64,000 nt of DNA from an uncultured Gammaproteobacteria bacterium (lineage in GTDB: Bacteria > Patescibacteriota > Microgenomatia > JALYQM01). The notes beneath the pieces are model-generated. The model was given only the letters and a program-made list of their open reading frames with translations. It did not search any database and was not told the origin of the DNA. Location of the stretch: positions 12,599-76,598 of the forward strand of contig CAZGHS010000005.1 of assembly GCA_964525495.1 (NCBI GenBank). The letters are read 5' to 3'. The position numbers were made by a program, and so were the translations under genes. Below, piece by piece: positions 1-64,000 of this stretch. The first letter of the stretch is position 1; every line of letters begins with the position of its first letter.

Positions 1-1
1 T

Positions 2-349
2 ATGTTCACTCAATTGGCAACAGTTACAGACATTACAGGAGACAGTATTATAGAAACGCAGGAAACGACACAGAGACAAGAATTATTCATTACTGAGCCA
101 AGTGCCGATGAATTATACAGTTTTTATACAGGACAAATTTTAAGCATCATTTTTAAACAAACGGCCTACGAATTCGAATTAGCACGCCATGCGTCGCGTA
201 TTAAAACTCTTGAAGAATCTCTACAGCACGCCGAAAATAACAAAAAAAACCAAGAAAAACTACTTAATCGCATTATGAAATTAGAGCAAGACAAGAAACA
301 ACAAAGCAAACTATCATATATATGGGCAAAAAAAAGATATGAACAATAA
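2..349 (+). CDS. atpG: F0F1 ATP synthase subunit gamma, C-terminal part (5' end lies outside the window)
   Basis: Sits immediately upstream of atpD and overlaps it, in the canonical atpG-atpD-atpC order. The C-terminal helix is weakly alignable to the gamma subunit (EP...ELARHASRI compared with EPDP...EQAARMVAM), but the Lys/Glu-rich tail is divergent. Confidence 0.55.
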   Translation: MFTQLATVTDITGDSIIETQETTQRQELFITEPSADELYSFYTGQILSIIFKQTAYEFELARHASRIKTLEESLQHAENNKKNQEKLLNRIMKLEQDKKQQSKLSYIWAKKRYEQ

Positions 350-1691
350 GGGAAAAATCATCACGATATCCGGGCAAGTAGTGGAAGTGGAGTTTTTAGA
401 AGAAAAACCACAAATCCATGAATTACTGTACGTAGAAAATATTCCCGAAGCTCGTTTAGAGGTAATCGAATCTTCACAAAACAACATATTATTTTGCCTA
501 TGTTTATCCAGTCAAGAATTACTGTATAGAGGAGCCTCTGTAACACCACTTAACACCTCCCTCAGTATTCCAGTTGGTGAGGAAGTACTGGGAAGAGCAA
601 TAAATATATTCGGGCAACCCTTAGATAATAAAGGTGAGATAACAGCCTATCGTGTACAACCCATTCACACTGTAAACATAAACGTAAAGAAAGTAGCAAT
701 CCCCAATAGAGTTATGCAGACAGGTATTAAAGCCGTAGATTTCTTCTGCCCTATTCTACTTGGTGGAAAAATTGGTATTGTCGGAGGTGCAGGTGTCGGA
801 AAAACTACTATTTTGACTGAAATTATCAATAATATAGTTATCCAAGGTCAAGAGAAGTCAGTTTCTGTATTTGCCGGGGTGGGAGAACGTTTAAGAGAAT
901 GTCACGAGCTATATGAAACATTCCAAGACGCAAAAGTATTACCGTCTGTGGCACTAATATTTGGAACAATGGGAGAAAACCCCGCAGTTCGCTTGCGTAC
1001 CGCCGCTGCTGGAGTGAAAATAGCCGAATTCTTCAGAGACACAGGCTGGAAAAACATCCTATTCTTTATCGATAACGTCTTCCGTTTCGCACAGGCAGGG
1101 TATGAGTTATCCACGTTAACCAATAATATCCCATCAGAAGGAGGATATCAGGCTACTCTCAATTCTGAATTAGCACACTTACATGAGCGCTTGTATTCAC
1201 AAGATAACTCGTGGATTACTTCGATGGAAGCAGTCTACGTACCAGCCGACGACCAGCTCGATTATGCGGTGCAGGCAATATATCCATATCTTGATTCAGT
1301 AGTTTTACTATCCCGCAACGTCTACCAGGAAGGTCGTTTCCCTGCTATAGACGTATTAAACTCAGCTTCAAGTGCTGTTAAACCTGAAATCATTGGCGAG
1401 TATCATTACATGATCCTACTCGAAGCACAACAGCTTCTCAAAGAAACCGCTACGATTGAGCGTATCGTGTCGCTCGTGGGCGAAGCCGAGTTAAGCAAAG
1501 AAAAGCGAATTACCTACAGACGTGGTCAAACGTTAAAAAATTATATGACACAAGACTTCCATGTCATTGAAAATCAAACGGGGCGAAAAGGAGTGTCTGT
1601 TCCTCTCGAAGAAACAATCGAAGTTGTAAGAGAAATTTTAAATGGAAAATACGATAATAAAGACCCAAATGAAATGCTATACAAACAATGA
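339..1691 (+). CDS. atpD: F0F1 ATP synthase subunit beta
   Basis: Walker A motif GGKIGIVGGAGVGKTT. Beta-subunit motifs IFGQPLD and YQATLNSELAHLHERL are present. 450 aa, overlaps atpG by 11 nt. Confidence 0.9.
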   Translation: MNNKGKIITISGQVVEVEFLEEKPQIHELLYVENIPEARLEVIESSQNNILFCLCLSSQELLYRGASVTPLNTSLSIPVGEEVLGRAINIFGQPLDNKGEITAYRVQPIHTVNINVKKVAIPNRVMQTGIKAVDFFCPILLGGKIGIVGGAGVGKTTILTEIINNIVIQGQEKSVSVFAGVGERLRECHELYETFQDAKVLPSVALIFGTMGENPAVRLRTAAAGVKIAEFFRDTGWKNILFFIDNVFRFAQAGYELSTLTNNIPSEGGYQATLNSELAHLHERLYSQDNSWITSMEAVYVPADDQLDYAVQAIYPYLDSVVLLSRNVYQEGRFPAIDVLNSASSAVKPEIIGEYHYMILLEAQQLLKETATIERIVSLVGEAELSKEKRITYRRGQTLKNYMTQDFHVIENQTGRKGVSVPLEETIEVVREILNGKYDNKDPNEMLYKQ

Positions 1692-1972
1692 GCAACGAAC
1701 AAAACAAAATAAAAGTAACTATCCGCACTCCAGAAGGAGTAATTTTTGACGAAGAATGTGCCTCTGTATCCTCGCGCAATATTTTAGGCAATTTCGATAT
1801 TCTTCCATTTCACACCAATTTCATTACACACATCAACGATAATCTCACTATACGAACCCTAGATAATAATGCTAAAATAATTCCAGTTCAAATTGGAGTA
1901 GTTCGTGTAAAACGAAATATTATGGATGTATACATAATCCTTTCTCCCATTCTTCATCCATCAGATAAATAA
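1688..1972 (+). CDS. atpC: F0F1 ATP synthase subunit epsilon
   Basis: 94 aa. N-terminal beta-sandwich pattern (KIKVTIRTPEGVIFDEE...ILPFH) typical of the epsilon subunit. ATGA overlap with the atpD stop. Confidence 0.75.
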   Translation: MSNEQNKIKVTIRTPEGVIFDEECASVSSRNILGNFDILPFHTNFITHINDNLTIRTLDNNAKIIPVQIGVVRVKRNIMDVYIILSPILHPSDK

Positions 1973-2062
1973 TTTTTCAGCTTTTTTTAATTTCATTCCT
2001 TGAAAATTTCAGGCAAATGTTCATACTAGAATATACGGGGTTTTAGGCCTTCGGCTTTTGGT

Positions 2063-5000
2063 ATGAAAATGAAAAAATTACATATAGGAATACTTGTCAC
2101 TGTCTTGGTTGTGCTTATTGGGGTTCCGGTAACGGTTTCCGTCGGCGTGGCAGGATTAAACAAAGTAAACAAGCTAGCAAGTTCAAAAACTGCTAAATCA
2201 ACAACAGGTTTAGAAGCAGTTCCTCTCAATGGCCAAGTACTACAAGCAGCAACTGAGGCAACAGGTGCAAGCGTCATAAACTTTAATGCGCCAGCTATCT
2301 TTAACGAACCAACCAGATTCAATGCAGATATCGATGCAAGTGATAACAATCTCACATTGGGTGAAGGAGAATTAACAGCATCAAACGTAATTTACTCAAT
2401 TCAAGGCATCAATGGTATTACCGTAACAGGTGGACAAAATGCAGTAATATCCTTTACGGGTTTAACTGGAATTCTTGCGGGCGACGGAATAGAGCTCACA
2501 ACAGGCTCAACACCAACATTAACCAACACAGGTGTCACGTCGTTTCAGGGCGAGTCCGGAGCTATCACACTAGATGAAGGAGACGGGATCGAAATAAGTG
2601 GAACAGAAATTTCAAACGATGACCCCGGTACTGCTCAAGACATTTTCAAAATAATTGCAGTATCTGGACAAAATGATATTGAAGCTGACGAAAACAATGA
2701 CACATTAACATTCGTGGCTGGATCAAACATTACCCTCACAACAAATGACTCTGGTGACGCTCTAACAATTTCTTCTGCCGCAAGTGCTGTTAGCGGCTGG
2801 GAAGATGACGGCACTGATGTTAGGCTCTCAACTATCACAGATAATGTTGGTATCGGAACTGCAACGCCCGGTTCCAAGTTGCATGTAGTTGGTACGACAA
2901 CCATTTCATCTACCTTAACTCTGGGTGGAAGCATGGTTTTAGGAAGCGATACCGTCAATGATTTAACGGGGGACGGCCTTGCAGTGAGCGGCAGCGCATT
3001 AACTGTTAATTTAACAACATCAGGCAGCGCTGGTTCTACATCGTCAAATTCGGGATTAGAGGTCTCTACAGCTGGATTAACCATGATTAAAGGCTGTGCA
3101 GATGGAGAGCTTCTCAAGTGGGACAATACCGCAAATCTATGGGAATGTGCAACTGATGATGGTGGAACAACAGGCATAATCAATGTACAGGAAGGCGACG
3201 TAACCGTAAGTGCAAGTGCAGGTACGTTAGATTTCCTTGGAAATGATTTTGCATTAACAGAATCACCTGCCGGCGAGATCAACGTTGCCATTGATTACAC
3301 AAACTCAAATATTACCCGCACAAATCAAAATGAAACCATCACAGGGACTTGGACATTTAGTAATGTAATTACGGCAAATGGCGGATTGACTATTGCGGGA
3401 GGTCAATCATTAACGCTGGGCAGTGACGCGGTAACTGACCTTACAGGAACAGGCATAACAGTTTCAGGAGGCTCACTACAAACAACTTTAGGCACATCAG
3501 TTGACTTAGCTTCTGCAGAAGTAACGGGCACGCTCCCTGTTGGAAATGGCGGTACAGGTGCTACTTCGTATACTGCAGGATCAGTAGTATTTTCGAATGG
3601 AACTATTCTCACACAAGATAATACAAATTTATTTTGGGACGATACAAACAACCGTCTTGGTATAGGAGATAACTCGCCAAACTCTGCTTTAACAATTGGT
3701 GCAAGTGATGCCTTCCAAGTCAACTCATCCGGAGCAGTCGCAGCCGCAACAGGCATTTCTTCCTCAGGTAATTTAAACTTTACTGGATCAGGCACATACA
3801 CGCTTGCAAACATTGCGAGCGGGGCGTCCTTTAGCGGAAGCAGAATAGTTGGAGTATCTCAAACAGGTGTGTTAACCACCGTGGCTGATGGAAGTGACGA
3901 TCAAGTATTAACAACTGACGGCGCAGGCGTATATACCTGGAAAGACATTGGTTCAATCCTTGAACCGACAAATGCCTTTATTAACAACGGAAATTCATTT
4001 GCTGCTTCTGCGACATTAGGTACAAACGATACAAATAGTTTAGCACTTGAGACAGACGGGACGACTCGAATTACAATTCTCGCCACTGGCAATACAGGTA
4101 TCGGCGATGCATCTCCCGCGTCATTGTTTACAGTAGGCTCAGGAGATTTATTTCAAGTAAACTCATCAGGAGCAATCGCAGCAGCAACAGGAGTAACCTC
4201 ATCTGGAACGATTACATTTACGGGATTAGGCTCTGGTTCTGGGTCAACACTATGTATAGACGGGTCAAATCAGGTTGTAACCTGTGCAGTCTCTCCAGGA
4301 GATATAACAGCAGTGGGAGATATTACGTCTGGCGCAGCATTCGACGGTACTCAAGGCAATACATTGTATTTCGAAGGAACATCAATAGATGCGAACGAAA
4401 TTGCACTATCAGGTGCTGATGCAACGGTAGATCGGACAATTACACTTCCAGATCTTTCAGGCACAGTTGCTCTCTTAGAAAATTCACAAACATTTTCTGG
4501 AGCTAAAACATTTACTGCTGCCATGACAATTGACGGAAATTTAGCCATCAATAGCTCAAGTACAACTATCGGTGACTCTGGCTCTGACAGCTTAACAATC
4601 AATGCGACAATCTTAGTTGGTTCACCATTAGTATTCGAAGGTTCGACGGCTGACGGCAACGAGACAACCCTAACAGTAACTGACCCCACTGCAGATCGAA
4701 CTATTACTATTCCAGACCTAACAGGTACCGTTGCACTGCTTGAAAATGCACAAACATTCTCTGGAGCGAAAACCTTCAGCGCTGGACTCATCGTTTCTGC
4801 AAGTGGAGCATCAATAACAGGAGGAATAGATAATAACTCTGGAGGCATCACAGAGGCAGGAGCAATATCCGGAGTTACTACTTTGTCAGCATCTTCTACA
4901 GTAACGCTCACTGGTTTAGGTTCAGGGACCGGATCCTATTTGTGCTTGGACGGGTCAAACAATGTAGTTACATGTTCTGGAACAACGGGAGATATAACCG

Positions 5001-8000
5001 CAGTCGGTGATGTAACATCAGGCGCTGCATTTACGCAGACAGCAGGAAATGACGGAAACAATATATATTTTGAAGGATCAAGTGCTGACGGAAACGAAAT
5101 AGCCTTAACAGCAGCAGATCCAGGATCTGACTTAACGGTTACATTACCAGCGATCACGGGAACGTTAGCTTCTCTCGCAGGATCACAAACATTTACAGGA
5201 GCAAAAACATTCAATGCTACAACCACATTTGACGGTGCAATCGCTGCCAATACAGATATAGATCTCACATTTGCAGCGGCAGAAAACATGACTCTCACAA
5301 ACTCTTCTGCTTCTACAGATCAATTATCATTATCTATCACCGGTGTTACGACAGACGGAGTTGACGCGTTTGCAATTGCTTATACTCAAGCAGACGACGC
5401 TGATTCAACAGACACAAATAGTGCAGTAAATATAGCGTTAACATCATCCTCAGGCGATGCTGATGCCCTATACGGCCTCCAGTTTGCAGACTTTACCAGT
5501 GGCTCTGCAACTGAAACAGCGCTCCGATTCGGAACGGGTTTTGACAATATCCTCGAAATCGAAGGATCTACAGCAGATGCAAACGAAACATTTCTTACAT
5601 TCACAGACCCAACGTCAGATCGCACAGTTACATTCCCAGATGCATCAGGAACAGTGTGTTTGACATCTGGTAACTGTGCAGGTGTCGGTGGGGTAGGAAC
5701 AATTACAGCAGTCGGTGACATCACATCAGGGGCGGCTTTTACGCAGACCGCAGGCAACGATGGGAACAATATATACTTCGAAGGTTCAAGTGCTGACGGA
5801 AACGAAATAGCGTTAACAGCAGCAGATCCAGGGTCTGACTTAACGGTTACACTACCAGCAATAACAGGAACACTCGCGTCTTTGGCAGGTACTCAAACAT
5901 TTACAGGCGCAAAAACATTCAACGCAACAACTACATTCGACGGTGCCATAGCAGCTAATACAGATATAGACCTAACCTTTGCTGCTGCAGAGAATATGAC
6001 GTTAACAAATACGTCCGCCTCCTCAGATCAACTCTCCCTTTCAGTGACAGGAGTAACCACCGATGGTGTCGATGCCTTTGCAATTGCCTATACTCAGGCC
6101 GACGACGCTGATTCTACAGATACCAACAGTGCAATCAACATTGCTCTAACATCTTCATCGGGAGACGCCGACGTTTTCTATGGACTTCAGTTTGCAGATT
6201 TTACAGCAGGAACAGCAACTGAAACAGCGTTCAGAATCGGAACCGGATTCGATAATGTTTTAGAAATCGAAGGCAGCACGGCAGATGGCAATGAAACCTC
6301 CGTAGCGTTTGCTGACCCTACAGCCGATCGAACGGTCACATTCCCGGATTCATCTGGTACAGTTTGTCTCTCATCGGGAAACTGCGCTGGCGGCGCAGGA
6401 GGATCAAAATGGACAGATAGTGGAACGCTAACATATCTAACTGACTCAACTGACAGCATAACAATTGGTTCGACATCTGAATTGGCAAAATTAGCTGTCG
6501 ATGGCGACGCAGACGAAATTCAACTATTGATCCAAGGTAACGGCACCCAAACGTCAAGCCTATTAGTACTCGAAACCTCCGCTGGAACAGATCAATTAAC
6601 AGTATCGAATGCCGGAGCATTAGGGTTAGAAGGTGCAATCTCAGATATTACTGGTGCTACAGTTGAAATAAACGACGATCTTCAAGTAACTGGCAACGAC
6701 ATCTTAGATTCTGGTTCAACATCCCGAGTCACACTTGGATCTAATACTATATTAACAAACACAACAACAACGTTATCTGGAACAACAACGCTTACCGCAA
6801 GTTCGCTTGCAACACTTACTACAGCAGCCACACTAGATATGACTGCAACAACAACGCTAAACTGTACAGATTGTATTAACTTTGACGACCTATCAGATTC
6901 GCTATCACTTGATGCAGGTACAACAATAGCCTTAGGGACTAATACATTAACGCTTAACGCAAGCGGTACAGGGGATGTAATATTCCAGGACAATGGAACA
7001 CCGGTCTTGACTTTCAACGACTCAGGCAATACTGTCTGGTCACTTCCAGCAGGAAACAATATACAAATTGACGGAGCCACAGCAGATTCAACTACAACTA
7101 CCGGCGTTGTTGATGTCGACGTAGATTCCGCAACAGACAATAACATCGGTATGTCGATTGATTATCAAGATACAAATACCGGAGCTTCACAAACAAAATA
7201 CGCCCTGAGAACAGATATAACCATTGATACAAATGGAACCGGTAACGACACGGTGTATGGAAACTACATCTCATTTACTCAGGACGACGCGGCAGCCACC
7301 GCATATGGCTTATATGTAACAGGTGAGGATCGCAACTATTTCTCGGGAAATGTTGGAATCGGAGACAGCTCACCTACAGCTGCATTAACAGTAGGTTCGG
7401 GTGATGCATTCCAAGTAAACTCATCAGGTGCTGTTGCAGCTGCAACAGGGATAACTTCTTCAGGAACAATTACATTCTCAGGGTTGGGCACCGGTGTAGT
7501 GCAGTCCAACGGCTCAGGAGTTCTTTCCTCTGGTGCGCTTGATCTAGCAGGAGGCGCAAGCTATATAACTGGTGTCCTTCCTCTTGGAAATGGTGGCACT
7601 GGATTCTCTACGTATACTCAGGGAGACTTATTATATGCATCTGCAGCAAATACACTTTCAAAACTAGCTGTCGGTGGAAACACTACTGTCTTAACAGTAG
7701 CAGGAGGAGTACCTACATGGGCTACTGCTACTGTCGCGTTTAATAACATTTCAGGCGGAACCAATACAACTGCGGCAATGGTTGTCGGAACAGGATCATC
7801 CCTTAACTTTACAGGCTCAGGAACAATTAATGCCTCTACTCTATTGGGATCAACATGGGCGTCTCCAGGGACAATCGGATCAACTGCACCAAATACTGGT
7901 GCATTCACTTCACTTACAACATCAGGAAATACATCACTAACTACCGGAGCTGGCAACGACACAACAATTGGCAACGCCACCGGGACTTTCGAGTTAGTTT

Positions 8001-11000
8001 CGGACGCATTAGATATTTCAACAACAGGCGCGCTTTCAGGTGCAACGGGCTTATCGTCCTCTGGAAATCTGACCTTCACAGGTTCTGGAACATATACGCT
8101 CGCAAACATTGCGTCTGGTGCGTCTTTCTCAAACAATCGACTTGTCCAAACAACAAGTGCAGGTGTGCTTTCAACCATCCCAGATGGAAGCACTCCAAAC
8201 CAGGTACTAATCACCGACAGCAATGGCAATTTCTCTTGGACAAGCGCAGCTGGGGTTATTGCTCCAGACTCACTAGATTTCACAGAATTCAGTGACTCGA
8301 TGTCTCTCGATGCTTCAACTTCAATTGCTTTTGACGCTGCAGAAGTACTTACGCTAAACGCAGCAACTGTGGATACCACCACCACAGGCGGTGTACTAGA
8401 CATGAATATTGATGCAGGGAACGCAGCAGTGATTGGATTAAATGTAGACTTTGCGCAATCCAACGGTGCAACAGCAGCAACAGACGCAGTCGCACAAAGG
8501 CTTACATTATCCGCAAATGATGCTGACGGCGACATGTTTGGATTACAAATAGTAGGAGCTGCAACAACGAACGCAGCTGCAGGAAGTTACGAGGCAGCCC
8601 TCTCAATAGACAATGTTGAAGATACTGTGGCATCCATGACCGACGCAATCCTCATAACATCATCAGGAGTAAATAATGGTGTAACAGACGCCATCGATAT
8701 ATCCGCAGCAAACATTAACAACGCTATTAATGCAGGTGCAAATTTCATACTTATGGATGGAATTCGCATATTCGAAGGTACAACAGGCACCATAACAATC
8801 GAAGATACTGCAGGTAACGACCTCATGACTATCGCTGATGGCGGAACAGTCGGTAATGCATCCATAACAGGCACGCTTGCTGTGTTAGGATCTACGATTG
8901 GACTCGACAGTGATGCTGATGCAGATAATTTGATAGGAACAGCAGCAGCAGGTGGCGCTGCAGCTTCAAATCTTTATTGGGGGAATAGGCTTCTCTGTGA
9001 TGCCACACAAGTAAACTGTGGATGGTCCGCAGTAGGTGGCAATGCTCCATGGACGACAACATCAAATGTGGTAAATCTTAATACTGCAACAGATAACGTA
9101 ACTGTAGGATCTGCAACAAATTTAGCAAAACTCGCAGTTGATGGCGACACAGACGAAATACAGTTACTAATCCAAGGCAACGGAACACAGACGGCAAATC
9201 TTGTAGTATTCGAAACATCAGCAGGGACGGATCAACTGACGCTATCAAACGCGGGTGCCTTAGCAATCGAAGGTGCAATTTCCGACATAAGTGGGACAGT
9301 TTTAGAAGTTAACGACGATCTGAAAGTAACAGGCAACGATATTATCGACTCAGGTGACGTAACACGAATATCATTAGGAGCAACCACAACACTTACTAAT
9401 TCCGCTACGACACTATCTGGAACAACGACCCTTACGGCTACCTCATTGGCCACGTTTTCTACAGCTGCAACACTCGACATGACATCTACAACAACACTTA
9501 ACTGTACTGACTGTGTTAATTTCGACGACATGTCGGACTCCCTTGCACTCGACGCGTCAACCTCAATAGCCTTCGATGCCGCTGAAGTATTAACACTCGA
9601 TGCAGCATCAACAGATACTACTACTACTGGTGGCGTGCTAGACTTCAACATTGACGCAGGCAATGCGGCTGTCCTAGGTTTGAATATCGATTTTGCTCAG
9701 TCCAACGGTGCAACAGCAGCAACAGACGCAGTAGCACAAAGGCTAACCTTATCAGCAAATGACGCAGACGGAGACATGTTTGGTTTACAAATCATCGGCG
9801 CCGCAACAGCAAATGCTGCAGCTGGTTCTTACGAAGCTGCAATATCGATAGATAATGCTGAAGACACTGCAGCTTCCATGACAGATGCAATTTTAATCAC
9901 CTCATCAGGCGTAAATAATGGTGTAACCGACGCGATAGATGTCTCTGCTGCAAACATAAACAACGCAATCAACGTAGGTGCAAACTTCATATCAATGGAC
10001 GGGGTGAGAATGTTTGAAGGTTCAACGGGAACACTTACTTTTGAAGACACGTCCGGAAATGATTTAATGACGATTGTTGATAATGGCACAAATGGAAATG
10101 TAACGATCACAAACAATCTCTCAGTAACAGGCACAATCACTGCTAACACAGATGAAACAATCAATGGACTAGATATCAACGCAGGTGCAATATCTGACGC
10201 AACGAGCCTAGCTATCTCTTCAGCAGCAAGCACGGCAATTGCACTAACCAGAAGTTCGGCTGGACAATGGATGTCTTTCAATGACGGCACAGATGCCTGG
10301 GGTTTATATAACACAGCTGGCTCGCCGGAAGGAGTGCTCGCAGCCAATACAGGTGCACTTTCAATGGATACCACTAACGGCACTTTGTATGTCAAAACTG
10401 ACGATGGTGACAATACTGGCTGGGTAAATCTCGCAACCGGAGGAAGTTCTCCATGGCAAACAACATCTAACGTTACCAATCAAGTCACTTCAACAGACGA
10501 TGTGACAGTCGGCTCAGCTGTTGATTTAGCAAAACTGGGTGTCGATGGAGATTCAGACGAAATTCAATTCTTAGTACAAGGCAACGGAACACAAACAGCT
10601 GGCTTACTAGTATTAGAAACCTCAGCAGGAACAGATCAATTTACGGTATCTAATGCTGGTGCAGTGGGTATCGAAGGAGCAATCTCAGATATTACCGGAA
10701 CAGTTGTTGAAGTAAATGATGATTTGAAAGTAACAGGCAACGACATCATTGATTCAGGTGACACAACACGTATTTCACTTGGCGCAACAACAACCTTAAC
10801 AAATACAACAACAACGCTATCAGGCACAACAACCTTGACTGCATCATCTTTAGCAACTCTGACAACTGCGGCAACGCTTAGTATGGCTTCAACAACAACA
10901 TTAAACTGTGGTGATTGTATCGACTTTGATGATATGAAAGACTCGCTATCAATAGATGCTGCAACAGATATTAACCTTGGAGCTAACGCGCTTACAATCG

Positions 11001-12943
11001 ATATGGATTCGACGGGCGATTTCTCAATTAGAGATGGTACAACAGATATTATGGCATTCACAGATAGTGGTGCTGTAAGTATCACTCCAACATCCGGACA
11101 GAATCTCACCGTAACAGCGGCAGGTGCAGGAACAGTAAATGTTACAACTGCAACAGGATCACAAACATACACATCTTCAGTTGTATCAGGAACAACAACA
11201 ACTTCTGCATTTATATTCGATGCAACTGCAATTACAACAGGTACAGGTATGTACGTAACAACGGATAGTATTACGCAAGGAAATCTAATGGATATTTCAA
11301 CAACGGGCAATACGCTAACATCAGGAAATGTATTAAATCTAAGTTCCACATCAACAGCATTAACCTCAGGAAGACTAGCATCACTTGATTGGTCTCCAGG
11401 ATCAACAACAACTGCTACGGGCGATTTATTCCGTATTAATATCGGCTCAAACGGAAACGCAGCAAATCTATTCAATGTAACAGATAATACGTCGTCATTA
11501 TTCAGTGTGGCAGAAAATGGTATTACTTCAGCTGTACCACACTCATTCACAGCTGCTGGAGATGTTGCTATTGCCTACGACCTACAATTCACCAATCAAA
11601 CAGCATCATACATCAAATCCAATGCACCACTATACATAGAAGCAGGCGAAGCTTTTGAAAGCAACGATATTACAATTCGCTCATTCAATAGTGGTGGAAT
11701 AATTCTTGAAGGATCAGGTAACACATCTGTAAAGGGATCAGATGTAGTCATTTCAAGCGATGGAACATTGGATTCAACAAATATCGGCGGAACAGGTTTA
11801 TTGGCGTACGGAGCAATCTGCGCTGATGATTCTCTCGACAATGCTGACGATTGTATTGATGCTGCACGTTCAGCTGGAACTGTATACGGTATTGCTTCAA
11901 GTTTCGCAATTGACGACGTTGCTGAAAACTTCCCAACGCTTGACTCTTCTATCGAAGCTGCAGATATAGTTGCACTCGACTATCAAGAACCACTAGATAC
12001 TCCAGTAGCAAGCGACGCTGCACAGGCATATGAAACAGAGTTCGTAAAGAAAGCCACTTTATCTGATAATCAAAAGGTACTTGGTGCAATCTCCGGCAAA
12101 CCAGGTGTGTTACTCGGAGGATGGAGTCAAAAGCGTGATCCAAGATCTGTACAAGAAGTAGCCGTAGGTTTATCTGGGCGTATACCGATAAAAGTGACCT
12201 CAGTAAATGGCCCAATTGAGCCAGGAGATTATATTGCGTTGTCAAACACGCCAGGTGTCGGAGCAAAAGCAAATGATAAGGGGTATGTAGTTGGTATGGC
12301 GCTTGGTCGATACGATAACGCCGATTCATCACACATAGGCTCGGTCTTAGTTTTCTTACAAAGAATGTATTACAATCCAATCACATCTGAATTAGCAGGA
12401 GAAAACGAGTTAACTCCTGAGTCATTATCTTCTACAACAATGCCAAACCTCTTAGTTTCAGGAACTGCAGAATTTAGCGACGTAAAAGTAACAGGAGAGA
12501 TATTAGCTGGTAACCTCTCGATCACAGGTCTTGCAGCAGGGGGCGGAGCAGATGTGTCAACTCTAACTGGCCCATTACGAATACAACCAGACGCAGGAAA
12601 CAATGTTGAAATAATGGGCGGCAAAGTAATTATCGATACAGAGGGAAATATCTATGCGGATGAAGGAACCTTAACCGCAAAAACAATTTCCGCCGAAAAG
12701 ATCAATGTATCTGGACAGGGGAGCGATGCCTCCATTGGTTCAGCAACAATTGCAGCATGGCAAACACAAGTTACAATAGATTCATCCGCTGTAACAGAAA
12801 ACTCACAAATATTTGTAACTGCTAAATCCCGTTCACGACAACCACTCGCTGTAACAGCAACGGTTTCAGGTGAATCATTTACAGTTGAGATACCAGAGGA
12901 ACAAGAAGAAGAACTCGTATTCAGCTGGTGGATAATAAACTAA
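2063..12943 (+). CDS. Giant (3,626 aa) Thr/Gly/Ser/Ala-rich repetitive surface protein, fibre/adhesin-like, with an N-terminal signal anchor
   Basis: Single uninterrupted ORF. N-terminal hydrophobic segment ILVTVLVVLIGVPVTVSVGVAGL. Extreme T/G/S/A/D/N bias with many nested internal repeats, including recurring GNGGTG and TFTG/SGAKTF motifs. Non-repetitive roughly 390-aa C-terminal domain. Reverse-strand ORFs across it are low-complexity artefacts. Confidence 0.85.
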   Translation: MKMKKLHIGILVTVLVVLIGVPVTVSVGVAGLNKVNKLASSKTAKSTTGLEAVPLNGQVLQAATEATGASVINFNAPAIFNEPTRFNADIDASDNNLTLGEGELTASNVIYSIQGINGITVTGGQNAVISFTGLTGILAGDGIELTTGSTPTLTNTGVTSFQGESGAITLDEGDGIEISGTEISNDDPGTAQDIFKIIAVSGQNDIEADENNDTLTFVAGSNITLTTNDSGDALTISSAASAVSGWEDDGTDVRLSTITDNVGIGTATPGSKLHVVGTTTISSTLTLGGSMVLGSDTVNDLTGDGLAVSGSALTVNLTTSGSAGSTSSNSGLEVSTAGLTMIKGCADGELLKWDNTANLWECATDDGGTTGIINVQEGDVTVSASAGTLDFLGNDFALTESPAGEINVAIDYTNSNITRTNQNETITGTWTFSNVITANGGLTIAGGQSLTLGSDAVTDLTGTGITVSGGSLQTTLGTSVDLASAEVTGTLPVGNGGTGATSYTAGSVVFSNGTILTQDNTNLFWDDTNNRLGIGDNSPNSALTIGASDAFQVNSSGAVAAATGISSSGNLNFTGSGTYTLANIASGASFSGSRIVGVSQTGVLTTVADGSDDQVLTTDGAGVYTWKDIGSILEPTNAFINNGNSFAASATLGTNDTNSLALETDGTTRITILATGNTGIGDASPASLFTVGSGDLFQVNSSGAIAAATGVTSSGTITFTGLGSGSGSTLCIDGSNQVVTCAVSPGDITAVGDITSGAAFDGTQGNTLYFEGTSIDANEIALSGADATVDRTITLPDLSGTVALLENSQTFSGAKTFTAAMTIDGNLAINSSSTTIGDSGSDSLTINATILVGSPLVFEGSTADGNETTLTVTDPTADRTITIPDLTGTVALLENAQTFSGAKTFSAGLIVSASGASITGGIDNNSGGITEAGAISGVTTLSASSTVTLTGLGSGTGSYLCLDGSNNVVTCSGTTGDITAVGDVTSGAAFTQTAGNDGNNIYFEGSSADGNEIALTAADPGSDLTVTLPAITGTLASLAGSQTFTGAKTFNATTTFDGAIAANTDIDLTFAAAENMTLTNSSASTDQLSLSITGVTTDGVDAFAIAYTQADDADSTDTNSAVNIALTSSSGDADALYGLQFADFTSGSATETALRFGTGFDNILEIEGSTADANETFLTFTDPTSDRTVTFPDASGTVCLTSGNCAGVGGVGTITAVGDITSGAAFTQTAGNDGNNIYFEGSSADGNEIALTAADPGSDLTVTLPAITGTLASLAGTQTFTGAKTFNATTTFDGAIAANTDIDLTFAAAENMTLTNTSASSDQLSLSVTGVTTDGVDAFAIAYTQADDADSTDTNSAINIALTSSSGDADVFYGLQFADFTAGTATETAFRIGTGFDNVLEIEGSTADGNETSVAFADPTADRTVTFPDSSGTVCLSSGNCAGGAGGSKWTDSGTLTYLTDSTDSITIGSTSELAKLAVDGDADEIQLLIQGNGTQTSSLLVLETSAGTDQLTVSNAGALGLEGAISDITGATVEINDDLQVTGNDILDSGSTSRVTLGSNTILTNTTTTLSGTTTLTASSLATLTTAATLDMTATTTLNCTDCINFDDLSDSLSLDAGTTIALGTNTLTLNASGTGDVIFQDNGTPVLTFNDSGNTVWSLPAGNNIQIDGATADSTTTTGVVDVDVDSATDNNIGMSIDYQDTNTGASQTKYALRTDITIDTNGTGNDTVYGNYISFTQDDAAATAYGLYVTGEDRNYFSGNVGIGDSSPTAALTVGSGDAFQVNSSGAVAAATGITSSGTITFSGLGTGVVQSNGSGVLSSGALDLAGGASYITGVLPLGNGGTGFSTYTQGDLLYASAANTLSKLAVGGNTTVLTVAGGVPTWATATVAFNNISGGTNTTAAMVVGTGSSLNFTGSGTINASTLLGSTWASPGTIGSTAPNTGAFTSLTTSGNTSLTTGAGNDTTIGNATGTFELVSDALDISTTGALSGATGLSSSGNLTFTGSGTYTLANIASGASFSNNRLVQTTSAGVLSTIPDGSTPNQVLITDSNGNFSWTSAAGVIAPDSLDFTEFSDSMSLDASTSIAFDAAEVLTLNAATVDTTTTGGVLDMNIDAGNAAVIGLNVDFAQSNGATAATDAVAQRLTLSANDADGDMFGLQIVGAATTNAAAGSYEAALSIDNVEDTVASMTDAILITSSGVNNGVTDAIDISAANINNAINAGANFILMDGIRIFEGTTGTITIEDTAGNDLMTIADGGTVGNASITGTLAVLGSTIGLDSDADADNLIGTAAAGGAAASNLYWGNRLLCDATQVNCGWSAVGGNAPWTTTSNVVNLNTATDNVTVGSATNLAKLAVDGDTDEIQLLIQGNGTQTANLVVFETSAGTDQLTLSNAGALAIEGAISDISGTVLEVNDDLKVTGNDIIDSGDVTRISLGATTTLTNSATTLSGTTTLTATSLATFSTAATLDMTSTTTLNCTDCVNFDDMSDSLALDASTSIAFDAAEVLTLDAASTDTTTTGGVLDFNIDAGNAAVLGLNIDFAQSNGATAATDAVAQRLTLSANDADGDMFGLQIIGAATANAAAGSYEAAISIDNAEDTAASMTDAILITSSGVNNGVTDAIDVSAANINNAINVGANFISMDGVRMFEGSTGTLTFEDTSGNDLMTIVDNGTNGNVTITNNLSVTGTITANTDETINGLDINAGAISDATSLAISSAASTAIALTRSSAGQWMSFNDGTDAWGLYNTAGSPEGVLAANTGALSMDTTNGTLYVKTDDGDNTGWVNLATGGSSPWQTTSNVTNQVTSTDDVTVGSAVDLAKLGVDGDSDEIQFLVQGNGTQTAGLLVLETSAGTDQFTVSNAGAVGIEGAISDITGTVVEVNDDLKVTGNDIIDSGDTTRISLGATTTLTNTTTTLSGTTTLTASSLATLTTAATLSMASTTTLNCGDCIDFDDMKDSLSIDAATDINLGANALTIDMDSTGDFSIRDGTTDIMAFTDSGAVSITPTSGQNLTVTAAGAGTVNVTTATGSQTYTSSVVSGTTTTSAFIFDATAITTGTGMYVTTDSITQGNLMDISTTGNTLTSGNVLNLSSTSTALTSGRLASLDWSPGSTTTATGDLFRINIGSNGNAANLFNVTDNTSSLFSVAENGITSAVPHSFTAAGDVAIAYDLQFTNQTASYIKSNAPLYIEAGEAFESNDITIRSFNSGGIILEGSGNTSVKGSDVVISSDGTLDSTNIGGTGLLAYGAICADDSLDNADDCIDAARSAGTVYGIASSFAIDDVAENFPTLDSSIEAADIVALDYQEPLDTPVASDAAQAYETEFVKKATLSDNQKVLGAISGKPGVLLGGWSQKRDPRSVQEVAVGLSGRIPIKVTSVNGPIEPGDYIALSNTPGVGAKANDKGYVVGMALGRYDNADSSHIGSVLVFLQRMYYNPITSELAGENELTPESLSSTTMPNLLVSGTAEFSDVKVTGEILAGNLSITGLAAGGGADVSTLTGPLRIQPDAGNNVEIMGGKVIIDTEGNIYADEGTLTAKTISAEKINVSGQGSDASIGSATIAAWQTQVTIDSSAVTENSQIFVTAKSRSRQPLAVTATVSGESFTVEIPEEQEEELVFSWWIIN
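4994..6409 (+). repeat. Near-identical tandem direct repeat (2 x about 708 nt = 2 x 236 aa) inside the giant gene; a more diverged third copy lies upstream (about 4301-4993)
   Basis: Protein segments starting ITAVGDVTSGAAFTQTAGNDGNNIYFEGSSADGNEIALTAADPGSDLTVTLPAITG... (from nt 4994) and ITAVGDITSGAAFTQTAGNDGNNIYFEGSSADGNEIALTAADPGSDLTVTLPAITG... (from nt 5702) are roughly 95% identical over 236 aa. The nucleotide copies are also highly similar. Confidence 0.85.
6482..10970 (+). repeat. Dispersed intragenic module repeats in the giant gene: module M1 (LAKLAVDGD..DEIQLLIQGNGTQT...NCTDC.NFDD) at about 6482, 9122 and 10526; module M2 (SIAFDAAEVLTL...GVNNGVTDAID...ITGTL) at about 8317 and 9568
   Basis: Translated segments of 150-190 aa recur with roughly 70-90% identity at these offsets. 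Spacing between M1 copies is 2640 nt and 1404 nt. Confidence 0.8.
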
Positions 12944-15900
12944 ATATTTTAAAGAATATGTTTAAAAGAATTTTTAATAGAAAAAATAAGCAAACGAAAA
13001 TTTTTGTAACCTCACTTGCACTTGTTCTAATTGCCGGTGTAATCTTCATGATCTGGTATCCAACACGTGCTCGAGCAGCGTGGTTTGATGACAATTATAG
13101 TTACCGCCAACCAACATCTTTTACACACAACGCAGCACTTACCAATCGTCGCGTCACCATAACTATTGATACCGCAACGCTAATTACAAATGGCAAAATG
13201 CAATCAGATTGTGACGACACTCGGTTTACTGATAACAGTGGAAAAGTACTACGCTATCAATTAACAGGAGCCTGCAATAATGCTGCCACTACATATGATG
13301 TTGCTTTTCCAACTATTATCAACGGCTTAAATGCAGCATATATATATTATGGAAACGCCTCTGCTGCATCTGCAAGTGATGCAACTGTCGCTTCACTAAC
13401 AAGCTTGTCTCCAAGCGGGGGTGCAGCAGCACAAGGTTCAGAAGAAAAAGGTGAAACGCCAGTACTCTACTGGTCTCTGAATGATGCAACAGGGACAACA
13501 GTTCAAGATGGCAGTATAAACAATAACGACGGCACTCGTTCAAATGCAACTTGGAAAACACCAGATAACTGTTATGCAAATAGTTGTCTTCAATTTGACG
13601 GTTCTGGCGACAGTGTAAGTAAAACATATTCAAGTGATACTGAGCTCAACCCAGGCACGGGTGATTTTTCTGCAGAACTTTTCTTTAAACATCCAACCGC
13701 TATTAGTGCTAATGAATTTCTAGTTAGTCGATTTAGCGGCTCAGGTTACAAAATATATATGAACTCCAGTGGGAATATCTGTTTTGGAATAGATGATGAT
13801 TCAACCTGGACACCAGATGACGCTGCCTGTACAACAATCACCTACAATGACAATAACTGGCATTTTCTTTCAATTGTGAAGTCGGGTACATCGTCGATCA
13901 CCGTATATATAGACGGCAATCAACAAGCGCAAGATGCATCAATTGCCGCAACCGCCACTATCTCAGGATCCTCTCCAACCATATATCTAGGTATCGATTC
14001 TGACGGCACATCAAACAGTTGGAACGGATTTATCGACGAATTCAAAGTATTCAATTATGCAAAAACAACAGCGCAAATTAAATTGGATCTTGCCGCAAAA
14101 AATTCCTTAAACGGAGTAGCTCAATCTATGGGTGATCCTAATGCAAATAGCTTAACACAAGGACTAGTCGGGTGGTGGAAAACTGATGAAGGTTCAGGTA
14201 CTTCAACGACAGCAGATGCTTCAGGAAATGGTATCACCGGAAACCTCACTGCAATAGATAGTGGCGATTGGGTAGGAGGAAAATATGGTTTTGGACTAGA
14301 TATGGATGGCAGCGCAGAATACATTGACATGAACGACCCTTCAAGTGGAGTACTAGACTTTGTTGATGGAGTAGATTTCACTCTCTCCGCCTGGATATAC
14401 AATGACACGGTAACAACGGAAGATGTAATTATGTGCAAAAAAAACATTCCTACTGATAGTTCTGCGGGATATTGTCTGATGAGATATGCAAATGCGAATG
14501 GCGGTGTTATATGTCTCTATATAGCAGATGGAACAGACACATGGGAGATGTGCTCATCAACAACAGTGACAACTGCAGCTACTTGGAATCATGTTGTCGC
14601 GGTAGTAAACGATAATAGTCCATCCGAGTCAAATATTTATGTAAACGGTTTACCAACTAAAACCACGACATTAGGAACCATGAGTAATGTAGATTCTCTC
14701 GCGATTGGTGAAGATTTTAGGATTGGATCCTACGGATCAGGTAGTGCGGGGCAACCGTTCGATGGAAGAGTAGATGACACAAGAGTCTACAATAGAGCAC
14801 TAACTGCAGGAGAAGTAAGACAATTATATACTACACCACCACCACCTGTCGGTTATTGGAAATTCGACGAAGGCACTGGGACATCCGTAAGTGATTCAAG
14901 CGGTAATGGCGTAACCGCAACTATTGTCGACGGAGGTGGAAATGTCGGTAGATGGACTCCTGGGAAATTTGGTAAAACATATTTTTCAGCAGGAAGAAAT
15001 GGTTCTGCCGATACTATTAGTCTTGCAAGTTCGACCAATGTAGGAACCCAACACACGGTATCCTTTTGGGCCAACTTTGATACGTTCGAAGATGGATCAG
15101 GCAATGGCACCGCAGTTGTTGGAAACGGAACAGATGCAAGTGCTGGGTATGCTTTCTATATTGACAATACCAGTATTTATTCTCGTCCTGCAGCCACAAG
15201 TGCTGTTTCTATTACTAATACATTAAGCACAGACACTTGGTATCACATCGCAGTTGTCAGAGACGGTACAACGGTTAAATTTTATGCCAATGGCATACAA
15301 ATAGGAGCTACTCAGACACTAGGCGAAAATAACAACTATAGCTACGATAATCTTTCAAACTTTGAGGCTGGTACTCAAGCCTTTCCTGTCGAAGGGCAGC
15401 TTGATGAAGTAAAAGTGTATAACTATGCACGCACTCAAGCACAAATCATAGAAGACATGAACGGTGGACATCCGATCGTTGGCACACCGATTGGTGGACC
15501 AGTAGGCCATTGGAGTCTTGACGATGGAAATGGAACAACAGCCCAAGACAAATCTCCAAACAACAACGACTTAACATTATCAACTGCATCATGGACAAAC
15601 GACGGAAAATTAAATAAAGCTTGGAACGGAACAGGTGCACTATGGCTATCCCGAGCTGATGATGCTGATTTTGATTTTATCGCCGGTGCTGATTTCTCCC
15701 TCAGTGCTTGGGTCAGATCTGATAGTGCCAGTAATCCAGCTGCCGCAGAATATATAATCAGTAAAGAAACATCATCAGCCGGATACGCACTTTGGTTCAC
15801 AACCGGCGGGGAAATAGTCTGCGGTATCGACGACGATGCGTCATCCTTCCCCGAAGATTCTGCCGGAGATACCGCTTCAAATACCGACTATTATGACGCA

Positions 15901-17691
15901 ACCTGGCATCATGTCATTTGCGTCCGCAATACTGTCTCCGGAAGGCTTGAACTCTACATAGACGGGAAACTATTCGACGCTGATACCTCACTCTCGGCAA
16001 CAGGTGATTTATCAAACGCAGATTCACTCACAGTCGGCGATCGCAATGCTACCAACGACACAGACGATTTTAATGGAGATATTGACGAAGTCAAAATATA
16101 TCGCGCAGCACTTTCATCAACCGATGTCCTAACCGAATATAGTCAAGGGAAAATTGGGGTGCTAGGAGCAGTATCCACCGCCAGTGATGGTACAACAGCC
16201 AGTTTTGCCTCTGCTCGAGATTATTGTGTCCCTGGTGATACTTCTACCTGCGATGCACCGGTTGGTGAATGGAAATTAGACGAAAATACAAGCACATCAG
16301 CATTAGATACCAGTGGCAATGTCGTAACTGGGACATTCAATGGTAATGCTACTTGGGGTAGAGGAAAGTTTGGATCAGCGGTCAATCTACCAGATGGGAC
16401 GACTGATTTCATTAGTTTAGGAGATAATTTAGACATGGCAGATGGAGATGCCTTCAGCATTTCGTTATGGTTTTACCCTACTGCAGACACGGCACAATCA
16501 GACTTAGTTTCAAAAAAACTCTCAACATCAGCGTCTGATATAGGATACCAAATTACATGGTTTCATACTACATTTGGTGGCAATACCTGTCTCTATGCTT
16601 CTGATGGATCTGGAGCTGGGTCTGATCAATACGAAACATGTACTGCTGACAATACCACAACCACACTTAATACGTGGTATCATCTTGCAGTTGTATACGA
16701 CAACACATCAACTGCGGGGTCTGGGATCTATCTTAATGGTGTGAACGTGGAACATACTCCATATGAAGCATGTACAAACTGTGCTGCTTTGTCTGAAATC
16801 GGAACACTTTCAAACGCAAACACACTTCGAATAGGAGCTAACAGCGGAAGTTCAACAAGCTTTCAGGGTAGAATTGATAATGTCAAAATCTACAGATACG
16901 CGCGCACTCCAGCACAAATTGCTTGGGAATTCAACCAAGGAAAACCTGTAGCACTATATAAAATGGATGAGTGTTCAGGAACCACGATATACAACAGTGT
17001 TGTAAGCGCAACCAACGGATCCTCAGGTATCAATGGCACTTGGTCAGGATCAGGCGGAGGCAATACTGCAGCGGGGAGTTGTACATCTGCAAACTCCGCT
17101 CATGCCTGGTACAACGGAGCAACAGGCAAATACTCAAATAGTTTAGATTTTGATGGAAGCGATGATGTTGTCACGGTAACAAATACATCTCGAATCGATC
17201 TTAACGAAGCCTTAACACAAGGGCTTACTTGGTCCGCTTGGGTAAATCCTGATTCTGACGGAGAGGGGGATGCTGGCAGAATCTTTGATAAAGGTACGAA
17301 TACGTATTGTAGAACAGGCAATGAGTCTGGGGGGCGAGTCGATCTCATATGCAGACTTGATCTTACAACAGATGCCGATTTTACTGTTTCCTCCGCTATC
17401 CCCACTGGGCAGTGGTCACATGTAGCACTCGCCTGGTCAAATGACAGTGATGACGAAGTCACAGTCTGGGTTAATGGTCGAGCCAATACTTCATCTGCGA
17501 CATTTGCCGGCGATCCAGCTACAGACACCAGCAATCTATTTATTGGAAATAACAGTGCCGGGTCTGCAACCTTTGATGGCAGGATCGACGATGCAAGAAT
17601 CTATAGTTACGAGTTAACATCTCAGCAGATAAAAATGGTAATGAATGAGTCATCATCACTGCGGTTCGGACCGCAGACAGGGTCGCCGTAA
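12928..17691 (+). CDS. DUF2341 domain plus about six LamG (concanavalin A-like lectin/Laminin_G_3) domain surface protein, 1,587 aa, N-terminal signal anchor
   Basis: N-terminal TM segment then AWFDDNYSYRQP...DDTRFTD.SGKVLRYQL, the DUF2341 signature. Repeated LamG units with hallmark W[WK].DEGSGT..D.SGNG...L....W, FT.SAW, W.HV..V and FDG.IDDV[RK]IY.RAL. Start overlaps the giant gene by 16 nt. Confidence 0.8.
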   Translation: MDNKLNILKNMFKRIFNRKNKQTKIFVTSLALVLIAGVIFMIWYPTRARAAWFDDNYSYRQPTSFTHNAALTNRRVTITIDTATLITNGKMQSDCDDTRFTDNSGKVLRYQLTGACNNAATTYDVAFPTIINGLNAAYIYYGNASAASASDATVASLTSLSPSGGAAAQGSEEKGETPVLYWSLNDATGTTVQDGSINNNDGTRSNATWKTPDNCYANSCLQFDGSGDSVSKTYSSDTELNPGTGDFSAELFFKHPTAISANEFLVSRFSGSGYKIYMNSSGNICFGIDDDSTWTPDDAACTTITYNDNNWHFLSIVKSGTSSITVYIDGNQQAQDASIAATATISGSSPTIYLGIDSDGTSNSWNGFIDEFKVFNYAKTTAQIKLDLAAKNSLNGVAQSMGDPNANSLTQGLVGWWKTDEGSGTSTTADASGNGITGNLTAIDSGDWVGGKYGFGLDMDGSAEYIDMNDPSSGVLDFVDGVDFTLSAWIYNDTVTTEDVIMCKKNIPTDSSAGYCLMRYANANGGVICLYIADGTDTWEMCSSTTVTTAATWNHVVAVVNDNSPSESNIYVNGLPTKTTTLGTMSNVDSLAIGEDFRIGSYGSGSAGQPFDGRVDDTRVYNRALTAGEVRQLYTTPPPPVGYWKFDEGTGTSVSDSSGNGVTATIVDGGGNVGRWTPGKFGKTYFSAGRNGSADTISLASSTNVGTQHTVSFWANFDTFEDGSGNGTAVVGNGTDASAGYAFYIDNTSIYSRPAATSAVSITNTLSTDTWYHIAVVRDGTTVKFYANGIQIGATQTLGENNNYSYDNLSNFEAGTQAFPVEGQLDEVKVYNYARTQAQIIEDMNGGHPIVGTPIGGPVGHWSLDDGNGTTAQDKSPNNNDLTLSTASWTNDGKLNKAWNGTGALWLSRADDADFDFIAGADFSLSAWVRSDSASNPAAAEYIISKETSSAGYALWFTTGGEIVCGIDDDASSFPEDSAGDTASNTDYYDATWHHVICVRNTVSGRLELYIDGKLFDADTSLSATGDLSNADSLTVGDRNATNDTDDFNGDIDEVKIYRAALSSTDVLTEYSQGKIGVLGAVSTASDGTTASFASARDYCVPGDTSTCDAPVGEWKLDENTSTSALDTSGNVVTGTFNGNATWGRGKFGSAVNLPDGTTDFISLGDNLDMADGDAFSISLWFYPTADTAQSDLVSKKLSTSASDIGYQITWFHTTFGGNTCLYASDGSGAGSDQYETCTADNTTTTLNTWYHLAVVYDNTSTAGSGIYLNGVNVEHTPYEACTNCAALSEIGTLSNANTLRIGANSGSSTSFQGRIDNVKIYRYARTPAQIAWEFNQGKPVALYKMDECSGTTIYNSVVSATNGSSGINGTWSGSGGGNTAAGSCTSANSAHAWYNGATGKYSNSLDFDGSDDVVTVTNTSRIDLNEALTQGLTWSAWVNPDSDGEGDAGRIFDKGTNTYCRTGNESGGRVDLICRLDLTTDADFTVSSAIPTGQWSHVALAWSNDSDDEVTVWVNGRANTSSATFAGDPATDTSNLFIGNNSAGSATFDGRIDDARIYSYELTSQQIKMVMNESSSLRFGPQTGSP

Positions 17692-17770
17692 TCCATACCA
17701 AATGCAGAAAAACTAGAACACATCACTTCGCTTTAGTTACGAAAAATTCTAACAAAGTTAGAAATAGATA

Positions 17771-17797
17771 TTGACGTAATCGCAGTATTGATATAAA
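17771..17797 (+). promoter_or_regulatory. Putative sigma70-type promoter (-35 TTGACG, extended -10 TGATATAAA) upstream of the 17814 gene
   Basis: TTGACG at 17771-17776, TATAAA at 17792-17797 preceded by TG. The spacer is short (15 nt), but the extended -10 element compensates. It lies 17 nt upstream of the ATG in the only sizeable intergenic gap of the surface-protein block. Confidence 0.4.
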
Positions 17798-17813
17798 ACC
17801 ATAGTAATCATTA

Positions 17814-20800
17814 ATGAACAAACACGTCAAAAAACTCGCATACACATTTTCGTCACTACTTTTATTAAGCAGTTTAATCGGTAGTGATAATTCTATTTTT
17901 GATCCAAAATCCGCATTCGCAAACCCGCCAGTCAACTTTACAAACGAAATTCTTACGACAAATCTTACAGAACCCACAGGATTAACATTCACACCTGACG
18001 GTCGAATGTTATTTATAGAGCGAGCAGGAACGATTAGAGTAGTTGCTGCGGGTGGAACAACACCTAACACAACACCATTTCACCAAATAACAAACATCAA
18101 CACGAGCGACGGAGAAAGAGGATTAGTGGGAATTGCGGTAGATCCAAATTTCACTTCAAACAATTATTATTATGTTTTTTACACAGCAAACTCACCTTTG
18201 CGAGATCGAGTATCTCGATTCACCGCAAATGGGGATACCACAGTATCCGGCAGTGAAGTAGTAATTTGGCAGGAACCAACACAAGCCGGCCTTTGGCATC
18301 ATGGTGGAACAATTGCATTTGGTCCAGACGGAAAACTATATATCTCAACAGGAGATGGATTTGATTCTGGTTCAGGATCAAATCATGTTTCACAAAGACT
18401 AGATAGCGTAAGAGGAAAAATACTTCGCATTAATTCCGACGGAACAATTCCTTCGGACAATCCATTTAATGACGGTGGAGGATCAAACTTTGACGAAATA
18501 TGGGCGCGCGGTTTACGCAATCCATTTAGATTCTCATTTGATTCTACAAACGGCACTATGTATATAGGTGATGTAGGTGGAAACTCAACGGTAAGCTCGA
18601 TAGAAGAAGTAAACAGGGGTGCCGTTGGAGCTAATTTCGGTTGGCCAATTTGCGAAGGAACCTGTTCCACTTCGGGTATGACCAATCCTATCTACACATA
18701 TAATCACGGAGGACGAGATGCGTCAGTAACAGGTGGTTTTGTGTATCGAGGTTCGCTATTCCCCACAGAATATCAGGGAACATATTTTTATGGTGACTAC
18801 GTACGCAATTGGGTAAGATATCTCACATTTAATACCAATGGAACAGTGAGTGGATCAACCAACTTCGAACCAACAAACGGAACAGAAGACGGACCATATG
18901 GTGAGATCGTAGATATAAAAATGGGACCAGACGGCAATATATATTACGTAGATTACGGTACAACCTGGGAAGGTCAAAGCAATCCAGGAAAAATCAGAAG
19001 AATAAAATATACTGGAACAACAAATCAGCCACCAATTATCACTTCAGCGACTGCAAATCCTTCAAACGGGCCAGGTCCAATACTAGTAACAGATTTTTCA
19101 GTTGCTGCATCCGATCCAGAAAATAATACATTAAGCTATTTGTGGAATTTTGGAGACGGAAACACTTCTTCACAGCAGAGCCCAAGCCATACATATACAG
19201 AGCCAGGAGAATACATAGCTCGAGTAACGGTTTCAGACGGTACAAATCAAACTCTTTCAAATCCCATTAATATTACTGTCGGTAATAGACCAGTAGTATC
19301 AATTGCCTCGCCGACAATAAATCAATCGTTTAGAGGTGGAGATAGTATTTCATTTAGTGGGTCAGCAACTGATCCAGATGAGGACCTTCCGTTATCAGCG
19401 TATTCTTGGAGAGTAATATTCAACCACGAATCACACACGCATCCAGCCGCCGGCCCTATCGAAAACACGACGTCAGGTTCCTACACAATTCCTACAACAG
19501 GTCACGATTTTTCTGGGAACACAAGTTATGACATTTTACTTACGGTAACAGACAGTACGGGATTACAGGGAACCGCTTCTGTCAGAATTAATCCTGAAAA
19601 AGTTAATCTTACATTCAACACTTCACCAACAGGACTCGGCCTTAACTTCGACGAGCAGACTAATATAACAACATCATTTGTGAGAGATACTTTAATCAAC
19701 TTTCAACACACTGTCGAAGCCCCAGTAACACAGCTGCTCGCAGGTAATACGTATACATTCCAATCATGGTCAGATAGTGGTGCAGCTCAGCATATAATCA
19801 CTGCCCCTGCTACAAGTCAAACATACACTGCAAACTATCAGTTAACAGCAAGTCCTACCCCGACTGCTGCACCTACGGCTACACCAGTGCCAACGGCAAC
19901 ACCAACTGGAACCCCATCGCCAGCTCCTACTGCGATACCCACCACAGGTACAAGTCTACAATTTGATGGGGGAGACATGGTATCTGGTACGAACGTTCCT
20001 TTGCTTACGCAGTTTACCTATGAAGCATGGATAAAACGAACAGCTGACAACGGGACTTACCAAACATTTCTATCTGACGCAAATACAAACTATAACGCAG
20101 CCATGGTCACGCTGTTTGTAGACGGAGGAAATAGTGATTGCGGAAGCTCACCAACTGATCAGATCGCATATTTTCAATTGCAATCAGGGGGCAGTTCGAC
20201 TCAATGTTCAGGGGTAACGGCCACGCTTAATCAGTGGTACCACGTAGCTGTAACGCGAGATGCAGCAGGAACACGCAGGGTATTTATCGACGGAACACTA
20301 AGATCGACAAATACAAGTACAGTAGCTCCAGCAGATAGCACAGGTCTCATGACATTAGGGCGAGCTGGTTCGAGCAGTGACGAGTACTTCACTGGACGGA
20401 TTGATGATGTACGGGTTTCAAATACAGCCAGATACACTACAAACTTTACACCATCAGCTATCAGTGGGTCAGATGCAAACACTATCTTCGCATGGAATAT
20501 CAACGAAGGATCAGGACAGACACTTGCTGACCTATCAAGCAACAATCGTAACGGAACACTAGGCAGTAACACAAATGTTGAAGCAACTGATCCTGTTTGG
20601 TCAACAGATAGCCCCTTGGGCGGAGCAGCTCCTAGCCCAACACCAACAGGCACTCCAGCACCGACGGCAACCCCTATTTCTACAGCAACTCCTGCTCCAA
20701 CTGCGACGCCAATAATAACTCCAACACCGATACCAACGGCAGCACCAACCGGAACCCCTATACCTACAGCTACACCAATTCCTACTCCTACCGCCACTCC

Positions 20801-21575
20801 GGCAATAACACCTACCCCAGTTCCCACAGCAACACCTACGGCTGTCCCAACAGCGACACCAATTCCTACCTCGACCCCGACATCAACTCCAGTTCCTACG
20901 GGAACAACGCTTAACTTTGCCGGGGACGATGTAGTACAGACAGTAAATATTCCTTTAGCAACACAATATACATTTGAAGTATGGGTAAAGCGTTCGGCTG
21001 ACAGTGGAGGATACGAAACATTTGTATCCGATGCAAACAGCGCATACAATCGCGCGATGGTCACGCTATTTATTGACGGAGGAAACAATGACTGTACAGG
21101 GGTATCTGACCAATTCGCGTTTTATGAGTCAAGAGCGAACGGATCGAGCACTCAGTGTTCGGGAGTAACAGCTTCATTGAATCAGTGGTTCCATATTGCC
21201 GTAACACGAGATGCTGCAGGCACTCGACGATTCTTTGTTGACGGCACTTTGCGGACAACACAGACAGGAACGGCAACGCCAACTGACAGTGCTGGAGTAC
21301 TTACTTTCGGTCGTGCTGGTGATTCTAGTTCGGAATATTTCAGTGGAAGAATAGACGACGTGCGTGTAGTAAGCAACGCAGTCTATACTACAAACTTCAC
21401 AAGGCCAACAGCACCGCTCACTACCGTGACAGGAACAATTGGACTCTGGAACATTACAGCAGGAAGTGGACAAACTGTAGCAGACACTTCTGGCAACAAT
21501 CGCAATGGACGATTAGGTACTTCAAATTCCGCTGATTCACGTGATCCAAGTTGGGTGTCAGATAATCCATATTAA
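17814..21575 (+). CDS. Secreted multidomain protein: PQQ-dependent sugar dehydrogenase-like (GSDH/YliI-type) beta-propeller + 2 PKD-like domains + Thr/Pro linkers + 2 LamG domains
   Basis: Signal peptide. The GSDH-family motifs (LT.P.G..F.PDGR, GLVGIA.DPNF, WHHGG.I.FGPDGKLYI..GDG, LRGKILRIN.DG.IP.DNPF, GLRNPFRF) are all present. PKD signature WNFGDGNTS...HTY.EPGEY...TVSDG. Two LamG units with W.KR.AD, W.H.AVTRD and GRIDDVRV. Confidence 0.8.
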   Translation: MNKHVKKLAYTFSSLLLLSSLIGSDNSIFDPKSAFANPPVNFTNEILTTNLTEPTGLTFTPDGRMLFIERAGTIRVVAAGGTTPNTTPFHQITNINTSDGERGLVGIAVDPNFTSNNYYYVFYTANSPLRDRVSRFTANGDTTVSGSEVVIWQEPTQAGLWHHGGTIAFGPDGKLYISTGDGFDSGSGSNHVSQRLDSVRGKILRINSDGTIPSDNPFNDGGGSNFDEIWARGLRNPFRFSFDSTNGTMYIGDVGGNSTVSSIEEVNRGAVGANFGWPICEGTCSTSGMTNPIYTYNHGGRDASVTGGFVYRGSLFPTEYQGTYFYGDYVRNWVRYLTFNTNGTVSGSTNFEPTNGTEDGPYGEIVDIKMGPDGNIYYVDYGTTWEGQSNPGKIRRIKYTGTTNQPPIITSATANPSNGPGPILVTDFSVAASDPENNTLSYLWNFGDGNTSSQQSPSHTYTEPGEYIARVTVSDGTNQTLSNPINITVGNRPVVSIASPTINQSFRGGDSISFSGSATDPDEDLPLSAYSWRVIFNHESHTHPAAGPIENTTSGSYTIPTTGHDFSGNTSYDILLTVTDSTGLQGTASVRINPEKVNLTFNTSPTGLGLNFDEQTNITTSFVRDTLINFQHTVEAPVTQLLAGNTYTFQSWSDSGAAQHIITAPATSQTYTANYQLTASPTPTAAPTATPVPTATPTGTPSPAPTAIPTTGTSLQFDGGDMVSGTNVPLLTQFTYEAWIKRTADNGTYQTFLSDANTNYNAAMVTLFVDGGNSDCGSSPTDQIAYFQLQSGGSSTQCSGVTATLNQWYHVAVTRDAAGTRRVFIDGTLRSTNTSTVAPADSTGLMTLGRAGSSSDEYFTGRIDDVRVSNTARYTTNFTPSAISGSDANTIFAWNINEGSGQTLADLSSNNRNGTLGSNTNVEATDPVWSTDSPLGGAAPSPTPTGTPAPTATPISTATPAPTATPIITPTPIPTAAPTGTPIPTATPIPTPTATPAITPTPVPTATPTAVPTATPIPTSTPTSTPVPTGTTLNFAGDDVVQTVNIPLATQYTFEVWVKRSADSGGYETFVSDANSAYNRAMVTLFIDGGNNDCTGVSDQFAFYESRANGSSTQCSGVTASLNQWFHIAVTRDAAGTRRFFVDGTLRTTQTGTATPTDSAGVLTFGRAGDSSSEYFSGRIDDVRVVSNAVYTTNFTRPTAPLTTVTGTIGLWNITAGSGQTVADTSGNNRNGRLGTSNSADSRDPSWVSDNPY
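19950..21572 (+). repeat. Intragenic duplication of a LamG domain (about 19950-20610 and 20905-21572) separated by a Thr/Pro/Ala linker (about 20625-20900)
   Basis: Both copies share TQ[FY]T[FY]E.W.KR.AD.G.Y.TF.SDAN..YN.AMVTLF.DGGN.DC...STQCSGVTA.LNQW[YF]H.AVTRDAAGTRR.F.DGTLR. The linker is almost pure PT/AT repeats (TPAPTATPISTATPAPTATPIITPTPIPTAAPTGTPIPTATPIPTPTATP...). Confidence 0.8.
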
Positions 21576-21598
21576 AATATAATAAAAAAGAGGTGCAT

Positions 21599-24500
21599 AT
21601 GTTACTAGGTGAAAGATATTTTAAATTAGGCACACTATCTCTTTTCATAGTGCTCATCTTAGGGATGAGTTTTTTTTATACATCGGCTCATGCTGATTCA
21701 AACATATATCAGATAACTGCCAGCGCAAATGATGTGAATCAAGACGGTAATACACTTGATATTACAAGCGCAAACATGTGGTTAGGTACTGGTGCTAGTA
21801 CGTCAAGTTCTTATACTGGATTGCGGTTTACAAACATAAATATACCTAAAGGAGCAACAATCAACTCGGCAAAGCTTCAGGTCTTTTCACCTTCATCAAG
21901 TTGGATATCGATGACTTTTGATTTCGCAGCTGAAGCAGCAGATAACAGTGCAATATTCTCAACAACAAGCAAACCTTCACAACGAACAGTAACAAACACA
22001 AAAATACGGCACTCAAGCAATAACTCATGGTCAGCAAATACGAATTATACGCTTGACGAAATAAACACAGTGGTACAAGAAGTCATCAACAGGCCGGGAT
22101 GGACCAGTGGTAACAGCCTATCACTTGTCCTAAAAGGAGCAGGAAGTTCCTATGGAAGAAAAAGTATCCGTGCATACAACGGTACTCCAGCCAACGCGCC
22201 AAAACTTTTAGTAACATTTTCCGTAGCTGGTACACCGACCCCTGCACCAACGAGCACGCCGACCGCAACACCCACAGCAACTCCAGTACCAACGACTACC
22301 CCTACTGTTGCACCAACAGCTACCCCCACTATATCTCCTACAGCAACATCGACGCCTATACCAACTGCAACTCCCACCTCGCAACCAAGTAATGTTGCCT
22401 ATTACAATATAAATACTTCTACCTCAACTAGCGCAGGATACGATGCCGTTTCGTGGTCACAAGGATACCCCATCACTGTAGATAAATTTGGAAAATATAT
22501 AGTACCTATACAACGTCATGGATTCAGCAGCGAAAACTTTGCAGTCAGTAATGATGCCGGAGCAACATGGATAGAGCTAGACGGCTCAGGTATCCTCAAT
22601 AGATCATCTATTGCATACGATAGTATAAATGACACGCTCCAAGTAGTAACAACTGCAAACGCAGTGGCTTATAGTAAATATTCAATAGTTCGTGATGGCA
22701 ATAACAACATTACGAGTCTAGCACTTGATGGAATAATGAATATAGAAACTGGGGCAGGTTGTACTGCAATGGATATTAGAAATCCTATAGCACTATGGAA
22801 AGATGACGGAGCAAACGGACAGGTGGTTGCGTTCTGGTCAGTTAGTAAAACATGTTCAGGATCAAGCATAGTAGAAACACGTGCCGCTATGCGAACACTT
22901 TCAAACTCGGCCGCAGATAGAACAGCATCAAATTGGAAAGCATTAAACGGAGTCTCAAGTGCACCAGGATCTGTCGGTCCTGCGCTTGTTGCATACAATA
23001 AAATATATGGAATTAATACAGCGTATGACCGTCCATTTCAACACTCCGCAATGATCCAAGGCGGAGGCGGAGTTCATAGCAATGATATTTACTATTTCAA
23101 CATAGATCAAAACGATACTCACGGATTCCAAAGGTTAACGTGGAATCCTGCATTAAATGATTGGTCAGGTTCATGGACATCGAGGGCAGTATTTGGAGGA
23201 AATGTAGGAGATAATCTTGGATATAATTTAAAGAAAGAGCTATTAAGTAAACCTGTTTATGCTTCAAATAGCAACAGAGTATATGTAGGAATATCTAGAT
23301 GGTTAACAGGCGGGGCTGGTGACTCTCAATCACTATTCTATGTAGATGACAGTGATATCGTTATCGAAGCAGGAAACGTATACTCTGCTAATGGTACCGC
23401 GTTCCTCTATCCGACATTTGATCTTATGTACGATCAAGTAACAGGTTTAGTAAATTTCTTCTATCTCACCACAGGAGTAAATCAGAACGGTCATGTATAT
23501 TACAAATCATATGACGGTTCGAACTTCTCTACAGCAAAACCATTTTTTACAGCAGCCGGACAAACGGTAGATATTCCAATCGTCTATCAGTCGAGAATAG
23601 ATAATAAAGCAGTCTTGTTCTTCAGAAAAAACAAAACAAGTGATCCAAACACACCTCCTCATGAAATATTTTTTGGCTACGCAAAGCTTGATACTCCTGT
23701 TCCAAACCCAACGCCTACAGCCACTCCTACAGTCGCCCCGACCGCAACTCCAGTACCCACGTCCACTCCTACTGTCGCGCCAACAGCTACGCCCACACCG
23801 ACTAGCACCCCAACACCTACAGCAACACCAACAACCGCTCCAACCAACCCGCCTGGGGAAACAGTAAAAGGGTCATTTGAAATAGGACAGGGAGGCTCCG
23901 ATGTGATTCCGCATCAAATAGTTCGCACTCAAGATGACAAAGTATATACGTTTGGATATGCTGGCCAATACCAACCAGTGCTCAAGGCATATTGGACAAA
24001 TGGTACAGGTATACCAACACAGACTAGTCATTTCAGTGGTTCAACACAAGTTACCGACAGCTCAAACTTAATCTCTGTAGATGCAGTCTATGATGGAAGC
24101 GCTATTATCCACGTCATAACAAACACACAGGGTGGAATTACCAAAGATTATCCATTTGACACAACAACAAATACTTTCAGGTCACCTCAAACTGTTGCTA
24201 CGAACACTAAAACAGTCAGTGGAGATTACGTAGGATCAAGCGGAGTATCAGCAATGTTCGACACGGCTGGAGATCTGCACATCGCATATTGGACGAATGA
24301 TAACTATGTCAAATACGGAAAATATCAGTATAGCAACAATACAAACACGCTAACGCAAGTTGAAGGTCCAACCACAGTAGATGCCGACGTAAACGCAAAC
24401 CATCCAAGTCTCGCAGTGTCTCCACTAGACAACTCAATTTCAGTAGCTTGGATATCACAGAGTGGAACACCTCGCATTTTATACCGCGAAAAGACAGTAA

Positions 24501-25723
24501 ACGGGTGGAATCCTATTCAACAAGTAAGTACGTCTCGTCCGTGGACAAGCAACAACTTTGGTGTGAACATCGACCAAGGCCCAACAATAATAATAGATAC
24601 AAATGGTAAAAAATACCTTACATACATCGAAGATTTTGATAATACAGGCGATTATGGAAGTATTCATTATGTAACAAATGCATCGGGATCCTGGATAGAC
24701 ACGGAGCTATCAAATACATATAGCCACGATCCAGTATTAGCATTAGCTCAAAACGGTGACCAATATCTTATTGGTCACGGGCATCCTAACAACACATCAT
24801 GTAAATTAATGACGGTAATGTGTACAAAGAAACGAAATACAAACGGAGTATGGGATTCATCACTCGAGTTTGCTACACCAACAGGATCAGATTCATACGA
24901 TTCAAGCCCAAGTATTAAATGGTCTGTAGTAGGATTTAATCGTCCTGAAACTATAGAATTCGTCTTCCCAAGGATAATAAATAATAACTACAACACATCA
25001 AGTCTTATGTACGGATACATTAATTACAATACTCCAACACCGACACCAACTGCCGCTCCGACCGCAACACCAGTTCCAACTCCTACTGCTACTCCGGCCA
25101 TAACACCAACCCCTGTACCAACGATCACTCCAACTTCCGCACCAGTTACAATAACCTATACAGTTCCATCAAATGATAGAGACGCATGGTCGGGTAATGC
25201 GCACACTGGCAATCCAAATAACGAAGTAAGAGTAAACGGTTATAACAACACAAATGAACCGTACTTATTCGTCAGTAATGACAGTGATGAAGAATCTGCG
25301 GGGATGCAGTTCCAAATCGATGTGCCGCAAAATGCTACTATTCAAAACGCGTTTTTGACAGTCACTGCTGGTTCATTCCAAAGTCCTAGTGCAACGGGGG
25401 GAATGGGAATTCAGATCTATGATGTCGGCAATACAACGGCCTTTCAAAATGGGTTTTTGGGAGATCTTATAAATCATCACCCTCGTTATGGAACAAGTAT
25501 CATGTGGTCAGATCCAACAACGTGGACAAATGGGTCTATAAAAAGCTCGCCAAACATCAACGCACTTGTCCAGCACATAGTGAATAGGACTGATTATGCA
25601 CAAAATAACTTTATAGGGTTTGTGATTGACGAAGGAACCTTGCAAAGCGGAAAATATTACGGATGGGACGACTACTTTGGCGGAGATCCTGCAAGGTTAA
25701 CCGTGACATATACAACAAATTAA
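21599..25723 (+). CDS. Secreted 1.37k-aa surface protein with a BNR/Asp-box-containing domain, three Thr/Pro linkers and similar N- and C-terminal capping domains
   Basis: Signal peptide. Asp-box SNDAGATW. TP linkers at about 22225-22385, 23700-23850 and 25035-25140. The N-terminal (about 21690-22200) and C-terminal (about 25150-25720) domains share a pattern (..NEP.LF / GLRF.NI.IPKGATI..A.L.V compared with QFQIDVPQNATIQNAFLTV). A GTG at 21593 is an alternative start; the ATG at 21599 is preferred given the upstream AGAGG. Confidence 0.75.
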   Translation: MLLGERYFKLGTLSLFIVLILGMSFFYTSAHADSNIYQITASANDVNQDGNTLDITSANMWLGTGASTSSSYTGLRFTNINIPKGATINSAKLQVFSPSSSWISMTFDFAAEAADNSAIFSTTSKPSQRTVTNTKIRHSSNNSWSANTNYTLDEINTVVQEVINRPGWTSGNSLSLVLKGAGSSYGRKSIRAYNGTPANAPKLLVTFSVAGTPTPAPTSTPTATPTATPVPTTTPTVAPTATPTISPTATSTPIPTATPTSQPSNVAYYNINTSTSTSAGYDAVSWSQGYPITVDKFGKYIVPIQRHGFSSENFAVSNDAGATWIELDGSGILNRSSIAYDSINDTLQVVTTANAVAYSKYSIVRDGNNNITSLALDGIMNIETGAGCTAMDIRNPIALWKDDGANGQVVAFWSVSKTCSGSSIVETRAAMRTLSNSAADRTASNWKALNGVSSAPGSVGPALVAYNKIYGINTAYDRPFQHSAMIQGGGGVHSNDIYYFNIDQNDTHGFQRLTWNPALNDWSGSWTSRAVFGGNVGDNLGYNLKKELLSKPVYASNSNRVYVGISRWLTGGAGDSQSLFYVDDSDIVIEAGNVYSANGTAFLYPTFDLMYDQVTGLVNFFYLTTGVNQNGHVYYKSYDGSNFSTAKPFFTAAGQTVDIPIVYQSRIDNKAVLFFRKNKTSDPNTPPHEIFFGYAKLDTPVPNPTPTATPTVAPTATPVPTSTPTVAPTATPTPTSTPTPTATPTTAPTNPPGETVKGSFEIGQGGSDVIPHQIVRTQDDKVYTFGYAGQYQPVLKAYWTNGTGIPTQTSHFSGSTQVTDSSNLISVDAVYDGSAIIHVITNTQGGITKDYPFDTTTNTFRSPQTVATNTKTVSGDYVGSSGVSAMFDTAGDLHIAYWTNDNYVKYGKYQYSNNTNTLTQVEGPTTVDADVNANHPSLAVSPLDNSISVAWISQSGTPRILYREKTVNGWNPIQQVSTSRPWTSNNFGVNIDQGPTIIIDTNGKKYLTYIEDFDNTGDYGSIHYVTNASGSWIDTELSNTYSHDPVLALAQNGDQYLIGHGHPNNTSCKLMTVMCTKKRNTNGVWDSSLEFATPTGSDSYDSSPSIKWSVVGFNRPETIEFVFPRIINNNYNTSSLMYGYINYNTPTPTPTAAPTATPVPTPTATPAITPTPVPTITPTSAPVTITYTVPSNDRDAWSGNAHTGNPNNEVRVNGYNNTNEPYLFVSNDSDEESAGMQFQIDVPQNATIQNAFLTVTAGSFQSPSATGGMGIQIYDVGNTTAFQNGFLGDLINHHPRYGTSIMWSDPTTWTNGSIKSSPNINALVQHIVNRTDYAQNNFIGFVIDEGTLQSGKYYGWDDYFGGDPARLTVTYTTN

Positions 25724-25789
25724 TTTGTCATAGGAACAGCGTAAAAAATAGCTTTATCATTCTCCTTAAAGATGCTACTCTAATAGAGA

Positions 25790-28390
25790 ATGAAAAAAAT
25801 ATTAGCTTCATTTGCTGTTATTCTCTTAATAGGGTTAGGGGTGTTTGCTTATACAAACACTAGAGCCGATGGAACATATGCATCCCTCGGTACAACTGAT
25901 GCTGGAGATGGAAGCAATGACGCTATCAACTTCTCCCAAGGACGTGTCTGGACAATTGACCAATATGGCAAATACATCTGGCTGACCCAAACTCGCGTTT
26001 CTACAACTACCCATTGGGCTTGGTCAAATGATAATGGAGCCAATTGGTCACAAAGCTCCGAAAGCTACACATTTTTAACGCGAGGATCCGTCGCCTATGA
26101 TTCAATCAACGATGTTTTACATGTCATTTGGGCTGCAACCGATACTAATGATGGAATTATTTATCGCCGCTACGGCATTACACGCGACGGGTCAAACAAT
26201 ATCACCGCCATCGCCCGCATCAATACCGGAGTCAATTTACAGTTAGACACCTCTTCCTCGCGCAACTTAGATCAACCAGTCGCACTCTGGGTCAATGATG
26301 GAACAACAGATGGTACACTCGTCGCAATCTGGCCTAAACACGGCTCAAGCATCAACGAGGTCAGAGCCTCGCGAAGACGACTATCAATGACAGACGCCGA
26401 TGGAGTAGCCGGTAACTGGTTATCACTTGACGGTACAGCCGATACCATCTCAACCGATCCTCCAGCAGTCGCAGCCGATCAAATATATTTTGATACTTCT
26501 GGAGCAGTTGCAGTCTCAGCCAGTGTTCGCGGAGGAACCGGATCACGTAAAGACAACCTCTATGTATTCGTGGCCGAAGAAGACGATAATAGCGGAGATC
26601 AGTTATTAGCGTACCGTGCAACTTGGAATTCAGGCAGTACCAACTGGAGTGGTGGTTGGGCACAAGTCGGAGTGATGGGGGCGATGGACACATCATCAGG
26701 CTATACACTCAAATACCAGCTTGTTACCAAGCCAGTCCTCGACACAACCAACGACAAACTCTATGTAGGATGGGCGCGTTGGAAAGATGGTACAAACGGA
26801 GATACGGTAAGCATGGCCTCGTTGAATAGTTCTGACGCGATCTCTTCAACGGTCGACATTTACTCAGCACTCGGCACCCATGCCTATGCACCTACCATAG
26901 ACCTCGCATACGATGACAAACAAGACTATATCTATGCCTCATACATCCAGTCTACAACTAACGGCGGCAACGGTCATATTGATTACAAAACATACGATGG
27001 AACAACACTCAGCTCTGCCACTAGATTTTACACCTCGCCAGGTGGCTCAGCTGGAGCTGACGGCGGCGCAGATATCCCTATTCTCTACCAAAATAGAAGT
27101 AACAACAGGCTACTATTTGGATTTCGTATCAACGGCGCTCTACCGCCAACCGGTGTGAATCCTCACTCCATCTATTGGGGGTATGTCACGCTTCCAACTC
27201 AACCAACTGTCCAGTTCACATCGACTTCCGCATCAGGATCAGAAGGTACGACTTCCGTAACTTTGCCAGTTTCGCTTTCCGGATCATTTTCTCGAGATGT
27301 CACTGTCAGTTATTCCGTAACAGGTGGTACTGCAACCGGTTCGGGGAGTGACTATACGCTTTCATCTGGAACTGCCACAATAACAGCTGGCAGCACCTCA
27401 ACGACAATTCCCGTTACTGTGGTAAACGATTCAACTGACGAATCAGACGAAACCGTTATCGTAACACTTTCTAGTCCAACATTCTCTACACTGGGATCGA
27501 ATACTGCCTATACGTACACTATTACCGACAACGATGACGCTGCAACTACTTCTTCAGGTTCATCTTCTAGTAACAATAATACAGCAAGTTCAAATGAGCC
27601 ACCAGTTTGTGCAGACAGAAAACCTGATCAGACTCCAAGATTGTATGCTTCATCAAGTGAAGGAAAGTCATCAATAAAAATCTATTTTGCTGACGATTCT
27701 CAAAACGTCAATAAATACGCAATTGAATACGGCACACAGTCAGGTAAATATACATACAGCGCAGATAATATAGGCGGAAAAGGAGCACGAACTTATACAA
27801 TTCAATCGCTCACAGAAAACACGATCTATTATGTCAGGATTCGCAATGGCAACGGTTGTGCAACAGGTTCGTGGTCATCAGAAATATCCTCGAAAACTGA
27901 GGGAACAGATAATACTATTGCAATAACAAATATCACACAGCCACAAGAAAGCACACAAAAACCCTCACCTAACCCCTCAGCATCTCCAACCAATGCTTGG
28001 ACAAGTAGGCCATCGCCCACACCATCAGCGCAAGTTGCTGGATACACAGTAAAAATTAAAGTAAATGATGACGATAAAAAGCCGGTGGAGAACGCTAAGG
28101 TAACGCTCCATTCAACTCCACGGACTGCATTTACAAACAAAGAAGGTATTGCTGAATTCAAAGATGTTGAAAGAGGTAATCACAAAGTTGAAATTGCGTA
28201 TGATGGATATCAAGGGCAGCAACAGTTAACGTTAGAAGGAGAAGTCAAAGAATTTAATATTAGTGTCGAGATTAAAAAAACTGACAGTAGTATCTCAAAC
28301 TACGTATATGCTGCACTTGCAGGTGTAATCATTTTATTAATTTTAGTAATAGTAGTGATGAAATCACGTAATAAGAATAATCGTACTTGA
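25790..28390 (+). CDS. Cell-surface protein: BNR/Asp-box domain (paralog of the preceding gene) + Calx-beta + fibronectin type III + CarboxypepD_reg-like domain + C-terminal TM anchor with a basic tail
   Basis: Signal peptide. About 430 aa are paralogous to gene 21599 (SVAYDSINDVLHVIW compared with SIAYDSINDTLQVV; Asp-box SNDNGANW; YKTYDGTT compared with YKSYDGSN). Calx-beta pattern (SGSEGTTSVTLPVSLSG...VTVSYSVTGGTATGSGSDYTLSSGTATI.AGSTS.TIPVTVVND...DETVIVTLSSP). FN3-like segment. C-terminus YVYAALAGVIILLILVIVVMKSRNKNNRT. Confidence 0.8.
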   Translation: MKKILASFAVILLIGLGVFAYTNTRADGTYASLGTTDAGDGSNDAINFSQGRVWTIDQYGKYIWLTQTRVSTTTHWAWSNDNGANWSQSSESYTFLTRGSVAYDSINDVLHVIWAATDTNDGIIYRRYGITRDGSNNITAIARINTGVNLQLDTSSSRNLDQPVALWVNDGTTDGTLVAIWPKHGSSINEVRASRRRLSMTDADGVAGNWLSLDGTADTISTDPPAVAADQIYFDTSGAVAVSASVRGGTGSRKDNLYVFVAEEDDNSGDQLLAYRATWNSGSTNWSGGWAQVGVMGAMDTSSGYTLKYQLVTKPVLDTTNDKLYVGWARWKDGTNGDTVSMASLNSSDAISSTVDIYSALGTHAYAPTIDLAYDDKQDYIYASYIQSTTNGGNGHIDYKTYDGTTLSSATRFYTSPGGSAGADGGADIPILYQNRSNNRLLFGFRINGALPPTGVNPHSIYWGYVTLPTQPTVQFTSTSASGSEGTTSVTLPVSLSGSFSRDVTVSYSVTGGTATGSGSDYTLSSGTATITAGSTSTTIPVTVVNDSTDESDETVIVTLSSPTFSTLGSNTAYTYTITDNDDAATTSSGSSSSNNNTASSNEPPVCADRKPDQTPRLYASSSEGKSSIKIYFADDSQNVNKYAIEYGTQSGKYTYSADNIGGKGARTYTIQSLTENTIYYVRIRNGNGCATGSWSSEISSKTEGTDNTIAITNITQPQESTQKPSPNPSASPTNAWTSRPSPTPSAQVAGYTVKIKVNDDDKKPVENAKVTLHSTPRTAFTNKEGIAEFKDVERGNHKVEIAYDGYQGQQQLTLEGEVKEFNISVEIKKTDSSISNYVYAALAGVIILLILVIVVMKSRNKNNRT

Positions 28391-28424
28391 AATTTAATTA
28401 AAGATAAGAGAGAATAAACAAGTT

Positions 28425-28829
28425 ATGGAAAAAAAACCAAGTAAAAAACTAATTATTTCAGTTGTAGTCGTTATTGTTCTAGGACTTTGGGTCGCTGGAT
28501 CAATAGCATTAGGTTTGGAGTATTGGAATCTCAAACAAAAAACAGAAAAGAATGATGCAAAAGCTGTAGTAGAAAAACTTAAAGTTCTTATGACTGTTCC
28601 AGCAGAAGAGCCTCTCGTTGCTACTATTACTGATGCAATTAAGCTTAAGCAATCAGAACCGTTTTATAAAAATGCACAAAATGGAGATAAGGTGGTTATC
28701 TGGAAAGATAAAGCTGTTATCTATCGCATGGATCAAAACAAGATCGTAGATTTTGGTGTTGTAATTCGGACCCAGCAGCCAGGTGTAGCTGGTGTAGCGA
28801 CCCCGTCAGGTGAACAAGAAAATAGATAA
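28425..28829 (+). CDS. Small N-terminally membrane-anchored hypothetical protein (134 aa)
   Basis: ORF with an N-terminal TM helix (LIISVVVVIVLGLWVAGSIALGL) followed by a soluble domain. No recognisable family. Confidence 0.45.
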   Translation: MEKKPSKKLIISVVVVIVLGLWVAGSIALGLEYWNLKQKTEKNDAKAVVEKLKVLMTVPAEEPLVATITDAIKLKQSEPFYKNAQNGDKVVIWKDKAVIYRMDQNKIVDFGVVIRTQQPGVAGVATPSGEQENR

Positions 28830-28866
28830 TTCAAAATAAGCTACAAAAGATATAAAATACCCTTAA

Positions 28867-30493
28867 ATGAAGAAATATCTCATTGTCATACTCTTTCTTG
28901 CAGCTATATTTCGCATCCCATTTCTAGATACTCACATGCCAGCCTTATATGGTGACGAGATATCAATCGGATATAATGCTTATTCAATCTTAACAACAGG
29001 CAAAGATGAGTTTGGGAAATTTCTTCCAATACAGTTTGAATCATGGGGCGACCAAAAAAATCCGGTCTACATCTATATTGTTTCTCTTTTCCAGATTGTG
29101 TTTAAGCTATTGGAGTGTGCGATTACCTTCAGCTCTTGCCGGCATTGGCGCGGTATATCTTACGTATCTATTATCCAAAACATTACTAAGTCTTAAATCA
29201 GATAAAGATAAAAACGTCGAAGTAACATCACTTATAGCAGCACTATTACTCGCCTGTAGCCCATGGCACATACATATTAGTAGGGGAGGGTATGAGGCAA
29301 ACCTCGCGCTCGCTTTAGGATTACTTGGAATAATATATCTTATAAATTTTATTGCTAACCCCTCTTCTAAAGCTTTTTATATAAGTTTGGGAGCATTCAC
29401 TCTTAGCATGTACACCTACTACACCACCAAAATGTTTATTCCTTTACTTATTATAGTTCTATTACTTTGGGGATGGGTGTATCTACAAAAATCAAAAACA
29501 TATGTCGTTCATTCACTAAAATATCTCGCGTTATTTTTTATAGTATGTCTTCCTATTGGGTATCTCGGTTTATTCGACAAGGGACAAGCACGGTTCCAGA
29601 CGATAAACATTTTTGCAAATCCTCAAGTACAGGAACGCGTTATCGCAGCACGAGCAAAATATCCCGCAGATTCATTCACTGTGTCATTACTTGAGAACAA
29701 ATACACATACTATGTAAGAGACTTCTTGGAGTATTATTTTGATAATCTTTCAGGACAATTCTGGTATGTATCGGGCGACAGCTCGCTACGATACACAGTA
29801 GGTAATCACGGAATGTTTTATCTTATCGAAGTCCCATTTCTTCTGATAGGTATTATCCTCATGTTCAAAAACAATAAAAAGGTCGCAGTACTACTTTTAG
29901 CCTGGCTATTGCTCGCACCACTACCTACGTCGCTTGTAGGAAAAGCCTATGGCCTGCGCTCCTTAGCAATGCTTCCTATACCGATGATTTTTGTAGCATA
30001 TGGTCTCGCGAATTCGCTCAACGCAGTCAGAAAATACAAATATCCTGCTATTGTGTCGGTTGCTGTTATCTACTGCATCTCAGTCATAAACTGGTCAGCA
30101 CGATACATAGTGCTTTATCCAACGTATGGACAATACTGGTATGACAGTATGCAGAAGGAAATGATTGATTATGCAAAAGCAAACGAAGACGACTATGATA
30201 ACATCATTCTAACGCGATTCTATGGTAAAACAGAAATGTATTATGCGTTCTATGAAAAAGTGGAGCCACAACAATACCAAGAGCTAAGTCAGAAAAAAAC
30301 CGAAATAGCAAATACACCTATGGTAAAATTTGGTAAATACTATTTCGGAGACATCGCAACAGCAGGTAAAGATTTTTCGCAATTACAACTCCCCCCACGC
30401 ACACTTGTAGTAGCTTCTCCGCAATTTGCATTTGGAACAGAAACGATCAACGCCAAAGACGATAAACGAATTCTATTCAAAGTAGTAAAATAG
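28867..30493 (+). pseudogene. GT39/PMT_2 (ArnT/PMT-like) GT-C glycosyltransferase paralog interrupted by a frameshift near 29105-29115 (two ORFs, 28867-29196 and 29006-30493, in different frames)
   Basis: The first ORF matches paralog N-termini (YGDEISIGYNAYSI...KNPVYIYIVSLFQIVFKLL) and the second continues the alignment (WSVRLPSALAGIGAVYLTYLLSK compared with WTTRFPSAFFGTLSIIVTYYL in the 30501 paralog). A 1-nt indel is required to join them. This could be true gene decay or a sequencing or assembly error. Confidence 0.6.
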
Positions 30494-30500
30494 ACAGATT

Positions 30501-32249
30501 ATGAAAGAAAAAATCCTCCTCAGTCTCATCATCCTCGCTGCAATAGTTATTCGTTTTTATAATCTTGGCCAAAATCCTCCCTCACTTTACTGGGATGAAA
30601 TAGCCTTGGGCTACAATGCCTATTCGATTGCCGAAACTGCAAAAGACGAGGAAGGTGCCTTCCTGCCTGTTCAATATTTTAGGTCATTTGGAGATTTTAA
30701 ACCGCCTGTATATATATATGCAGCCGTCCCGATGATCAAGCTATTGGGCTTAAATGAGTGGACCACTCGATTTCCTTCTGCTTTCTTCGGAACGCTTTCT
30801 ATAATAGTAACGTATTACCTAACAAGAAAAATCCTCATACGACAGACAAAATCAAATAAAGAAAACGAATTTTTAACTCAAAAAAGAATAAATTATATCG
30901 CTCTCATAGCAGCACTACTCCTAGCCCTATCGCCGTGGCATACACAAATATCACGAGTCGCGTATGAGGCAAATGTTGCGCATTTCCTAGCTTTAGTCGG
31001 AATATGGTTTTTCTTCATCGGCTTAGATAAACATAAATGGAAGCTAGGGTTCTTTCTCGGTTCTGGAATCAGTTTTACGCTCGCTATGTACACATTTAAC
31101 TCAAGTAGGGTATTTATACCGCTTTTGGTAGCGTCACTCCTATTTATATATATTAAGGAATTAGTGTCAAAAGAACAGCGCAATCTGAAGCCGTTCATTA
31201 TAGCGGCAATTATTTCTTTAGTATTAACCTTACCAGCACTACAACACATGCTGTCATCACAGGGTCAGTTGAGATATAAGGAAGTAAATATTTTTTCTAA
31301 CCAGGAGGTAGTCAAGCTCTCAAATCAACGCATTGAGCAAGCAGGTCACGCCTGGTGGGCAAACATTTTTAATAACAGACGAGTATTATTCGCTCAGGAC
31401 TGGCTCGACGGCTATTTTAGGCATTTTTCCGCGAAATTCCTACTTATATCTGGAGACGTAAACCCACGTTTTTCAATACAAGACATCGGTCAGCTCTACT
31501 TAGTAGAAATACCATTCCTTCTTATTGGTTTATATGTGATGCTCTCGCGACCAAATAAAAACTATGCATTTATCTTAGTTTGGTTACTGATGGCCCCTAT
31601 ACCTGCAGCATTTGCGCGCGAAGTACCTCACGCGCTACGAACATTAAATATACTTCCTACATTCCAAATTATAACTGCACTAGGATTTCTCTATACGATA
31701 TATGCGCTGCAACAGCGTGCAGGTAAATTCAATAGATATGCTGCACAAGGGATTATCGCAGGAAGCACGATATTGCTTATCGGACAACTATACTATTATC
31801 AGCACAATTATTACGACCACTACCCTAAATACTCTGAAACCGAATGGCAATATGGCTACAAACAAATGATGCAGGAGCTTTCTAAAATTGATCAAAATTA
31901 CGATCGCGTAGTTATCACCGATGGTCTAGGTCGCCCCTATATAAATGTACTCTTCTATAAACAATATTCACCTGCACTGTTCCAAGTCGAGCGAAAAGCA
32001 GAAACTGATCAAACAGGGTTTGGATTTATTAATGTATATGCTTTTAATAAATACCAATTTAGAGGAATAAATTGGAAAAAAGAGATAGCAGATCAGAAAA
32101 CAGAGGAAAAAGTATTAGTAGTAGGCACTCCGCAAGAAATTGAGGAAAACAAATTCACAAAGGCAACAGTAAAAAACCTCAAAGGACAAACTGTATTCAT
32201 ACTGAATGAAATACCCAAAGGACAGGATGCCTTACTTGAACTCAAATAA
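30501..32249 (+). CDS. GT-C fold glycosyltransferase, family 39/PMT_2 (ArnT/protein O-mannosyltransferase-like), polytopic membrane protein
   Basis: N-terminal TM segment then the conserved first-loop DE motif (LYWDEIALGYNAYSI). Many TM helices, 582 aa. Paralog of the genes at 28867, 32259, 39460 and 42867. Confidence 0.8.
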   Translation: MKEKILLSLIILAAIVIRFYNLGQNPPSLYWDEIALGYNAYSIAETAKDEEGAFLPVQYFRSFGDFKPPVYIYAAVPMIKLLGLNEWTTRFPSAFFGTLSIIVTYYLTRKILIRQTKSNKENEFLTQKRINYIALIAALLLALSPWHTQISRVAYEANVAHFLALVGIWFFFIGLDKHKWKLGFFLGSGISFTLAMYTFNSSRVFIPLLVASLLFIYIKELVSKEQRNLKPFIIAAIISLVLTLPALQHMLSSQGQLRYKEVNIFSNQEVVKLSNQRIEQAGHAWWANIFNNRRVLFAQDWLDGYFRHFSAKFLLISGDVNPRFSIQDIGQLYLVEIPFLLIGLYVMLSRPNKNYAFILVWLLMAPIPAAFAREVPHALRTLNILPTFQIITALGFLYTIYALQQRAGKFNRYAAQGIIAGSTILLIGQLYYYQHNYYDHYPKYSETEWQYGYKQMMQELSKIDQNYDRVVITDGLGRPYINVLFYKQYSPALFQVERKAETDQTGFGFINVYAFNKYQFRGINWKKEIADQKTEEKVLVVGTPQEIEENKFTKATVKNLKGQTVFILNEIPKGQDALLELK

Positions 32250-32258
32250 AGGATTTCT

Positions 32259-33995
32259 GTGCGACTAAAACTTCTTATAGCAATCATCTTCTTAGCTGCT
32301 GTACTCAGATTTTCGGGACTAGGATCAAATCCTCCAAGTCTGAACTGGGACGAAATTGCCATTGGCTGGAATGCCTATTCAATTCTACAAACAGGAAAAG
32401 ACGAGTTTGGACAGTATCTGCCATCTACATTTCGCTCGTTTGACGACTATAAATCTCCTGCATACATCTATGCAACAACTATTTCTATTGCACTATTCGG
32501 CAAAACAGAGTTCGCAGTCCGCTTCATGTCGGCATTAGCGGGAACAGCAACTGTGCCGCTGATGTATTACTTTGTAAAAACGTTACTTGTACAGAAAAAA
32601 GATGATACACCCAAAGACCAATACTGGATAAATAGAATAGATAATATGGCACTTTTTTCAGCAGGAATGTTAGCAATAACGCCATGGCATATTCACTTTT
32701 CTCGAGTCGCATTTGAGTCAAACTTTGCATTGTTTTGGGAAGTGCTCGGGGCGTGGCTCTTCCTGTTATCGTTACATAAATTCAAACAAAGCACGGTACT
32801 ACTTTTTGCTTCAGTCATAGCCTTCGGTATAGCACTTTACTCATATGCAAATGCACGGCTCTTCATAGTTCTTTTATTAATGGGATGGGGGATCTATTTC
32901 TTCAGAAAGCTTCTGAGCATGAAGAAAGGTTTAATTTTTGCAATAATCTTTGGTCTAATAATAGCGGTGCCTTTGATAAATCAGATGACGCAGGGAGTCG
33001 GTCTAGCACGATTCCAGGCGACGTCGATAGTTAATCGCCCAGAAGTATTCGCACGCAATAAAGAGCAGGCAGTAGAAGATTATCACGATGGGCAAGGCAC
33101 ATTAAGTGTCGTAGTACACAATGTGCGCCTTCCTTTAGTTCGGCAAGTTATTCAAAACTATTTAGACCATTACCAGTATTCATTTTTAGTCGTCAAAAGT
33201 GATTTACCCCGACATCAAGTTCCAGGCTTTGGATTACTCTATCCTTGGCAACTACCCCTCATTATTATCGGTACTGTATTTTTAATAAGCAGAAGAAAAC
33301 ACATCAATGCATTCCTACCACTCTGGTGGCTTCTGATTGCTCCCATACCGGCTGCAATCACCTGGCAAGTACCGCACTCAATTCGTTCACAACTCATGCT
33401 CCCTATACTCAGTATACTTTCTGCTATTGGACTATGGGCACTTTTAAAATATTTCCAACAGCTTGATTTGATTTCATATACACGATCACAAAAAAATAGA
33501 CTCATGTATACAGCGCATTGGGTGGGACCAAAAGTAGCATTTCTAGGGATTCTGGGTATAATTGGGCTATCTACGCTCCACTTTTCGCTCAACTATCAGC
33601 TCTATCTCCCTAAAGAATTCGCCAAGCAATGGTTGTATGGCCGTAAAGAAATGGTCGAAATAGTTGAGGCGGAAAAAGATAAATATGACACAATTATTGT
33701 AGATCTTTCAGTCGATTGGGCATATCTCTGGTTTTTGTGGTACGGAAACTACACGCCAGAGTGGTATTTAGCACAAGGAGGCACAGTCAGTGGTGGTTTC
33801 GAAGAAACTCAGAATAAGATAGGCAAGATTCAATTTAAACCATTCAATTTTGACCCTACATACTTTGGTTCGCAAAACATGCCGCCCAATTCGCTCTTTA
33901 TCGCCTTACCTGAGAGATTCCCTGGGAAACTCATACCATATAAAATGGTAAGAGATCCGGCGGGGAAACCAGCCATATATATTGTAAAAAGTTGA
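32259..33995 (+). CDS. GT-C fold glycosyltransferase, family 39/PMT_2-like (paralog)
   Basis: LNWDEIAIGWNAYSI loop motif; same architecture as 30501; 578 aa. Start codon is apparently GTG. Confidence 0.8.
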   Translation: MRLKLLIAIIFLAAVLRFSGLGSNPPSLNWDEIAIGWNAYSILQTGKDEFGQYLPSTFRSFDDYKSPAYIYATTISIALFGKTEFAVRFMSALAGTATVPLMYYFVKTLLVQKKDDTPKDQYWINRIDNMALFSAGMLAITPWHIHFSRVAFESNFALFWEVLGAWLFLLSLHKFKQSTVLLFASVIAFGIALYSYANARLFIVLLLMGWGIYFFRKLLSMKKGLIFAIIFGLIIAVPLINQMTQGVGLARFQATSIVNRPEVFARNKEQAVEDYHDGQGTLSVVVHNVRLPLVRQVIQNYLDHYQYSFLVVKSDLPRHQVPGFGLLYPWQLPLIIIGTVFLISRRKHINAFLPLWWLLIAPIPAAITWQVPHSIRSQLMLPILSILSAIGLWALLKYFQQLDLISYTRSQKNRLMYTAHWVGPKVAFLGILGIIGLSTLHFSLNYQLYLPKEFAKQWLYGRKEMVEIVEAEKDKYDTIIVDLSVDWAYLWFLWYGNYTPEWYLAQGGTVSGGFEETQNKIGKIQFKPFNFDPTYFGSQNMPPNSLFIALPERFPGKLIPYKMVRDPAGKPAIYIVKS

Positions 33996-34018
33996 GTAAA
34001 ACGGTATCCTATCGATAT

Positions 34019-34585
34019 ATGAAAAATGCAAAAATAGGTGTATTAGTACTTTTAATTGCGATAGCATTCACATCGTGTAGCTCAAAGCAACCAACAGAGT
34101 CGATCAGTCAAAGCGCAAATACTGTTGCATCCGCAGCTCCTCAAATTGATCCACAAGTACTCAAAGATACGTCAAAATGGAAGAAAGTTTCAAGCGATTC
34201 TCGATTTTTCAAATTTAACTTAATGGTTCCTGAAGGTGCAAAATATCAGTTCTCACCAGATACCGTCATGGGAACAGAAAACGGCGTATTTATCGCAGAA
34301 GATAGATTTCCGAACGGCTTAACTATTGAATACAATGCATTAAACGACCGAGATGCCCGGACTGTCACATTCAAATCTGACTATGTTAAGGGTAAACCAT
34401 CAGATATTGATTTTGGATTACCGAACGCAATAGTCGCGGAAGGAACGAATACTCGGGGACTCGCATATACACGTTACTTAGTTCGTAAAGATGACAATCT
34501 GTATATTCTATCAATCCAGACCAAGAACCCAGCGTATACCGAGGTATATAAAAACATAATCAAGAGCTTCAAAATCGAGAAATAA
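34019..34585 (+). CDS. Putative lipoprotein (hypothetical)
   Basis: MKNAKIGVLVLLIAIAFTSC signal with a lipobox-like FTSC. The ORF track starts at an upstream TTG (33992) overlapping the previous gene. No recognisable family. Confidence 0.5.
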   Translation: MKNAKIGVLVLLIAIAFTSCSSKQPTESISQSANTVASAAPQIDPQVLKDTSKWKKVSSDSRFFKFNLMVPEGAKYQFSPDTVMGTENGVFIAEDRFPNGLTIEYNALNDRDARTVTFKSDYVKGKPSDIDFGLPNAIVAEGTNTRGLAYTRYLVRKDDNLYILSIQTKNPAYTEVYKNIIKSFKIEK

Positions 34586-34592
34586 AATCTAA

Positions 34593-35265
34593 ATGAATCA
34601 CTTTCGATTCAATTCTTATCTGCCTACATTAAGTAGCATTTCAGATGTTATAAAGCAGATGGAGTTACTCCAAGCAGAGCTTGAATCAAGCGATCTACGA
34701 AACCTACGTTTTTTTAATCGAACCTATCTGTTGATCACCCTAGCCGTACAAAACAAACTTGGTGCTCACTTTCTCGACAATGATCAACGCATGGTCAATT
34801 TTGACATCGCCTTTGCCAAATACTATTTTGATGCGCTAAGAGAATATTGCCTAAATAAGCAAATCGCACCTGCTTGGCAACAGTGTTTCGAAAGCGCGCG
34901 CTCCAAAAAACTACCTCATACTATATATGGCGCTCGGAGTCAACGCACACGTCAATAACGACCTGCCACTCGTACTCCAAGGCTGTCAATTAGGAAATGA
35001 ATACAAATCAGATTTTAAAAAAATAAATACAGTAATCGCGCAACAATTACACGACGTTTTTAATTCATTGCATGAAACAGATCTACTATTCCGACTCCTC
35101 ATACAGCTTCAAATAATATTTTTTCCACTACTTAGCGCGACTATCGGGAATTGGAGAGCTGCTGCTTGGAACAACTACGAAAAATTGTTAGCAGGAGAAA
35201 CTAACAAAAATAAAATTGAACACGAAGCATGGTTAGGTAGCCAATTCCTTCTCAAATTGTCGTAA
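34593..35265 (+). pseudogene. Conserved hypothetical gene split into two ORFs (34593-34958 and 34927-35265) by a +1 frameshift at an A6 homopolymer (34903-34908)
   Basis: Removing one A from the run joins the frames to give ...SKNYLILYMALGVNAHVNNDLPLVL..., a continuous plausible sequence containing a conserved-looking LG[VM]NAH[IV]N.DLP motif. The ORFs are co-directional and overlapping. Confidence 0.5.
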
Positions 35266-35754
35266 TTGATCAATCTGTGTTGTAGTAGGCCGAATAAACG
35301 TACGAACTTTTTTAACAAATTCGTACGCATCCTGAAATGTCATACCAGTAAACATTAAATAAGCGATTACCATTGAAGGACCTCGGCCTTCACCCCAGTG
35401 GCAATGAACGTACACACTCCCGCCTTTTTTTATCTCCTCATCCATAAACTGTACTCCCTTCCTTAAATTCTCAAGCGTTGGCGCATGAAAGTCAGGGGTA
35501 GGTAAGTGCAATATACGAAAATCTTGTTGAGCAGTCGGATTATGAATCGCGCTCATACGCATGTTCACAATGGCTGTAATACCAAGCTTTTTAAGTGAAG
35601 ATATACGCCTCAAGCTATACTGACCACCCAAAAACAGATTTTTAGTCAACATACTTCGTTTCACTTGCGGCATCCCTCGTACATGCAGCCAAAGGTGATC
35701 GATAGCCCGTTGTATTTCTACTCGTAATTTAGCAAAGTAGTTAAATATACTCAT
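35233..35754 (-). CDS. Dual-specificity/tyrosine-type protein phosphatase (CX5R active site)
   Basis: VHCHWGEGRGPS matches the HCxxGxxR(S/T) P-loop. 173 aa. Confidence 0.7.
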   Translation of the reverse strand: MSIFNYFAKLRVEIQRAIDHLWLHVRGMPQVKRSMLTKNLFLGGQYSLRRISSLKKLGITAIVNMRMSAIHNPTAQQDFRILHLPTPDFHAPTLENLRKGVQFMDEEIKKGGSVYVHCHWGEGRGPSMVIAYLMFTGMTFQDAYEFVKKVRTFIRPTTTQIDQLRQFEKELAT

Positions 35755-35760
35755 ACAAGA

Positions 35761-36666
35761 TTATGCAGTGGGAACTAATATCCGCAGTGCTTGTGGAATA
35801 ATTTTAGCGCTAATATTTTTTGTTGTCATTTCTAAATCATCACACATAACTGTTTGACTAGAAGGCACAACAATCGATACTTCCTTAGCTTGCCAATGTG
35901 AATACACGTCCTCAGCTTTTTGCTGCATTAAAGCACTTCCCGCAGCTTTCATAACCGAAGGGAGATCACCCTTATGCAAAACTATTACATCAAGCATTCC
36001 ATCAGTGCTATCACTATCCGGAACCATCGAGACATCTTGAAGTCCAATATTGCCGACATTTCCAATCACGATAGCCACACCTTCAACATCTTTCGTTACA
36101 CCATCAATTATCAAAGAATATTTCTGAGGTTCAGATTGTAAAATATGAGAAATTGCAGTAACACCATATGCCAACTGTCCGATAGCCGCCTTCAAATTCG
36201 GATCTGCTTTAGATACCATATCAGCAACAAAGCCTATATTAATACGCAAAAGAAAATAATCATCACCGCACATGCCAATATCCATCCGCTTTTCAGTTAG
36301 AGAACCGGTCTTTATGAGATCAAGAGCGGCTTTACTATCGATAGGCATTTTTAACTCTTTAGCAACAACATTCGCAGTGCCACCAGGCAGTACAAACATA
36401 GGAATATCTTGATGAGCCAAAGCTTGCGCTACCTGACAGACCGTACCGTCACCTCCATAAACACATATAAGATCAGCTCCTGAGTGTATTAAACCTTCTG
36501 CAAATTCCTTTGCATCGCCCTCTTTTTTAGTAACAAGCACGTCCCAATGAATCTCCGAATCCTTAAAAGCTTCAGCTATAAAAGACAAAATAGCTTCATC
36601 TTTACCTGAAACCGGATTGACAATTATTTTAATATTTTTATACACAACAGTATAAATATAACACAC
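35761..36666 (-). CDS. Lipid kinase of the diacylglycerol-kinase catalytic domain family (YegS/BmrU-like)
   Basis: IIVNPVSGK...LICVYGGDGTV...LPGGTANVVAKEL are DAGK_cat signature motifs. 301 aa. Confidence 0.7.
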   Translation of the reverse strand: MCYIYTVVYKNIKIIVNPVSGKDEAILSFIAEAFKDSEIHWDVLVTKKEGDAKEFAEGLIHSGADLICVYGGDGTVCQVAQALAHQDIPMFVLPGGTANVVAKELKMPIDSKAALDLIKTGSLTEKRMDIGMCGDDYFLLRINIGFVADMVSKADPNLKAAIGQLAYGVTAISHILQSEPQKYSLIIDGVTKDVEGVAIVIGNVGNIGLQDVSMVPDSDSTDGMLDVIVLHKGDLPSVMKAAGSALMQQKAEDVYSHWQAKEVSIVVPSSQTVMCDDLEMTTKNISAKIIPQALRILVPTA

Positions 36667-36741
36667 ACCAACAACATTAATAGCAGTGATGAATAACCGA
36701 TTCTAAAAACCTATCGAGAGCAGTATAATAGCAAATACTGC

Positions 36742-37929
36742 ATGAAAAACTATATCAACCTTATCCCCATCCTATTCGGATTACTAATAATAATACTAAC
36801 GGTTTTCTTTCTGTCCATGAAATCTAAAAATAATTCTACCACGGATAACACACAAGCCATTCTTCAATCCTCATGGCAGCAGTACAAAAAAGATTTCATC
36901 ACGCCAGAAGGTAGAGTAGTGGATCCAACGCAGAACAACACCACAACATCCGAAGGCCAAAGCTATGCGCTACTGCGCTCTGTCTGGATAAACGACAAGA
37001 TAATGCTTGACAGGGTCTGGAAATTTACCAAAGAAAATATGAAGCGCCCTTCAGATAATCTCTTCGGATGGAAGTGGGGTCGGAGATCAGACAACACAAA
37101 TGGGCCCCCACCAAATGGAGGAGAGGGTTCCGCAAGTGATGCATCAAACGACATCGCACTAGCCTTAATCCTAGCTTCTAATAAATGGAACGATCCCGCG
37201 TACATTACTGAAGCAAAATTAGTGCTCACAAGTTTGTGGGAAGTAGAAACCGCTGAAGCAAACGGCAAAAGATACCCAACAGCAGGAAATTGGGCTACTT
37301 CAAACACAGAAATAGTGATTAACCCATCATATTTCACTCCGTATGCCTGGAGAATTTTCGCAGCAGTCGACCAAGATCACGATTGGAACTCACTGATAAA
37401 TCCATCCTACGAGCTTTTAACGAAAGCATCACAAAGCAATTTAGATAAATCGTCATCAGCAAATCTGCCTCCGGATTGGGTTATTATAAACAGGCAAACA
37501 GGAGAATTATCTGCAGTAAAAAATCCCGATCTTACCACCAAATACTCCTACGACGCGATCCGTATACCATGGCGAATCGCTCTAGATTATCAATGGAACA
37601 AAGATCCACAAGCAGCAACCTATTTAAGTCAATTAAAATTTTTGTCACAAGAATACAATCAAAACAAAAAACTTTTTGCTGAACATACACATGATGGTCA
37701 AATAGTGGGAAGATATGAAAGTGCTTCAATGTATGCAACTGCCCTGGGATATTTCATGATTCACGACAAAAAAAATGCTGATGAGATATATCAACAAAAA
37801 ATCCTTCAGCAATACGTCACTACAGAAAATACATTTAAAAAAGATGTACCTTATTACGAACAAAACTGGCTATGGTTTGGAATAGGACTGTATAAAGATG
37901 TACTTACAAGGTATAACATTACTAAGTAA
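36742..37929 (+). CDS. Glycoside hydrolase family 8-like (endoglucanase/BcsZ-type) with an N-terminal membrane anchor
   Basis: TSEGQSYALL resembles the GH8 catalytic-region motif TSEGQ[SG]Y. N-terminal TM segment; 395 aa. A TATAAT at about 36724 lies just upstream. Confidence 0.65.
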   Translation: MKNYINLIPILFGLLIIILTVFFLSMKSKNNSTTDNTQAILQSSWQQYKKDFITPEGRVVDPTQNNTTTSEGQSYALLRSVWINDKIMLDRVWKFTKENMKRPSDNLFGWKWGRRSDNTNGPPPNGGEGSASDASNDIALALILASNKWNDPAYITEAKLVLTSLWEVETAEANGKRYPTAGNWATSNTEIVINPSYFTPYAWRIFAAVDQDHDWNSLINPSYELLTKASQSNLDKSSSANLPPDWVIINRQTGELSAVKNPDLTTKYSYDAIRIPWRIALDYQWNKDPQAATYLSQLKFLSQEYNQNKKLFAEHTHDGQIVGRYESASMYATALGYFMIHDKKNADEIYQQKILQQYVTTENTFKKDVPYYEQNWLWFGIGLYKDVLTRYNITK

Positions 37930-37938
37930 AATTAAATT

Positions 37939-39456
37939 ATGCTTAATCTAAAAGTGCTCCAAAAGAAACTTCAGCGAGTAGACCAAAAAACCGCACTCAT
38001 ATATAGTACCCTCGCCGTAATAGTCCTGGTTGGTTTATTCCTCCGTATCAATGATTTCTCCAATCGCATTTACATTGGAAACGAACAGGGGCGCGACTTT
38101 TTCATTAGCCTCGTTGCCGCTCAGGAGCTCCAGTTACCCATGACTGGCCCATGGTCATCCATCGGCCCGATCACAACCGGACCCTGGTACTGGTATTACC
38201 TCATTCTCATGCGACACCTAATTCCGCACATGTTATCACCTTGGATTGCAACGACCATAGCCTCTCTTCTTACAATCCCCATAATGTATAAAATAGGTAG
38301 CTTAATCTATGACAGATATTTCGGTCTAATATTAGCTGCTCTGGCAGCCTTTTCAATCACACTTATTGAAGCAAGTATTTATCTCACAAACCCATACTTA
38401 TTGGGGTTTACCTCATCACTGACAGTACTCTGTTTCCTTTTGAGCTTCCGTAGCAAGCGTATGATTTATCCGGCGCTTACGGGTCTGTTAGTAGGTATCG
38501 ATTTACAAATTCACTATCAGGCACTTATGCTTGTAGTGCTCCTATTCGGATTTTTTCTTTTGCCTTCTCAGAAAATCAAAGCATTTGCATACTCACTCTT
38601 AGGTTTGTTCATATCCGCAATCCCAATGGGGTTCTTTGAACTGAATAATCATTACTTCAACATATGGCACATGGCCGACTTCTATTTCAATGTCTCAGAA
38701 ACATTCTATACACCACGCCGATGGCTTACTTTCACTACAAACACCTTTCCTAAACTCTGGGGAGATGTGACGGGAGGCGGACTACTTATTGGCAGATTAG
38801 GAATGGTCCTCTCAGGGGTGACGCTCGCGTTTCTCTGGTGGAAAAAGAAGCTCAATAAGGAATCAGTAATTCTAATTATTGTTTTCGCTATACAAATAAT
38901 AAGTATTCGGTATTGGGTAGGGGAAATCTATGTAGCCCGCATACAGTATTTAATTCCATGGATACTGCTATTCACTGGAGCTGTACTCTATACTGCGATT
39001 CGTATACATAAACTTCTAATAGTACTTTTGCCGTTATATATACTTCTCATTTGGTCATCAGTAAGCTCTTATGTGTTCTCACCCAACAAGGATCTAGTAA
39101 GAATCAGACAAGAATTACAACAAATACAACAGAGATATCCGAATGAAAAATTTAGCATTTATTATTGTGAGGTAGACCGTATTTCAAGGGATATGAAGGA
39201 TAACTATTTCATGACTATGTATATGGAAAATATGTATAGCGAAAACGGAAGAAAGATCGCCATATGGCGAAAACGAAATATTCCAATCGTAGACGAAGAA
39301 TGTGGAACCCCGACAAACATTGTACCTGTCATAACTAGTGTTTGGGACATAAATGATGATGAAAATGATGCGTTAACTAAAAAGGGATGGAAAGAGGAGT
39401 CACCAACAAATTTGTACAATCGCTCAGTAAAGTGGTGGTACGACGAAAAGCCATAA
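37939..39456 (+). CDS. Polytopic membrane protein, possible uncharacterised GT-C-like glycosyltransferase
   Basis: 505 aa, more than 10 predicted TM helices, with an N-terminal TM segment followed by an acidic loop (GNEQGRDFF) in the position of the DE loop of GT39 enzymes. No confident family match. Confidence 0.4.
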   Translation: MLNLKVLQKKLQRVDQKTALIYSTLAVIVLVGLFLRINDFSNRIYIGNEQGRDFFISLVAAQELQLPMTGPWSSIGPITTGPWYWYYLILMRHLIPHMLSPWIATTIASLLTIPIMYKIGSLIYDRYFGLILAALAAFSITLIEASIYLTNPYLLGFTSSLTVLCFLLSFRSKRMIYPALTGLLVGIDLQIHYQALMLVVLLFGFFLLPSQKIKAFAYSLLGLFISAIPMGFFELNNHYFNIWHMADFYFNVSETFYTPRRWLTFTTNTFPKLWGDVTGGGLLIGRLGMVLSGVTLAFLWWKKKLNKESVILIIVFAIQIISIRYWVGEIYVARIQYLIPWILLFTGAVLYTAIRIHKLLIVLLPLYILLIWSSVSSYVFSPNKDLVRIRQELQQIQQRYPNEKFSIYYCEVDRISRDMKDNYFMTMYMENMYSENGRKIAIWRKRNIPIVDEECGTPTNIVPVITSVWDINDDENDALTKKGWKEESPTNLYNRSVKWWYDEKP

Positions 39457-39459
39457 GAG

Positions 39460-41109
39460 ATGAAACAACTGACAGCATACATCTTTCATATAATTTTTGC
39501 TGCAATCATAGTACTTGCAACAGGGTTACAATTATTCCGTCTCAATTCTGCACCTGGTGGGGGCTTGGTAGACGAACCAGCCTTTGGATATAGCGCGTAT
39601 TCAATGCTGACTGACTTAAAAGACGAACACGATGTCTTTTTGCCGCTCGTGTTCGAATCATATGGCGATCAGAAAATGCCCCTCTACGTGTATATACTCG
39701 TCCCATTCATTAAAATATTAGGACTAACAGATGCTGCAGTCAGGCTACCGGCCGTACTCAGCGCAATAGTACTGATTCCTTTAGCATACATATTACTCAG
39801 ACAGTGCGGTGTTTCAAAATGGGGAGCAGTTACAACCTGTGCAGTTTTTGCCTTCTCACCATTTGCTTTCATGATGGGCAGAATCGGGCGTGAATCAACT
39901 CTTGGTCTAGTTTTTTATATTCTCGCCCTTATAACATTCTTCCACGCGCTCAAAACAAAAAAATATCTCTACATAATTCTTTCCGTTATATGTTTCGCAG
40001 GTTCCTGGTACAGCTATGTTGCGTATAGATTTGTAACGATCTTTACCTTACCTGTCCTCTACGGAGTATCACTATGGAAAAACCAACTACCGTTCAAACA
40101 GGCAATCATTGCAGCTTTTGCCTTCATACTTCTCATAATTCCTTCAGCCACCGCTGGCTCCATCTTAACTGCTCGAGTAAACCAAGTAGGTATATTCGCT
40201 GACAAAGGCGCTGCGCTTGAGATTACGGAGAAACGGCAGTATTGTGCGCAAAATAACGGAGGAGTGTTATGTCGAATAAACGCAAATAAAGGCGTAGTCT
40301 ATGGCAGAAGAATTATTTCCGAATGGATACAAGCCTTCTCCCCTCAATATTTATTTTTGACGGGAGACAAAGAACTTTTTGTACAAAACGTCGAAAACTA
40401 TGGTCAATTTAGTCTATTTACATTACCCCTCTATTATCTCGGCCTGTTCGCATACTTTCGTAATAGAAAAGAGTACAACCAAACTCATTGGTATATATTT
40501 CTCCTTATCATCCCACTCGCAGTCCTTCCAGCAGTTATCGCTGGACTCCATCAGAAAATGCGTACTGCACCTTTCGTATTCCTTAGTCTGATTCCTATAG
40601 CGTTCGGATTAGACTATGCACTGAATACAGTGCGTTCATATACGAATCATTACAAAGTGATAAGTGCATTAATACTAACCTTTTTAATTTTCGTTTCAAC
40701 AATCATTTTTCAGTTAGACTTTCATACAGTTCATATCTCAAAATATAGCACGCTGTATAACGCACAGCTCACACCCCTCATGAAATTTTTAAAACAATAT
40801 GAAGACAAGACTCCCGTATACATAGCGACATTCTCAAGTGACCCGATTATGTTTTACGCGTTTTATAACCAAGTATCCCCTGTAGACTACAGAAAAAACG
40901 TGACCTACTTTGACCGAGACGGTGGGGGATTCAAACATGCACAATCATATAAGCAAATCAGAATTCAAGATATTGACCCTCAAACAATCCAAGAAAAAAG
41001 ATTTCTGTATGTTACAGATAAGAAATTACCTTACAAACAAATATATGTAGGGAAAACAGAAAACAAAGTGCACGAACTAGTTTATGTCTACGAAATAGAG
41101 AAAAACTAA
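39460..41109 (+). CDS. GT-C fold glycosyltransferase, family 39/PMT_2-like (paralog)
   Basis: LVDEPAFGYSAYSM loop motif after the first TM segment; 549 aa; polytopic. Confidence 0.75.
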   Translation: MKQLTAYIFHIIFAAIIVLATGLQLFRLNSAPGGGLVDEPAFGYSAYSMLTDLKDEHDVFLPLVFESYGDQKMPLYVYILVPFIKILGLTDAAVRLPAVLSAIVLIPLAYILLRQCGVSKWGAVTTCAVFAFSPFAFMMGRIGRESTLGLVFYILALITFFHALKTKKYLYIILSVICFAGSWYSYVAYRFVTIFTLPVLYGVSLWKNQLPFKQAIIAAFAFILLIIPSATAGSILTARVNQVGIFADKGAALEITEKRQYCAQNNGGVLCRINANKGVVYGRRIISEWIQAFSPQYLFLTGDKELFVQNVENYGQFSLFTLPLYYLGLFAYFRNRKEYNQTHWYIFLLIIPLAVLPAVIAGLHQKMRTAPFVFLSLIPIAFGLDYALNTVRSYTNHYKVISALILTFLIFVSTIIFQLDFHTVHISKYSTLYNAQLTPLMKFLKQYEDKTPVYIATFSSDPIMFYAFYNQVSPVDYRKNVTYFDRDGGGFKHAQSYKQIRIQDIDPQTIQEKRFLYVTDKKLPYKQIYVGKTENKVHELVYVYEIEKN

Positions 41110-42791
41110 TCTGCAATTTTTTCTTTAATAAAACCTTTTTCTAACAATCGAGCAGTAACTTCGTCCACAGCATCTTTGCGGATATAAAGTTTTGCTTCAA
41201 TATCCACCTTCAACGTTATCGACGTAGTAGTAACATATGCTTTGTTCCCTTTGCGGTAATCAACGTAATGCACGTACTCTTCCGACAAGAAATCCAAAAA
41301 AGGCACACCAAATGTTTCCGGACTTTTACCTAAAACATAAAAATATTTATCAAAATAGATAACTTTGGGGCGTTTACTACGAATCTCATCAGTCATTGGT
41401 TGGACCAATCCCGCCTCTTTCATCGCTGGGATCATGATCTGGTATCGAGAAGGCACTTGAGCATTCATGTACCACAAATCCTCAAAAGCAAATGGACCTA
41501 TCCACGCATAGTCGTCTTTAGTTATTGCTGCATTCACCATAGGAGCAATGTCAGGACGATCATAAATTAATGGCATTAGACCCATATATTTACTGTAGGC
41601 TTTATCGGAAAAATATTTAATAAATGTCAGTGAAGAGAAGCTAAACAAAATTCCACAAATACCAAACAACCCATATAATATAAACATTTGCGGCCGGTTA
41701 AATGACTTGTCACGCAAGGCAACATACGCTCTCCACAAAAACACAAACGAAACAAATAAACACAACACAAAATACACAGCAATCTGGTAATCAGGCTCTT
41801 TAGACGTCAAAGGATTACTACGAACATTGGCAAAAGTTAAAACACCTAATGTAAACGCAGCGAATATAAACTGTTTTCTAAATAACAAATAGATCACAAA
41901 ACACACAAACCCCACAGCCAAAGCAACATTCACAGGATACTGCAAACTAGCACTAGGAACCTGCGTCAACAGGCTTAGCGTATTTGAAAAAAACATATAC
42001 GTAATGGCTACTGCATAACGAATCGGATTAAACGAAGACGATCCTTCCGGTCGAGGATAATTATAAATATAATAATTTTTGTTAAATTCATACGCCTGGC
42101 GATAAAAATCTCCAAGATTACCTTGAATAGCAAATACAACAAACAAAAATATAAATGGAGCGCTCAAAAAACCAATAGCCGTAAATGCTTCTTTTAATAC
42201 GATTTTTTTACCATTGAAAAAATACCGATACAGCAAGAATGAATAGAACAAAGAACACACAAAAAAGTAAGTAAACGAACTCGTAAGCGCAAGAAAAACC
42301 AGCAGTCCAGGTACGAAAAGTTCTCTCGGGGTAATAGAACGCTCATATAGTACAAGCCCGGTACAGAATGCAAACACAGGCAATAAGAAAAGTGCCGCAA
42401 TACTGTCAGCAAGCAACATGTGTCCCCAAAAATAGGTCAGTGTAACCTGAAGAAAAAACAGAAACAGCAAGTATAGTCGACTAAATTCTGAAGGAAAACG
42501 TTTCCGTATAAACCAGTAACTCCATAAGAGATAGATACAAAGCAAAATGGCATACACTATGCGGAAACCAAAAAACGAAATGCCTGAAAACAATTGAGGT
42601 ATAACTGCAACAAAATATGCAGTCGGTCCATGGTGGGTAAAAAAGTCAGAATAAATCGGCTTACCTTCAATTAGGTACCGGCCTCCCAGAATATTGTCAA
42701 ACTCATCTGGATAGGACTCATGGACAGTATTTATCAGTCCAATACTAAAAAACAGGATAATTAAAAGAGTAACCTTTAAGTAATGCCACAT
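41106..42791 (-). CDS. Polytopic membrane protein, possible GT-C-like glycosyltransferase (opposite strand, within the GT39 array)
   Basis: 561 aa. N-terminal TM segment then SYPDEFDNILGGRYL (a DE-containing first loop), followed by many TM helices. No confident family match. Confidence 0.4.
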   Translation of the reverse strand: MWHYLKVTLLIILFFSIGLINTVHESYPDEFDNILGGRYLIEGKPIYSDFFTHHGPTAYFVAVIPQLFSGISFFGFRIVYAILLCIYLLWSYWFIRKRFPSEFSRLYLLFLFFLQVTLTYFWGHMLLADSIAALFLLPVFAFCTGLVLYERSITPRELFVPGLLVFLALTSSFTYFFVCSLFYSFLLYRYFFNGKKIVLKEAFTAIGFLSAPFIFLFVVFAIQGNLGDFYRQAYEFNKNYYIYNYPRPEGSSSFNPIRYAVAITYMFFSNTLSLLTQVPSASLQYPVNVALAVGFVCFVIYLLFRKQFIFAAFTLGVLTFANVRSNPLTSKEPDYQIAVYFVLCLFVSFVFLWRAYVALRDKSFNRPQMFILYGLFGICGILFSFSSLTFIKYFSDKAYSKYMGLMPLIYDRPDIAPMVNAAITKDDYAWIGPFAFEDLWYMNAQVPSRYQIMIPAMKEAGLVQPMTDEIRSKRPKVIYFDKYFYVLGKSPETFGVPFLDFLSEEYVHYVDYRKGNKAYVTTTSITLKVDIEAKLYIRKDAVDEVTARLLEKGFIKEKIAD

Positions 42792-42866
42792 ATTCCAAAT
42801 TCAGTATATCACTCAAAATATAGTATGCACGCCCACGATCCGGTATAATACCAAAAGAACAACAGC

Positions 42867-44513
42867 ATGATAAAAAAAGCCATTATTTTAGCCATTATTG
42901 TCATCGGAATTACACTCAGGTTCTATAACCTCGGAGAGGTTCCTTATTCAATGGACTGGGATGAAGTTTCACTGGGGTACAACGCGTATTCCATGTTATT
43001 GCAAGGAACCGACGAATACGGCAATACCTGGCCTCTCTCCATTCGTTCATTCAACGACTACAAACCACCAGCTTACGCGTACTTCACAATTCCTTCTATC
43101 GCACTCTTCGGACTTGATCAGTTTTCTATTCGTGCACCAAGCGCATTCTTTGGCTCGCTTACCATCATTTTTGTTTACCTGTTAACTCGTGAATTTTTTA
43201 AAAACTCAAAAAACAGCCAACTTCGTGAATATGCACCATTGACTGCGATGTTCATTTTTGCGATCTCGCCCTGGTCTCTGCAATTTTCTCGAGCAGCATT
43301 CGAAGCAAACATAGCAGTCTTCTTTGTGGTATCAGGAATGTGGGCAATCCTTCATTATTTGAATACTCAAAAGCCTAAATGGATCTACCTCAGCGCACTA
43401 TTATTGGCGGCTTCATTTTACTGTTATCACGCACCCCGCCTCGTAGTTCCACTTCTTCTTCTCGGCGTACTAATACGCTATCGTAATGCATTCAAACAGC
43501 AATACAAACATGTAATTATTGCCTCAGTTATCGCCCTCATATTCATAGCGCCTCTGGTAATTGTTCTGTTCCGAGGTACCGCTTCATCGCGCTTCACATC
43601 GGTCTCAGTGTTTAAGCCTTCCTTCGAAATGTTGCGAACCTTAGAATACGCCAGAGAAGACGAAGTAAAAGGCAAATGGGAATCCATATTTCACAATAGA
43701 AGAATGATTTACGCCTTGAGCATTGTAGAAGGATACGCAGACCATTTTTATCCCAGCAGTATGTTCCTCAAAGGAGATCCAGTACAACGTCATCATGCTC
43801 CCGGCATGGGTCATTTCTACTTACTCGAATTTCCTTTCTTCATCATTGGACTTATATTTCTTCTAAAAAAGAAGTTCAACTTTAAATGGCTATTCTTCTA
43901 TTGGTACTTTATTGCGCCAATTCCTGCAGCAATCTCAACCGGCACACCGCACGCCATTCGCAGTATTTTATTCTTGCCCATCCCACAGATCATGATTGCG
44001 GTTGGACTGATCGTGGCAATAAACTGGTCAAGGCAACAAATACAAAAAATCTCAAAATCCAAAGCACTCATATATTTCCCAGCTATACTCGTTATCCTCT
44101 CGTACATAGCAAACTTCACGTATTATCTCAATCAATATTACGTAAACTTAGATAAAGAGTACGCTCGTGAATGGCAATATGGCTATAAAGAATTAGTAGA
44201 AACGCTCAAGCCTATAGAAGATAAATATGACAAAATTCTGGTAACTACCGCCTGGGACCAGCCATATATATACTTTCTCTATTACAAAAACTATGATCCT
44301 CGAGTTTGGATAAACAATGGAGAATTCAATAAAGGGTTCGATAAATACGAATTCCGGCGTGTAATCTGGGCAGAGGACAGGAATTTAAAAAATACATTAA
44401 TAGTGGGAAGTTTCGGAGAAATTCCAGAAGGTGAGTCAGGAACGCTAAAAGTTATTACATTTCCTGATGGGAAACTCGACGCTTTTAGAATCTATGATAA
44501 TCCCAACGACTAG
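42867..44513 (+). CDS. GT-C fold glycosyltransferase, family 39/PMT_2-like (paralog)
   Basis: MDWDEVSLGYNAYSM loop motif; 548 aa; polytopic. Confidence 0.8.
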   Translation: MIKKAIILAIIVIGITLRFYNLGEVPYSMDWDEVSLGYNAYSMLLQGTDEYGNTWPLSIRSFNDYKPPAYAYFTIPSIALFGLDQFSIRAPSAFFGSLTIIFVYLLTREFFKNSKNSQLREYAPLTAMFIFAISPWSLQFSRAAFEANIAVFFVVSGMWAILHYLNTQKPKWIYLSALLLAASFYCYHAPRLVVPLLLLGVLIRYRNAFKQQYKHVIIASVIALIFIAPLVIVLFRGTASSRFTSVSVFKPSFEMLRTLEYAREDEVKGKWESIFHNRRMIYALSIVEGYADHFYPSSMFLKGDPVQRHHAPGMGHFYLLEFPFFIIGLIFLLKKKFNFKWLFFYWYFIAPIPAAISTGTPHAIRSILFLPIPQIMIAVGLIVAINWSRQQIQKISKSKALIYFPAILVILSYIANFTYYLNQYYVNLDKEYAREWQYGYKELVETLKPIEDKYDKILVTTAWDQPYIYFLYYKNYDPRVWINNGEFNKGFDKYEFRRVIWAEDRNLKNTLIVGSFGEIPEGESGTLKVITFPDGKLDAFRIYDNPND

Positions 44514-44573
44514 CGCTCATTTGCGTAATTTATGCGAATCAGATAAAGTATAAAAGAATAAAAAGGAATATAT

Positions 44574-46091
44574 ATGAATGAAACAGGTAAAAAAGTAGTA
44601 ATTCTCGGAGCAGGACTCGCAGGTTTAGCCTGTGGGCACGAGCTCACTAAGAAGTCCGATACTCAAGTGACATTAGTTGAAAAAAACCCCTATGCTGGTG
44701 GTTTAGCTGTTACATTCCGTAAAAATGGCTTTGTCTTCGACTCTGGGCCTCATCGATGGTTCACCAAATCTGACGAAATTGACGAGTGGATGCGAGATCT
44801 TCTCAAAGGAGAGCTTACTGACGTCAATCGCCTCACCCGTATCTACTATAAAGGTAAATACTATAACTACCCACTCAAGCCGCTCAACGCGCTTGCAAAT
44901 CTCGGTATCTTTCATGCAGTCTGGGCTATTTTGTCATATTTCAAAACACGTATCGCCATAAAAACTGGCCTTCGTACACCCTCAAACGAAAACATGAAAG
45001 ACGCCTATATTAACCTTTTTGGCACCAAACTATACTACGAATTCTTCCACTATTATACAGAAAAACTCTGGGGTAAAAAAACCACTGAACTTTCAGGCGA
45101 CTGGGTCTCGCAGCGCGCAAAAGGTTTAAGTATCTGGGGTGCAGTCAAAGATTCGTTTATTAAATCTAAAAACGTTGTCAGTTTAATAGACAAATTTATC
45201 TACCCCAAAACCGGGTTTGGTCGCATCGCCGAAAAGCTCGAGGAAGATATTCTTAAAAAATCACAGAACAAGATCCAACTCTCCCAAGATGTCATAAAAA
45301 TTGATTGGTCAGAGAAAGATGGCGAAAAACACATCAACTCCATAACCGTCACCCAAACACACGCAAAAGATATCCACGACGAACACATAGAAATTAGCCG
45401 CAAAGAACTTGGAAGTAAGCCGACCGCACAGAGCGATCAAACAGAAACATTAACTGCTGAGAACTTTGTTTCTAGTATCCCGCTCACAGAATTAGTACTT
45501 AAACTTACTCCAGCAGCCGATGAAAACGTTATTCAAGCAGCCAAAGGCTTATCCTATCGCGACGAAATACAAGTCACAGTTATGGTCAACAAAGCACACT
45601 TCACTCCAGACAACTGGGTCTATACCCAAGACTCCAAACTTATTTTCGTGCGTCTCATGGAAATGGATGCTTGGACCGACGGTCTTTCACCTGAAGGCAC
45701 GACATCAATAGTATTCGAACTCGCATGCCAAGAGGGTGACGAGCTATGGAACATGAAGGACGAGGACATTGTGACTAAAGTAGCCGAAAACTATATCGCA
45801 GAATTCCATTACTTCGAAAAAGAAAATATTGTGGGCTCATACGTTCACCGTGTACCAAAAGAATATCCTGTCTACGATCTCGGCTACAAAGAAAAAGTCG
45901 AAGCGCTTAAAGAGTATCTCAAAGGATTCAAAAATCTCCAGATCATCGGCCGCAATGGAACATTCAAGTATAACAACTCAGACCACTCAATCCAAATGGG
46001 TCTCTATGCTGCCAGAAATATCATGGGTGAAAATTACGATCTCGAAAACGTCAACACCGACCGTGCATATCACGAAGTAAAAAAGGTTTAA
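44574..46091 (+). CDS. FAD/NAD(P)-binding oxidoreductase (amine-oxidase/UDP-galactopyranose-mutase-like Rossmann fold)
   Basis: N-terminal dinucleotide-binding motif VVILGAGLAGLACGHEL...VEKNPYAGG; 505 aa. The exact substrate cannot be assigned from sequence alone. Confidence 0.65.
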   Translation: MNETGKKVVILGAGLAGLACGHELTKKSDTQVTLVEKNPYAGGLAVTFRKNGFVFDSGPHRWFTKSDEIDEWMRDLLKGELTDVNRLTRIYYKGKYYNYPLKPLNALANLGIFHAVWAILSYFKTRIAIKTGLRTPSNENMKDAYINLFGTKLYYEFFHYYTEKLWGKKTTELSGDWVSQRAKGLSIWGAVKDSFIKSKNVVSLIDKFIYPKTGFGRIAEKLEEDILKKSQNKIQLSQDVIKIDWSEKDGEKHINSITVTQTHAKDIHDEHIEISRKELGSKPTAQSDQTETLTAENFVSSIPLTELVLKLTPAADENVIQAAKGLSYRDEIQVTVMVNKAHFTPDNWVYTQDSKLIFVRLMEMDAWTDGLSPEGTTSIVFELACQEGDELWNMKDEDIVTKVAENYIAEFHYFEKENIVGSYVHRVPKEYPVYDLGYKEKVEALKEYLKGFKNLQIIGRNGTFKYNNSDHSIQMGLYAARNIMGENYDLENVNTDRAYHEVKKV

Positions 46092-46159
46092 GTGGAGTCT
46101 GGACATCCGCCTCCAACTGCGGTACGCTATCTACGTATAGTCTATCTAAAGGGGTTCTC

Positions 46160-46744
46160 ATGAAAAAATTTATCGCTATTGCAGGTACTGCACTTTTATT
46201 AGCAGCTTGTACACCTAAAGCTCCCGCAACCACAGAAACAGATATTATGGAACCAGTAGCCACGCCGGTAGTGACAGCGCGTCCAACAGGCACACCTATT
46301 GCTATGATGAATGAAGGATCAAGCAGCGCAAAACCATCTTTCAAACTCACTGCACAAAACAATTCCAAGCAAGACGGCACAGTAATGTTTGAAGAAGTCG
46401 CCGGAAAAGTAAAAGTAACTGTCCAGGTTGCAAACGCAACAGCAGCAGCTGAGCCAGCACACATTCATGCAGGTGTCTGTCCTAAGCCAGGTGACGTAAA
46501 ATATCCACTCACAGACGTAGTAAACGGAAAGTCTGAAACAACATTACCAGCAGGTGTAACACTCGCTTCACTCGCAGATCTCGGTAAACTATCTGTAAAT
46601 GTACACAAGTCTAAAGCTGAGATAGCAACCTATCTATCTTGCGGCAACCTAGACTTTTCAGCATCAATGACAAAAGCAAGCCCATCAGGTTCAGCGATGA
46701 CTTCAAGCAAAGCATCTGCTTCACCAAAAGCATCGGCTATGTAA
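46160..46744 (+). CDS. CHRD-domain lipoprotein
   Basis: Lipobox LLAAC. PAHIHAGVCPKPGDV and LSVNVHKSKAEIATYL fit the CHRD AHIH.G..G and YVNVHT patterns. Confidence 0.55.
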   Translation: MKKFIAIAGTALLLAACTPKAPATTETDIMEPVATPVVTARPTGTPIAMMNEGSSSAKPSFKLTAQNNSKQDGTVMFEEVAGKVKVTVQVANATAAAEPAHIHAGVCPKPGDVKYPLTDVVNGKSETTLPAGVTLASLADLGKLSVNVHKSKAEIATYLSCGNLDFSASMTKASPSGSAMTSSKASASPKASAM

Positions 46745-46770
46745 TAATTTAACTAACTCACGTAACGCTA

Positions 46771-46803
46771 AAAGCCCTCCTAAAACTCGAGGGCTTTTTT
46801 AAT
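46771..46803 (+). terminator. Rho-independent terminator downstream of the CHRD lipoprotein gene
   Basis: 9-bp stem AAAGCCCTC/GAGGGCTTT with a 9-nt loop, followed by TTTTTT. Confidence 0.75.
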
Positions 46804-46825
46804 ACACATCACAAACGCAACTCTA

Positions 46826-46854
46826 TTGCAATTGAAAATAATCTACTGTATAAT
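46826..46854 (+). promoter_or_regulatory. Sigma70-type promoter for the metal ABC transporter operon (-35 TTGCAA, 17-nt spacer, -10 TATAAT)
   Basis: TTGCAA at 46826-46831 and TATAAT at 46849-46854, 7 nt before the ATG region. Follows the terminator. Confidence 0.6.
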
Positions 46855-46860
46855 ATAAGT

Positions 46861-47772
46861 ATGAAGTTAAGGCACGTTGCGTTATTTATTTGTACTATCG
46901 GACTAGGCATCTTCCTACTCACATTCCTAACTAGCCCTAAAAAAACAGATCACAACACGCAGAACAAACTCCATGTAACCACAAGTTTCTATCCGCTCCA
47001 ATTTCTGGCGCAAGAAGTAGGGAAAGACAACCTCATCGTCACATCCATTGTTCCTGCTGGTGTTGAACCACACGACTTCGAACCAAAACCTCAAGATATT
47101 ACCAATTTACTCTCATCAGATTTACTCATATACAACGGCGCCGGATTTGAAACCTGGATAGACAAACTCACACCTGACTTACAAAAGGAAAACATACAAC
47201 TAATCGATGCCAGTCAAGATCTTGTCCTCCTCCCTCAGGAGTCTGGCTACGACCCTCACATCTGGCTCGATCCAGTACTCGCCATACAAATTACAGACAA
47301 GATAACGCAAGCCTTTATTACAAGTGATCCACAAAACCAAGCAAGTTATGAAGTAAACGCAGCAGACCTTAAAACTAACCTAACGCAACTACACAACCAG
47401 TTTAATAACCTCGGTACTTCCTGCGCACGATCTGAAATAATCACATCCCATAACGCCTTCGGATACCTTGCATCACGATATGGTTTTGTTGCAAACTCCA
47501 TATCCGGGCTCTCTCCTGACGAAGAACCATCTCCGCAGAAGCTAGCGGAGTTAGTCGAACTCGCAAAACAAAAAAATATTAAGTATATTTTCTACGAATC
47601 ACTCATTTCTCCGCGCATATCTGCTACAATAGCCCAAGAGGTAGGCGCCCAAACACTACTCTTTAATCCAATCGAAGGATTAACAGACGAAGAGATCGCA
47701 CAAGGCCAAAATTACATAACTATTCAACAGCAAAACCTTGCCAATCTCAAAATCGCGCTAGAATGCCAATGA
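46861..47772 (+). CDS. Metal (Zn/Mn) ABC transporter substrate-binding protein, ZnuA/TroA family
   Basis: N-terminal anchor. TroA-like pattern (VTTSFYPLQFLAQEVG...EPHDFEP) with cluster-9 SBP layout. Followed by cognate ATPase and permease genes. Confidence 0.75.
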   Translation: MKLRHVALFICTIGLGIFLLTFLTSPKKTDHNTQNKLHVTTSFYPLQFLAQEVGKDNLIVTSIVPAGVEPHDFEPKPQDITNLLSSDLLIYNGAGFETWIDKLTPDLQKENIQLIDASQDLVLLPQESGYDPHIWLDPVLAIQITDKITQAFITSDPQNQASYEVNAADLKTNLTQLHNQFNNLGTSCARSEIITSHNAFGYLASRYGFVANSISGLSPDEEPSPQKLAELVELAKQKNIKYIFYESLISPRISATIAQEVGAQTLLFNPIEGLTDEEIAQGQNYITIQQQNLANLKIALECQ

Positions 47773-48479
47773 ACACACCAATAGTACAGCTCAAAGATAT
47801 CTGTTTCGGATACGGAGAAGAAGAAGTCCTCTGCAGTATTTCGCTAGATATTCACAAAGGAGACTTCATCGGCATTATCGGCCCAAATGGCAGTGGCAAG
47901 ACCACTCTTATCCGTATTCTCCTAGGACTAATGAAGCCGGGGAGCGGGGATATAAAACTCTTTGGTAAATCACTCAACAAATTCAAAGAATTTTCCAAAA
48001 TAGGATATGTTCCACAAAAAGCCACGCAGATAGATATCACTACACCTATCACAGTAGAAGAAATTATCTCACTCGCAACAGAAAATAAAAAAAATGTAGC
48101 AGATGCACTCCATGCCGTAGATCTCACCAGCAAAAAAGATAAACTCATCAGAGAGCTCTCAGGCGGCCAACAGCAGCGGGCTTTTATCGCCAAAGCACTT
48201 GCCTCCCAACCAGATCTTTTGATCCTCGACGAGCCAACCACAGGCGTTGACGTCAACACACAGGACGAGTTCTACAGTCTCCTCGCAAAACTCAACAAAA
48301 CTGGGCTGACCATAGTACTTGTCTCTCACGACATTGATGTAGTGGTAAATGAAGTGAATAAACTCGTCTGTCTCAATAAAAAACTCGTCTACCAAGGAAC
48401 ACCCAAACAATTTGTTAAAGATGAATACCTAGAAAAATTATATGGCAGCACGCGAAGGATGATTATTCACAAGCATTAA
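47763..48479 (+). CDS. Metal ABC transporter ATP-binding protein (ZnuC-like)
   Basis: Walker A GPNGSGKTTL, signature LSGGQQQR and Walker B LILDEPTTGVD. Confidence 0.85.
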   Translation: MPMNTPIVQLKDICFGYGEEEVLCSISLDIHKGDFIGIIGPNGSGKTTLIRILLGLMKPGSGDIKLFGKSLNKFKEFSKIGYVPQKATQIDITTPITVEEIISLATENKKNVADALHAVDLTSKKDKLIRELSGGQQQRAFIAKALASQPDLLILDEPTTGVDVNTQDEFYSLLAKLNKTGLTIVLVSHDIDVVVNEVNKLVCLNKKLVYQGTPKQFVKDEYLEKLYGSTRRMIIHKH

Positions 48480-48483
48480 AACT

Positions 48484-49275
48484 ATGGAAATCTTTCAATA
48501 CACATTCATGATTCGCGCACTCACAGCAGGCATAATTATTGCCTTCATCGCACCACTCATCGGAATATTCCTTGTTAACAAAAAATATTCCCTGATGGCT
48601 GACACCCTCGCACACGTATCGCTCGCCGGAGTTGCTATCGGTTTACTCACCCAAGTCTATCCTGTTTACACTGCCCTTATCGTCACTGTTCTCGCAGCCA
48701 TCATGATTCAAAAACTTAACCAGGACAAAAAACTCAGCGGCGAAGCCACACTCGCACTTTTCTTATCCGGAGGTTTAGCGCTCGCAACAGTTCTCATCAG
48801 CTTTGCCCGAGGATTCAACGTTGACCTATTTGCTTACCTCTTCGGCAGCATCACCACTGTGACCACTACAGACATCTATATCGCACTCACAGTAGGAGTA
48901 ATCGTCTCACTCACCATCGCCGCAATATACAAACAATTACTCTATGTCTCAGTTGATGAAGAAGCAGCCCAGGTCAGCGGTATCAAGGTAAATAAAGTTA
49001 ATTACATTTTCATGATTCTGACCGCCATCACTATCGCACTATCCATTCGCATCATCGGAATTCTATTAGTCAGCGCACTCATGGTCATCCCCGTACTCAC
49101 CGCGTCACAAATCGCTAAAAGCTTTGTCCAAACTCTGCTCTATGCCATCATTTTCAGCATTTACTTTGTCATCGCCGGACTCTATCTATCTTTCTATTTC
49201 AACCTAGCCGCAGGGGGAGCCATTGTTCTCTTCGCGCTCGCAAATTTCTTAGTAATAAAAGTAATCAAGAAATAA
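48484..49275 (+). CDS. Metal ABC transporter permease (ABC-3/ZnuB-like)
   Basis: 263 aa polytopic protein with ABC-3 family features, directly following the ATPase. Confidence 0.8.
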   Translation: MEIFQYTFMIRALTAGIIIAFIAPLIGIFLVNKKYSLMADTLAHVSLAGVAIGLLTQVYPVYTALIVTVLAAIMIQKLNQDKKLSGEATLALFLSGGLALATVLISFARGFNVDLFAYLFGSITTVTTTDIYIALTVGVIVSLTIAAIYKQLLYVSVDEEAAQVSGIKVNKVNYIFMILTAITIALSIRIIGILLVSALMVIPVLTASQIAKSFVQTLLYAIIFSIYFVIAGLYLSFYFNLAAGGAIVLFALANFLVIKVIKK

Positions 49276-49276
49276 A

Positions 49277-50446
49277 TTATTTAGCAGGCACTAGTCTGTA
49301 AATCTTATCATCCTTATCCTTAACACTCCCACGTCCATCTCGATTACTTGACGAGAAATAAATATTGCCATCTGGTCCTGTCACAACGTCACGCACTCGT
49401 CCAACATCCACGCCTGCGAGTTTGTTATGCGACAATACGTTTGTTCCATCTGTATTCAACACTGCCCGGTAAATTCCTTGTCCGCGTAATGCACCATAAA
49501 AGAAATTATTCTCAAATTGAGGAAATACTTTTCCTGTATAAAAACTTCCAGATCCAGGAGCAATCGCAGGTGTATACAAAACTTGTGGATCCATCATGCC
49601 ATCTCGGCGTTTATCATGAGACACAACAGGCCAACCATAATTTGCAGCCCGCTCAATCATATTCACTTCGTCACCTCCGCCTGGTCCGTCACCTCCAGAA
49701 GGCCCGTGCTCAGTCTCCCACATAGTTTTCGTCACTGGATGCCAATCAATTCCTTGAGGATTACGATGACCATACGACCAGACATACGAATTAGGAAATG
49801 GATTATCGCTCGGAATCGACCCATCGCTATTCATACGCAATATTTTCCCAGCCAGCGAGGTTTTATCCTGTGCCAATTCTTTTTGAGACGCATCACCAGT
49901 AGTCATATATAGTTTTCCATCCGGTCCAAACTTCAGACGGCTCCCCGCATGAACTTGCGCTGCAGGCACGCCTTCAATCAAAGTTTTATCCACACGCAAT
50001 TTGTCACCTTCATCAACAGCCCGCACTACTCGATCAGCGCCACGTCCACTCGCATAGGTATACGCAATATACACATATTTATTTGAAGCATAATTCGGAT
50101 CCAAAGTCATTCCTAGTAATCCATCTTCAGACCGAGTCGAGACATCAAAGGTAATCATCGGCTCTTTACGCACAACACCTTTTTCTACTACTTTCACTGC
50201 ACCACTTCGTTCAGTTACCAAAACCCGATCCGCAGAAGTGAACACGATACTCCATGGTACAAACAAGGAATCTGCATACACCTCTACTTTGTATCCCACC
50301 GCAACAGGACTCTCTTCGCTCGTATTCGTAGGCGAAGTAGTTCCATTGGATGAATTCTGAGGTAATGCAGTAGATTGCTGAGAAGTACACGCAGTTAACA
50401 GGAGAACACTCAGTAAAATAACAGTCAAAGATGTAACTTTATGCAT
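49277..50446 (-). CDS. PQQ-dependent sugar dehydrogenase-like (glucose/sorbosone dehydrogenase, YliI-type beta-propeller) lipoprotein
   Basis: Lipobox LLTAC. GSDH family motifs (LGMTLDPNY, G.RLKFGPDGKLYMTTGD, GKILRMNSDGSIPSDNPF, ANYGWP). Confidence 0.75.
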   Translation of the reverse strand: MHKVTSLTVILLSVLLLTACTSQQSTALPQNSSNGTTSPTNTSEESPVAVGYKVEVYADSLFVPWSIVFTSADRVLVTERSGAVKVVEKGVVRKEPMITFDVSTRSEDGLLGMTLDPNYASNKYVYIAYTYASGRGADRVVRAVDEGDKLRVDKTLIEGVPAAQVHAGSRLKFGPDGKLYMTTGDASQKELAQDKTSLAGKILRMNSDGSIPSDNPFPNSYVWSYGHRNPQGIDWHPVTKTMWETEHGPSGGDGPGGGDEVNMIERAANYGWPVVSHDKRRDGMMDPQVLYTPAIAPGSGSFYTGKVFPQFENNFFYGALRGQGIYRAVLNTDGTNVLSHNKLAGVDVGRVRDVVTGPDGNIYFSSSNRDGRGSVKDKDDKIYRLVPAK

Positions 50447-50792
50447 ACTAGTAATATACTAAAAACAAAAGCTATTGACCAGCATTACGCCAGTCATCGT
50501 CGCTGACAGTCACATCTTGGCCATTAACAACTTCTCTTGAATAAATCTCTCGATCATTAAGTCGGATCAAACCACCATGCTTTGGACGCAATTGATCAGC
50601 ATATTTTTTCTCCAATGCCACAATTTATAAACATAGTCATTCCCTCAGCTGTACTTCACAAAAAAAGAGAAGGAAACCGCAATAGCAATTTTCTCTATGT
50701 TGAAATATTACCAGACGAGCGAGGCGACGGTTGGCAAGCAACAGAAATAGATTACGTAGACTTCTGATAGTAATGATATAATTAAATAAAAT

Positions 50793-51449
50793 ATGAGCGA
50801 GGGCAGAACAAAAATTTCACCAGAACAATTTAATACCGAACAACAACAATTTTTAGAAGAGCTTAATCGCATAGCAGGACACCATCCTCCACGAAGAATC
50901 CCTGAACTTTCCAACTTAGCATTGTCTGGTTCAAACTTCCTCTATCAGGACTTATCAAACAATCCGGTAAGACAACGACTAGACGCAGCAAAAGTGCAGG
51001 AAGGTATCCGCGCTGTTTGGTATGGAATACAGGGGCGGCAAATGTCTGCGGCTAATATAATAAATAATCTCGATGCCTGGTTAGACGGAAAAAATTTAAG
51101 AGCAGTGAGTCATGACTTTATATCCAAAGTGGCGGAGATTCGAACGTCCTGGACGGCGGATGCTATAAATAACAGTGAGTGTCTATTTCCTACATCACAG
51201 TTATCTTTTCCTAAAGTGGCAGCCATGCTTGAATTTATAGCTCAGCATGCAGCTGAGCAAGAGGGGCAAGCAGCCTTGTCTGAAGAAGAACAAGCAGTAT
51301 ATTTTCTGGCAGCGACTATAGCACGCACAGTAGCCGGGGATCTCGCGCTCGTAGTAACTGATAGGGGATCACTAGATACTGATAAAACTATAGAGCTATT
51401 AGAAACACCACTCAATAAAGCCGGAATAAGTTTAAGAAGACTAATCTAA
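50793..51449 (+). CDS. Hypothetical protein (orphan, 218 aa)
   Basis: ORF only; no recognisable motifs. Locally higher GC than its surroundings. Ends 3 nt before the tRNA on the opposite strand. Confidence 0.4.
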   Translation: MSEGRTKISPEQFNTEQQQFLEELNRIAGHHPPRRIPELSNLALSGSNFLYQDLSNNPVRQRLDAAKVQEGIRAVWYGIQGRQMSAANIINNLDAWLDGKNLRAVSHDFISKVAEIRTSWTADAINNSECLFPTSQLSFPKVAAMLEFIAQHAAEQEGQAALSEEEQAVYFLAATIARTVAGDLALVVTDRGSLDTDKTIELLETPLNKAGISLRRLI

Positions 51450-51451
51450 AG

Positions 51452-51523
51452 TACCCCCGACCAGAATCGAACTGATATCTATCCCTTAGGACGGGACTGT
51501 TCTATCCGTTGAACTACGGGGGC
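51452..51523 (-). tRNA. tRNA-Arg (anticodon CCU)
   Basis: The reverse complement folds as a cloverleaf: acceptor GCCCCCG/CGGGGGT (with a G1-U72 wobble), U8, D-stem GTTC/GAAC, anticodon stem GTCCC/GGGAT with loop GTCCTAA, T-arm ATCAG-TTCGATT-CTGGT, discriminator A. No encoded CCA. Confidence 0.7.
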
Positions 51524-51567
51524 ACAATCTTCTCGATTATATCATTTAAGCCTGAAGATCTTTTAAA

Positions 51568-52488
51568 CTAGCTATTCTGATTACGCATTTCCCAATACTT
51601 CACATAACTAGTTCGGATATGCAACGCAGAATAAATAGCCCAGACCAATCCGGCAAATCCATCCATAAAGCCTTTATGCCGAAAGTAAAGGCTAAAAAAG
51701 GTCTTACTCGGGATATAGAACATCCATTTAAAAAGCGAAAATATATCAGTTCCAGGGGCAAAATTACTTTTTGCTCCAGGTTTTTTTTGAAAATTATCCA
51801 GCCATTCCTGAGCTTGCAAGCTAGTATAGCGATTCGAACGCTGCAAATAGCGAGAAAAAGTTGGATCGGCCATGTGGATTAAGTCAGACGACAGCACGGA
51901 TATTTGGCCATCAATAATCATCTGATCATGCACTTCTTTCAATGCAAAATGTGCTTTTCCTTTTTTAACCAAACGCACAGTCCCATCTGGATATGCGCCA
52001 CCATGCATCAAAAATTTTCCCAAGAAATAATTCCGACGAGGTAAATAAAATGCCACAATAGGACCATCTTTTGTTCCTACACTACCATCTCGCTCCTCGA
52101 GCTGCGTTAAATGTCGAATAAGTAAATCATATTTAGTAGGATCCACACTATGATTTTCTAAATCCGCCTTTTTTGACGATACGACTTTAATGATTTCTTC
52201 AGCTAATTCATGTGAAACTCGTTCATCAGCATCAAGCTGCAAAACCCACTCGCCTGTAGCCGCATCAAGTGCTTTTTGCTTATTAATATGAAAAATTGGA
52301 GGGTTATCTGTCTTAATTATCTTTGCACCAAATGTCTCAGCTATTTCAACAGTTTTATCAGTGCTTCCACCATCTACAATCACAATTTCCTGGGCAATGT
52401 CTTTAACTGATTCTAAGCACTCTTTTAGGTTAGCTTCCTCATTAAAAACAGCTAAAACCACAGATAAATTAGTTTGTTTTCCGTCCAT
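51568..52488 (-). CDS. Family 2 glycosyltransferase (GT-A fold)
   Basis: LSVVLAVFNEE...IVIVDGGSTD...LQLDADE (DxD motif); 306 aa. Confidence 0.75.
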   Translation of the reverse strand: MDGKQTNLSVVLAVFNEEANLKECLESVKDIAQEIVIVDGGSTDKTVEIAETFGAKIIKTDNPPIFHINKQKALDAATGEWVLQLDADERVSHELAEEIIKVVSSKKADLENHSVDPTKYDLLIRHLTQLEERDGSVGTKDGPIVAFYLPRRNYFLGKFLMHGGAYPDGTVRLVKKGKAHFALKEVHDQMIIDGQISVLSSDLIHMADPTFSRYLQRSNRYTSLQAQEWLDNFQKKPGAKSNFAPGTDIFSLFKWMFYIPSKTFFSLYFRHKGFMDGFAGLVWAIYSALHIRTSYVKYWEMRNQNS

Positions 52489-52490
52489 AA

Positions 52491-53285
52491 TTAGCGTAAT
52501 TGTACCAAAGCAGAAGGATATATAACATCAGTCCACAAAATGTACTCTTTTGATGAAGGATGCAGTCCATCCCAGTTAATCAAGCTCATATCTTTACCCA
52601 TACCTTTACTTAATTCAAAGATATCGACATAAGTAACATTTTTTTTACGACTTTCTTCCATAACTATTTCATTAAACGATGAGACACCTTCAGAAATATC
52701 TCGTCCTCCTCCGTACGCTTTACCTGTCGGTGTAACACCAAAATCAGGGATAGTTACCACAAGTAAGCGCTTAGAGGAGGGGAGAGTAGTGAGCATCTGA
52801 TCAAGCAAGAAAAGGAAATTTTTTCGAAATGTGTCTTCATCAATACCTTGAACCCAGTCATTTACGCCGATCAAAAGTGTAGCAAAATCTGCTTTAGATT
52901 CTTTATAAATAGGTAAGCCAGTATCAATCAGATTCTGAGTAGTCCAGCCTGTCCGAGCGACATTCCCAACAAGTTCTACCCCAATTCCATTCTCATTTAA
53001 TCGCTTCGTTAATTCATTAGGCCAGCGTTCAGGTTCTTTCACGCCTTCACCAATGGTATATGAGTCTCCCATAGCTATATAGCGTAATCGTGAGCTATCG
53101 GTTGTCGCAGGCAATGAGGAATCAATAGTAATCGGACCTTTATTTTGTCGCAGCAAAAGAATTACGCACAAACCGGCTACTATAAGAACACCGATAGGCA
53201 AAATATAATTCATACGTTTAGTATACATCTGATAGCGTGGTAACAATATTTCGAAGCGGTTCACGACCAAACACATACAATTCAT
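52491..53285 (-). CDS. SGNH/GDSL-family hydrolase (lipase/esterase/acylhydrolase) with an N-terminal anchor
   Basis: YIAMGDSYTIGEGV is the block I GDS(L) motif. The true start is probably an internal Met (about 53213-53228), because the ORF otherwise overlaps the upstream gene. Confidence 0.65.
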   Translation of the reverse strand: MNCMCLVVNRFEILLPRYQMYTKRMNYILPIGVLIVAGLCVILLLRQNKGPITIDSSLPATTDSSRLRYIAMGDSYTIGEGVKEPERWPNELTKRLNENGIGVELVGNVARTGWTTQNLIDTGLPIYKESKADFATLLIGVNDWVQGIDEDTFRKNFLFLLDQMLTTLPSSKRLLVVTIPDFGVTPTGKAYGGGRDISEGVSSFNEIVMEESRKKNVTYVDIFELSKGMGKDMSLINWDGLHPSSKEYILWTDVIYPSALVQLR

Positions 53286-55137
53286 TCATCGCACGCGTTA
53301 GCGCAACGTACAACAAATCATGATTTACTTTCCGCAATTCTCTTCCCAGTTCTGATGAAGTGTCTCCAATTACAAAATATTGTCGATCAACTCCTACCAA
53401 AAATACTGCATCAAACTCGACACCCTGCGCTTCATTTATAGTCATCATCTTCACATCGGAATTTTCTGCAAATACTTTTCTATAAGCTTCTAAATACTCA
53501 TCATTTTTTGCCAAAATTCCCACAACGCCGCCATCGCGCGCTTCGATCAGATCTTCAATCTTCTCGATCTCCATAGCTTTTGTAGTCAAAACATGTTCCT
53601 GTACTTCCTTACCTAGATTCACGCCGTCAGGAATCGTAGTACTAAATCCAACTGATTGAATATATTCCAATATTTGTCGAGTATTACGATATACTTTTTG
53701 TAAAACAACTTTACGGCCCTCACCAAAAGACTCGCCCACGAGATTCCAGTCTTCAATAGTAAAAGCACGTGTCTTCTGAGCCAGATCTCCCACGTAGAGC
53801 ATCGCTTTGGTCTTCTTACTCACACACTGGAGTAAAATTTCGATCTGTTCTTGTAAAAAGTTTTCTGCTTCGTCGACAACAATCAAAGAATACTGCAAAG
53901 GAACTTCCTTAAAAGTTTTTTTGAATTTCATTCCCTTTAATAATTCGTACTCTGCTTTCTGCTCCTTTAGTGCCCCTTCTTGCAAGATCGCACACTTGCC
54001 CAGGAGGGACAAGTCGAACCGATCAATCACTCGATCGTGCATTTGTCGTGCCCATACTTCCATAAGAGAGGACGAAAAATAAGGGGAATAATATTCTGAC
54101 AAGAACCCAAAAATATCTTTCTGTTGTACGACTTTTTTTTCGGGGACAGCACTAGTGAGTGCTTTGAGAGCACCGTTCTTTGCAAATTCATACAGATCTT
54201 TTTCGCTCTCATGTGCACCATATTTCTGCACAAAGTGCACATTCTTTAGTCCAAGTTTTTCAATAATCCATTCGTCAAATGTTACAATCGTGACTTTTTT
54301 AATACCAAGGTCGGGCAGGAGGTTCGAGAAATATGCTTTCGTTGACGCATCCTGTACAAACACAATTATCGAGTGAGCAGGAAACGCCGTTTCAGTTTCT
54401 GGAGCTTGTGTTAGGTACGCAACACGGTGCAACGCCAGTGTAGTCTTACCCGATCCAGCTGGACCCGAGATCAGAAACGATCCCCGCCAATGCGCACGGA
54501 TCACTTCGTCTTGAGCCTTTTCCATCTGCTCGACTATTTCCGGCAGGATAAAGTCAGATTTTTTGCGAGCGAGTCGTTCTTGGTACACCAATTCGCGAGG
54601 CTGACCGATACCTTCCATAGCCATAAATACAATATGGCCGTCTACTATCATGTATTGTTCTTTATAGTTTAAAGATCCGTCGACTGGACGATCGTTCAAG
54701 TTCATGTAGGTAAATCGGCCAGGAGCTTCAAAGCGCAACCGCGCGATAGGAGTCGTCCAAGATGAAATCGAATCATTTGAAAAAGGAAATTTACCTATAT
54801 ATCGCACTGTTTCTGCTGAGTCTTTATCAAATTGCAATCGAATTTGGGTGAAGTAAGGCGAGTCCTTTAATTTCTGCAATTCATCCAGGCGTTTTTTACC
54901 TTCTTCAAGCTTTACCTTTTCAACATCCGTATAACCTTCGTCATGTGATCCTTTTTCAGCACCCTTAATCACATCCTCAAAAAACTCATTCTGCTCGCGC
55001 ACTTTAGCAATCTCGTCAACAATATGTGTTTGGACAGTATGTACATGTCGCTGTGCGTGTTCCCGCAGCTCATCTTTTGCAAGCTGATCCATGAGAGCCT
55101 CCGGAGTAAACAGGGGATAAGACTTGCAGCATAGCAA
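53218..55137 (-). CDS. UvrD-like superfamily I helicase, HelD (helicase IV)-like
   Basis: Walker A FLISGPAGSGKTTLALHRVAYL and Walker B-like IVVDEAENF, with a long N-terminal domain and a C-terminal YVALTRAMNELYVF motif typical of UvrD/HelD. The start is probably at MDQLAKDE (about 55092). Confidence 0.65.
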   Translation of the reverse strand: MLCCKSYPLFTPEALMDQLAKDELREHAQRHVHTVQTHIVDEIAKVREQNEFFEDVIKGAEKGSHDEGYTDVEKVKLEEGKKRLDELQKLKDSPYFTQIRLQFDKDSAETVRYIGKFPFSNDSISSWTTPIARLRFEAPGRFTYMNLNDRPVDGSLNYKEQYMIVDGHIVFMAMEGIGQPRELVYQERLARKKSDFILPEIVEQMEKAQDEVIRAHWRGSFLISGPAGSGKTTLALHRVAYLTQAPETETAFPAHSIIVFVQDASTKAYFSNLLPDLGIKKVTIVTFDEWIIEKLGLKNVHFVQKYGAHESEKDLYEFAKNGALKALTSAVPEKKVVQQKDIFGFLSEYYSPYFSSSLMEVWARQMHDRVIDRFDLSLLGKCAILQEGALKEQKAEYELLKGMKFKKTFKEVPLQYSLIVVDEAENFLQEQIEILLQCVSKKTKAMLYVGDLAQKTRAFTIEDWNLVGESFGEGRKVVLQKVYRNTRQILEYIQSVGFSTTIPDGVNLGKEVQEHVLTTKAMEIEKIEDLIEARDGGVVGILAKNDEYLEAYRKVFAENSDVKMMTINEAQGVEFDAVFLVGVDRQYFVIGDTSSELGRELRKVNHDLLYVALTRAMNELYVFGREPLRNIVTTLSDVY

Positions 55138-55178
55138 ATACGTCGAGATTTAGCAATAAAAGCATTAAAAAACTAACT

Positions 55179-55718
55179 TTAGCAATCTAATTTTTCAAAT
55201 ACCAAATAGGCAAGTAACGGATAAGCGTATTCATCACACGCAATCATTTTTTTTACTTCATCAATACTCATAAGATGAACAGAATCAATATACTCATCTT
55301 CATCAAGATTTTGGTTATGAGATTTAACACAATTCTTAGCTAAATACAGATAGCGCTTTGCAGTCGTATACGCTCCGTCAAATCCTGCTCGCAACAGTGA
55401 AATATCATCAGAAGTATAGCCAGTTTCTTCTTGTAACTCGCGAAGTGCCTCAACCTGAGGATCATCTCCGTTGTCCAAACTCCCGGCTGGGGACTCATAA
55501 AAATATTTATCAGGACCAACACGAAATTGTCGTATCAAAATTACTTGATTATCAGGAGTTAAGGCAAAAACATGGCCAAATGGCCCTTCGTCTTTCAATT
55601 CTACCGTTTTCTTCCGCCCGTCTTCACATTCATAAACTCTTTTCTGAACGCGCAGCCCTTTAGAAGAAGTTTCAAAAATAGTTTCATTAGAAATCAGTTT
55701 CCAGGAAAGATCAGACAT
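55179..55718 (-). CDS. NUDIX hydrolase
   Basis: Nudix box G.LDNGDDPQVEALRELQEETGY (GX5EX7REUXEEXGU). Confidence 0.8.
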   Translation of the reverse strand: MSDLSWKLISNETIFETSSKGLRVQKRVYECEDGRKKTVELKDEGPFGHVFALTPDNQVILIRQFRVGPDKYFYESPAGSLDNGDDPQVEALRELQEETGYTSDDISLLRAGFDGAYTTAKRYLYLAKNCVKSHNQNLDEDEYIDSVHLMSIDEVKKMIACDEYAYPLLAYLVFEKLDC

Positions 55719-55777
55719 AAAGCCTCCAATATTAATAAGGCGATTATATCAAAGCTAAAAGTGATATAATTACCTAT

Positions 55778-56407
55778 ATGAAAAATCTATATTTTCTCTC
55801 AACTGTTCTCCTCGTAATGACACTCGCAGCCTGCACACAAAACACACCAGAAACACCATCTGCAGAAAATTCAACTGAAAATATGCAGACAGAAAATCAA
55901 AATAGTACTAATAATTCTGACCAGAAAGTGAATATTATGAAAAAAGCTACAATTGAAACAAACATGGGCAATATTACAATAGAATTCTATCCAACAGACG
56001 CGCCTAAAACAGTCGAAAACTTCCAGAAACTCGCATCAAGCGGTTTCTATAACAATGTCGTCTTCCACCGCGTTATCAAAGGCTTCATGATCCAAGGTGG
56101 CGACCCAACAGGTACAGGAACAGGTGGTCCAGGCTACAAATTCAATGATGAAATTAATAAAACCAGCGATTTATACAAAACAGGCTATAAAAAAGGTGTT
56201 GTGGCAATGGCAAATGCAGGTCCAAACACCAACGGAAGTCAGTTCTTTATAATGCACGCAGACTACCCACTCCCACCTAGTTATACAATCTTCGGAAGAG
56301 TTGTCGAAGGACTAGATGTTGTAGATAAAATTGCAAATTCGCCAACTGATCCGAGCGATAAGCCTGTCACAGCAGTGACAATGAAATCAGTTAAGCTTTC
56401 TGACTAA
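55778..56407 (+). CDS. Cyclophilin-type peptidyl-prolyl cis-trans isomerase lipoprotein
   Basis: Lipobox LAACTQ. FHRVIKGFMIQGGDPTGTGTGGPGYKFNDE and GSQFFI are cyclophilin signatures. Confidence 0.85.
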   Translation: MKNLYFLSTVLLVMTLAACTQNTPETPSAENSTENMQTENQNSTNNSDQKVNIMKKATIETNMGNITIEFYPTDAPKTVENFQKLASSGFYNNVVFHRVIKGFMIQGGDPTGTGTGGPGYKFNDEINKTSDLYKTGYKKGVVAMANAGPNTNGSQFFIMHADYPLPPSYTIFGRVVEGLDVVDKIANSPTDPSDKPVTAVTMKSVKLSD

Positions 56408-56427
56408 CTCGTGTATAATCGTAGCTA

Positions 56428-57483
56428 ATGAAGGTTGCAATTGACGTATCTCCACTCAGTTCAGGTCATGCCGTGCGTGGTATAGGATTCTATACAAAAT
56501 CACTCGTTGAAGGGCTACAATCCCGAAATGATGGCAATGAATACAATCTAGTCGAGTCAGAGGTAGAAATCGATGCAATTAAACCAGACCTCATTCACTA
56601 TCCTTTTTACGATCTATTTTTTCCAACCGCCCCAGATCGTAAAAATATACCAGTGATCGTAACCCTTCACGATGTTACTCCACTCGTATTGCCCGAACTC
56701 TTTCCTAAAGGAATCAAAGGTTGGTGGAATCTCCGACAACAACTCAAAAAACTAAAAAAAATGGACGGTGTTATCACGGACTCCGAATGTTCTAAGCGCG
56801 ACATCCATTCGTTATGCAACATTTCGAAAGAAAAAATAGAAACTGTCTATCTTGCCTGCGATCCAACATATAAACCAGAAACAAATACCCAGAAGCTCGA
56901 AGAAGTAAAACGAAAATATAACCTTCCAGAAAAATATTGTATAAAAGTAGGAGATATAAATAAGCACAAGAACTTCAGAGTATTATTTGATGCGCTTACT
57001 CGATTGCCAGATGTACATTTAATTCTAGTCGGCAAAGCGCTCGATGAAAAAAGTCCGTTAGTACCAGAACTAAAAGAAATCGTAGAAGATATTCAAGCCT
57101 TTGGTTTACAGAACCGAGTGCACAGGTTAGGATTCGTTCCGACTGAAGATATGAATGCACTTTATTCACTTGCCCGCTGCACCGTCCAGAACTCGTTGTA
57201 TGAAGGGTTCGGATTAACAGCACTCGAATCTATGACATGTGGCACCCCTGTGATCGTAGGCAGCACAGGAAGCCAACCAGAAGTAGTTGGAACTGCTGGG
57301 ATACTAATTAATCCAGAAGATGTAACGGAAACAGCAGATGCGATCGAACGTATGTTCAAATTAGAGCAGGACCAGTACGATATACTCAAACAAAAATCAC
57401 TTGATCAATCCAAAAAATTCTCAGTACAAAAAATGGTCGACGAAACAGCGCATATATATGAAAAATTTAAACCAATACATTAA
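56428..57483 (+). CDS. Family 4 glycosyltransferase (GT-B fold, GT1/GT4 superfamily)
   Basis: C-terminal EGFGLTALESMTCGTPVI nucleotide-sugar binding motif. TGTATAAT at 56412-56419 lies immediately upstream. Confidence 0.75.
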   Translation: MKVAIDVSPLSSGHAVRGIGFYTKSLVEGLQSRNDGNEYNLVESEVEIDAIKPDLIHYPFYDLFFPTAPDRKNIPVIVTLHDVTPLVLPELFPKGIKGWWNLRQQLKKLKKMDGVITDSECSKRDIHSLCNISKEKIETVYLACDPTYKPETNTQKLEEVKRKYNLPEKYCIKVGDINKHKNFRVLFDALTRLPDVHLILVGKALDEKSPLVPELKEIVEDIQAFGLQNRVHRLGFVPTEDMNALYSLARCTVQNSLYEGFGLTALESMTCGTPVIVGSTGSQPEVVGTAGILINPEDVTETADAIERMFKLEQDQYDILKQKSLDQSKKFSVQKMVDETAHIYEKFKPIH

Positions 57484-58825
57484 TATATTAAAATCCGATC
57501 CTATTGCGCGTGGATCAGCAATACTTTTTGTAGGATCATTCGTAGTCAACATATTCAGCTATATTTATAACCTTATCATAGGGCGTATGTTGGGACCCGT
57601 ACTGTATGGTGAATATCTCTCCCTTATAACAATCGTATATCTCGTGAGCATACCGTTTGGAACTGTCCAAACGATCGTCATTAAGTATGTATCACAACTT
57701 AATTCACAAAACGAGTCACAAAAAATCAAAATATTACTTATCATGTTGACTAAATACATAACCATTTTTGCTTCGATAGTAAGTATCGTGTTGATCCTTA
57801 CAACACCTGTAATCAGCAACTTCCTGAAAATTGACGACATCCCAGCAATCGTTCTTATGGGAATTACATTCACAGCCTTCACAGTTCCAACAGTATTAGT
57901 ATCTGCCTTTAACGGTCTTGAGAGATTTCTCGAGGGAACTGTGATCAACGGAGTTGCATTAATTTTCCGTATAGTTATGTCAATCCTAGCAATCGGTTTA
58001 GGATTCGGTGTGGGAGGAGTATTTGGCGCATTGATTGTAGGATCAATGTTTGGGTATGGGTTGCTGTGGTACTATCTTAATAAATATTTGGACTCAGCAA
58101 GTCATAAAAGAAATTTAATAACAAAAATAAATTCATTTTTTAGAAGACTTGCTGCAGGGACAACAAACGAAATAACTTCCCTCAAAGAAGACATAATTAA
58201 ATTTACTATTCCTGCTGTCATCTCAACTATCGGGATTGCTGCTATCACCCAAGTTGATATAATCTTTGCCAAAGCTTTTTTCTCGCCAGAGGACGCAGGA
58301 ATATATAGTTCATTAGCAATCATCGGCAAAGTAATTCCATTTTTTACAATTCCACTACTCACCGCACTATTTCCTCAACTTGTCGCAAAAGTTACACGCA
58401 AGGAAAATTTTCTAAAACCTTTTTATGCAATTTTAGGAATCATTACCGTCGCTTCATTATGTTTATCAATATTTTATTTTATTTTTCCAGAGTTCATAAT
58501 AAACATGTTTTTTGGAAAACAGTATATGAACGCCGTACCATACATAGGATTATTCGGTCTTTTCCAGACAGTGTATGCAATTATGAATGCCTATGTGAAT
58601 TTTTTCCTAGCCATCGGAAAAAACAAACTGGCTGCACAAGCTATTGTGGCTGTAATTCTTCAATCATTTCTCATAATGATATTTCACAAATCACTTTATG
58701 ATTTAATATTAGTGTCACTTTGTGTATGTGCGTTGTTCACAATATACTATAGTGTATGTACATTACAACTGGCGTATAATACAAAAAAAATATCGCATGA
58801 ACCAATCAAAAAAAATATCATATAG
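57458..58825 (+). CDS. Oligosaccharide/polysaccharide flippase (MOP superfamily, Wzx-like)
   Basis: About 14 predicted TM helices with Wzx-like organisation. The start is taken at MKNLNQYI, overlapping the previous gene by 26 nt; the ORF track's upstream Met is at 57401. Confidence 0.65.
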   Translation: MKNLNQYINILKSDPIARGSAILFVGSFVVNIFSYIYNLIIGRMLGPVLYGEYLSLITIVYLVSIPFGTVQTIVIKYVSQLNSQNESQKIKILLIMLTKYITIFASIVSIVLILTTPVISNFLKIDDIPAIVLMGITFTAFTVPTVLVSAFNGLERFLEGTVINGVALIFRIVMSILAIGLGFGVGGVFGALIVGSMFGYGLLWYYLNKYLDSASHKRNLITKINSFFRRLAAGTTNEITSLKEDIIKFTIPAVISTIGIAAITQVDIIFAKAFFSPEDAGIYSSLAIIGKVIPFFTIPLLTALFPQLVAKVTRKENFLKPFYAILGIITVASLCLSIFYFIFPEFIINMFFGKQYMNAVPYIGLFGLFQTVYAIMNAYVNFFLAIGKNKLAAQAIVAVILQSFLIMIFHKSLYDLILVSLCVCALFTIYYSVCTLQLAYNTKKISHEPIKKNII

Positions 58826-59600
58826 ACTATCAGTAATTATCCCTGCATATAAGCAGGAAAAAACAATTATAGAGGATTTAGAGAATATTCAGTCAATCTT
58901 GAACCAATTACGCTACGATTATGAAATGATAATAGTAAACGATGGTTCGCCTGATAAAACAAAAGAAAAAATAGAAGATTTTATAGAAAAAACAGCATCA
59001 CCTAAATCAAAGGCAAAAATTATATCCTACGAAAAAAACCAAGGCAAAGGTCATGCCGTACGTATCGGAATCTCCAAAGCAGAAGGAGCGTATATTGCTT
59101 TCATAGATTCTGGAATGGATCTTAATCCCAATGGTCTATCGATGCTGCTCGAACATATGGAATGGTATAAAGCAGATATAATAGTAGGTTCCAAAAGGCA
59201 TCCAGCATCCAAAGTACAATATCCACTAATACGCCGTATTTACAGCCTTGGGTATCAGATATTTTGCTCACTATTATTCGGATTAAACATTAAAGATACA
59301 CAAACCGGGCTGAAGATATTTAAAAGGGAGGTCATACAGGACGTAATGCCTCGCTTATTGATAAAAAAGTGGGCTTTCGATATCGAGATGCTTGCTGTTG
59401 CTAACCATCTTGGACATACTAAAATTTATGAAGCTCCAATTGAACTTCGGCATATTTTTACAAATTCGAATATTAATAAAAAGGTAGTGTGGAATATGTT
59501 GTGGGATACTGCTGCAGTATTTTATCGAATGCATATTTTGCATTATTACGACAATGCGAACAAAAAAAGCTGGGCATCCAATCTTTCTGAGCCGAAGTAG
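58797..59600 (+). CDS. Family 2 glycosyltransferase, polyprenyl-phosphate sugar synthase-like (DPM1/GtrB/ArnC-type)
   Basis: LSVIIPAYKQE...IIVNDGSPD...YEKNQGKGHAVRIG...FIDSGMDL resembles dolichyl/undecaprenyl-phosphate glycosyltransferases. The start is probably MNQSKK (58797). Confidence 0.65.
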   Translation: MNQSKKISYRLSVIIPAYKQEKTIIEDLENIQSILNQLRYDYEMIIVNDGSPDKTKEKIEDFIEKTASPKSKAKIISYEKNQGKGHAVRIGISKAEGAYIAFIDSGMDLNPNGLSMLLEHMEWYKADIIVGSKRHPASKVQYPLIRRIYSLGYQIFCSLLFGLNIKDTQTGLKIFKREVIQDVMPRLLIKKWAFDIEMLAVANHLGHTKIYEAPIELRHIFTNSNINKKVVWNMLWDTAAVFYRMHILHYYDNANKKSWASNLSEPK

Positions 59601-59605
59601 TAGTT

Positions 59606-60364
59606 TTACAATATACCCTTCCGTCGCCAATAGTGAGTATGAGCAAGAGAGAAAGCTCCATCTACAGCAAGAGTTTGTCCCGTAATATATCCAGACTTGT
59701 CAGAAGCAAGAAACACCATTGCATTTCCTACATCCTCAGGAGATCCTAAATAACCCCGTGGGACCTGTTGCGAAGACTTATCTTCAAGATTCCAAATATC
59801 AATAGCTCCAGGAGCAACACCATTTACACGAATGCCGTATTCAGCCAGTTCCAAAGCTGAATCCTTAATAAACATTTCAAGTGCAGCTTTTGAAGAAGAA
59901 TAAGCAGGTCGCAGTATTGTAACCTTACTGTGAGTGGATGTAGTAAAAAGAATTGAGCCTGCAATTTGTTTATCAATCATAACACCAACAACTTTTTGTG
60001 TTAAGAAAAAAGGGCCAATCAGATTTGTGTAATACACTTGCTCAATTTCTTCACGAGTAAGATCTAAAAGACCTTTTCCTGCGCTCATTCCTGCGTTATT
60101 TACTAATATATCTATTCGTCCATATTCTGACATCACCATATCTACCAATGCAGTCGTTGCATCATAATCACGGACATCGCATTGTACACAAGAAACTGAG
60201 CCTCCAAATGTTTCCATTTCCGATCGAACTTCATCAAACAAAGTCGGATCAATATCCGAGATTACGACGTGCGCACCTTCTCGTGCCATTGCTTTTGCAA
60301 TTCCCCGGCCAATTCCTCGAACCGCTCCTGTTACTATTACAACTTTATCCGCCAATGTCTTCAT
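59606..60364 (-). CDS. Short-chain dehydrogenase/reductase (SDR) family oxidoreductase
   Basis: TGAVRGIGRGIA cofactor motif, NNAG, and YSSSKAALEMF (YxxxK catalytic motif). Confidence 0.85.
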   Translation of the reverse strand: MKTLADKVVIVTGAVRGIGRGIAKAMAREGAHVVISDIDPTLFDEVRSEMETFGGSVSCVQCDVRDYDATTALVDMVMSEYGRIDILVNNAGMSAGKGLLDLTREEIEQVYYTNLIGPFFLTQKVVGVMIDKQIAGSILFTTSTHSKVTILRPAYSSSKAALEMFIKDSALELAEYGIRVNGVAPGAIDIWNLEDKSSQQVPRGYLGSPEDVGNAMVFLASDKSGYITGQTLAVDGAFSLAHTHYWRRKGIL

Positions 60365-60411
60365 GTCCAGATTGTAACACAATATAAAGCAGATTCAGAT
60401 ATAATGGTCTT

Positions 60412-61527
60412 ATGAAAGTTTTGTGGTTATCATGGAAAGACATAACGCACCCAGATTCGGGCGGTGCAGAGATGTCAGGTCTAGAGCATGCCAAGGCATG
60501 GACACAAGCAGGTCATTCTGTACACTGGGTAAGTACAGGATACACAAACAGCAAACAACAGGAAGTCGTAGATGGAATAGTATACGAGCATATAGGCTCA
60601 AAGTGGATGTGGTATCTGGGAGTCATCCATATACTCATGGCATACAAATATATAACGCAATGGAAAAATGAATATGATTTCATAGTCGACGAAATACATG
60701 GGCCACCGCTGCTCACACCACTCTACGCAAAAAAGCCAAAAATAGTAATTATTCATGAAGTAGCAGGGGATATCTGGAAAAAAACAGTCCCTTTTCCAAT
60801 CAGCTGGATTGCGCAACACATCGTCGAGCCATTCTTTTTTAAAGCATACACAAAAGTTCCCTTCATAGTAGGCGCGCAGACAACTAAAGACGACCTTATC
60901 AAGGTTGGTATATCAGAGCAAAATATAACCCTCATTCCATACGGAGTCACTATTCCCATACAGAAAACAAATTATCCCAAAGAGGTAACACCAACACTAA
61001 TTTTCTTAAGCAGTCTACGCCCTATCAAAGGGTTTGATCGAGTTTATGAAGCATTTAAATCAATTCAAAAGGAAATCCCGGAAATAAAACTCTGGGTAGT
61101 AGGGGATGATTCCCTTCCTTACGGACAAAAGTTAAAGCAAAAAGTATTACGAGAAAATAAAAACGTAATTTTTAATGGAAAAGTTTCCCAAGAAGAAAAG
61201 TTTGAGCTTCTACAGCGAGCACATATATTAACTCATGGATCATATAAAGAAGGATGGGGACTAGTAGTAATCGAGTCTAATGCAGTCGGCACACCAGCTG
61301 TTGTATTTGATGCAGCAGGCTTAAGAAATAGTATAATAAGTGACAAAACAGGGTATCTAGCTCGTTCGGAAAGAGAGTTCTGTGGTTACATAGTTGAATT
61401 ACTTAACAACACAGAAAAATATACTAAAATGCAGCAGGATGCCAAGGTTTGGAGTAAGCAGTTCTCTTGGGGAAATTCGACTGCTCAATCATTACAAATT
61501 ATTAGTAAGATGCTAAATTCGAAATGA
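60412..61527 (+). CDS. Family 4 glycosyltransferase (GT-B)
   Basis: EGWGLVVIESNAVGTPAVVFD motif; 371 aa. Confidence 0.75.
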   Translation: MKVLWLSWKDITHPDSGGAEMSGLEHAKAWTQAGHSVHWVSTGYTNSKQQEVVDGIVYEHIGSKWMWYLGVIHILMAYKYITQWKNEYDFIVDEIHGPPLLTPLYAKKPKIVIIHEVAGDIWKKTVPFPISWIAQHIVEPFFFKAYTKVPFIVGAQTTKDDLIKVGISEQNITLIPYGVTIPIQKTNYPKEVTPTLIFLSSLRPIKGFDRVYEAFKSIQKEIPEIKLWVVGDDSLPYGQKLKQKVLRENKNVIFNGKVSQEEKFELLQRAHILTHGSYKEGWGLVVIESNAVGTPAVVFDAAGLRNSIISDKTGYLARSEREFCGYIVELLNNTEKYTKMQQDAKVWSKQFSWGNSTAQSLQIISKMLNSK

Positions 61528-62576
61528 AAACCTTTTCAGTAATTATTCCAACTCTCAATGCACAACGTACACTAGAAGAATGCTTGCAATATATTTCCTT
61601 ACAAAACTATTCCAAAGAGCAATTCGAAGTAATTATTGCTGATGGTGGGTCGACAGATAATACTTTAGAAATCGCTAAACAATACAATTGTATCGTTGTA
61701 CCTAATATGCTCAAAACTGCAGAAGCTGGAAAAATGACAGCTTTGAAGGCGGCAAAAGGAAAATATATCATTTCGATCGATTCAGATAATGTTTTATTGG
61801 ACAAGGACTGGTTTTTAAAAATGCAAAAAGTTTTGGACACTGATGCGGATATCGTTGCTGCCGAGCCAATTGAGTTCGTCTGTCGTCCTACCGATCACCC
61901 TTTAGTGCGATATTTTGCATACCTCGGAATGGGAGATCCACTAAATCTATTTCTTGGAAATTATGACAAAATCAGTGCAGTAACAGGTAAATGGACATCT
62001 CTTAATATTAAAGAGCAAGAAAAAAAAGATGGGTATATAAAAATTAGGTTATATCAGCATGATCAGCTCCCCACGATAGGTGCAAATGGTTTTGTAGTAA
62101 GACGAGAATTGCTTTCATCACTACAAGATAAACAATATCTTTTCGACGTTGACGTTTTAGATAGTTTAATGATTCAAGAAAGCAATTCATGTTATATAGC
62201 AAAAGTAGATACGGGTGTGGTCCATCTATTCGTCACTGATTTTAAAACATTGATAAGAAAACTCAGAAGGAAAGTGAAAGATTATGTATATTATCAGTCA
62301 AAAGATTTGCGCGTCACACATAAAAATACAAATCCTATTTTAAGGTTACTTTATCCAGGCGGTCCCAATTTCACTGGACTACTTCTTTTCATAGTTTGTT
62401 GTGTAAGTGTTATCCCTCTTATAATTCAAGCAACGATTGGCTATATTCGTAAGCCAGATTGGGTCTGGATATATCACCCGGTGGTCTGTTGGATTGCGCT
62501 CTACGTATATGGTACAGAGAGAATAAAAAGCATCTTCAAAAAATCTATTTACGATCGGAGTTCTTGGAGTCAGTGA
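61524..62576 (+). CDS. Family 2 glycosyltransferase (GT-A)
   Basis: FSVIIPTLNAQ...VIIADGGSTD...ISIDSDN (DxD); 350 aa; ATGA overlap with the preceding GT4. Confidence 0.7.
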   Translation: MKTFSVIIPTLNAQRTLEECLQYISLQNYSKEQFEVIIADGGSTDNTLEIAKQYNCIVVPNMLKTAEAGKMTALKAAKGKYIISIDSDNVLLDKDWFLKMQKVLDTDADIVAAEPIEFVCRPTDHPLVRYFAYLGMGDPLNLFLGNYDKISAVTGKWTSLNIKEQEKKDGYIKIRLYQHDQLPTIGANGFVVRRELLSSLQDKQYLFDVDVLDSLMIQESNSCYIAKVDTGVVHLFVTDFKTLIRKLRRKVKDYVYYQSKDLRVTHKNTNPILRLLYPGGPNFTGLLLFIVCCVSVIPLIIQATIGYIRKPDWVWIYHPVVCWIALYVYGTERIKSIFKKSIYDRSSWSQ

Positions 62577-63978
62577 TTTGCAACACTCCTAAACTACATA
62601 CAACACAGGAAATAAAACAGGTAAGCCCGACGGAAGAAAACAACAACACCAATAAATTTAAATTAAAAATCTGCAGAATAAGACAGATGCTAAGAAGAAT
62701 AAGAGTCAAAAAATATAAAATTTGTAGACGAACTGCATTAAAGGCTACCATACATATCGAAGAAATAGTTATGCCTATAAGCAATGTTGTGTTAATTGCA
62801 TTCCAACTTATCAATTGAGCTCCCATAAAAAAAATAAAAACAGCTAAAAATATGAAACTTACCGCGTAAATTACACTATACATCCATGAAACAATTATTG
62901 TGAATTTCCTAGCATATGCGGTATTAAAGATAAATTTAAGCGCTCGAGTTCTAAGGAGATAAAAGAATTTATAAAGAAAAATTCTAAATAAATAGACAAA
63001 AAATAGTATCCAGATAATAATGATTAAAGTAAAATATCTCAGTTGAAAAACCGGAACAATAGTAAGTGTGTAGTTGGAAGGATCATGATGTGTTTGCTCA
63101 GTTACTTTCCAATTAGTTCCAAGTTGTTGACGAATCTGTTCGTCTTGACTTAGATATGTATTTCGCACAGAGACGTTATATGAACTATCGTCGCCTTTAC
63201 TAATAGATACACTTGGAGTTCTTCCAGGAAGAGCAGCAACTCGATCAAGTTGTAAGTATGGTTCATAAACCGGGAGTACTTGGACTGTAATGCCGGAAAG
63301 TTCACTCTCAGGGATGCCAACTTTATTAACAAGTTCAATGCCAGCAGTAGAATCAGAAGAACTTTTCATAAAAACAAGATAATTTGTGTAATCCCTTGGA
63401 TGAAAATTAGTTTTACGAAGGACCGTATTAAGCAAATCGTGGCGTGAAGAAGATAACTCAAAGACATTTAAATTTACGTCGCGTGACAATCGATACTTCA
63501 TCTGTAACAAATATGTCTGATTAGGTTCAAAATGAGAGATAGAAAAGTGATATCTTTGGAATTCATCCGTTGAAGAGATTTTCTGCCATGATCCTAAATA
63601 AGGTGACGGAGTAAATCCAGACAGAGTAAAAATATTTCTAACCGGTTCATTAACTCGAACATTGGGATAAGTGAACAGAGTTGTTCCGTCCGCCTGTGTA
63701 ACCTCACTAACACGTTGTATCTGCCCAGATGAAGTCTGCAGTGCAAGTTGAGCGCGCATGCTGGCGGGAACAAAACTCAAATTAAAGGATGCATTAAAAA
63801 GACCCTGCTCCTTTCGCTCAGTAATTGATTTCAAATCATAGCGAATTTCGTGTGGATACCGATTAGAAGAAATGGGGTCGATTTTTTCTAAAAGTGAATC
63901 AAAAATAGAATCGGCTAATGACTGCAAATATTTAGAGTCTTGTTCAGATCTCTTATTCTTTCCTTCTGCAATCCGCAT
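62545..63978 (-). CDS. Hypothetical protein with a soluble N-terminal domain and a C-terminal polytopic membrane region (may extend beyond the window end)
   Basis: 477-aa ORF. The last roughly 170 aa are highly hydrophobic. No stop codon lies between the first Met and the window edge. Confidence 0.45.
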   Translation of the reverse strand: MRIAEGKNKRSEQDSKYLQSLADSIFDSLLEKIDPISSNRYPHEIRYDLKSITERKEQGLFNASFNLSFVPASMRAQLALQTSSGQIQRVSEVTQADGTTLFTYPNVRVNEPVRNIFTLSGFTPSPYLGSWQKISSTDEFQRYHFSISHFEPNQTYLLQMKYRLSRDVNLNVFELSSSRHDLLNTVLRKTNFHPRDYTNYLVFMKSSSDSTAGIELVNKVGIPESELSGITVQVLPVYEPYLQLDRVAALPGRTPSVSISKGDDSSYNVSVRNTYLSQDEQIRQQLGTNWKVTEQTHHDPSNYTLTIVPVFQLRYFTLIIIIWILFFVYLFRIFLYKFFYLLRTRALKFIFNTAYARKFTIIVSWMYSVIYAVSFIFLAVFIFFMGAQLISWNAINTTLLIGITISSICMVAFNAVRLQILYFLTLILLSICLILQIFNLNLLVLLFSSVGLTCFISCVVCSLGVLQITDSKNSDRK

Positions 63979-64000
63979 ATCTACTTTATCGCGGTGTGAT

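Follow-up and report, generated by a model that had tools for sequence, protein, structure and literature searches.

Positions 28867-44513 of the window, by which we mean the whole 64,000-nucleotide stretch of DNA analysed here, carry an array of membrane glycosyltransferase genes. Judged by gene content and orthology, the genome has here its own version of a GT-C island conserved across Microgenomates, the source organism being an uncultured Microgenomates (CPR) bacterium. We lean slightly towards the reading that the island is fed by GT2 enzymes and glycosylates acceptors outside the cell, preferably an envelope glycan. The array is an uncharacterised variant of an already known kind of system.

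A sequence-only reading had described seven ORFs in this interval as GT-C glycosyltransferases. All seven, here called A to G, are present where it placed them, and the GT-C identity is borne out by Pfam PMT_2 matches and by predicted folds. In the profile HMM search, five of them match PMT_2 (PF13231), a glycosyltransferase family, above its gathering threshold of 26.1 bits. These are A (28867..30493; 34.9 bits and E 2e-8, with the match in 29006-30493), B (30501..32249, 582 aa; 34.5 bits), C (32259..33995, 578 aa; 27.0 bits), E (39460..41109, 549 aa; 33.1 bits, E 8e-8) and G (42867..44513, 548 aa; 51.4 bits), all on the forward strand. D remains below the threshold, with 22.2 bits, and F has no match. 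PF02366 (PMT) matches B and C only, over profile positions 3-111 of 245, with none in A, E or G, and its coverage is near full-length in some other members of the family. Neither PMT_4TMC nor MIR domains were found in any array protein by domain search. The pairwise identities among A, B, C, E and G are 24-36%, with E as the most divergent (24-26% to the others). On these alignments the five are ancient true paralogs, and chance similarity is excluded.

The array proteins have a polytopic membrane core with a GT-C fold. An acidic motif follows TM1, in the first loop, and its DE is invariant in the alignment of the G family, which includes B, C and E. By the positive-inside rule this loop would lie outside the membrane, and the enzymes would be expected to use polyprenyl-phosphate-sugar donors and to act extracytoplasmically. 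The pattern [WV]DE.[AS][IL]GYNAYS, said to be common to all five paralogs, fits strictly only in B and G, the residues being GDE in A and GW in C, while E reads VDEPAFGYSAYS. Gene A had also been described as decayed. It is indeed interrupted once: around 29100-29110, at a point without a homopolymer, a +1 frameshift splits it into the ORFs 28867-29196 and 29006-30493. However, its two frames match the intact orthologue of the related locus L002 over the full length in tblastn, with 59% and 52% identity, and A is therefore broken once and not broadly decayed; the GDEISIGYNAYS motif of its first loop is intact. The truncated ORF is also a called product in a public NCBI assembly. Another putative frameshift falls at 34927-34958.

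Directly after the last TM helix, B, G and their orthologs bear a nearly invariant W-Q-Y-G-Y (WQYGYK in B and WWQYGY in some members), which is missing from E. We take this motif to resemble the acceptor-binding WWDYGY of oligosaccharyltransferases (OSTs). When this resemblance was pursued with a profile of the C-terminal domain, no OST was found in the PDB.

The GT39 label given to the paralogs is not established, as PMT_4TMC and MIR are missing, PF02366 is matched only in part, and STT3, ArnT and Pmt are equidistant by fold comparison. The fold is thus equally near to the protein-modifying STT3 and Pmt and to the lipid-modifying ArnT. With G as the query, a PDB sequence search returned no match, and the profile of the G family reached ArnT as its sole PDB sequence (E 0.037); no PMT sequence in the PDB was within reach of a sequence search from the array family. 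The ArnT equivalog model NF009784, with a cut-off of 567 bits, gives 26.3 bits for G and nothing for the other paralogs.

The two remaining genes differ in their ties to this family. D (37939..39456, forward strand) encodes a polytopic protein of 505 aa and is a remote PMT_2 homolog: the D and G families align in hhalign with a probability of 98.8% and E 6e-17, and L043 and L061 encode fusions of a D-family protein with a GT2. F (41106..42791, reverse strand; 561 aa) matches no Pfam or NCBIfam family, and hhalign finds no relation to G (probability 2.8%), nor does F have sequence-profile similarity to other array members. We are confident in placing F in GT-C, an assignment made solely through its predicted fold: the AF2 model has a pLDDT of 90, and its top Foldseek matches are STT3, ArnT, PglB, DPY19, AftA and Pmt4. 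The F family has 1,245 representatives, in which the first loop invariantly reads H-E-S-Y-P-D-E-F-D-N. Both proteins had been credited with a DE in the first loop, which is true of F (PDEFDN) but not of D, whose loop reads NEQGRD, without a DE dipeptide (family consensus DQGRD).

To place the array in its lineage, we compared it with 80 related loci chosen around G orthologs. Within about 21 kb (21.6 kb), at least two PMT_2 paralogs occur in 79 of the 80 loci and at least four in 49, with a maximum of eight. GT-C-like genes make up 70% of the 1.54 Mb in these loci, with a median of nine per locus, a density that applies to loci selected around G and is not a genome-wide figure. The clustering of paralogs, which had seemed striking, is therefore the norm in Microgenomates. 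B has reciprocal-best orthologs in 67/80 loci, mostly directly upstream of the G orthologue, and G has one-to-one orthologs in 72/80. Both sets are about 40% identical to the genes of the window, as compared to only 33% between B and G themselves, and the two are adjacent in most loci. C orthologs occur in 15/80 loci, the gene order A-B-C is kept in L002/L081, L082 and L083, and an orthologue of E with 47% identity is found in L084. The one-to-one orthologs across the class argue for conserved housekeeping roles, not for a fit to the neighbours found here. YfhO, GT87-like, PIG-V-like and GalE genes are recurrent in the islands of the relatives; as for F, there is no Pfam model for the c2 and c12 families of these islands. 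To our knowledge, next to nothing of the envelope biochemistry of CPR bacteria, whose genomes measure about 1 Mb, has been characterised by experiment. That at least 20 kb is given over to a conserved island with about 70% GT-C genes implies that extracytoplasmic glycosylation is a major conserved investment of Microgenomates, one that probably shapes the surface presentation of these episymbiont-like cells. A full-text literature search of limited coverage returned nothing relevant on GT-C or GT39 glycosyltransferases in CPR, Patescibacteria, Microgenomates or Gottesmanbacteria, and the arrays are perhaps undescribed.

The GT2 and flippase genes downstream were proposed to belong with the array, and the relatives confirm this. 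A GT4 (56428-57483), a Wzx-like MOP flippase (57401-58825; Pfam Polysacc_synt) and an ArnC/DPMS-like GT2 (about 58797-59600), all on the forward strand, have orthologs with 77-78% identity in L001 and L002, in the same order and 7-8 kb downstream of G. Across L001, L002 and L082, the Wzx-like and GT2 genes follow the G orthologue at a distance of about 4-8 kb and form one contiguous block with it. Its order in L001 and L082 is G, a FAD oxidoreductase, a CHRD lipoprotein, GT2, GT4, Wzx and GT2, and L002 is alike except that it lacks the first GT2, which is of the type encoded at 51568..52488 in the window (reverse strand; Glycos_transf_2 E 2e-22). The GT2 at 58797 is similar in the PDB to DPMS (5mlz, E 9e-14), GtrB and ArnC. 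Such ArnC/DPMS-like GT2 genes accompany the arrays in 73/80 related loci, and the typical array GT2 matches ArnC (8e-19) and DPMS (1e-18) over the full length. The 51568 GT2 has a 62% identical orthologue in L001 and is nearer to GmaR and SunS than to DPMS in the PDB. With the GT2 portion of the GT2-D fusions it shares 40-42% identity, and in many loci genes of its type adjoin members of the D, F or c2 family. No small multi-TM ORF of the GtrA flippase type is present in the window, and the Wzx-like Polysacc_synt protein is the only flippase candidate.

Other genes in and around the array point towards glycan and lipid metabolism. A GH8 glycoside hydrolase (36742..37929, forward strand; Glyco_hydro_8 E 5e-51) ends 9 nt upstream of D and has an N-terminal TM anchor. 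It is BcsZ-like, the BcsZ model scoring 146 bits, below its cut-off. Its 58% identical orthologue in L084 lies inside the array and is followed there by a cellulose-synthase-like GT2 gene and by PMT_2 genes. The gene content between GH8 and E varies among close relatives, in a manner that may be likened to surface-glycan loci. On the reverse strand within the array, Pfam identifies a dual-specificity phosphatase (35233-35754) and a DAGK/YegS-type lipid kinase (35761-36666). This pair recurs at the same site in L083 and may serve in lipid-carrier turnover; the L083 array is flanked by PAP2 and LPG_synthase_TM genes as well. Downstream of G on the forward strand, the FAD oxidoreductase (44574-46091; NF005548, 432 bits) and the CHRD lipoprotein (46160-46744) occupy a conserved position, being directly downstream of G in L001, L002, L081, L082 and L084. 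Taken together, the GH8, the cellulose-synthase-like GT2 of the close relative, the GT4, the Wzx and the lipid-phosphate genes slightly favour envelope glycan assembly.

Known systems offer several models for the array. Three-component extracytoplasmic systems combine a GtrB-type GT2, a flippase and a GT-C enzyme, as in CsbB/YfhO for teichoic acids and GacI/GacL for streptococcal rhamnan. The array shares with them an ArnC/DPMS/GtrB-like GT2 encoded together with polytopic GT-C enzymes, a catalytic acidic loop after TM1 that is predicted here to be on the outer face, and the YfhO genes in the islands of relatives. However, these systems have one GT-C enzyme, whereas a Microgenomates locus has many, and the window offers the Wzx-like MOP protein in place of a GtrA-type flippase. 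The mycobacterial and corynebacterial envelope enzymes EmbA-C, AftA-D, MptA-C and PimE resemble the array in that a genome has many diverged GT-C enzymes, each with a conserved orthologue. They too are accompanied by polyprenyl-phosphate GT2 synthases, GT87-like and PIG-V-like genes occur in the Microgenomates relatives, and the flavoenzyme beside G is UGM-like (UDP-galactopyranose mutase), with a match confined to the N-terminus. In contrast to these sets, the Microgenomates genes form tandem arrays within genomes of about 1 Mb, and structurally their products resemble Emb, Aft and PimE less than they do STT3, ArnT and Pmt. We know of no arabinan or mannan chemistry in CPR. As compared to the actinobacterial and eukaryotic GT39 PMTs, the array lacks PMT_4TMC and MIR, matches PF02366 in B and C only, where the match is confined to its first ~110 positions, and has a different C-terminal soluble domain, with the WQYGY motif. 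ArnT (GT83) is similar in its size of about 550 aa, in its TM core followed by a C-terminal outside domain and in giving the best TM-score, but shares only 12-13% identity with the array enzymes, and lipid A would not be expected to serve as an acceptor here.

In the mechanism that we slightly prefer, polyprenyl phosphate would be charged with single sugars by cytoplasmic GT2 enzymes. Candidates for this step are the ArnC/DPMS-like enzyme at 58797 and the 51568 type, which is elsewhere fused or adjacent to GT-C-like partners, and flipping would fall to the Wzx-like MOP protein at 57401. Each of A-C, D, E, F and G would then employ its first-loop acidic motif to add a sugar to an extracellular acceptor. 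In view of their age and one-to-one orthology, the paralogs probably each form one specific linkage or serve a single acceptor class. The preferred acceptor would be a glycopolymer or lipoglycan of the envelope, which GT4 and GT2 enzymes would prime in the cytoplasm and the Wzx would flip, to be extended or decorated outside, much as in the mycobacterial Emb/Aft/Mpt pathways or in the decoration of teichoic acids and rhamnan in Gram-positive bacteria. Alternatively or in addition, at least one paralog may attach O-glycans to secreted proteins rich in Ser/Thr.

Protein O-glycosylation by the array is indeed possible, and the DE motif, the partial PF02366 match and the WQYGY after the last TM helix would fit peptide acceptors as well. 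In its narrowest form, favoured by the sequence-only reading, this alternative dedicates the array to the giant surface proteins next to it and assigns each paralog its own Thr-Pro linker or sugar. About 8,700 aa of Thr/Ser/Pro-rich proteins had been reported upstream; the five proteins add up to 8,708 aa and are rich in Thr/Ser, but Thr-Pro linkers occur only in three secreted multidomain proteins (17814..28390, forward strand), where they are long and of the PTPTATPT type. These three are candidate acceptors for PMT-like enzymes with a DE loop and PMT/PMT_2 matches. A precedent is provided by the S. mutans pgf cluster, in which a GT2, an epimerase and two GT-C enzymes lie side by side with their Ser/Thr-rich adhesin substrates, and both Pgf and the S. 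pyogenes GtrB/PgtC2 glycosylate Ser/Thr-rich extracytoplasmic regions with a GT2 and GT-C enzymes (bioRxiv 10.1101/2024.05.05.592596). The window likewise holds GT2 genes together with GT-C genes, although the GT-C enzymes of these two systems are one or two members of the YfhO family, as opposed to many of PMT_2 here. The adjacency of candidate substrates is, moreover, not conserved here. TP-linker proteins are absent from all 80 related loci, across which only 6 ORFs other than YfhO have 700 aa or more. Upstream of the A orthologue, no TP-linker protein is found in L081, L082 or L083, and within 10 kb L081 and L082 have housekeeping genes and no giant protein. The closest relative, L083, keeps an orthologue of the linker-free g2 (42% identity) and lacks g3-g5. 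The paralogs are older than the diversification of the class, whereas the giant proteins are variable. The functional link that adjacency had suggested is circumstantial. We consider a dedicated system to be quite doubtful. The value of the window is in this respect mainly corrective, as the array is typical of its lineage.

A broader form, in which some or most paralogs modify many secreted or membrane proteins at extracytoplasmic regions rich in Ser/Thr, seems less improbable, though still rather unlikely. It would resemble actinobacterial Pmt, streptococcal GtrB/PgtC2 and the seven yeast PMTs, with B and G, neighbours in most loci, possibly forming a Pmt1-Pmt2-like heterodimer. The DE motif, the PF02366 match that is near full-length in some family members, the WQYGY that we take to be OST-like, and GT2 plus GT-C protein glycosylation in monoderm bacteria are all consistent with it. 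However, the known bacterial systems use one or two GT-C enzymes, against the median of nine per locus, PMT_4TMC and MIR were not detected, the C-terminal profile reaches no OST in the PDB, and the polysaccharide-type neighbours (GH8, synthase-like GT2, GT4 and Wzx) are left unexplained. It is unlikely that, in these bacteria of reduced genome, the island is the main assembly line for envelope glycans and glycoproteins together, with about ten GT-C-like families, B and G as a new clade of protein glycosyltransferases whose WWxYGY binds peptides as in oligosaccharyltransferases, and the Thr-Pro linkers among the substrates. An ArnT-like role, in which membrane lipids or lipid-anchored molecules instead of polymers or proteins are modified and surface charge or resistance is altered, appears very improbable. 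ArnT is the sole PDB sequence within reach of the family profile and gives the best TM-scores (0.54), homologs are named 'Ara4N transferase-like' in the sources, and lipid kinase, PAP2 and LPG_synthase_TM genes are nearby, but the equivalog score of 26 bits is far below the cut-off and a single lipid modification would not require many conserved paralogs. We know of no CPR bacteria that make lipid A.

For further work, the island offers as handles the conserved B/G orthologs, the GT-C family F without a model, the donor-transferase GT2-GT-C fusions and the variable cassette region. A promoter and terminator scan was uninformative, promoter-like sites being fewer than in shuffled sequences. A UDP-galactopyranose mutase identity of the FAD oxidoreductase is no more than a lead, as the match is limited to the N-terminal 180 aa and the score with the UGM equivalog is 59 bits against a cut-off of 304. 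The ZnuABC/GSDH genes were considered as an insertion specific to the window, which was rejected because they are arranged alike in L084.

The ORF listing gave seven large polytopic genes (A–G) between 28867 and 44513, bearing out the sequence-only reading with small corrections. Five of them, A (29006–30493), B (30501–32249), C (32259–33995), E (39460–41109) and G (42867–44513), scored above the Pfam threshold for PMT_2 (PF13231), and B and C also matched the N-terminal part of PMT (PF02366). D (37939–39456) scored slightly under the threshold, and F (41106–42791, minus strand) had no Pfam match. The five paralogs share 24–36% pairwise identity. The only NCBIfam matches, to Agl23 and ArnT, were far below threshold. 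The G homologs belong to CPR metagenome-assembled genomes of Microgenomates type, Gottesmanbacteria and Levybacteria among them; sources that name them use 'glycosyltransferase family 39 protein' or 'Ara4N transferase-like'. The array genes should not be filed under GT39 or ArnT.

Gene A, previously described as decayed, is indeed split by a single +1 frameshift (around 29100–29110, at a point with no homopolymer), but the remainder aligns at full length to an intact orthologue with 52–59% identity. A second non-homopolymer frameshift, less than 6 kb away, divides a DUF5995 gene (34593–35265) into two overlapping ORFs of 121 and 112 aa; its orthologue in L083, the closest related locus found, is intact (15767–16444, 225 aa). 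The DUF5995 split is due either to genuine decay or to a mistake in the assembly.

The D family is linked to the G family by profile–profile comparison (probability 98.8%, E 6e-17), with its first-loop DQGRD aligned on the DWDE motif; in the window, the D loop reads NEQGRD and lacks the DE dipeptide. Profile comparison shows no similarity between F and the G family. The 307 homologs of F, which are all unnamed and devoid of Pfam domains, have an invariant first-loop HESYPDEFDN. The only structural matches of its AlphaFold model (pLDDT 90) are GT-C enzymes, namely STT3, ArnT, PglB, DPY19, AftA and Pmt4. The F family comprises 1,245 representatives (E ≤ 1e-3) among 1.84 billion proteins.

The array had been regarded as an unusual expansion, a view that did not survive a scan in which each species was represented by a single genome; it yielded 80 loci, all from Microgenomates-type CPR bacteria. 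By family HMM, 79 of the 80 contain at least two paralogs inside about 21.6 kb, and 49 contain at least four, with a maximum of eight. Reciprocal-best orthologs of B and G were found in 67 and 72 loci, respectively, and in most of the 80 the B orthologue lies directly upstream of that of G. B and G are each about 40% identical to their own orthologs, as compared to 33% to each other; the duplications are therefore older than the diversification of the class. Many of the deposited records with such islands (L002, L007–L009 and many more) are titled 'uncultured Gammaproteobacteria bacterium', which looks like a taxonomic mislabelling of the bins.

Clustering and identification of all neighbouring genes in the 80 loci revealed GT2 genes, YfhO (42/80), GalE (29/80), and GT87-like and PIG-V-like GT-C proteins. 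The D family occurs in 46 loci and the F family in seven. Two unannotated polytopic families also recur: c2, with 113 copies over 65 loci and an invariant first-loop H-D-G (for example, L005 15597–17249), and c12 (for example, L013 6352–8340 and L002 8061–10004). Neither has a Pfam match, and hhalign ties them only weakly to the PMT_2 family (probability 66–74%). Both are probably additional GT-C families. GT-C-like genes account for 70% of the 1.54 Mb sampled, a value that describes island density rather than a genome average, since each locus was taken around a G orthologue. The median locus carries nine GT-C-like and two GT2 genes, and at least one GT2 gene is present in 73 of the 80.

Across its entire catalytic domain, a 257-aa GT2 typical of the islands matches both ArnC (8e-19) and archaeal DPMS (1e-18), and the window GT2 at about 58797–59600 matches DPMS, GtrB and ArnC. 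The proposal that this GT2 and a flippase belong with the array gained support from L001 and L002, where its orthologs (77–78% identity) lie 7–8 kb downstream of the G orthologue and are preceded, as in the window, by a GT4 and a Wzx-like gene. L082 begins the same order (G-FAD-CHRD-GT2-GT4-Wzx) up to the locus end. The window has no GtrA-like flippase, and the Wzx-like MOP protein is its sole flippase candidate. Another GT2 (51568–52488) is of a type that in many loci lies beside a D, F or c2 gene and in two forms a fusion with the D family: single ORFs in L043 (16189–18468) and L061 (18752–21049) join an N-terminal GT2, 40–42% identical to the window protein, to a D-family PMT_2-like membrane domain. 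These gene pairings support a scheme in which the GT2 would load polyprenyl phosphate and the GT-C enzyme would move the sugar outside the membrane. It is well supported, and likely, that A–G are GT-C enzymes that use lipid-linked sugars in this general manner and that they are functionally tied to the more distant GT2 and Wzx genes.

As for the acceptor, a membrane-anchored GH8 (BcsZ-like) ends 9 nt upstream of D. In a close relative, L084 (386–8117), a 508-aa cellulose-synthase-like GT2 and two PMT_2 genes not related to D come after the orthologous GH8, and another GH8 (minus strand) occupies the position of window F, making this part of the island a variable cassette. Genes for GT4, Wzx and GalE are found repeatedly in the islands, and a lipid kinase and a phosphatase lie within the array in both the window and L083. 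Together, these genes point to glycan or lipid-linked acceptors. Gene content between the GH8 and E varies among close relatives, in a manner resembling the cassette variation of surface-glycan loci. An envelope glycopolymer or lipoglycan has roughly an even chance of being the acceptor, while lipids as such are very improbable.

Proteins in general are a less likely class of acceptor, perhaps a one-in-three prospect at best. They are favoured by the DE loop, the partial PMT matches and a near-invariant W-Q-Y-G-Y-[KR] just past the last TM helix in B (31854–31868), G (residues 436–440, 44172–44186) and their orthologs, several of which read WWQYGY. C has WLYGR at this site, and A and E lack the motif. 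It resembles the acceptor-binding motif of oligosaccharyltransferases, WWDYGY; however, a profile of the domain retrieved no OST from the PDB, and the likeness is no more than a lead.

Protein O-glycosylation by GT2 and GT-C enzymes is established in streptococci, where the S. mutans pgf cluster also encodes adhesin substrates (bioRxiv 10.1101/2024.05.05.592596). This precedent makes the earlier idea of an array dedicated to the adjacent giant surface proteins mechanistically sound, and such an array would not be a new kind of system. The proteins upstream of the array add up to 8,708 aa: three (17814–28390) have long PTPTATPT-type linkers, one has six Laminin_G_3 domains, and a secreted protein of 3,626 aa (2063–12943), composed of 15% Thr and 12% Gly, contains recurring T-rich stretches and lacks any Pfam domain. 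TP-linker proteins are absent from all 80 related loci, in which only six ORFs of at least 700 aa other than YfhO occur. Upstream of A, small housekeeping genes are found in L081 and L082, whose A orthologs are 52% identical to the window gene. L083 (61%) retains a 42% identical orthologue of the Laminin_G_3 protein and a 74% identical one of the small gene at 28425, with LPG_synthase_TM, two PAP2, DAGK and a 673-aa membrane protein in place of the three TP-linker proteins. Conservation therefore does not support a dedicated expansion, and these neighbours are improbable as the specific acceptors. The TP-linker protein at 17814–21575 (1,253 aa) combines a glucose/sorbosone dehydrogenase (GSDH) domain with PKD and Laminin_G_3 domains; a separate GSDH gene (49277–50446), 28 kb off, adjoins ZnuABC, a pairing also seen in L084.

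A search of a limited literature turned up no description of these arrays; on that basis they appear to be uncharacterised, though not demonstrably novel.

Downstream of G, a FAD oxidoreductase (44574–46091; NCBIfam NF005548, 'hypothetical protein') is followed by a CHRD-like lipoprotein (46160–46744). The oxidoreductase was found in 13 of the 80 loci; in L001, L002, L081, L082 and L084 it consistently comes after the G orthologue and before the CHRD-like lipoprotein. Its N-terminal 180 aa have UDP-galactopyranose mutases as best PDB matches, and it may be a flavoenzyme that modifies sugars. The GT4/Wzx/GT2 cluster ends with a 477-aa protein (62545–63978, minus strand) that has C-terminal TM segments and no Pfam or NCBIfam match; it may act as a component of the polymerase or ligase kind.

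Follow-up and report, generated by a model that had tools for sequence, protein, structure and literature searches.

Gene content of the locus

The window, that is, the whole 64,000-nucleotide stretch of DNA analyzed, contains at 56428-62576 six glycan-related genes recognized with Pfam (Table 1). In order, they encode a GT4 glycosyltransferase (GT4a), a flippase of the MOP/Wzx type, a GT2 of 267 residues (GT2a), an SDR on the minus strand, a second GT4 (GT4b) and a membrane GT2 (GT2b). A first-pass annotation had placed a six-gene cluster at 55778-62576; its gene types stand, but the cluster starts at 56428, and what had been taken as the first gene, a GT4, is a cyclophilin PPIase, whose homolog is absent from all related loci compared. 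The boundaries are overlapping or abutting, as had been described: GT4a and the MOP gene share 26 nt, the MOP gene and GT2a 29 nt, and GT4b and GT2b 4 nt, while the convergent GT2a and SDR genes are separated by 5 nt and the divergent SDR and GT4b genes by 47 nt. The nearby GT2 (GT2c) and FAD oxidoreductase of the same annotation are both present. Finally, six PMT_2 GT-C paralogs occupy about 28867-44513, 12-27 kb upstream of the cluster and with unrelated genes between.

Table 1. Features of the window discussed in the text
Feature	Position	Strand	Assignment
GT-C paralog 1	28867-30493	+	PMT_2, 34.9 bits
GT-C paralog 2	30501-32249	+	PMT/PMT_2; loop-1 motif WDE
GT-C paralog 3	32259-33995	+	PMT/PMT_2; loop-1 motif WDE
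GT-C paralog 4	37939-39456	+	Divergent; PMT_2, 22.2 bits (below gathering cut-off, 26.1)
GT-C paralog 5	39460-41109	+	PMT_2; loop-1 motif VDE
GT-C paralog 6	42867-44513	+	PMT_2, 51.4 bits (top-scoring paralog); loop-1 motif WDE
FAD oxidoreductase	44574-46091	+	PRK07208 family; NCBIfam NF005548
GT2c	51568-52488	-	Soluble GT2, GmaR/SunS type (Pfam; PDB matches)
Cyclophilin PPIase	55778-56407	+	PF00160, 162 bits; lipoprotein-type signal peptide (exported)
GT4a	56428-57483	+	Glycos_transf_1, 107 bits; Glyco_transf_4 (Pfam)
MOP flippase	57458-58825	+	Polysacc_synt, 60 bits (cut-off 28.2; Pfam)
GT2a	58797-59600	+	PF00535, 99.5 bits
SDR	59606-60364	-	Classical SDR; adh_short_C2, 197 bits (Pfam)
GT4b	60412-61527	+	GT4 glycosyltransferase (Pfam)
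GT2b	61524-62576	+	GT2, C-terminal TM (Pfam)

GT2a is a predicted polyprenyl-phosphate sugar synthase

The assignment of GT2a to the DPM1/GtrB/ArnC kind, already made in the first-pass annotation, holds in silico, and we predict that the protein is a polyprenyl-phosphate sugar synthase. Its best sequence match in the PDB is the dolichyl-phosphate mannose synthase of Pyrococcus furiosus (PfDPMS, 5mlz; 8e-14 for the sequence alone and 1.5e-22 for the profile of its family). The alignment covers profile positions 5-230, that is, the full catalytic domain and both interface helices, with 24-25% identity across the catalytic domain. Chondroitin synthase, PgaC, TuaG and the like align to residues ~10-120 only. 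Indeed, processive synthases match GT2a solely in its N-terminal nucleotide-binding half and no QxxRW-type match was found in the protein, which argues against the processive class that had been named as the alternative. The NCBIfam models that reach past residue 180 (PgfS, PpgS, ArnC, AglJ and the haloarchaeal Dol-P hexose transferase) all describe polyprenyl-P transferases, and GT2a scores below every NCBIfam equivalog cut-off (at best 58 bits versus 500, for the streptococcal PgfS/GacI-type model).

Structural comparison points in the same direction. Using the AF2 model of GT2a (pLDDT 88.7), Foldseek ranks 1-17 are exclusively ArnC, DPMS or GtrB (E 1e-15 to 5e-12, TM ~0.7). Their lead over GT-A enzymes of the soluble kind, for example GpgS, is modest (1e-15 versus 2.5e-11; TM 0.72 versus 0.64); TarP, also soluble, is among the matches as well. 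GT2b served as an internal control: its best matches are PcManGT, TarS and TarP, and ArnC first appears at rank 45.

In PfDPMS, the phosphate of Dol-P is bound by R117, R131 and S135 (PMC5526996). These residues align with K133, R146 and S150, the predicted acceptor-phosphate triad of GT2a, which are conserved in 83, 83 and 82, respectively, of 83 species-level GT2a homologs, and in 148-149, 149 and 145 of 150 distant representatives. The gate residue Phe177 is matched by F194; GT2a resembles PfDPMS in its GT-A fold, interface helices, triad and gate Phe. The two differ in the DXD region, which is DADLQH in PfDPMS and D104-S-G106-M-D108 (a D-x-G-x-D pattern, within DSGMDL) in GT2a: the metal ligand D91, second Asp of the DXD, is Gly in 83/83 close homologs, and Q93 is Asp in GT2a. 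Moreover, K178 is replaced by an Asp that is invariant among the homologs. With the D91 and K178 substitutions, the active site of GT2a differs from that of the characterized enzymes. The 267-residue protein has no TM helix but two predicted amphipathic interface helices (144-161 and 228-247). Since PfDPMS deprived of its TM domain keeps both membrane targeting and activity (PMC5526996), a TM-less GT2a is plausible.

The flippase is coupled to GT2a

As judged from its profile matches, the MOP protein is a PST/Wzx-type flippase of the MOP superfamily. Even at E<=0.1, Polysacc_synt is the sole Pfam family matched; a weak WzxC-type match is the only one in NCBIfam, and the protein has at least 10 hydrophobic segments. 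Matches to MurJ, SpoVB or MatE are absent in Pfam and NCBIfam, and the family profile retrieved no MurJ or MATE structure from the PDB at E<=10; the MATE/MurJ class, which the first-pass annotation had named as an outcome that would refute its reading, was not found.

The MOP gene lies immediately 5' of GT2a and in the same direction in 60/79 loci, and overlaps it in most of the 79; the median distance from its stop codon to the downstream codon of the invariant Ser12 of GT2a is 14 nt. We also observed natural fusions, which belong to other lineages, among the best 150 representatives of 50%-identity clusters of the GT2a family: 41 join MOP and GT2a, with motif residues kept in 41/41, 8 join GT2a and GT4b (4 of these being MOP-GT2a-GT4b triple fusions) and 7 join GT2a and GT2b. 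MOP-GT2a fusions without a GT4 are five times commoner than fusions containing a GT4. Furthermore, a complete WWE3 genome carries two MOP paralogs within a single cluster. It seems very improbable to us that this protein serves as a housekeeping transporter, either a MurJ-like one for lipid II or one of the MATE class, and neighbors the glycosyltransferases with no functional significance. Polysacc_synt also picks up some MurJ-type flippases of Gram-positive bacteria, and a separate MurJ is not demonstrable in a view limited to this window, but the profile results, the gene overlap, the 41 fused representatives and the WWE3 paralog pair all speak against such a role.

GT-C paralogs and conservation of the array

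Among the GT-C paralogs, the first is frameshifted near 29095-29108, its N-terminal 109 codons, with the DE motif, lying in a different frame. Paralog 4 aligns weakly (hhalign) to the GT-C profile used for paralogs 2, 3 and 6 and has nine hydrophobic segments; paralog 6 has weak NCBIfam matches to Agl23 and ArnT. The profile itself matches ArnT, Pmt1 and STT3, ArnT being best in the PDB (5ezm, 2e-5; STT3, 5.7e-4), and Asp-Glu in loop 1 hardly ever varies. In a profile search of 64 loci, we found at least one PMT_2-like GT-C in 52 and at least two in 41, and 136 of the 142 GT-C ORFs are on the strand of GT2a. Other related loci add GT-Cs of PIG-V-like, MptA/B, YfhO and AftD types; these families, like PMT_2, use polyprenyl-P-monosaccharides as donors.

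The usual order in Microgenomates and WWE3 is three to five PMT/ArnT-like GT-Cs, a GT2, a GT4, MOP, GT2a and a GT4, all codirectional; in the complete WWE3 genome, three PMT_2 genes, MOP and GT2a are consecutive. The proposed link of the cluster to the distant GT-C block is thus borne out by relatives, whose GT-C genes immediately precede the cluster within a single operon-like array. Because 3-5 GT-C paralogs are the norm for the clade, the repertoire is not "unusually large" for this lineage, as had been suggested. Dozens of species-level genomes show this set of genes with order and strand preserved, a grouping far beyond chance, and the cluster is conserved in hundreds of bacteria of the "candidate phyla radiation". 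These organisms are ultra-small and, to our knowledge, no study has addressed their surface chemistry.

This conservation bears on whether the locus could be an ordinary Wzx/Wzy-like or exopolysaccharide cluster, in which GT2a would be a conventional non-processive GT2 acting on a growing glycan or a soluble phospho-acceptor, with the initiator encoded elsewhere and the GT-Cs serving a separate pathway. GT2s, GT4s and a Polysacc_synt flippase are the commonest make-up of EPS/O-antigen loci, and the lack of TM helices in GT2a, its soluble structural matches (GpgS, TarP) and its scores below all curated family cut-offs would fit. We nonetheless consider this explanation unlikely. The full-length sequence and structure matches of GT2a are specific to polyprenyl-P transferases, its Dol-P phosphate triad is virtually invariant, its gene is linked to that of a membrane flippase by translational coupling or by fusion, and GT-C genes are contiguous and codirectional with it in most relatives. 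Moreover, Wzy and Wzz are undetectable in the window or related loci, as is a phosphoglycosyl transferase (Bac_transf or MraY/WecA type) in the window or four annotated relatives.

Other glycosyltransferases and accessory genes

GT4a and GT4b are conserved members of the cluster. Both are cytoplasmic; GT4a is a GT-B enzyme with no TM helix that meets no NCBIfam cut-off. Their PDB matches are generic GT4 enzymes (BshA, MshA and PimB' for GT4a). GT4a, located 5' of the flippase gene, is upstream and codirectional in 49/75 related loci, whereas GT4b follows GT2a codirectionally in most loci, directly adjoining in 28/74; some loci have an extra gene of ~675 codons between GT2a and GT4b. GT2c (PDB matches to GmaR, 1.5e-14, and SunS) is upstream in 40/64 loci and codirectional in 38. 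The relatives have it after the GT-C block and before GT4a, in their orientation, whereas in this genome it is inverted and separated.

GT2b appears, from sequence and model, to be a membrane-anchored, PcManGT-like GT2 and a variable accessory member, with a homolog (>=100 bits) downstream in 15/63 loci. Only the N-terminal ~115 residues of its profile align to PDB GT2s, and the best Foldseek match of its AF2 model (pLDDT 91) is Pyrobaculum PcManGT (6yv7, 2.4e-11, TM 0.51). GT2b is not of the DPMS type; DPMS comes at rank 16 in the PDB profile search, and the Foldseek rank of ArnC is given above.

The SDR is, on its profile scores, a classical FabG/glucose-1-dehydrogenase-like enzyme and a lineage-specific neighbor: Pfam Epimerase reaches just 18.5 bits (cut-off 20.9), NCBIfam PRK07231 206 bits (below its cut-off of 215), and homologs of at least 100 bits occur in only 3/82 related loci. 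Given this rarity, and the opposite strand, the sugar epimerase role in the conserved pathway that had been proposed as one possibility for it is unsupported. The FAD oxidoreductase, which adjoins the GT-C block, scores 432 bits with NF005548 (cut-off 389) and has homologs of at least 100 bits in only two loci, those of the closest relatives. The two genes are lineage-specific add-ons outside the conserved core.

A putative pathway for surface glycosylation

We think it somewhat better than an even bet that the array makes a lipid-linked sugar, flips it, and passes it to a battery of GT-C enzymes that decorate the cell surface. Based on sequence and structure, GT2a would attach to the inner membrane face by its two amphipathic helices and load polyprenyl phosphate with a single sugar taken from a nucleotide sugar, yielding polyprenyl-P-sugar, with K133, R146 and S150 holding the lipid phosphate and D104 and D108 the nucleotide-sugar diphosphate and metal. 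The conserved gene overlap and natural fusions suggest that the Wzx-type protein would then bring this sugar, on its lipid, into the outer leaflet. There, as conserved synteny and family knowledge indicate, the ArnT/PMT-like GT-Cs would use the flipped donor to glycosylate extracellular targets, possibly proteins, a wall polymer or a lipoglycan. GT4a, GT4b, GT2c and GT2b would use cytoplasmic nucleotide sugars, either building an acceptor glycan or extending the lipid-linked sugar before flipping. Points that count against this reading are the substituted active site of GT2a, its NCBIfam scores below cut-off, its modest Foldseek lead and, in this genome, the distance to the GT-C block and the frameshift in one GT-C.

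The GT2a-GT4b fusions fit this pre-flip extension at least as well as a monosaccharide donor. A different scheme, possible but in our view distinctly less probable, is that of an archaeal-style oligosaccharide linked through a monophosphate: GT2a would start it as AglJ does, GT4b, GT4a and GT2b/c would extend it on the cytoplasmic side, MOP would flip it, and the GT-C proteins would transfer or polymerize it en bloc. Fusions of GT2a with GT4b and with GT2b suggest successive steps on a single substrate. The usual cargo of Wzx-type flippases is an oligosaccharide on polyprenyl diphosphate, and we know of no direct demonstration of a Wzx-type protein flipping a polyprenyl-P-monosaccharide. The window and the four annotated relatives lack a phosphoglycosyl transferase to initiate a diphosphate-linked glycan, the AglJ model (TIGR04182) aligns with GT2a residues 12-224, and the GT-C profile also touches STT3. 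Nevertheless, the top scores of the GT-C paralogs are with the single-sugar transferases ArnT and Pmt1; the presence of 3-6 of them, plus the PIG-V, MptA/B, YfhO and AftD types in related loci, fits stepwise monosaccharide addition better than a lone oligosaccharyl transferase; and MOP-GT2a fusions without a GT4 prevail fivefold.

Comparison with known systems

The Gtr/Arn-like three-component logic put forward in the first-pass annotation (GT2, flippase and GT-C) needs amending: the flippase is of the Wzx type rather than GtrA or ArnE/F, and the conserved GT4s and GT2-GT4 fusions imply a logic of more than three components. Gtr (GtrA/GtrB/GtrV) and Arn (ArnC/ArnE-F/ArnT) likewise combine a GT2 polyprenyl-P-sugar synthase with a flippase and a GT-C; ArnC and GtrB are top structural matches of GT2a, and the GT-C profile finds its best PDB match in ArnT. 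However, GT2a lacks the two C-terminal TM helices of GtrB and ArnC, the Gtr and Arn systems rely on small flippases of the GtrA or EamA/SMR type (none among the window ORFs tested), and each system has one GT-C and no GT4 partners. PfDPMS ends in a GtrA-like TM domain of four helices, which may act as a flippase for the product (PMC12992685); GT2a lacks it and is instead coupled or fused to the MOP flippase.

The closest kind is multi-component transmembrane glycosylation with a Wzx-type flippase, as in GacI/GacK/GacL, rather than strict Gtr/Arn. GacI/GacJ/GacK/GacL of Streptococcus pyogenes, classed as 'type b' by Rismondo et al. 2021 (PMC8035078), furnishes the group A carbohydrate with its GlcNAc side chain. 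The resemblance lies in the co-encoding of a TM-less cytoplasmic GT-A for C55-P-sugar, a Wzx-type (not GtrA-type) flippase and an external GT-C (PMC8035078). In contrast to Gac, no small GacJ-like membrane partner was found here, 3-6 ArnT/PMT-like paralogs replace the single GacL, the array also includes two conserved GT4s and additional GT2s, and GT2a is no nearer the streptococcal model than archaeal enzymes.

A second precedent of GT2, Wzx-like protein and GT-C comes from Haloferax volcanii, where the DPM1-like GT2 AglD loads Dol-P, the Wzx-like AglR is implicated in Dol-P-mannose movement and the GT-C AglS uses the product; AglJ illustrates that a DPM1-like GT2 can also initiate a monophosphate-linked oligosaccharide (PMC3871713). 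That system differs in being archaeal, dolichol-based and devoted to S-layer N-glycans via AglB, while here an AglB/STT3-type oligosaccharyl transferase is unrecognizable save for the weak profile match. In mycobacterial PIM/LM/LAM and eukaryotic ALG/GPI synthesis, a lipid-linked core that cytoplasmic GT4-type enzymes make from nucleotide sugars is flipped and extended by several GT-Cs from polyprenyl-P-sugars supplied by a DPM1-like GT2. Although GT4a and GT4b resemble PimA/PimB and ALG2/11 at the family level only, the two-compartment plan is the same, and the related loci hold GT-Cs of MptA/B, PIG-V and AftD types.

Gene content of the cluster

The first-pass annotation had placed six glycan biosynthesis genes at 55778-62576. 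ORF listing and Pfam searches bore out the glycan genes but not the start of the cluster: the interval holds seven genes, and the presumed GT4 glycosyltransferase at 55778 is really a cyclophilin-type peptidyl-prolyl isomerase, which has a homologue in none of the related loci from other genomes. The genes overlap by 26, 29 and 4 nt within the cluster, and the SDR gene lies on the other strand, convergent to GT2a (the GT2 gene at 58797, 267 aa) and divergent to GT4b. The original description is thus partly confirmed, with a wrong start coordinate, one wrong gene identity and the SDR on the opposite strand; the core of its interpretation is supported, with details corrected as described below. 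A scan of 55-64 kb for promoters and terminators turned up no more of them than shuffled sequence did.

Features of the glycan cluster and of its surroundings
Feature	Coordinates	Strand	Remarks
Six PMT_2 GT-C paralogues	29006-44513		upstream of cluster
Dual-specificity phosphatase	35233-35754	-	inside GT-C block
DAGK_cat/YegS-type lipid kinase	35761-36666	-	inside GT-C block
Membrane-anchored GH8 glycoside hydrolase	36742-37929		inside GT-C block
Membrane protein, 561 aa	41106-42791	-	inside GT-C block; at least 8 hydrophobic segments
FAD oxidoreductase	44574-46091	+	upstream of cluster
GT2c, third GT2	51568-52488	-	among unrelated upstream genes
Cyclophilin-type peptidyl-prolyl isomerase	55778-56407	+	PF00160, 162 bits; lipoprotein-like signal peptide
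GT4a	56428-57483	+	first glycan gene of cluster
MOP/Polysacc_synt membrane protein	57458-58825	+	ATG checked
GT2a	58797-59600	+	ATG checked
Classical SDR	59606-60364	-
GT4b	60412-61527	+
GT2b	61524-62576	+
Membrane protein, 477 aa	62545-63978	-	soluble N-terminal half, 4 C-terminal segments

All ORFs of the related loci were compared with the window proteins, and counts were made over 82 non-redundant loci. The SDR had been regarded as a possible sugar epimerase, a role that the results disfavour: its Epimerase score falls below the cut-off (18.5 versus 20.9 bits), classical SDRs, FabG and glucose 1-dehydrogenase among them, match it best, and homologues at 100 bits or more occur in 3/82 loci. 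The FAD oxidoreductase, a flavoprotein of the PRK07208/amine-oxidase type, reaches that score in two. A DprE1/DprE2-like epimerization of the lipid-linked sugar by these two enzymes was considered and set aside as pure speculation, since they co-occur in the closest relatives only; DprE1 itself belongs to another flavoprotein family. The unrelated genes upstream of the cluster include ZnuABC, GSDH, a GDSL lipase, a UvrD-like helicase and a NUDIX protein.

GT2a as a candidate polyprenyl-phosphate glycosyltransferase

Four independent lines (sequence, structure, individual residues and membrane association) agree in marking GT2a as a polyprenyl-phosphate glycosyltransferase, and we consider it quite probable that this enzyme makes a polyprenyl-P-sugar. 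Its assignment to the DPM1/GtrB/ArnC type had been proposed at first pass, and is upheld by searches of different kinds. The GT-A fold with its N-terminal nucleotide-sugar binding half is recognized by Pfam (PF00535, 99.5 bits). The best PDB match of the single sequence is the dolichyl-phosphate mannose synthase of Pyrococcus furiosus (PfDPMS, 8e-14), and a family profile of 36 sequences retrieves the same structure at 1.5e-22 over profile positions 5-230, covering both interface helices; chondroitin synthase, TarS, PgaC and similar enzymes match this profile over the N-terminal nucleotide-binding ~110-115 residues only. The NCBIfam models that reach beyond residue 180 (PgfS, PpgS, ArnC, AglJ and the haloarchaeal Dol-P hexose transferase) all describe lipid-phosphate transferases. 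No named NCBIfam equivalog, among them ArnC, PgfS, PpgS and AglJ, is attained, the best scores being 42-58 bits against cut-offs of 325-529. Judged by its sequence, GT2a constitutes a separate family within the polyprenyl-phosphate GT2 kind, belonging to no named equivalog.

The AF2 model of GT2a (pLDDT 88.7) has a Rossmann-like beta/alpha core, and in a Foldseek search of the PDB its ranks 1-17 are all ArnC, DPMS or GtrB structures (E 1e-15 to 5e-12, TM ~0.7), followed by RmlT, GpgS and TarP. GT2b, modelled at pLDDT 91, served as an internal control: its best matches are PcManGT, TarS, TarP and hyaluronan/cellulose synthases, with ArnC first at rank 45. GT2b, whose C-terminal TM helices give it a GtrB-like layout, is ruled out as an alternative lipid-sugar synthase by this PcManGT/TarS-like character, as is GT2c, which is GmaR/SunS-like. 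Since both are of other types, GT2a is the sole candidate for this function.

The canonical DXD metal motif is DAD in DPMS, GtrB and ArnC. We mapped PfDPMS residues onto GT2a by HMMER alignments, taking their roles from Gandini et al. 2017 (PMC5526996). The residues that bind the Dol-P phosphate in PfDPMS, R117, R131 and S135, align with K133, R146 and S150 of GT2a, which are kept in 83/83, 83/83 and 82/83 species-level homologues and in at least 145 of 150 distant representatives. The gate, F177, corresponds to F194 (74/83 close homologues, 133/150 in the wider family). The metal- and sugar-binding motif DADLQH has as its counterpart DSGMDL (D104-S-G106-M-D108). At the position of the metal ligand D91 all 83 close homologues carry Gly; in the wider family, position 106 is the canonical Asp in 117 of the 150 representatives (D-x-D-x-D), which makes the Gly a derived feature of the clade from the Patescibacteria radiation (CPR). 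Position 108, equivalent to the second metal ligand Q93, is acidic in 83/83 close homologues and in 144/150 distant representatives. K178, which touches the phosphoester and the mannosyl group in PfDPMS, is replaced by D195, an Asp in 83/83.

GT2a shows no TM anchor, with no hydrophobic segment up to the threshold. An anchor of its own is present in GtrB, ArnC, yeast DPM1 and PfDPMS and absent from human DPM1 and GacI, which have partner proteins instead, so that this trait is not universal in the family. Two helices of the GT2a model align to the amphipathic interface helices of PfDPMS: residues 144-161 (hydrophobic moment 0.48) to IFH1, and the aromatic-rich residues 228-247 (moment 0.24) to IFH2. 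PfDPMS without its TM domain is still membrane-bound and active (PMC5526996). For GT2a, the overlapping or fused MOP protein is a likely membrane partner.

The flippase and its fusions to GT2a

The MOP protein, with at least 10 hydrophobic segments, has Polysacc_synt (60 bits) as its sole Pfam match even at E<=0.1, and a weak WzxC-type match in NCBIfam, where neither MurJ nor SpoVB is matched. Neither the single sequence nor the family profile finds a solved structure in the PDB, and the 31-sequence profile retrieves no MurJ or MATE structure at E<=10. A housekeeping MATE/MurJ protein, which would have run against the earlier reading, is thus contradicted by these searches, and the protein can be assigned on sequence grounds to the PST (Wzx-like) family of the MOP superfamily. 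Among the scanned ORFs of the window, no small flippase of the GtrA (PF04138) or EamA type was present.

Searched exhaustively with the family profile, 1.84 billion cluster representatives yielded 1893 members of the GT2a family at E<=1e-30. Among the best 150 of these, where fusions are over-represented owing to the 50% identity clustering, we found GT2a fused to MOP in 36, to MOP and GT4b (MOP-GT2a-GT4b) in four, to MOP and GT2b (GT2a-MOP-GT2b) in one, to GT4b in four and to GT2b in seven. The motif residues are kept in 41/41 proteins holding both MOP and GT2a, and one triple fusion is present on four contigs from independent assemblies. The number and diversity of the fusions rule out sporadic frameshifts. 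Their sources are high-GC, actinobacterium-like contexts, with a GC content of 73% at locus L087. MOP-GT2a and MOP-GT2a-GT4 fusions at L087 10001-13186 and L088 7969-10422 (proteins P0274-P0390) stand beside proteins with 9-10 TM segments, and an AftD-type GT-C adjoins the fusion gene in L088. Where the CPR genes are separate, the distance from the MOP stop codon to the downstream codon for GT2a residue 12 has a median of 14 nt, and the two genes therefore overlap; translational coupling is likely.

We found no earlier description of MOP-GT2a flippase-synthase fusions in the literature. This natural fusion family could be used to study how Wzx-type proteins handle monophosphate-linked sugars, a question that GacK and AglR raise as well. 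The fusions are a Wzx-type counterpart of PfDPMS, where the synthase carries, in one chain, a GtrA-like domain with a possible role in flipping the product (PMC12992685).

Conservation of the gene array

Homologues of GT2a number 6241 at E<=1e-5; in the best 120, length ranges from 255 to 288 aa and identity is 56% or higher. When each species was represented by one genome, at least 585 genomes had a GT2a relative, and the best 80 of these belong to Microgenomates-type CPR (Levy-, Woese-, Davies-, Shapiro-, Ames- and Gottesmanbacteria), WWE3 and others. The recurrent codirectional order in the related loci is three to five GT-Cs, GT2c, GT4a, optionally a PIG-V-like GT-C, MOP and GT2a, then optionally a 675-aa exported protein, GT4b and optionally GT2b. 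MOP is directly upstream of GT2a in 60/79 loci, GT4a is upstream in 49/75, and GT2c in 40/64 (38 codirectional). By profile search, at least one PMT_2-like GT-C is present in 52 of 64 loci and at least two in 41, and 136 of 142 GT-C ORFs share the strand of GT2a. The complete WWE3 RAAC2 genome has DUF2079, MOP, three PMT_2 genes, MOP, GT2a and GT2 in succession, and GT-Cs of the MptA/B, YfhO and PIG-V types are also present in the locus of another relative.

In the lineage of the window itself, represented also by the relatives L002 and L007 (GT2a identity 74-77%), the array is broken up: GT2c is inverted, unrelated genes have been inserted, and the GT-C block of the window is at least 12 kb away from the cluster. 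The window lacks both the PIG-V-like and the 675-aa gene. A tRNA-Arg(CCT) gene at 51451-51523(-) abuts the inverted GT2c, at the edge of the region that breaks the conserved order, and may mark a rearrangement or integration point. In canonical Microgenomates clusters, GT4a and the flippase gene have between them a ~370-aa PIG-V/Mannosyl_trans2-like GT-C (44 ORFs over the loci), and GT2a and GT4b a ~675-aa exported protein with a C-terminal TM segment (10 ORFs); both occur in L015 (7592-8710 and 10765-12792), L004 and L005. A shorter second GT2 directly upstream of the flippase in L005 (8068-8754, 228 aa), with similar genes in L030, L056, L062, L074 and L077, scores 70-90 bits to GT2a and may be a second lipid-sugar synthase. 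Many species-representative MAGs with the CPR-type cluster (L007, L008, L016-L018 and others) are titled 'uncultured Gammaproteobacteria bacterium', which looks like a placeholder or a mislabel from bulk submission; record titles are thus unreliable for the taxonomy of these loci.

A predicted synthase-flippase-GT-C pathway

The six GT-C paralogues of the window match PMT_2/PMT, one of them under the cut-off. Their profile matches ArnT (2e-5), Pmt1 and STT3, and the loop-1 Asp-Glu pair (D32/E33) is nearly invariant in the family, which by these similarities would be one that uses polyprenyl-P-monosaccharide donors. Codirectional synteny, the MOP/GT2a overlap and the MOP-GT2a fusions indicate that the genes for synthase, flippase and GT-C are functionally linked. 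Family assignments, synteny and fusions were established by computation; as a mechanism, we propose that GT2a would make a polyprenyl-P-sugar on the cytoplasmic face, that the MOP protein would move a lipid-linked sugar across the membrane, and that the GT-C paralogues would use it outside the cell. A monosaccharide as the flipped species, as in the first-pass model and in Gac, is favoured by the ArnT/PMT-type GT-C arrays and by the fivefold excess of MOP-GT2a fusions over fusions that include a GT4. The same two features count against an oligosaccharide, extended in an AglJ-like manner by GT4b, GT4a and GT2b before flipping; this second model stays in play through the existence of GT2a-GT4b fusions and the missing phosphoglycosyl transferase. 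No such transferase, Wzy polymerase or chain-length regulator was found among the window ORFs of 28-64 kb or in annotated relatives, the membrane proteins at 41106-42791 and 62545-63978, which have no Pfam match, staying unclassified in this search.

As to the Gtr/Arn-like three-component logic suggested earlier, the linkage of synthase, flippase and GT-C holds, but the system is not Gtr/Arn in the strict sense, because the flippase is Wzx-type rather than GtrA or ArnE/F-type and the synthase has no TM helices. Closest is the Gac subtype, which likewise has a Wzx-type flippase, and haloarchaeal AglD/AglR/AglS (PMC3871713) comes next in the comparison. Four features set it apart from these known members: the clade's D-x-G-x-D motif, coupling or fusion of the synthase to MOP, several GT-C paralogues and the conserved GT4 partners. 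A bolder reading, which we offer tentatively and consider rather unlikely, is that MOP and GT2a, one polypeptide in the fusions of other phyla, form a dedicated synthase-flippase machine that makes a polyprenyl-P-sugar and hands it directly across the membrane to the GT-C array. With the GT4s, the GT-C paralogues would then build a Patescibacteria-specific lipoglycan or glycoprotein coat in two compartments, as in ALG or LM/LAM synthesis, by a pathway that would be ancestral to Microgenomates-type CPR and nearly universal among them. If true, the MOP protein would be the first Wzx-type flippase whose cargo is defined as a polyprenyl-monophosphate sugar, and the principal route to envelope glycans in an uncultivated radiation would be identified.

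CPR bacteria have ~1-Mb genomes and very little biosynthetic capacity. The 10-15 kb array around GT2a is kept in most of the 80 loci examined (the best 80 of at least 585), and this retention, along with GT2a relatives in at least 585 species-level genomes, argues that the product is central to the envelope and perhaps also to life attached to host cells. The array would represent a conserved, uncharacterized pathway of the envelope in a large radiation that is uncultivated, and its logic is of a known kind. The analysis provides a concrete, testable enzyme assignment for GT2a as a predicted polyprenyl-P-sugar synthase. Our literature search found nothing relevant on a CPR glycosylation cluster and no paper on the present system, and a 2024 preprint describes glycosylation in Saccharibacteria as unexplored.

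Neighbouring genes in the window

The GH8 hydrolase, the DAGK-type lipid kinase and the dual-specificity phosphatase are without homologues in related loci and, like the cyclophilin, were dropped as cluster members; the position of kinase and GH8 inside the GT-C block might hint at lipid-anchor recycling and glycan trimming. For the 561-aa and 477-aa membrane proteins, Pfam and NCBIfam gave no match and the related loci no homologue, and their hhalign comparison with the GT-C profile was not significant; the 561-aa protein may be a polymerase or a GT-C that has diverged strongly.

GT-C paralogue 1 (28867-30493) is split by a frameshift: its N-terminus, with the DE motif, is a 109-codon ORF at 28867-29196 (…YGDEISIGYNAYS…GDQKNPVYIY), and the rest runs in another frame from ~29100 (listed ORF 29006-30493). 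The frameshift lies away from any long homopolymer, so a pseudogene or an assembly error is possible. The second apparent frameshift of the window splits a DUF5995 gene into overlapping ORFs at 34593-34958 and 34927-35265 (profile positions 1-94 and 101-203).

Five consecutive giant genes, encoding proteins of 3626, 1587, 1253, 1376 and 866 aa, occupy 2063-28390 and immediately precede the GT-C block. Two of the five have no Pfam match; the domains detected are six Laminin_G_3/ConA-like lectin domains, PKD, GSDH beta-propeller, Calx-beta and fn3. The five proteins may plausibly serve as adhesins on the cell surface and are candidates for being glycosylated; with the GT-C paralogue set now defined, acceptors could be sought among them.
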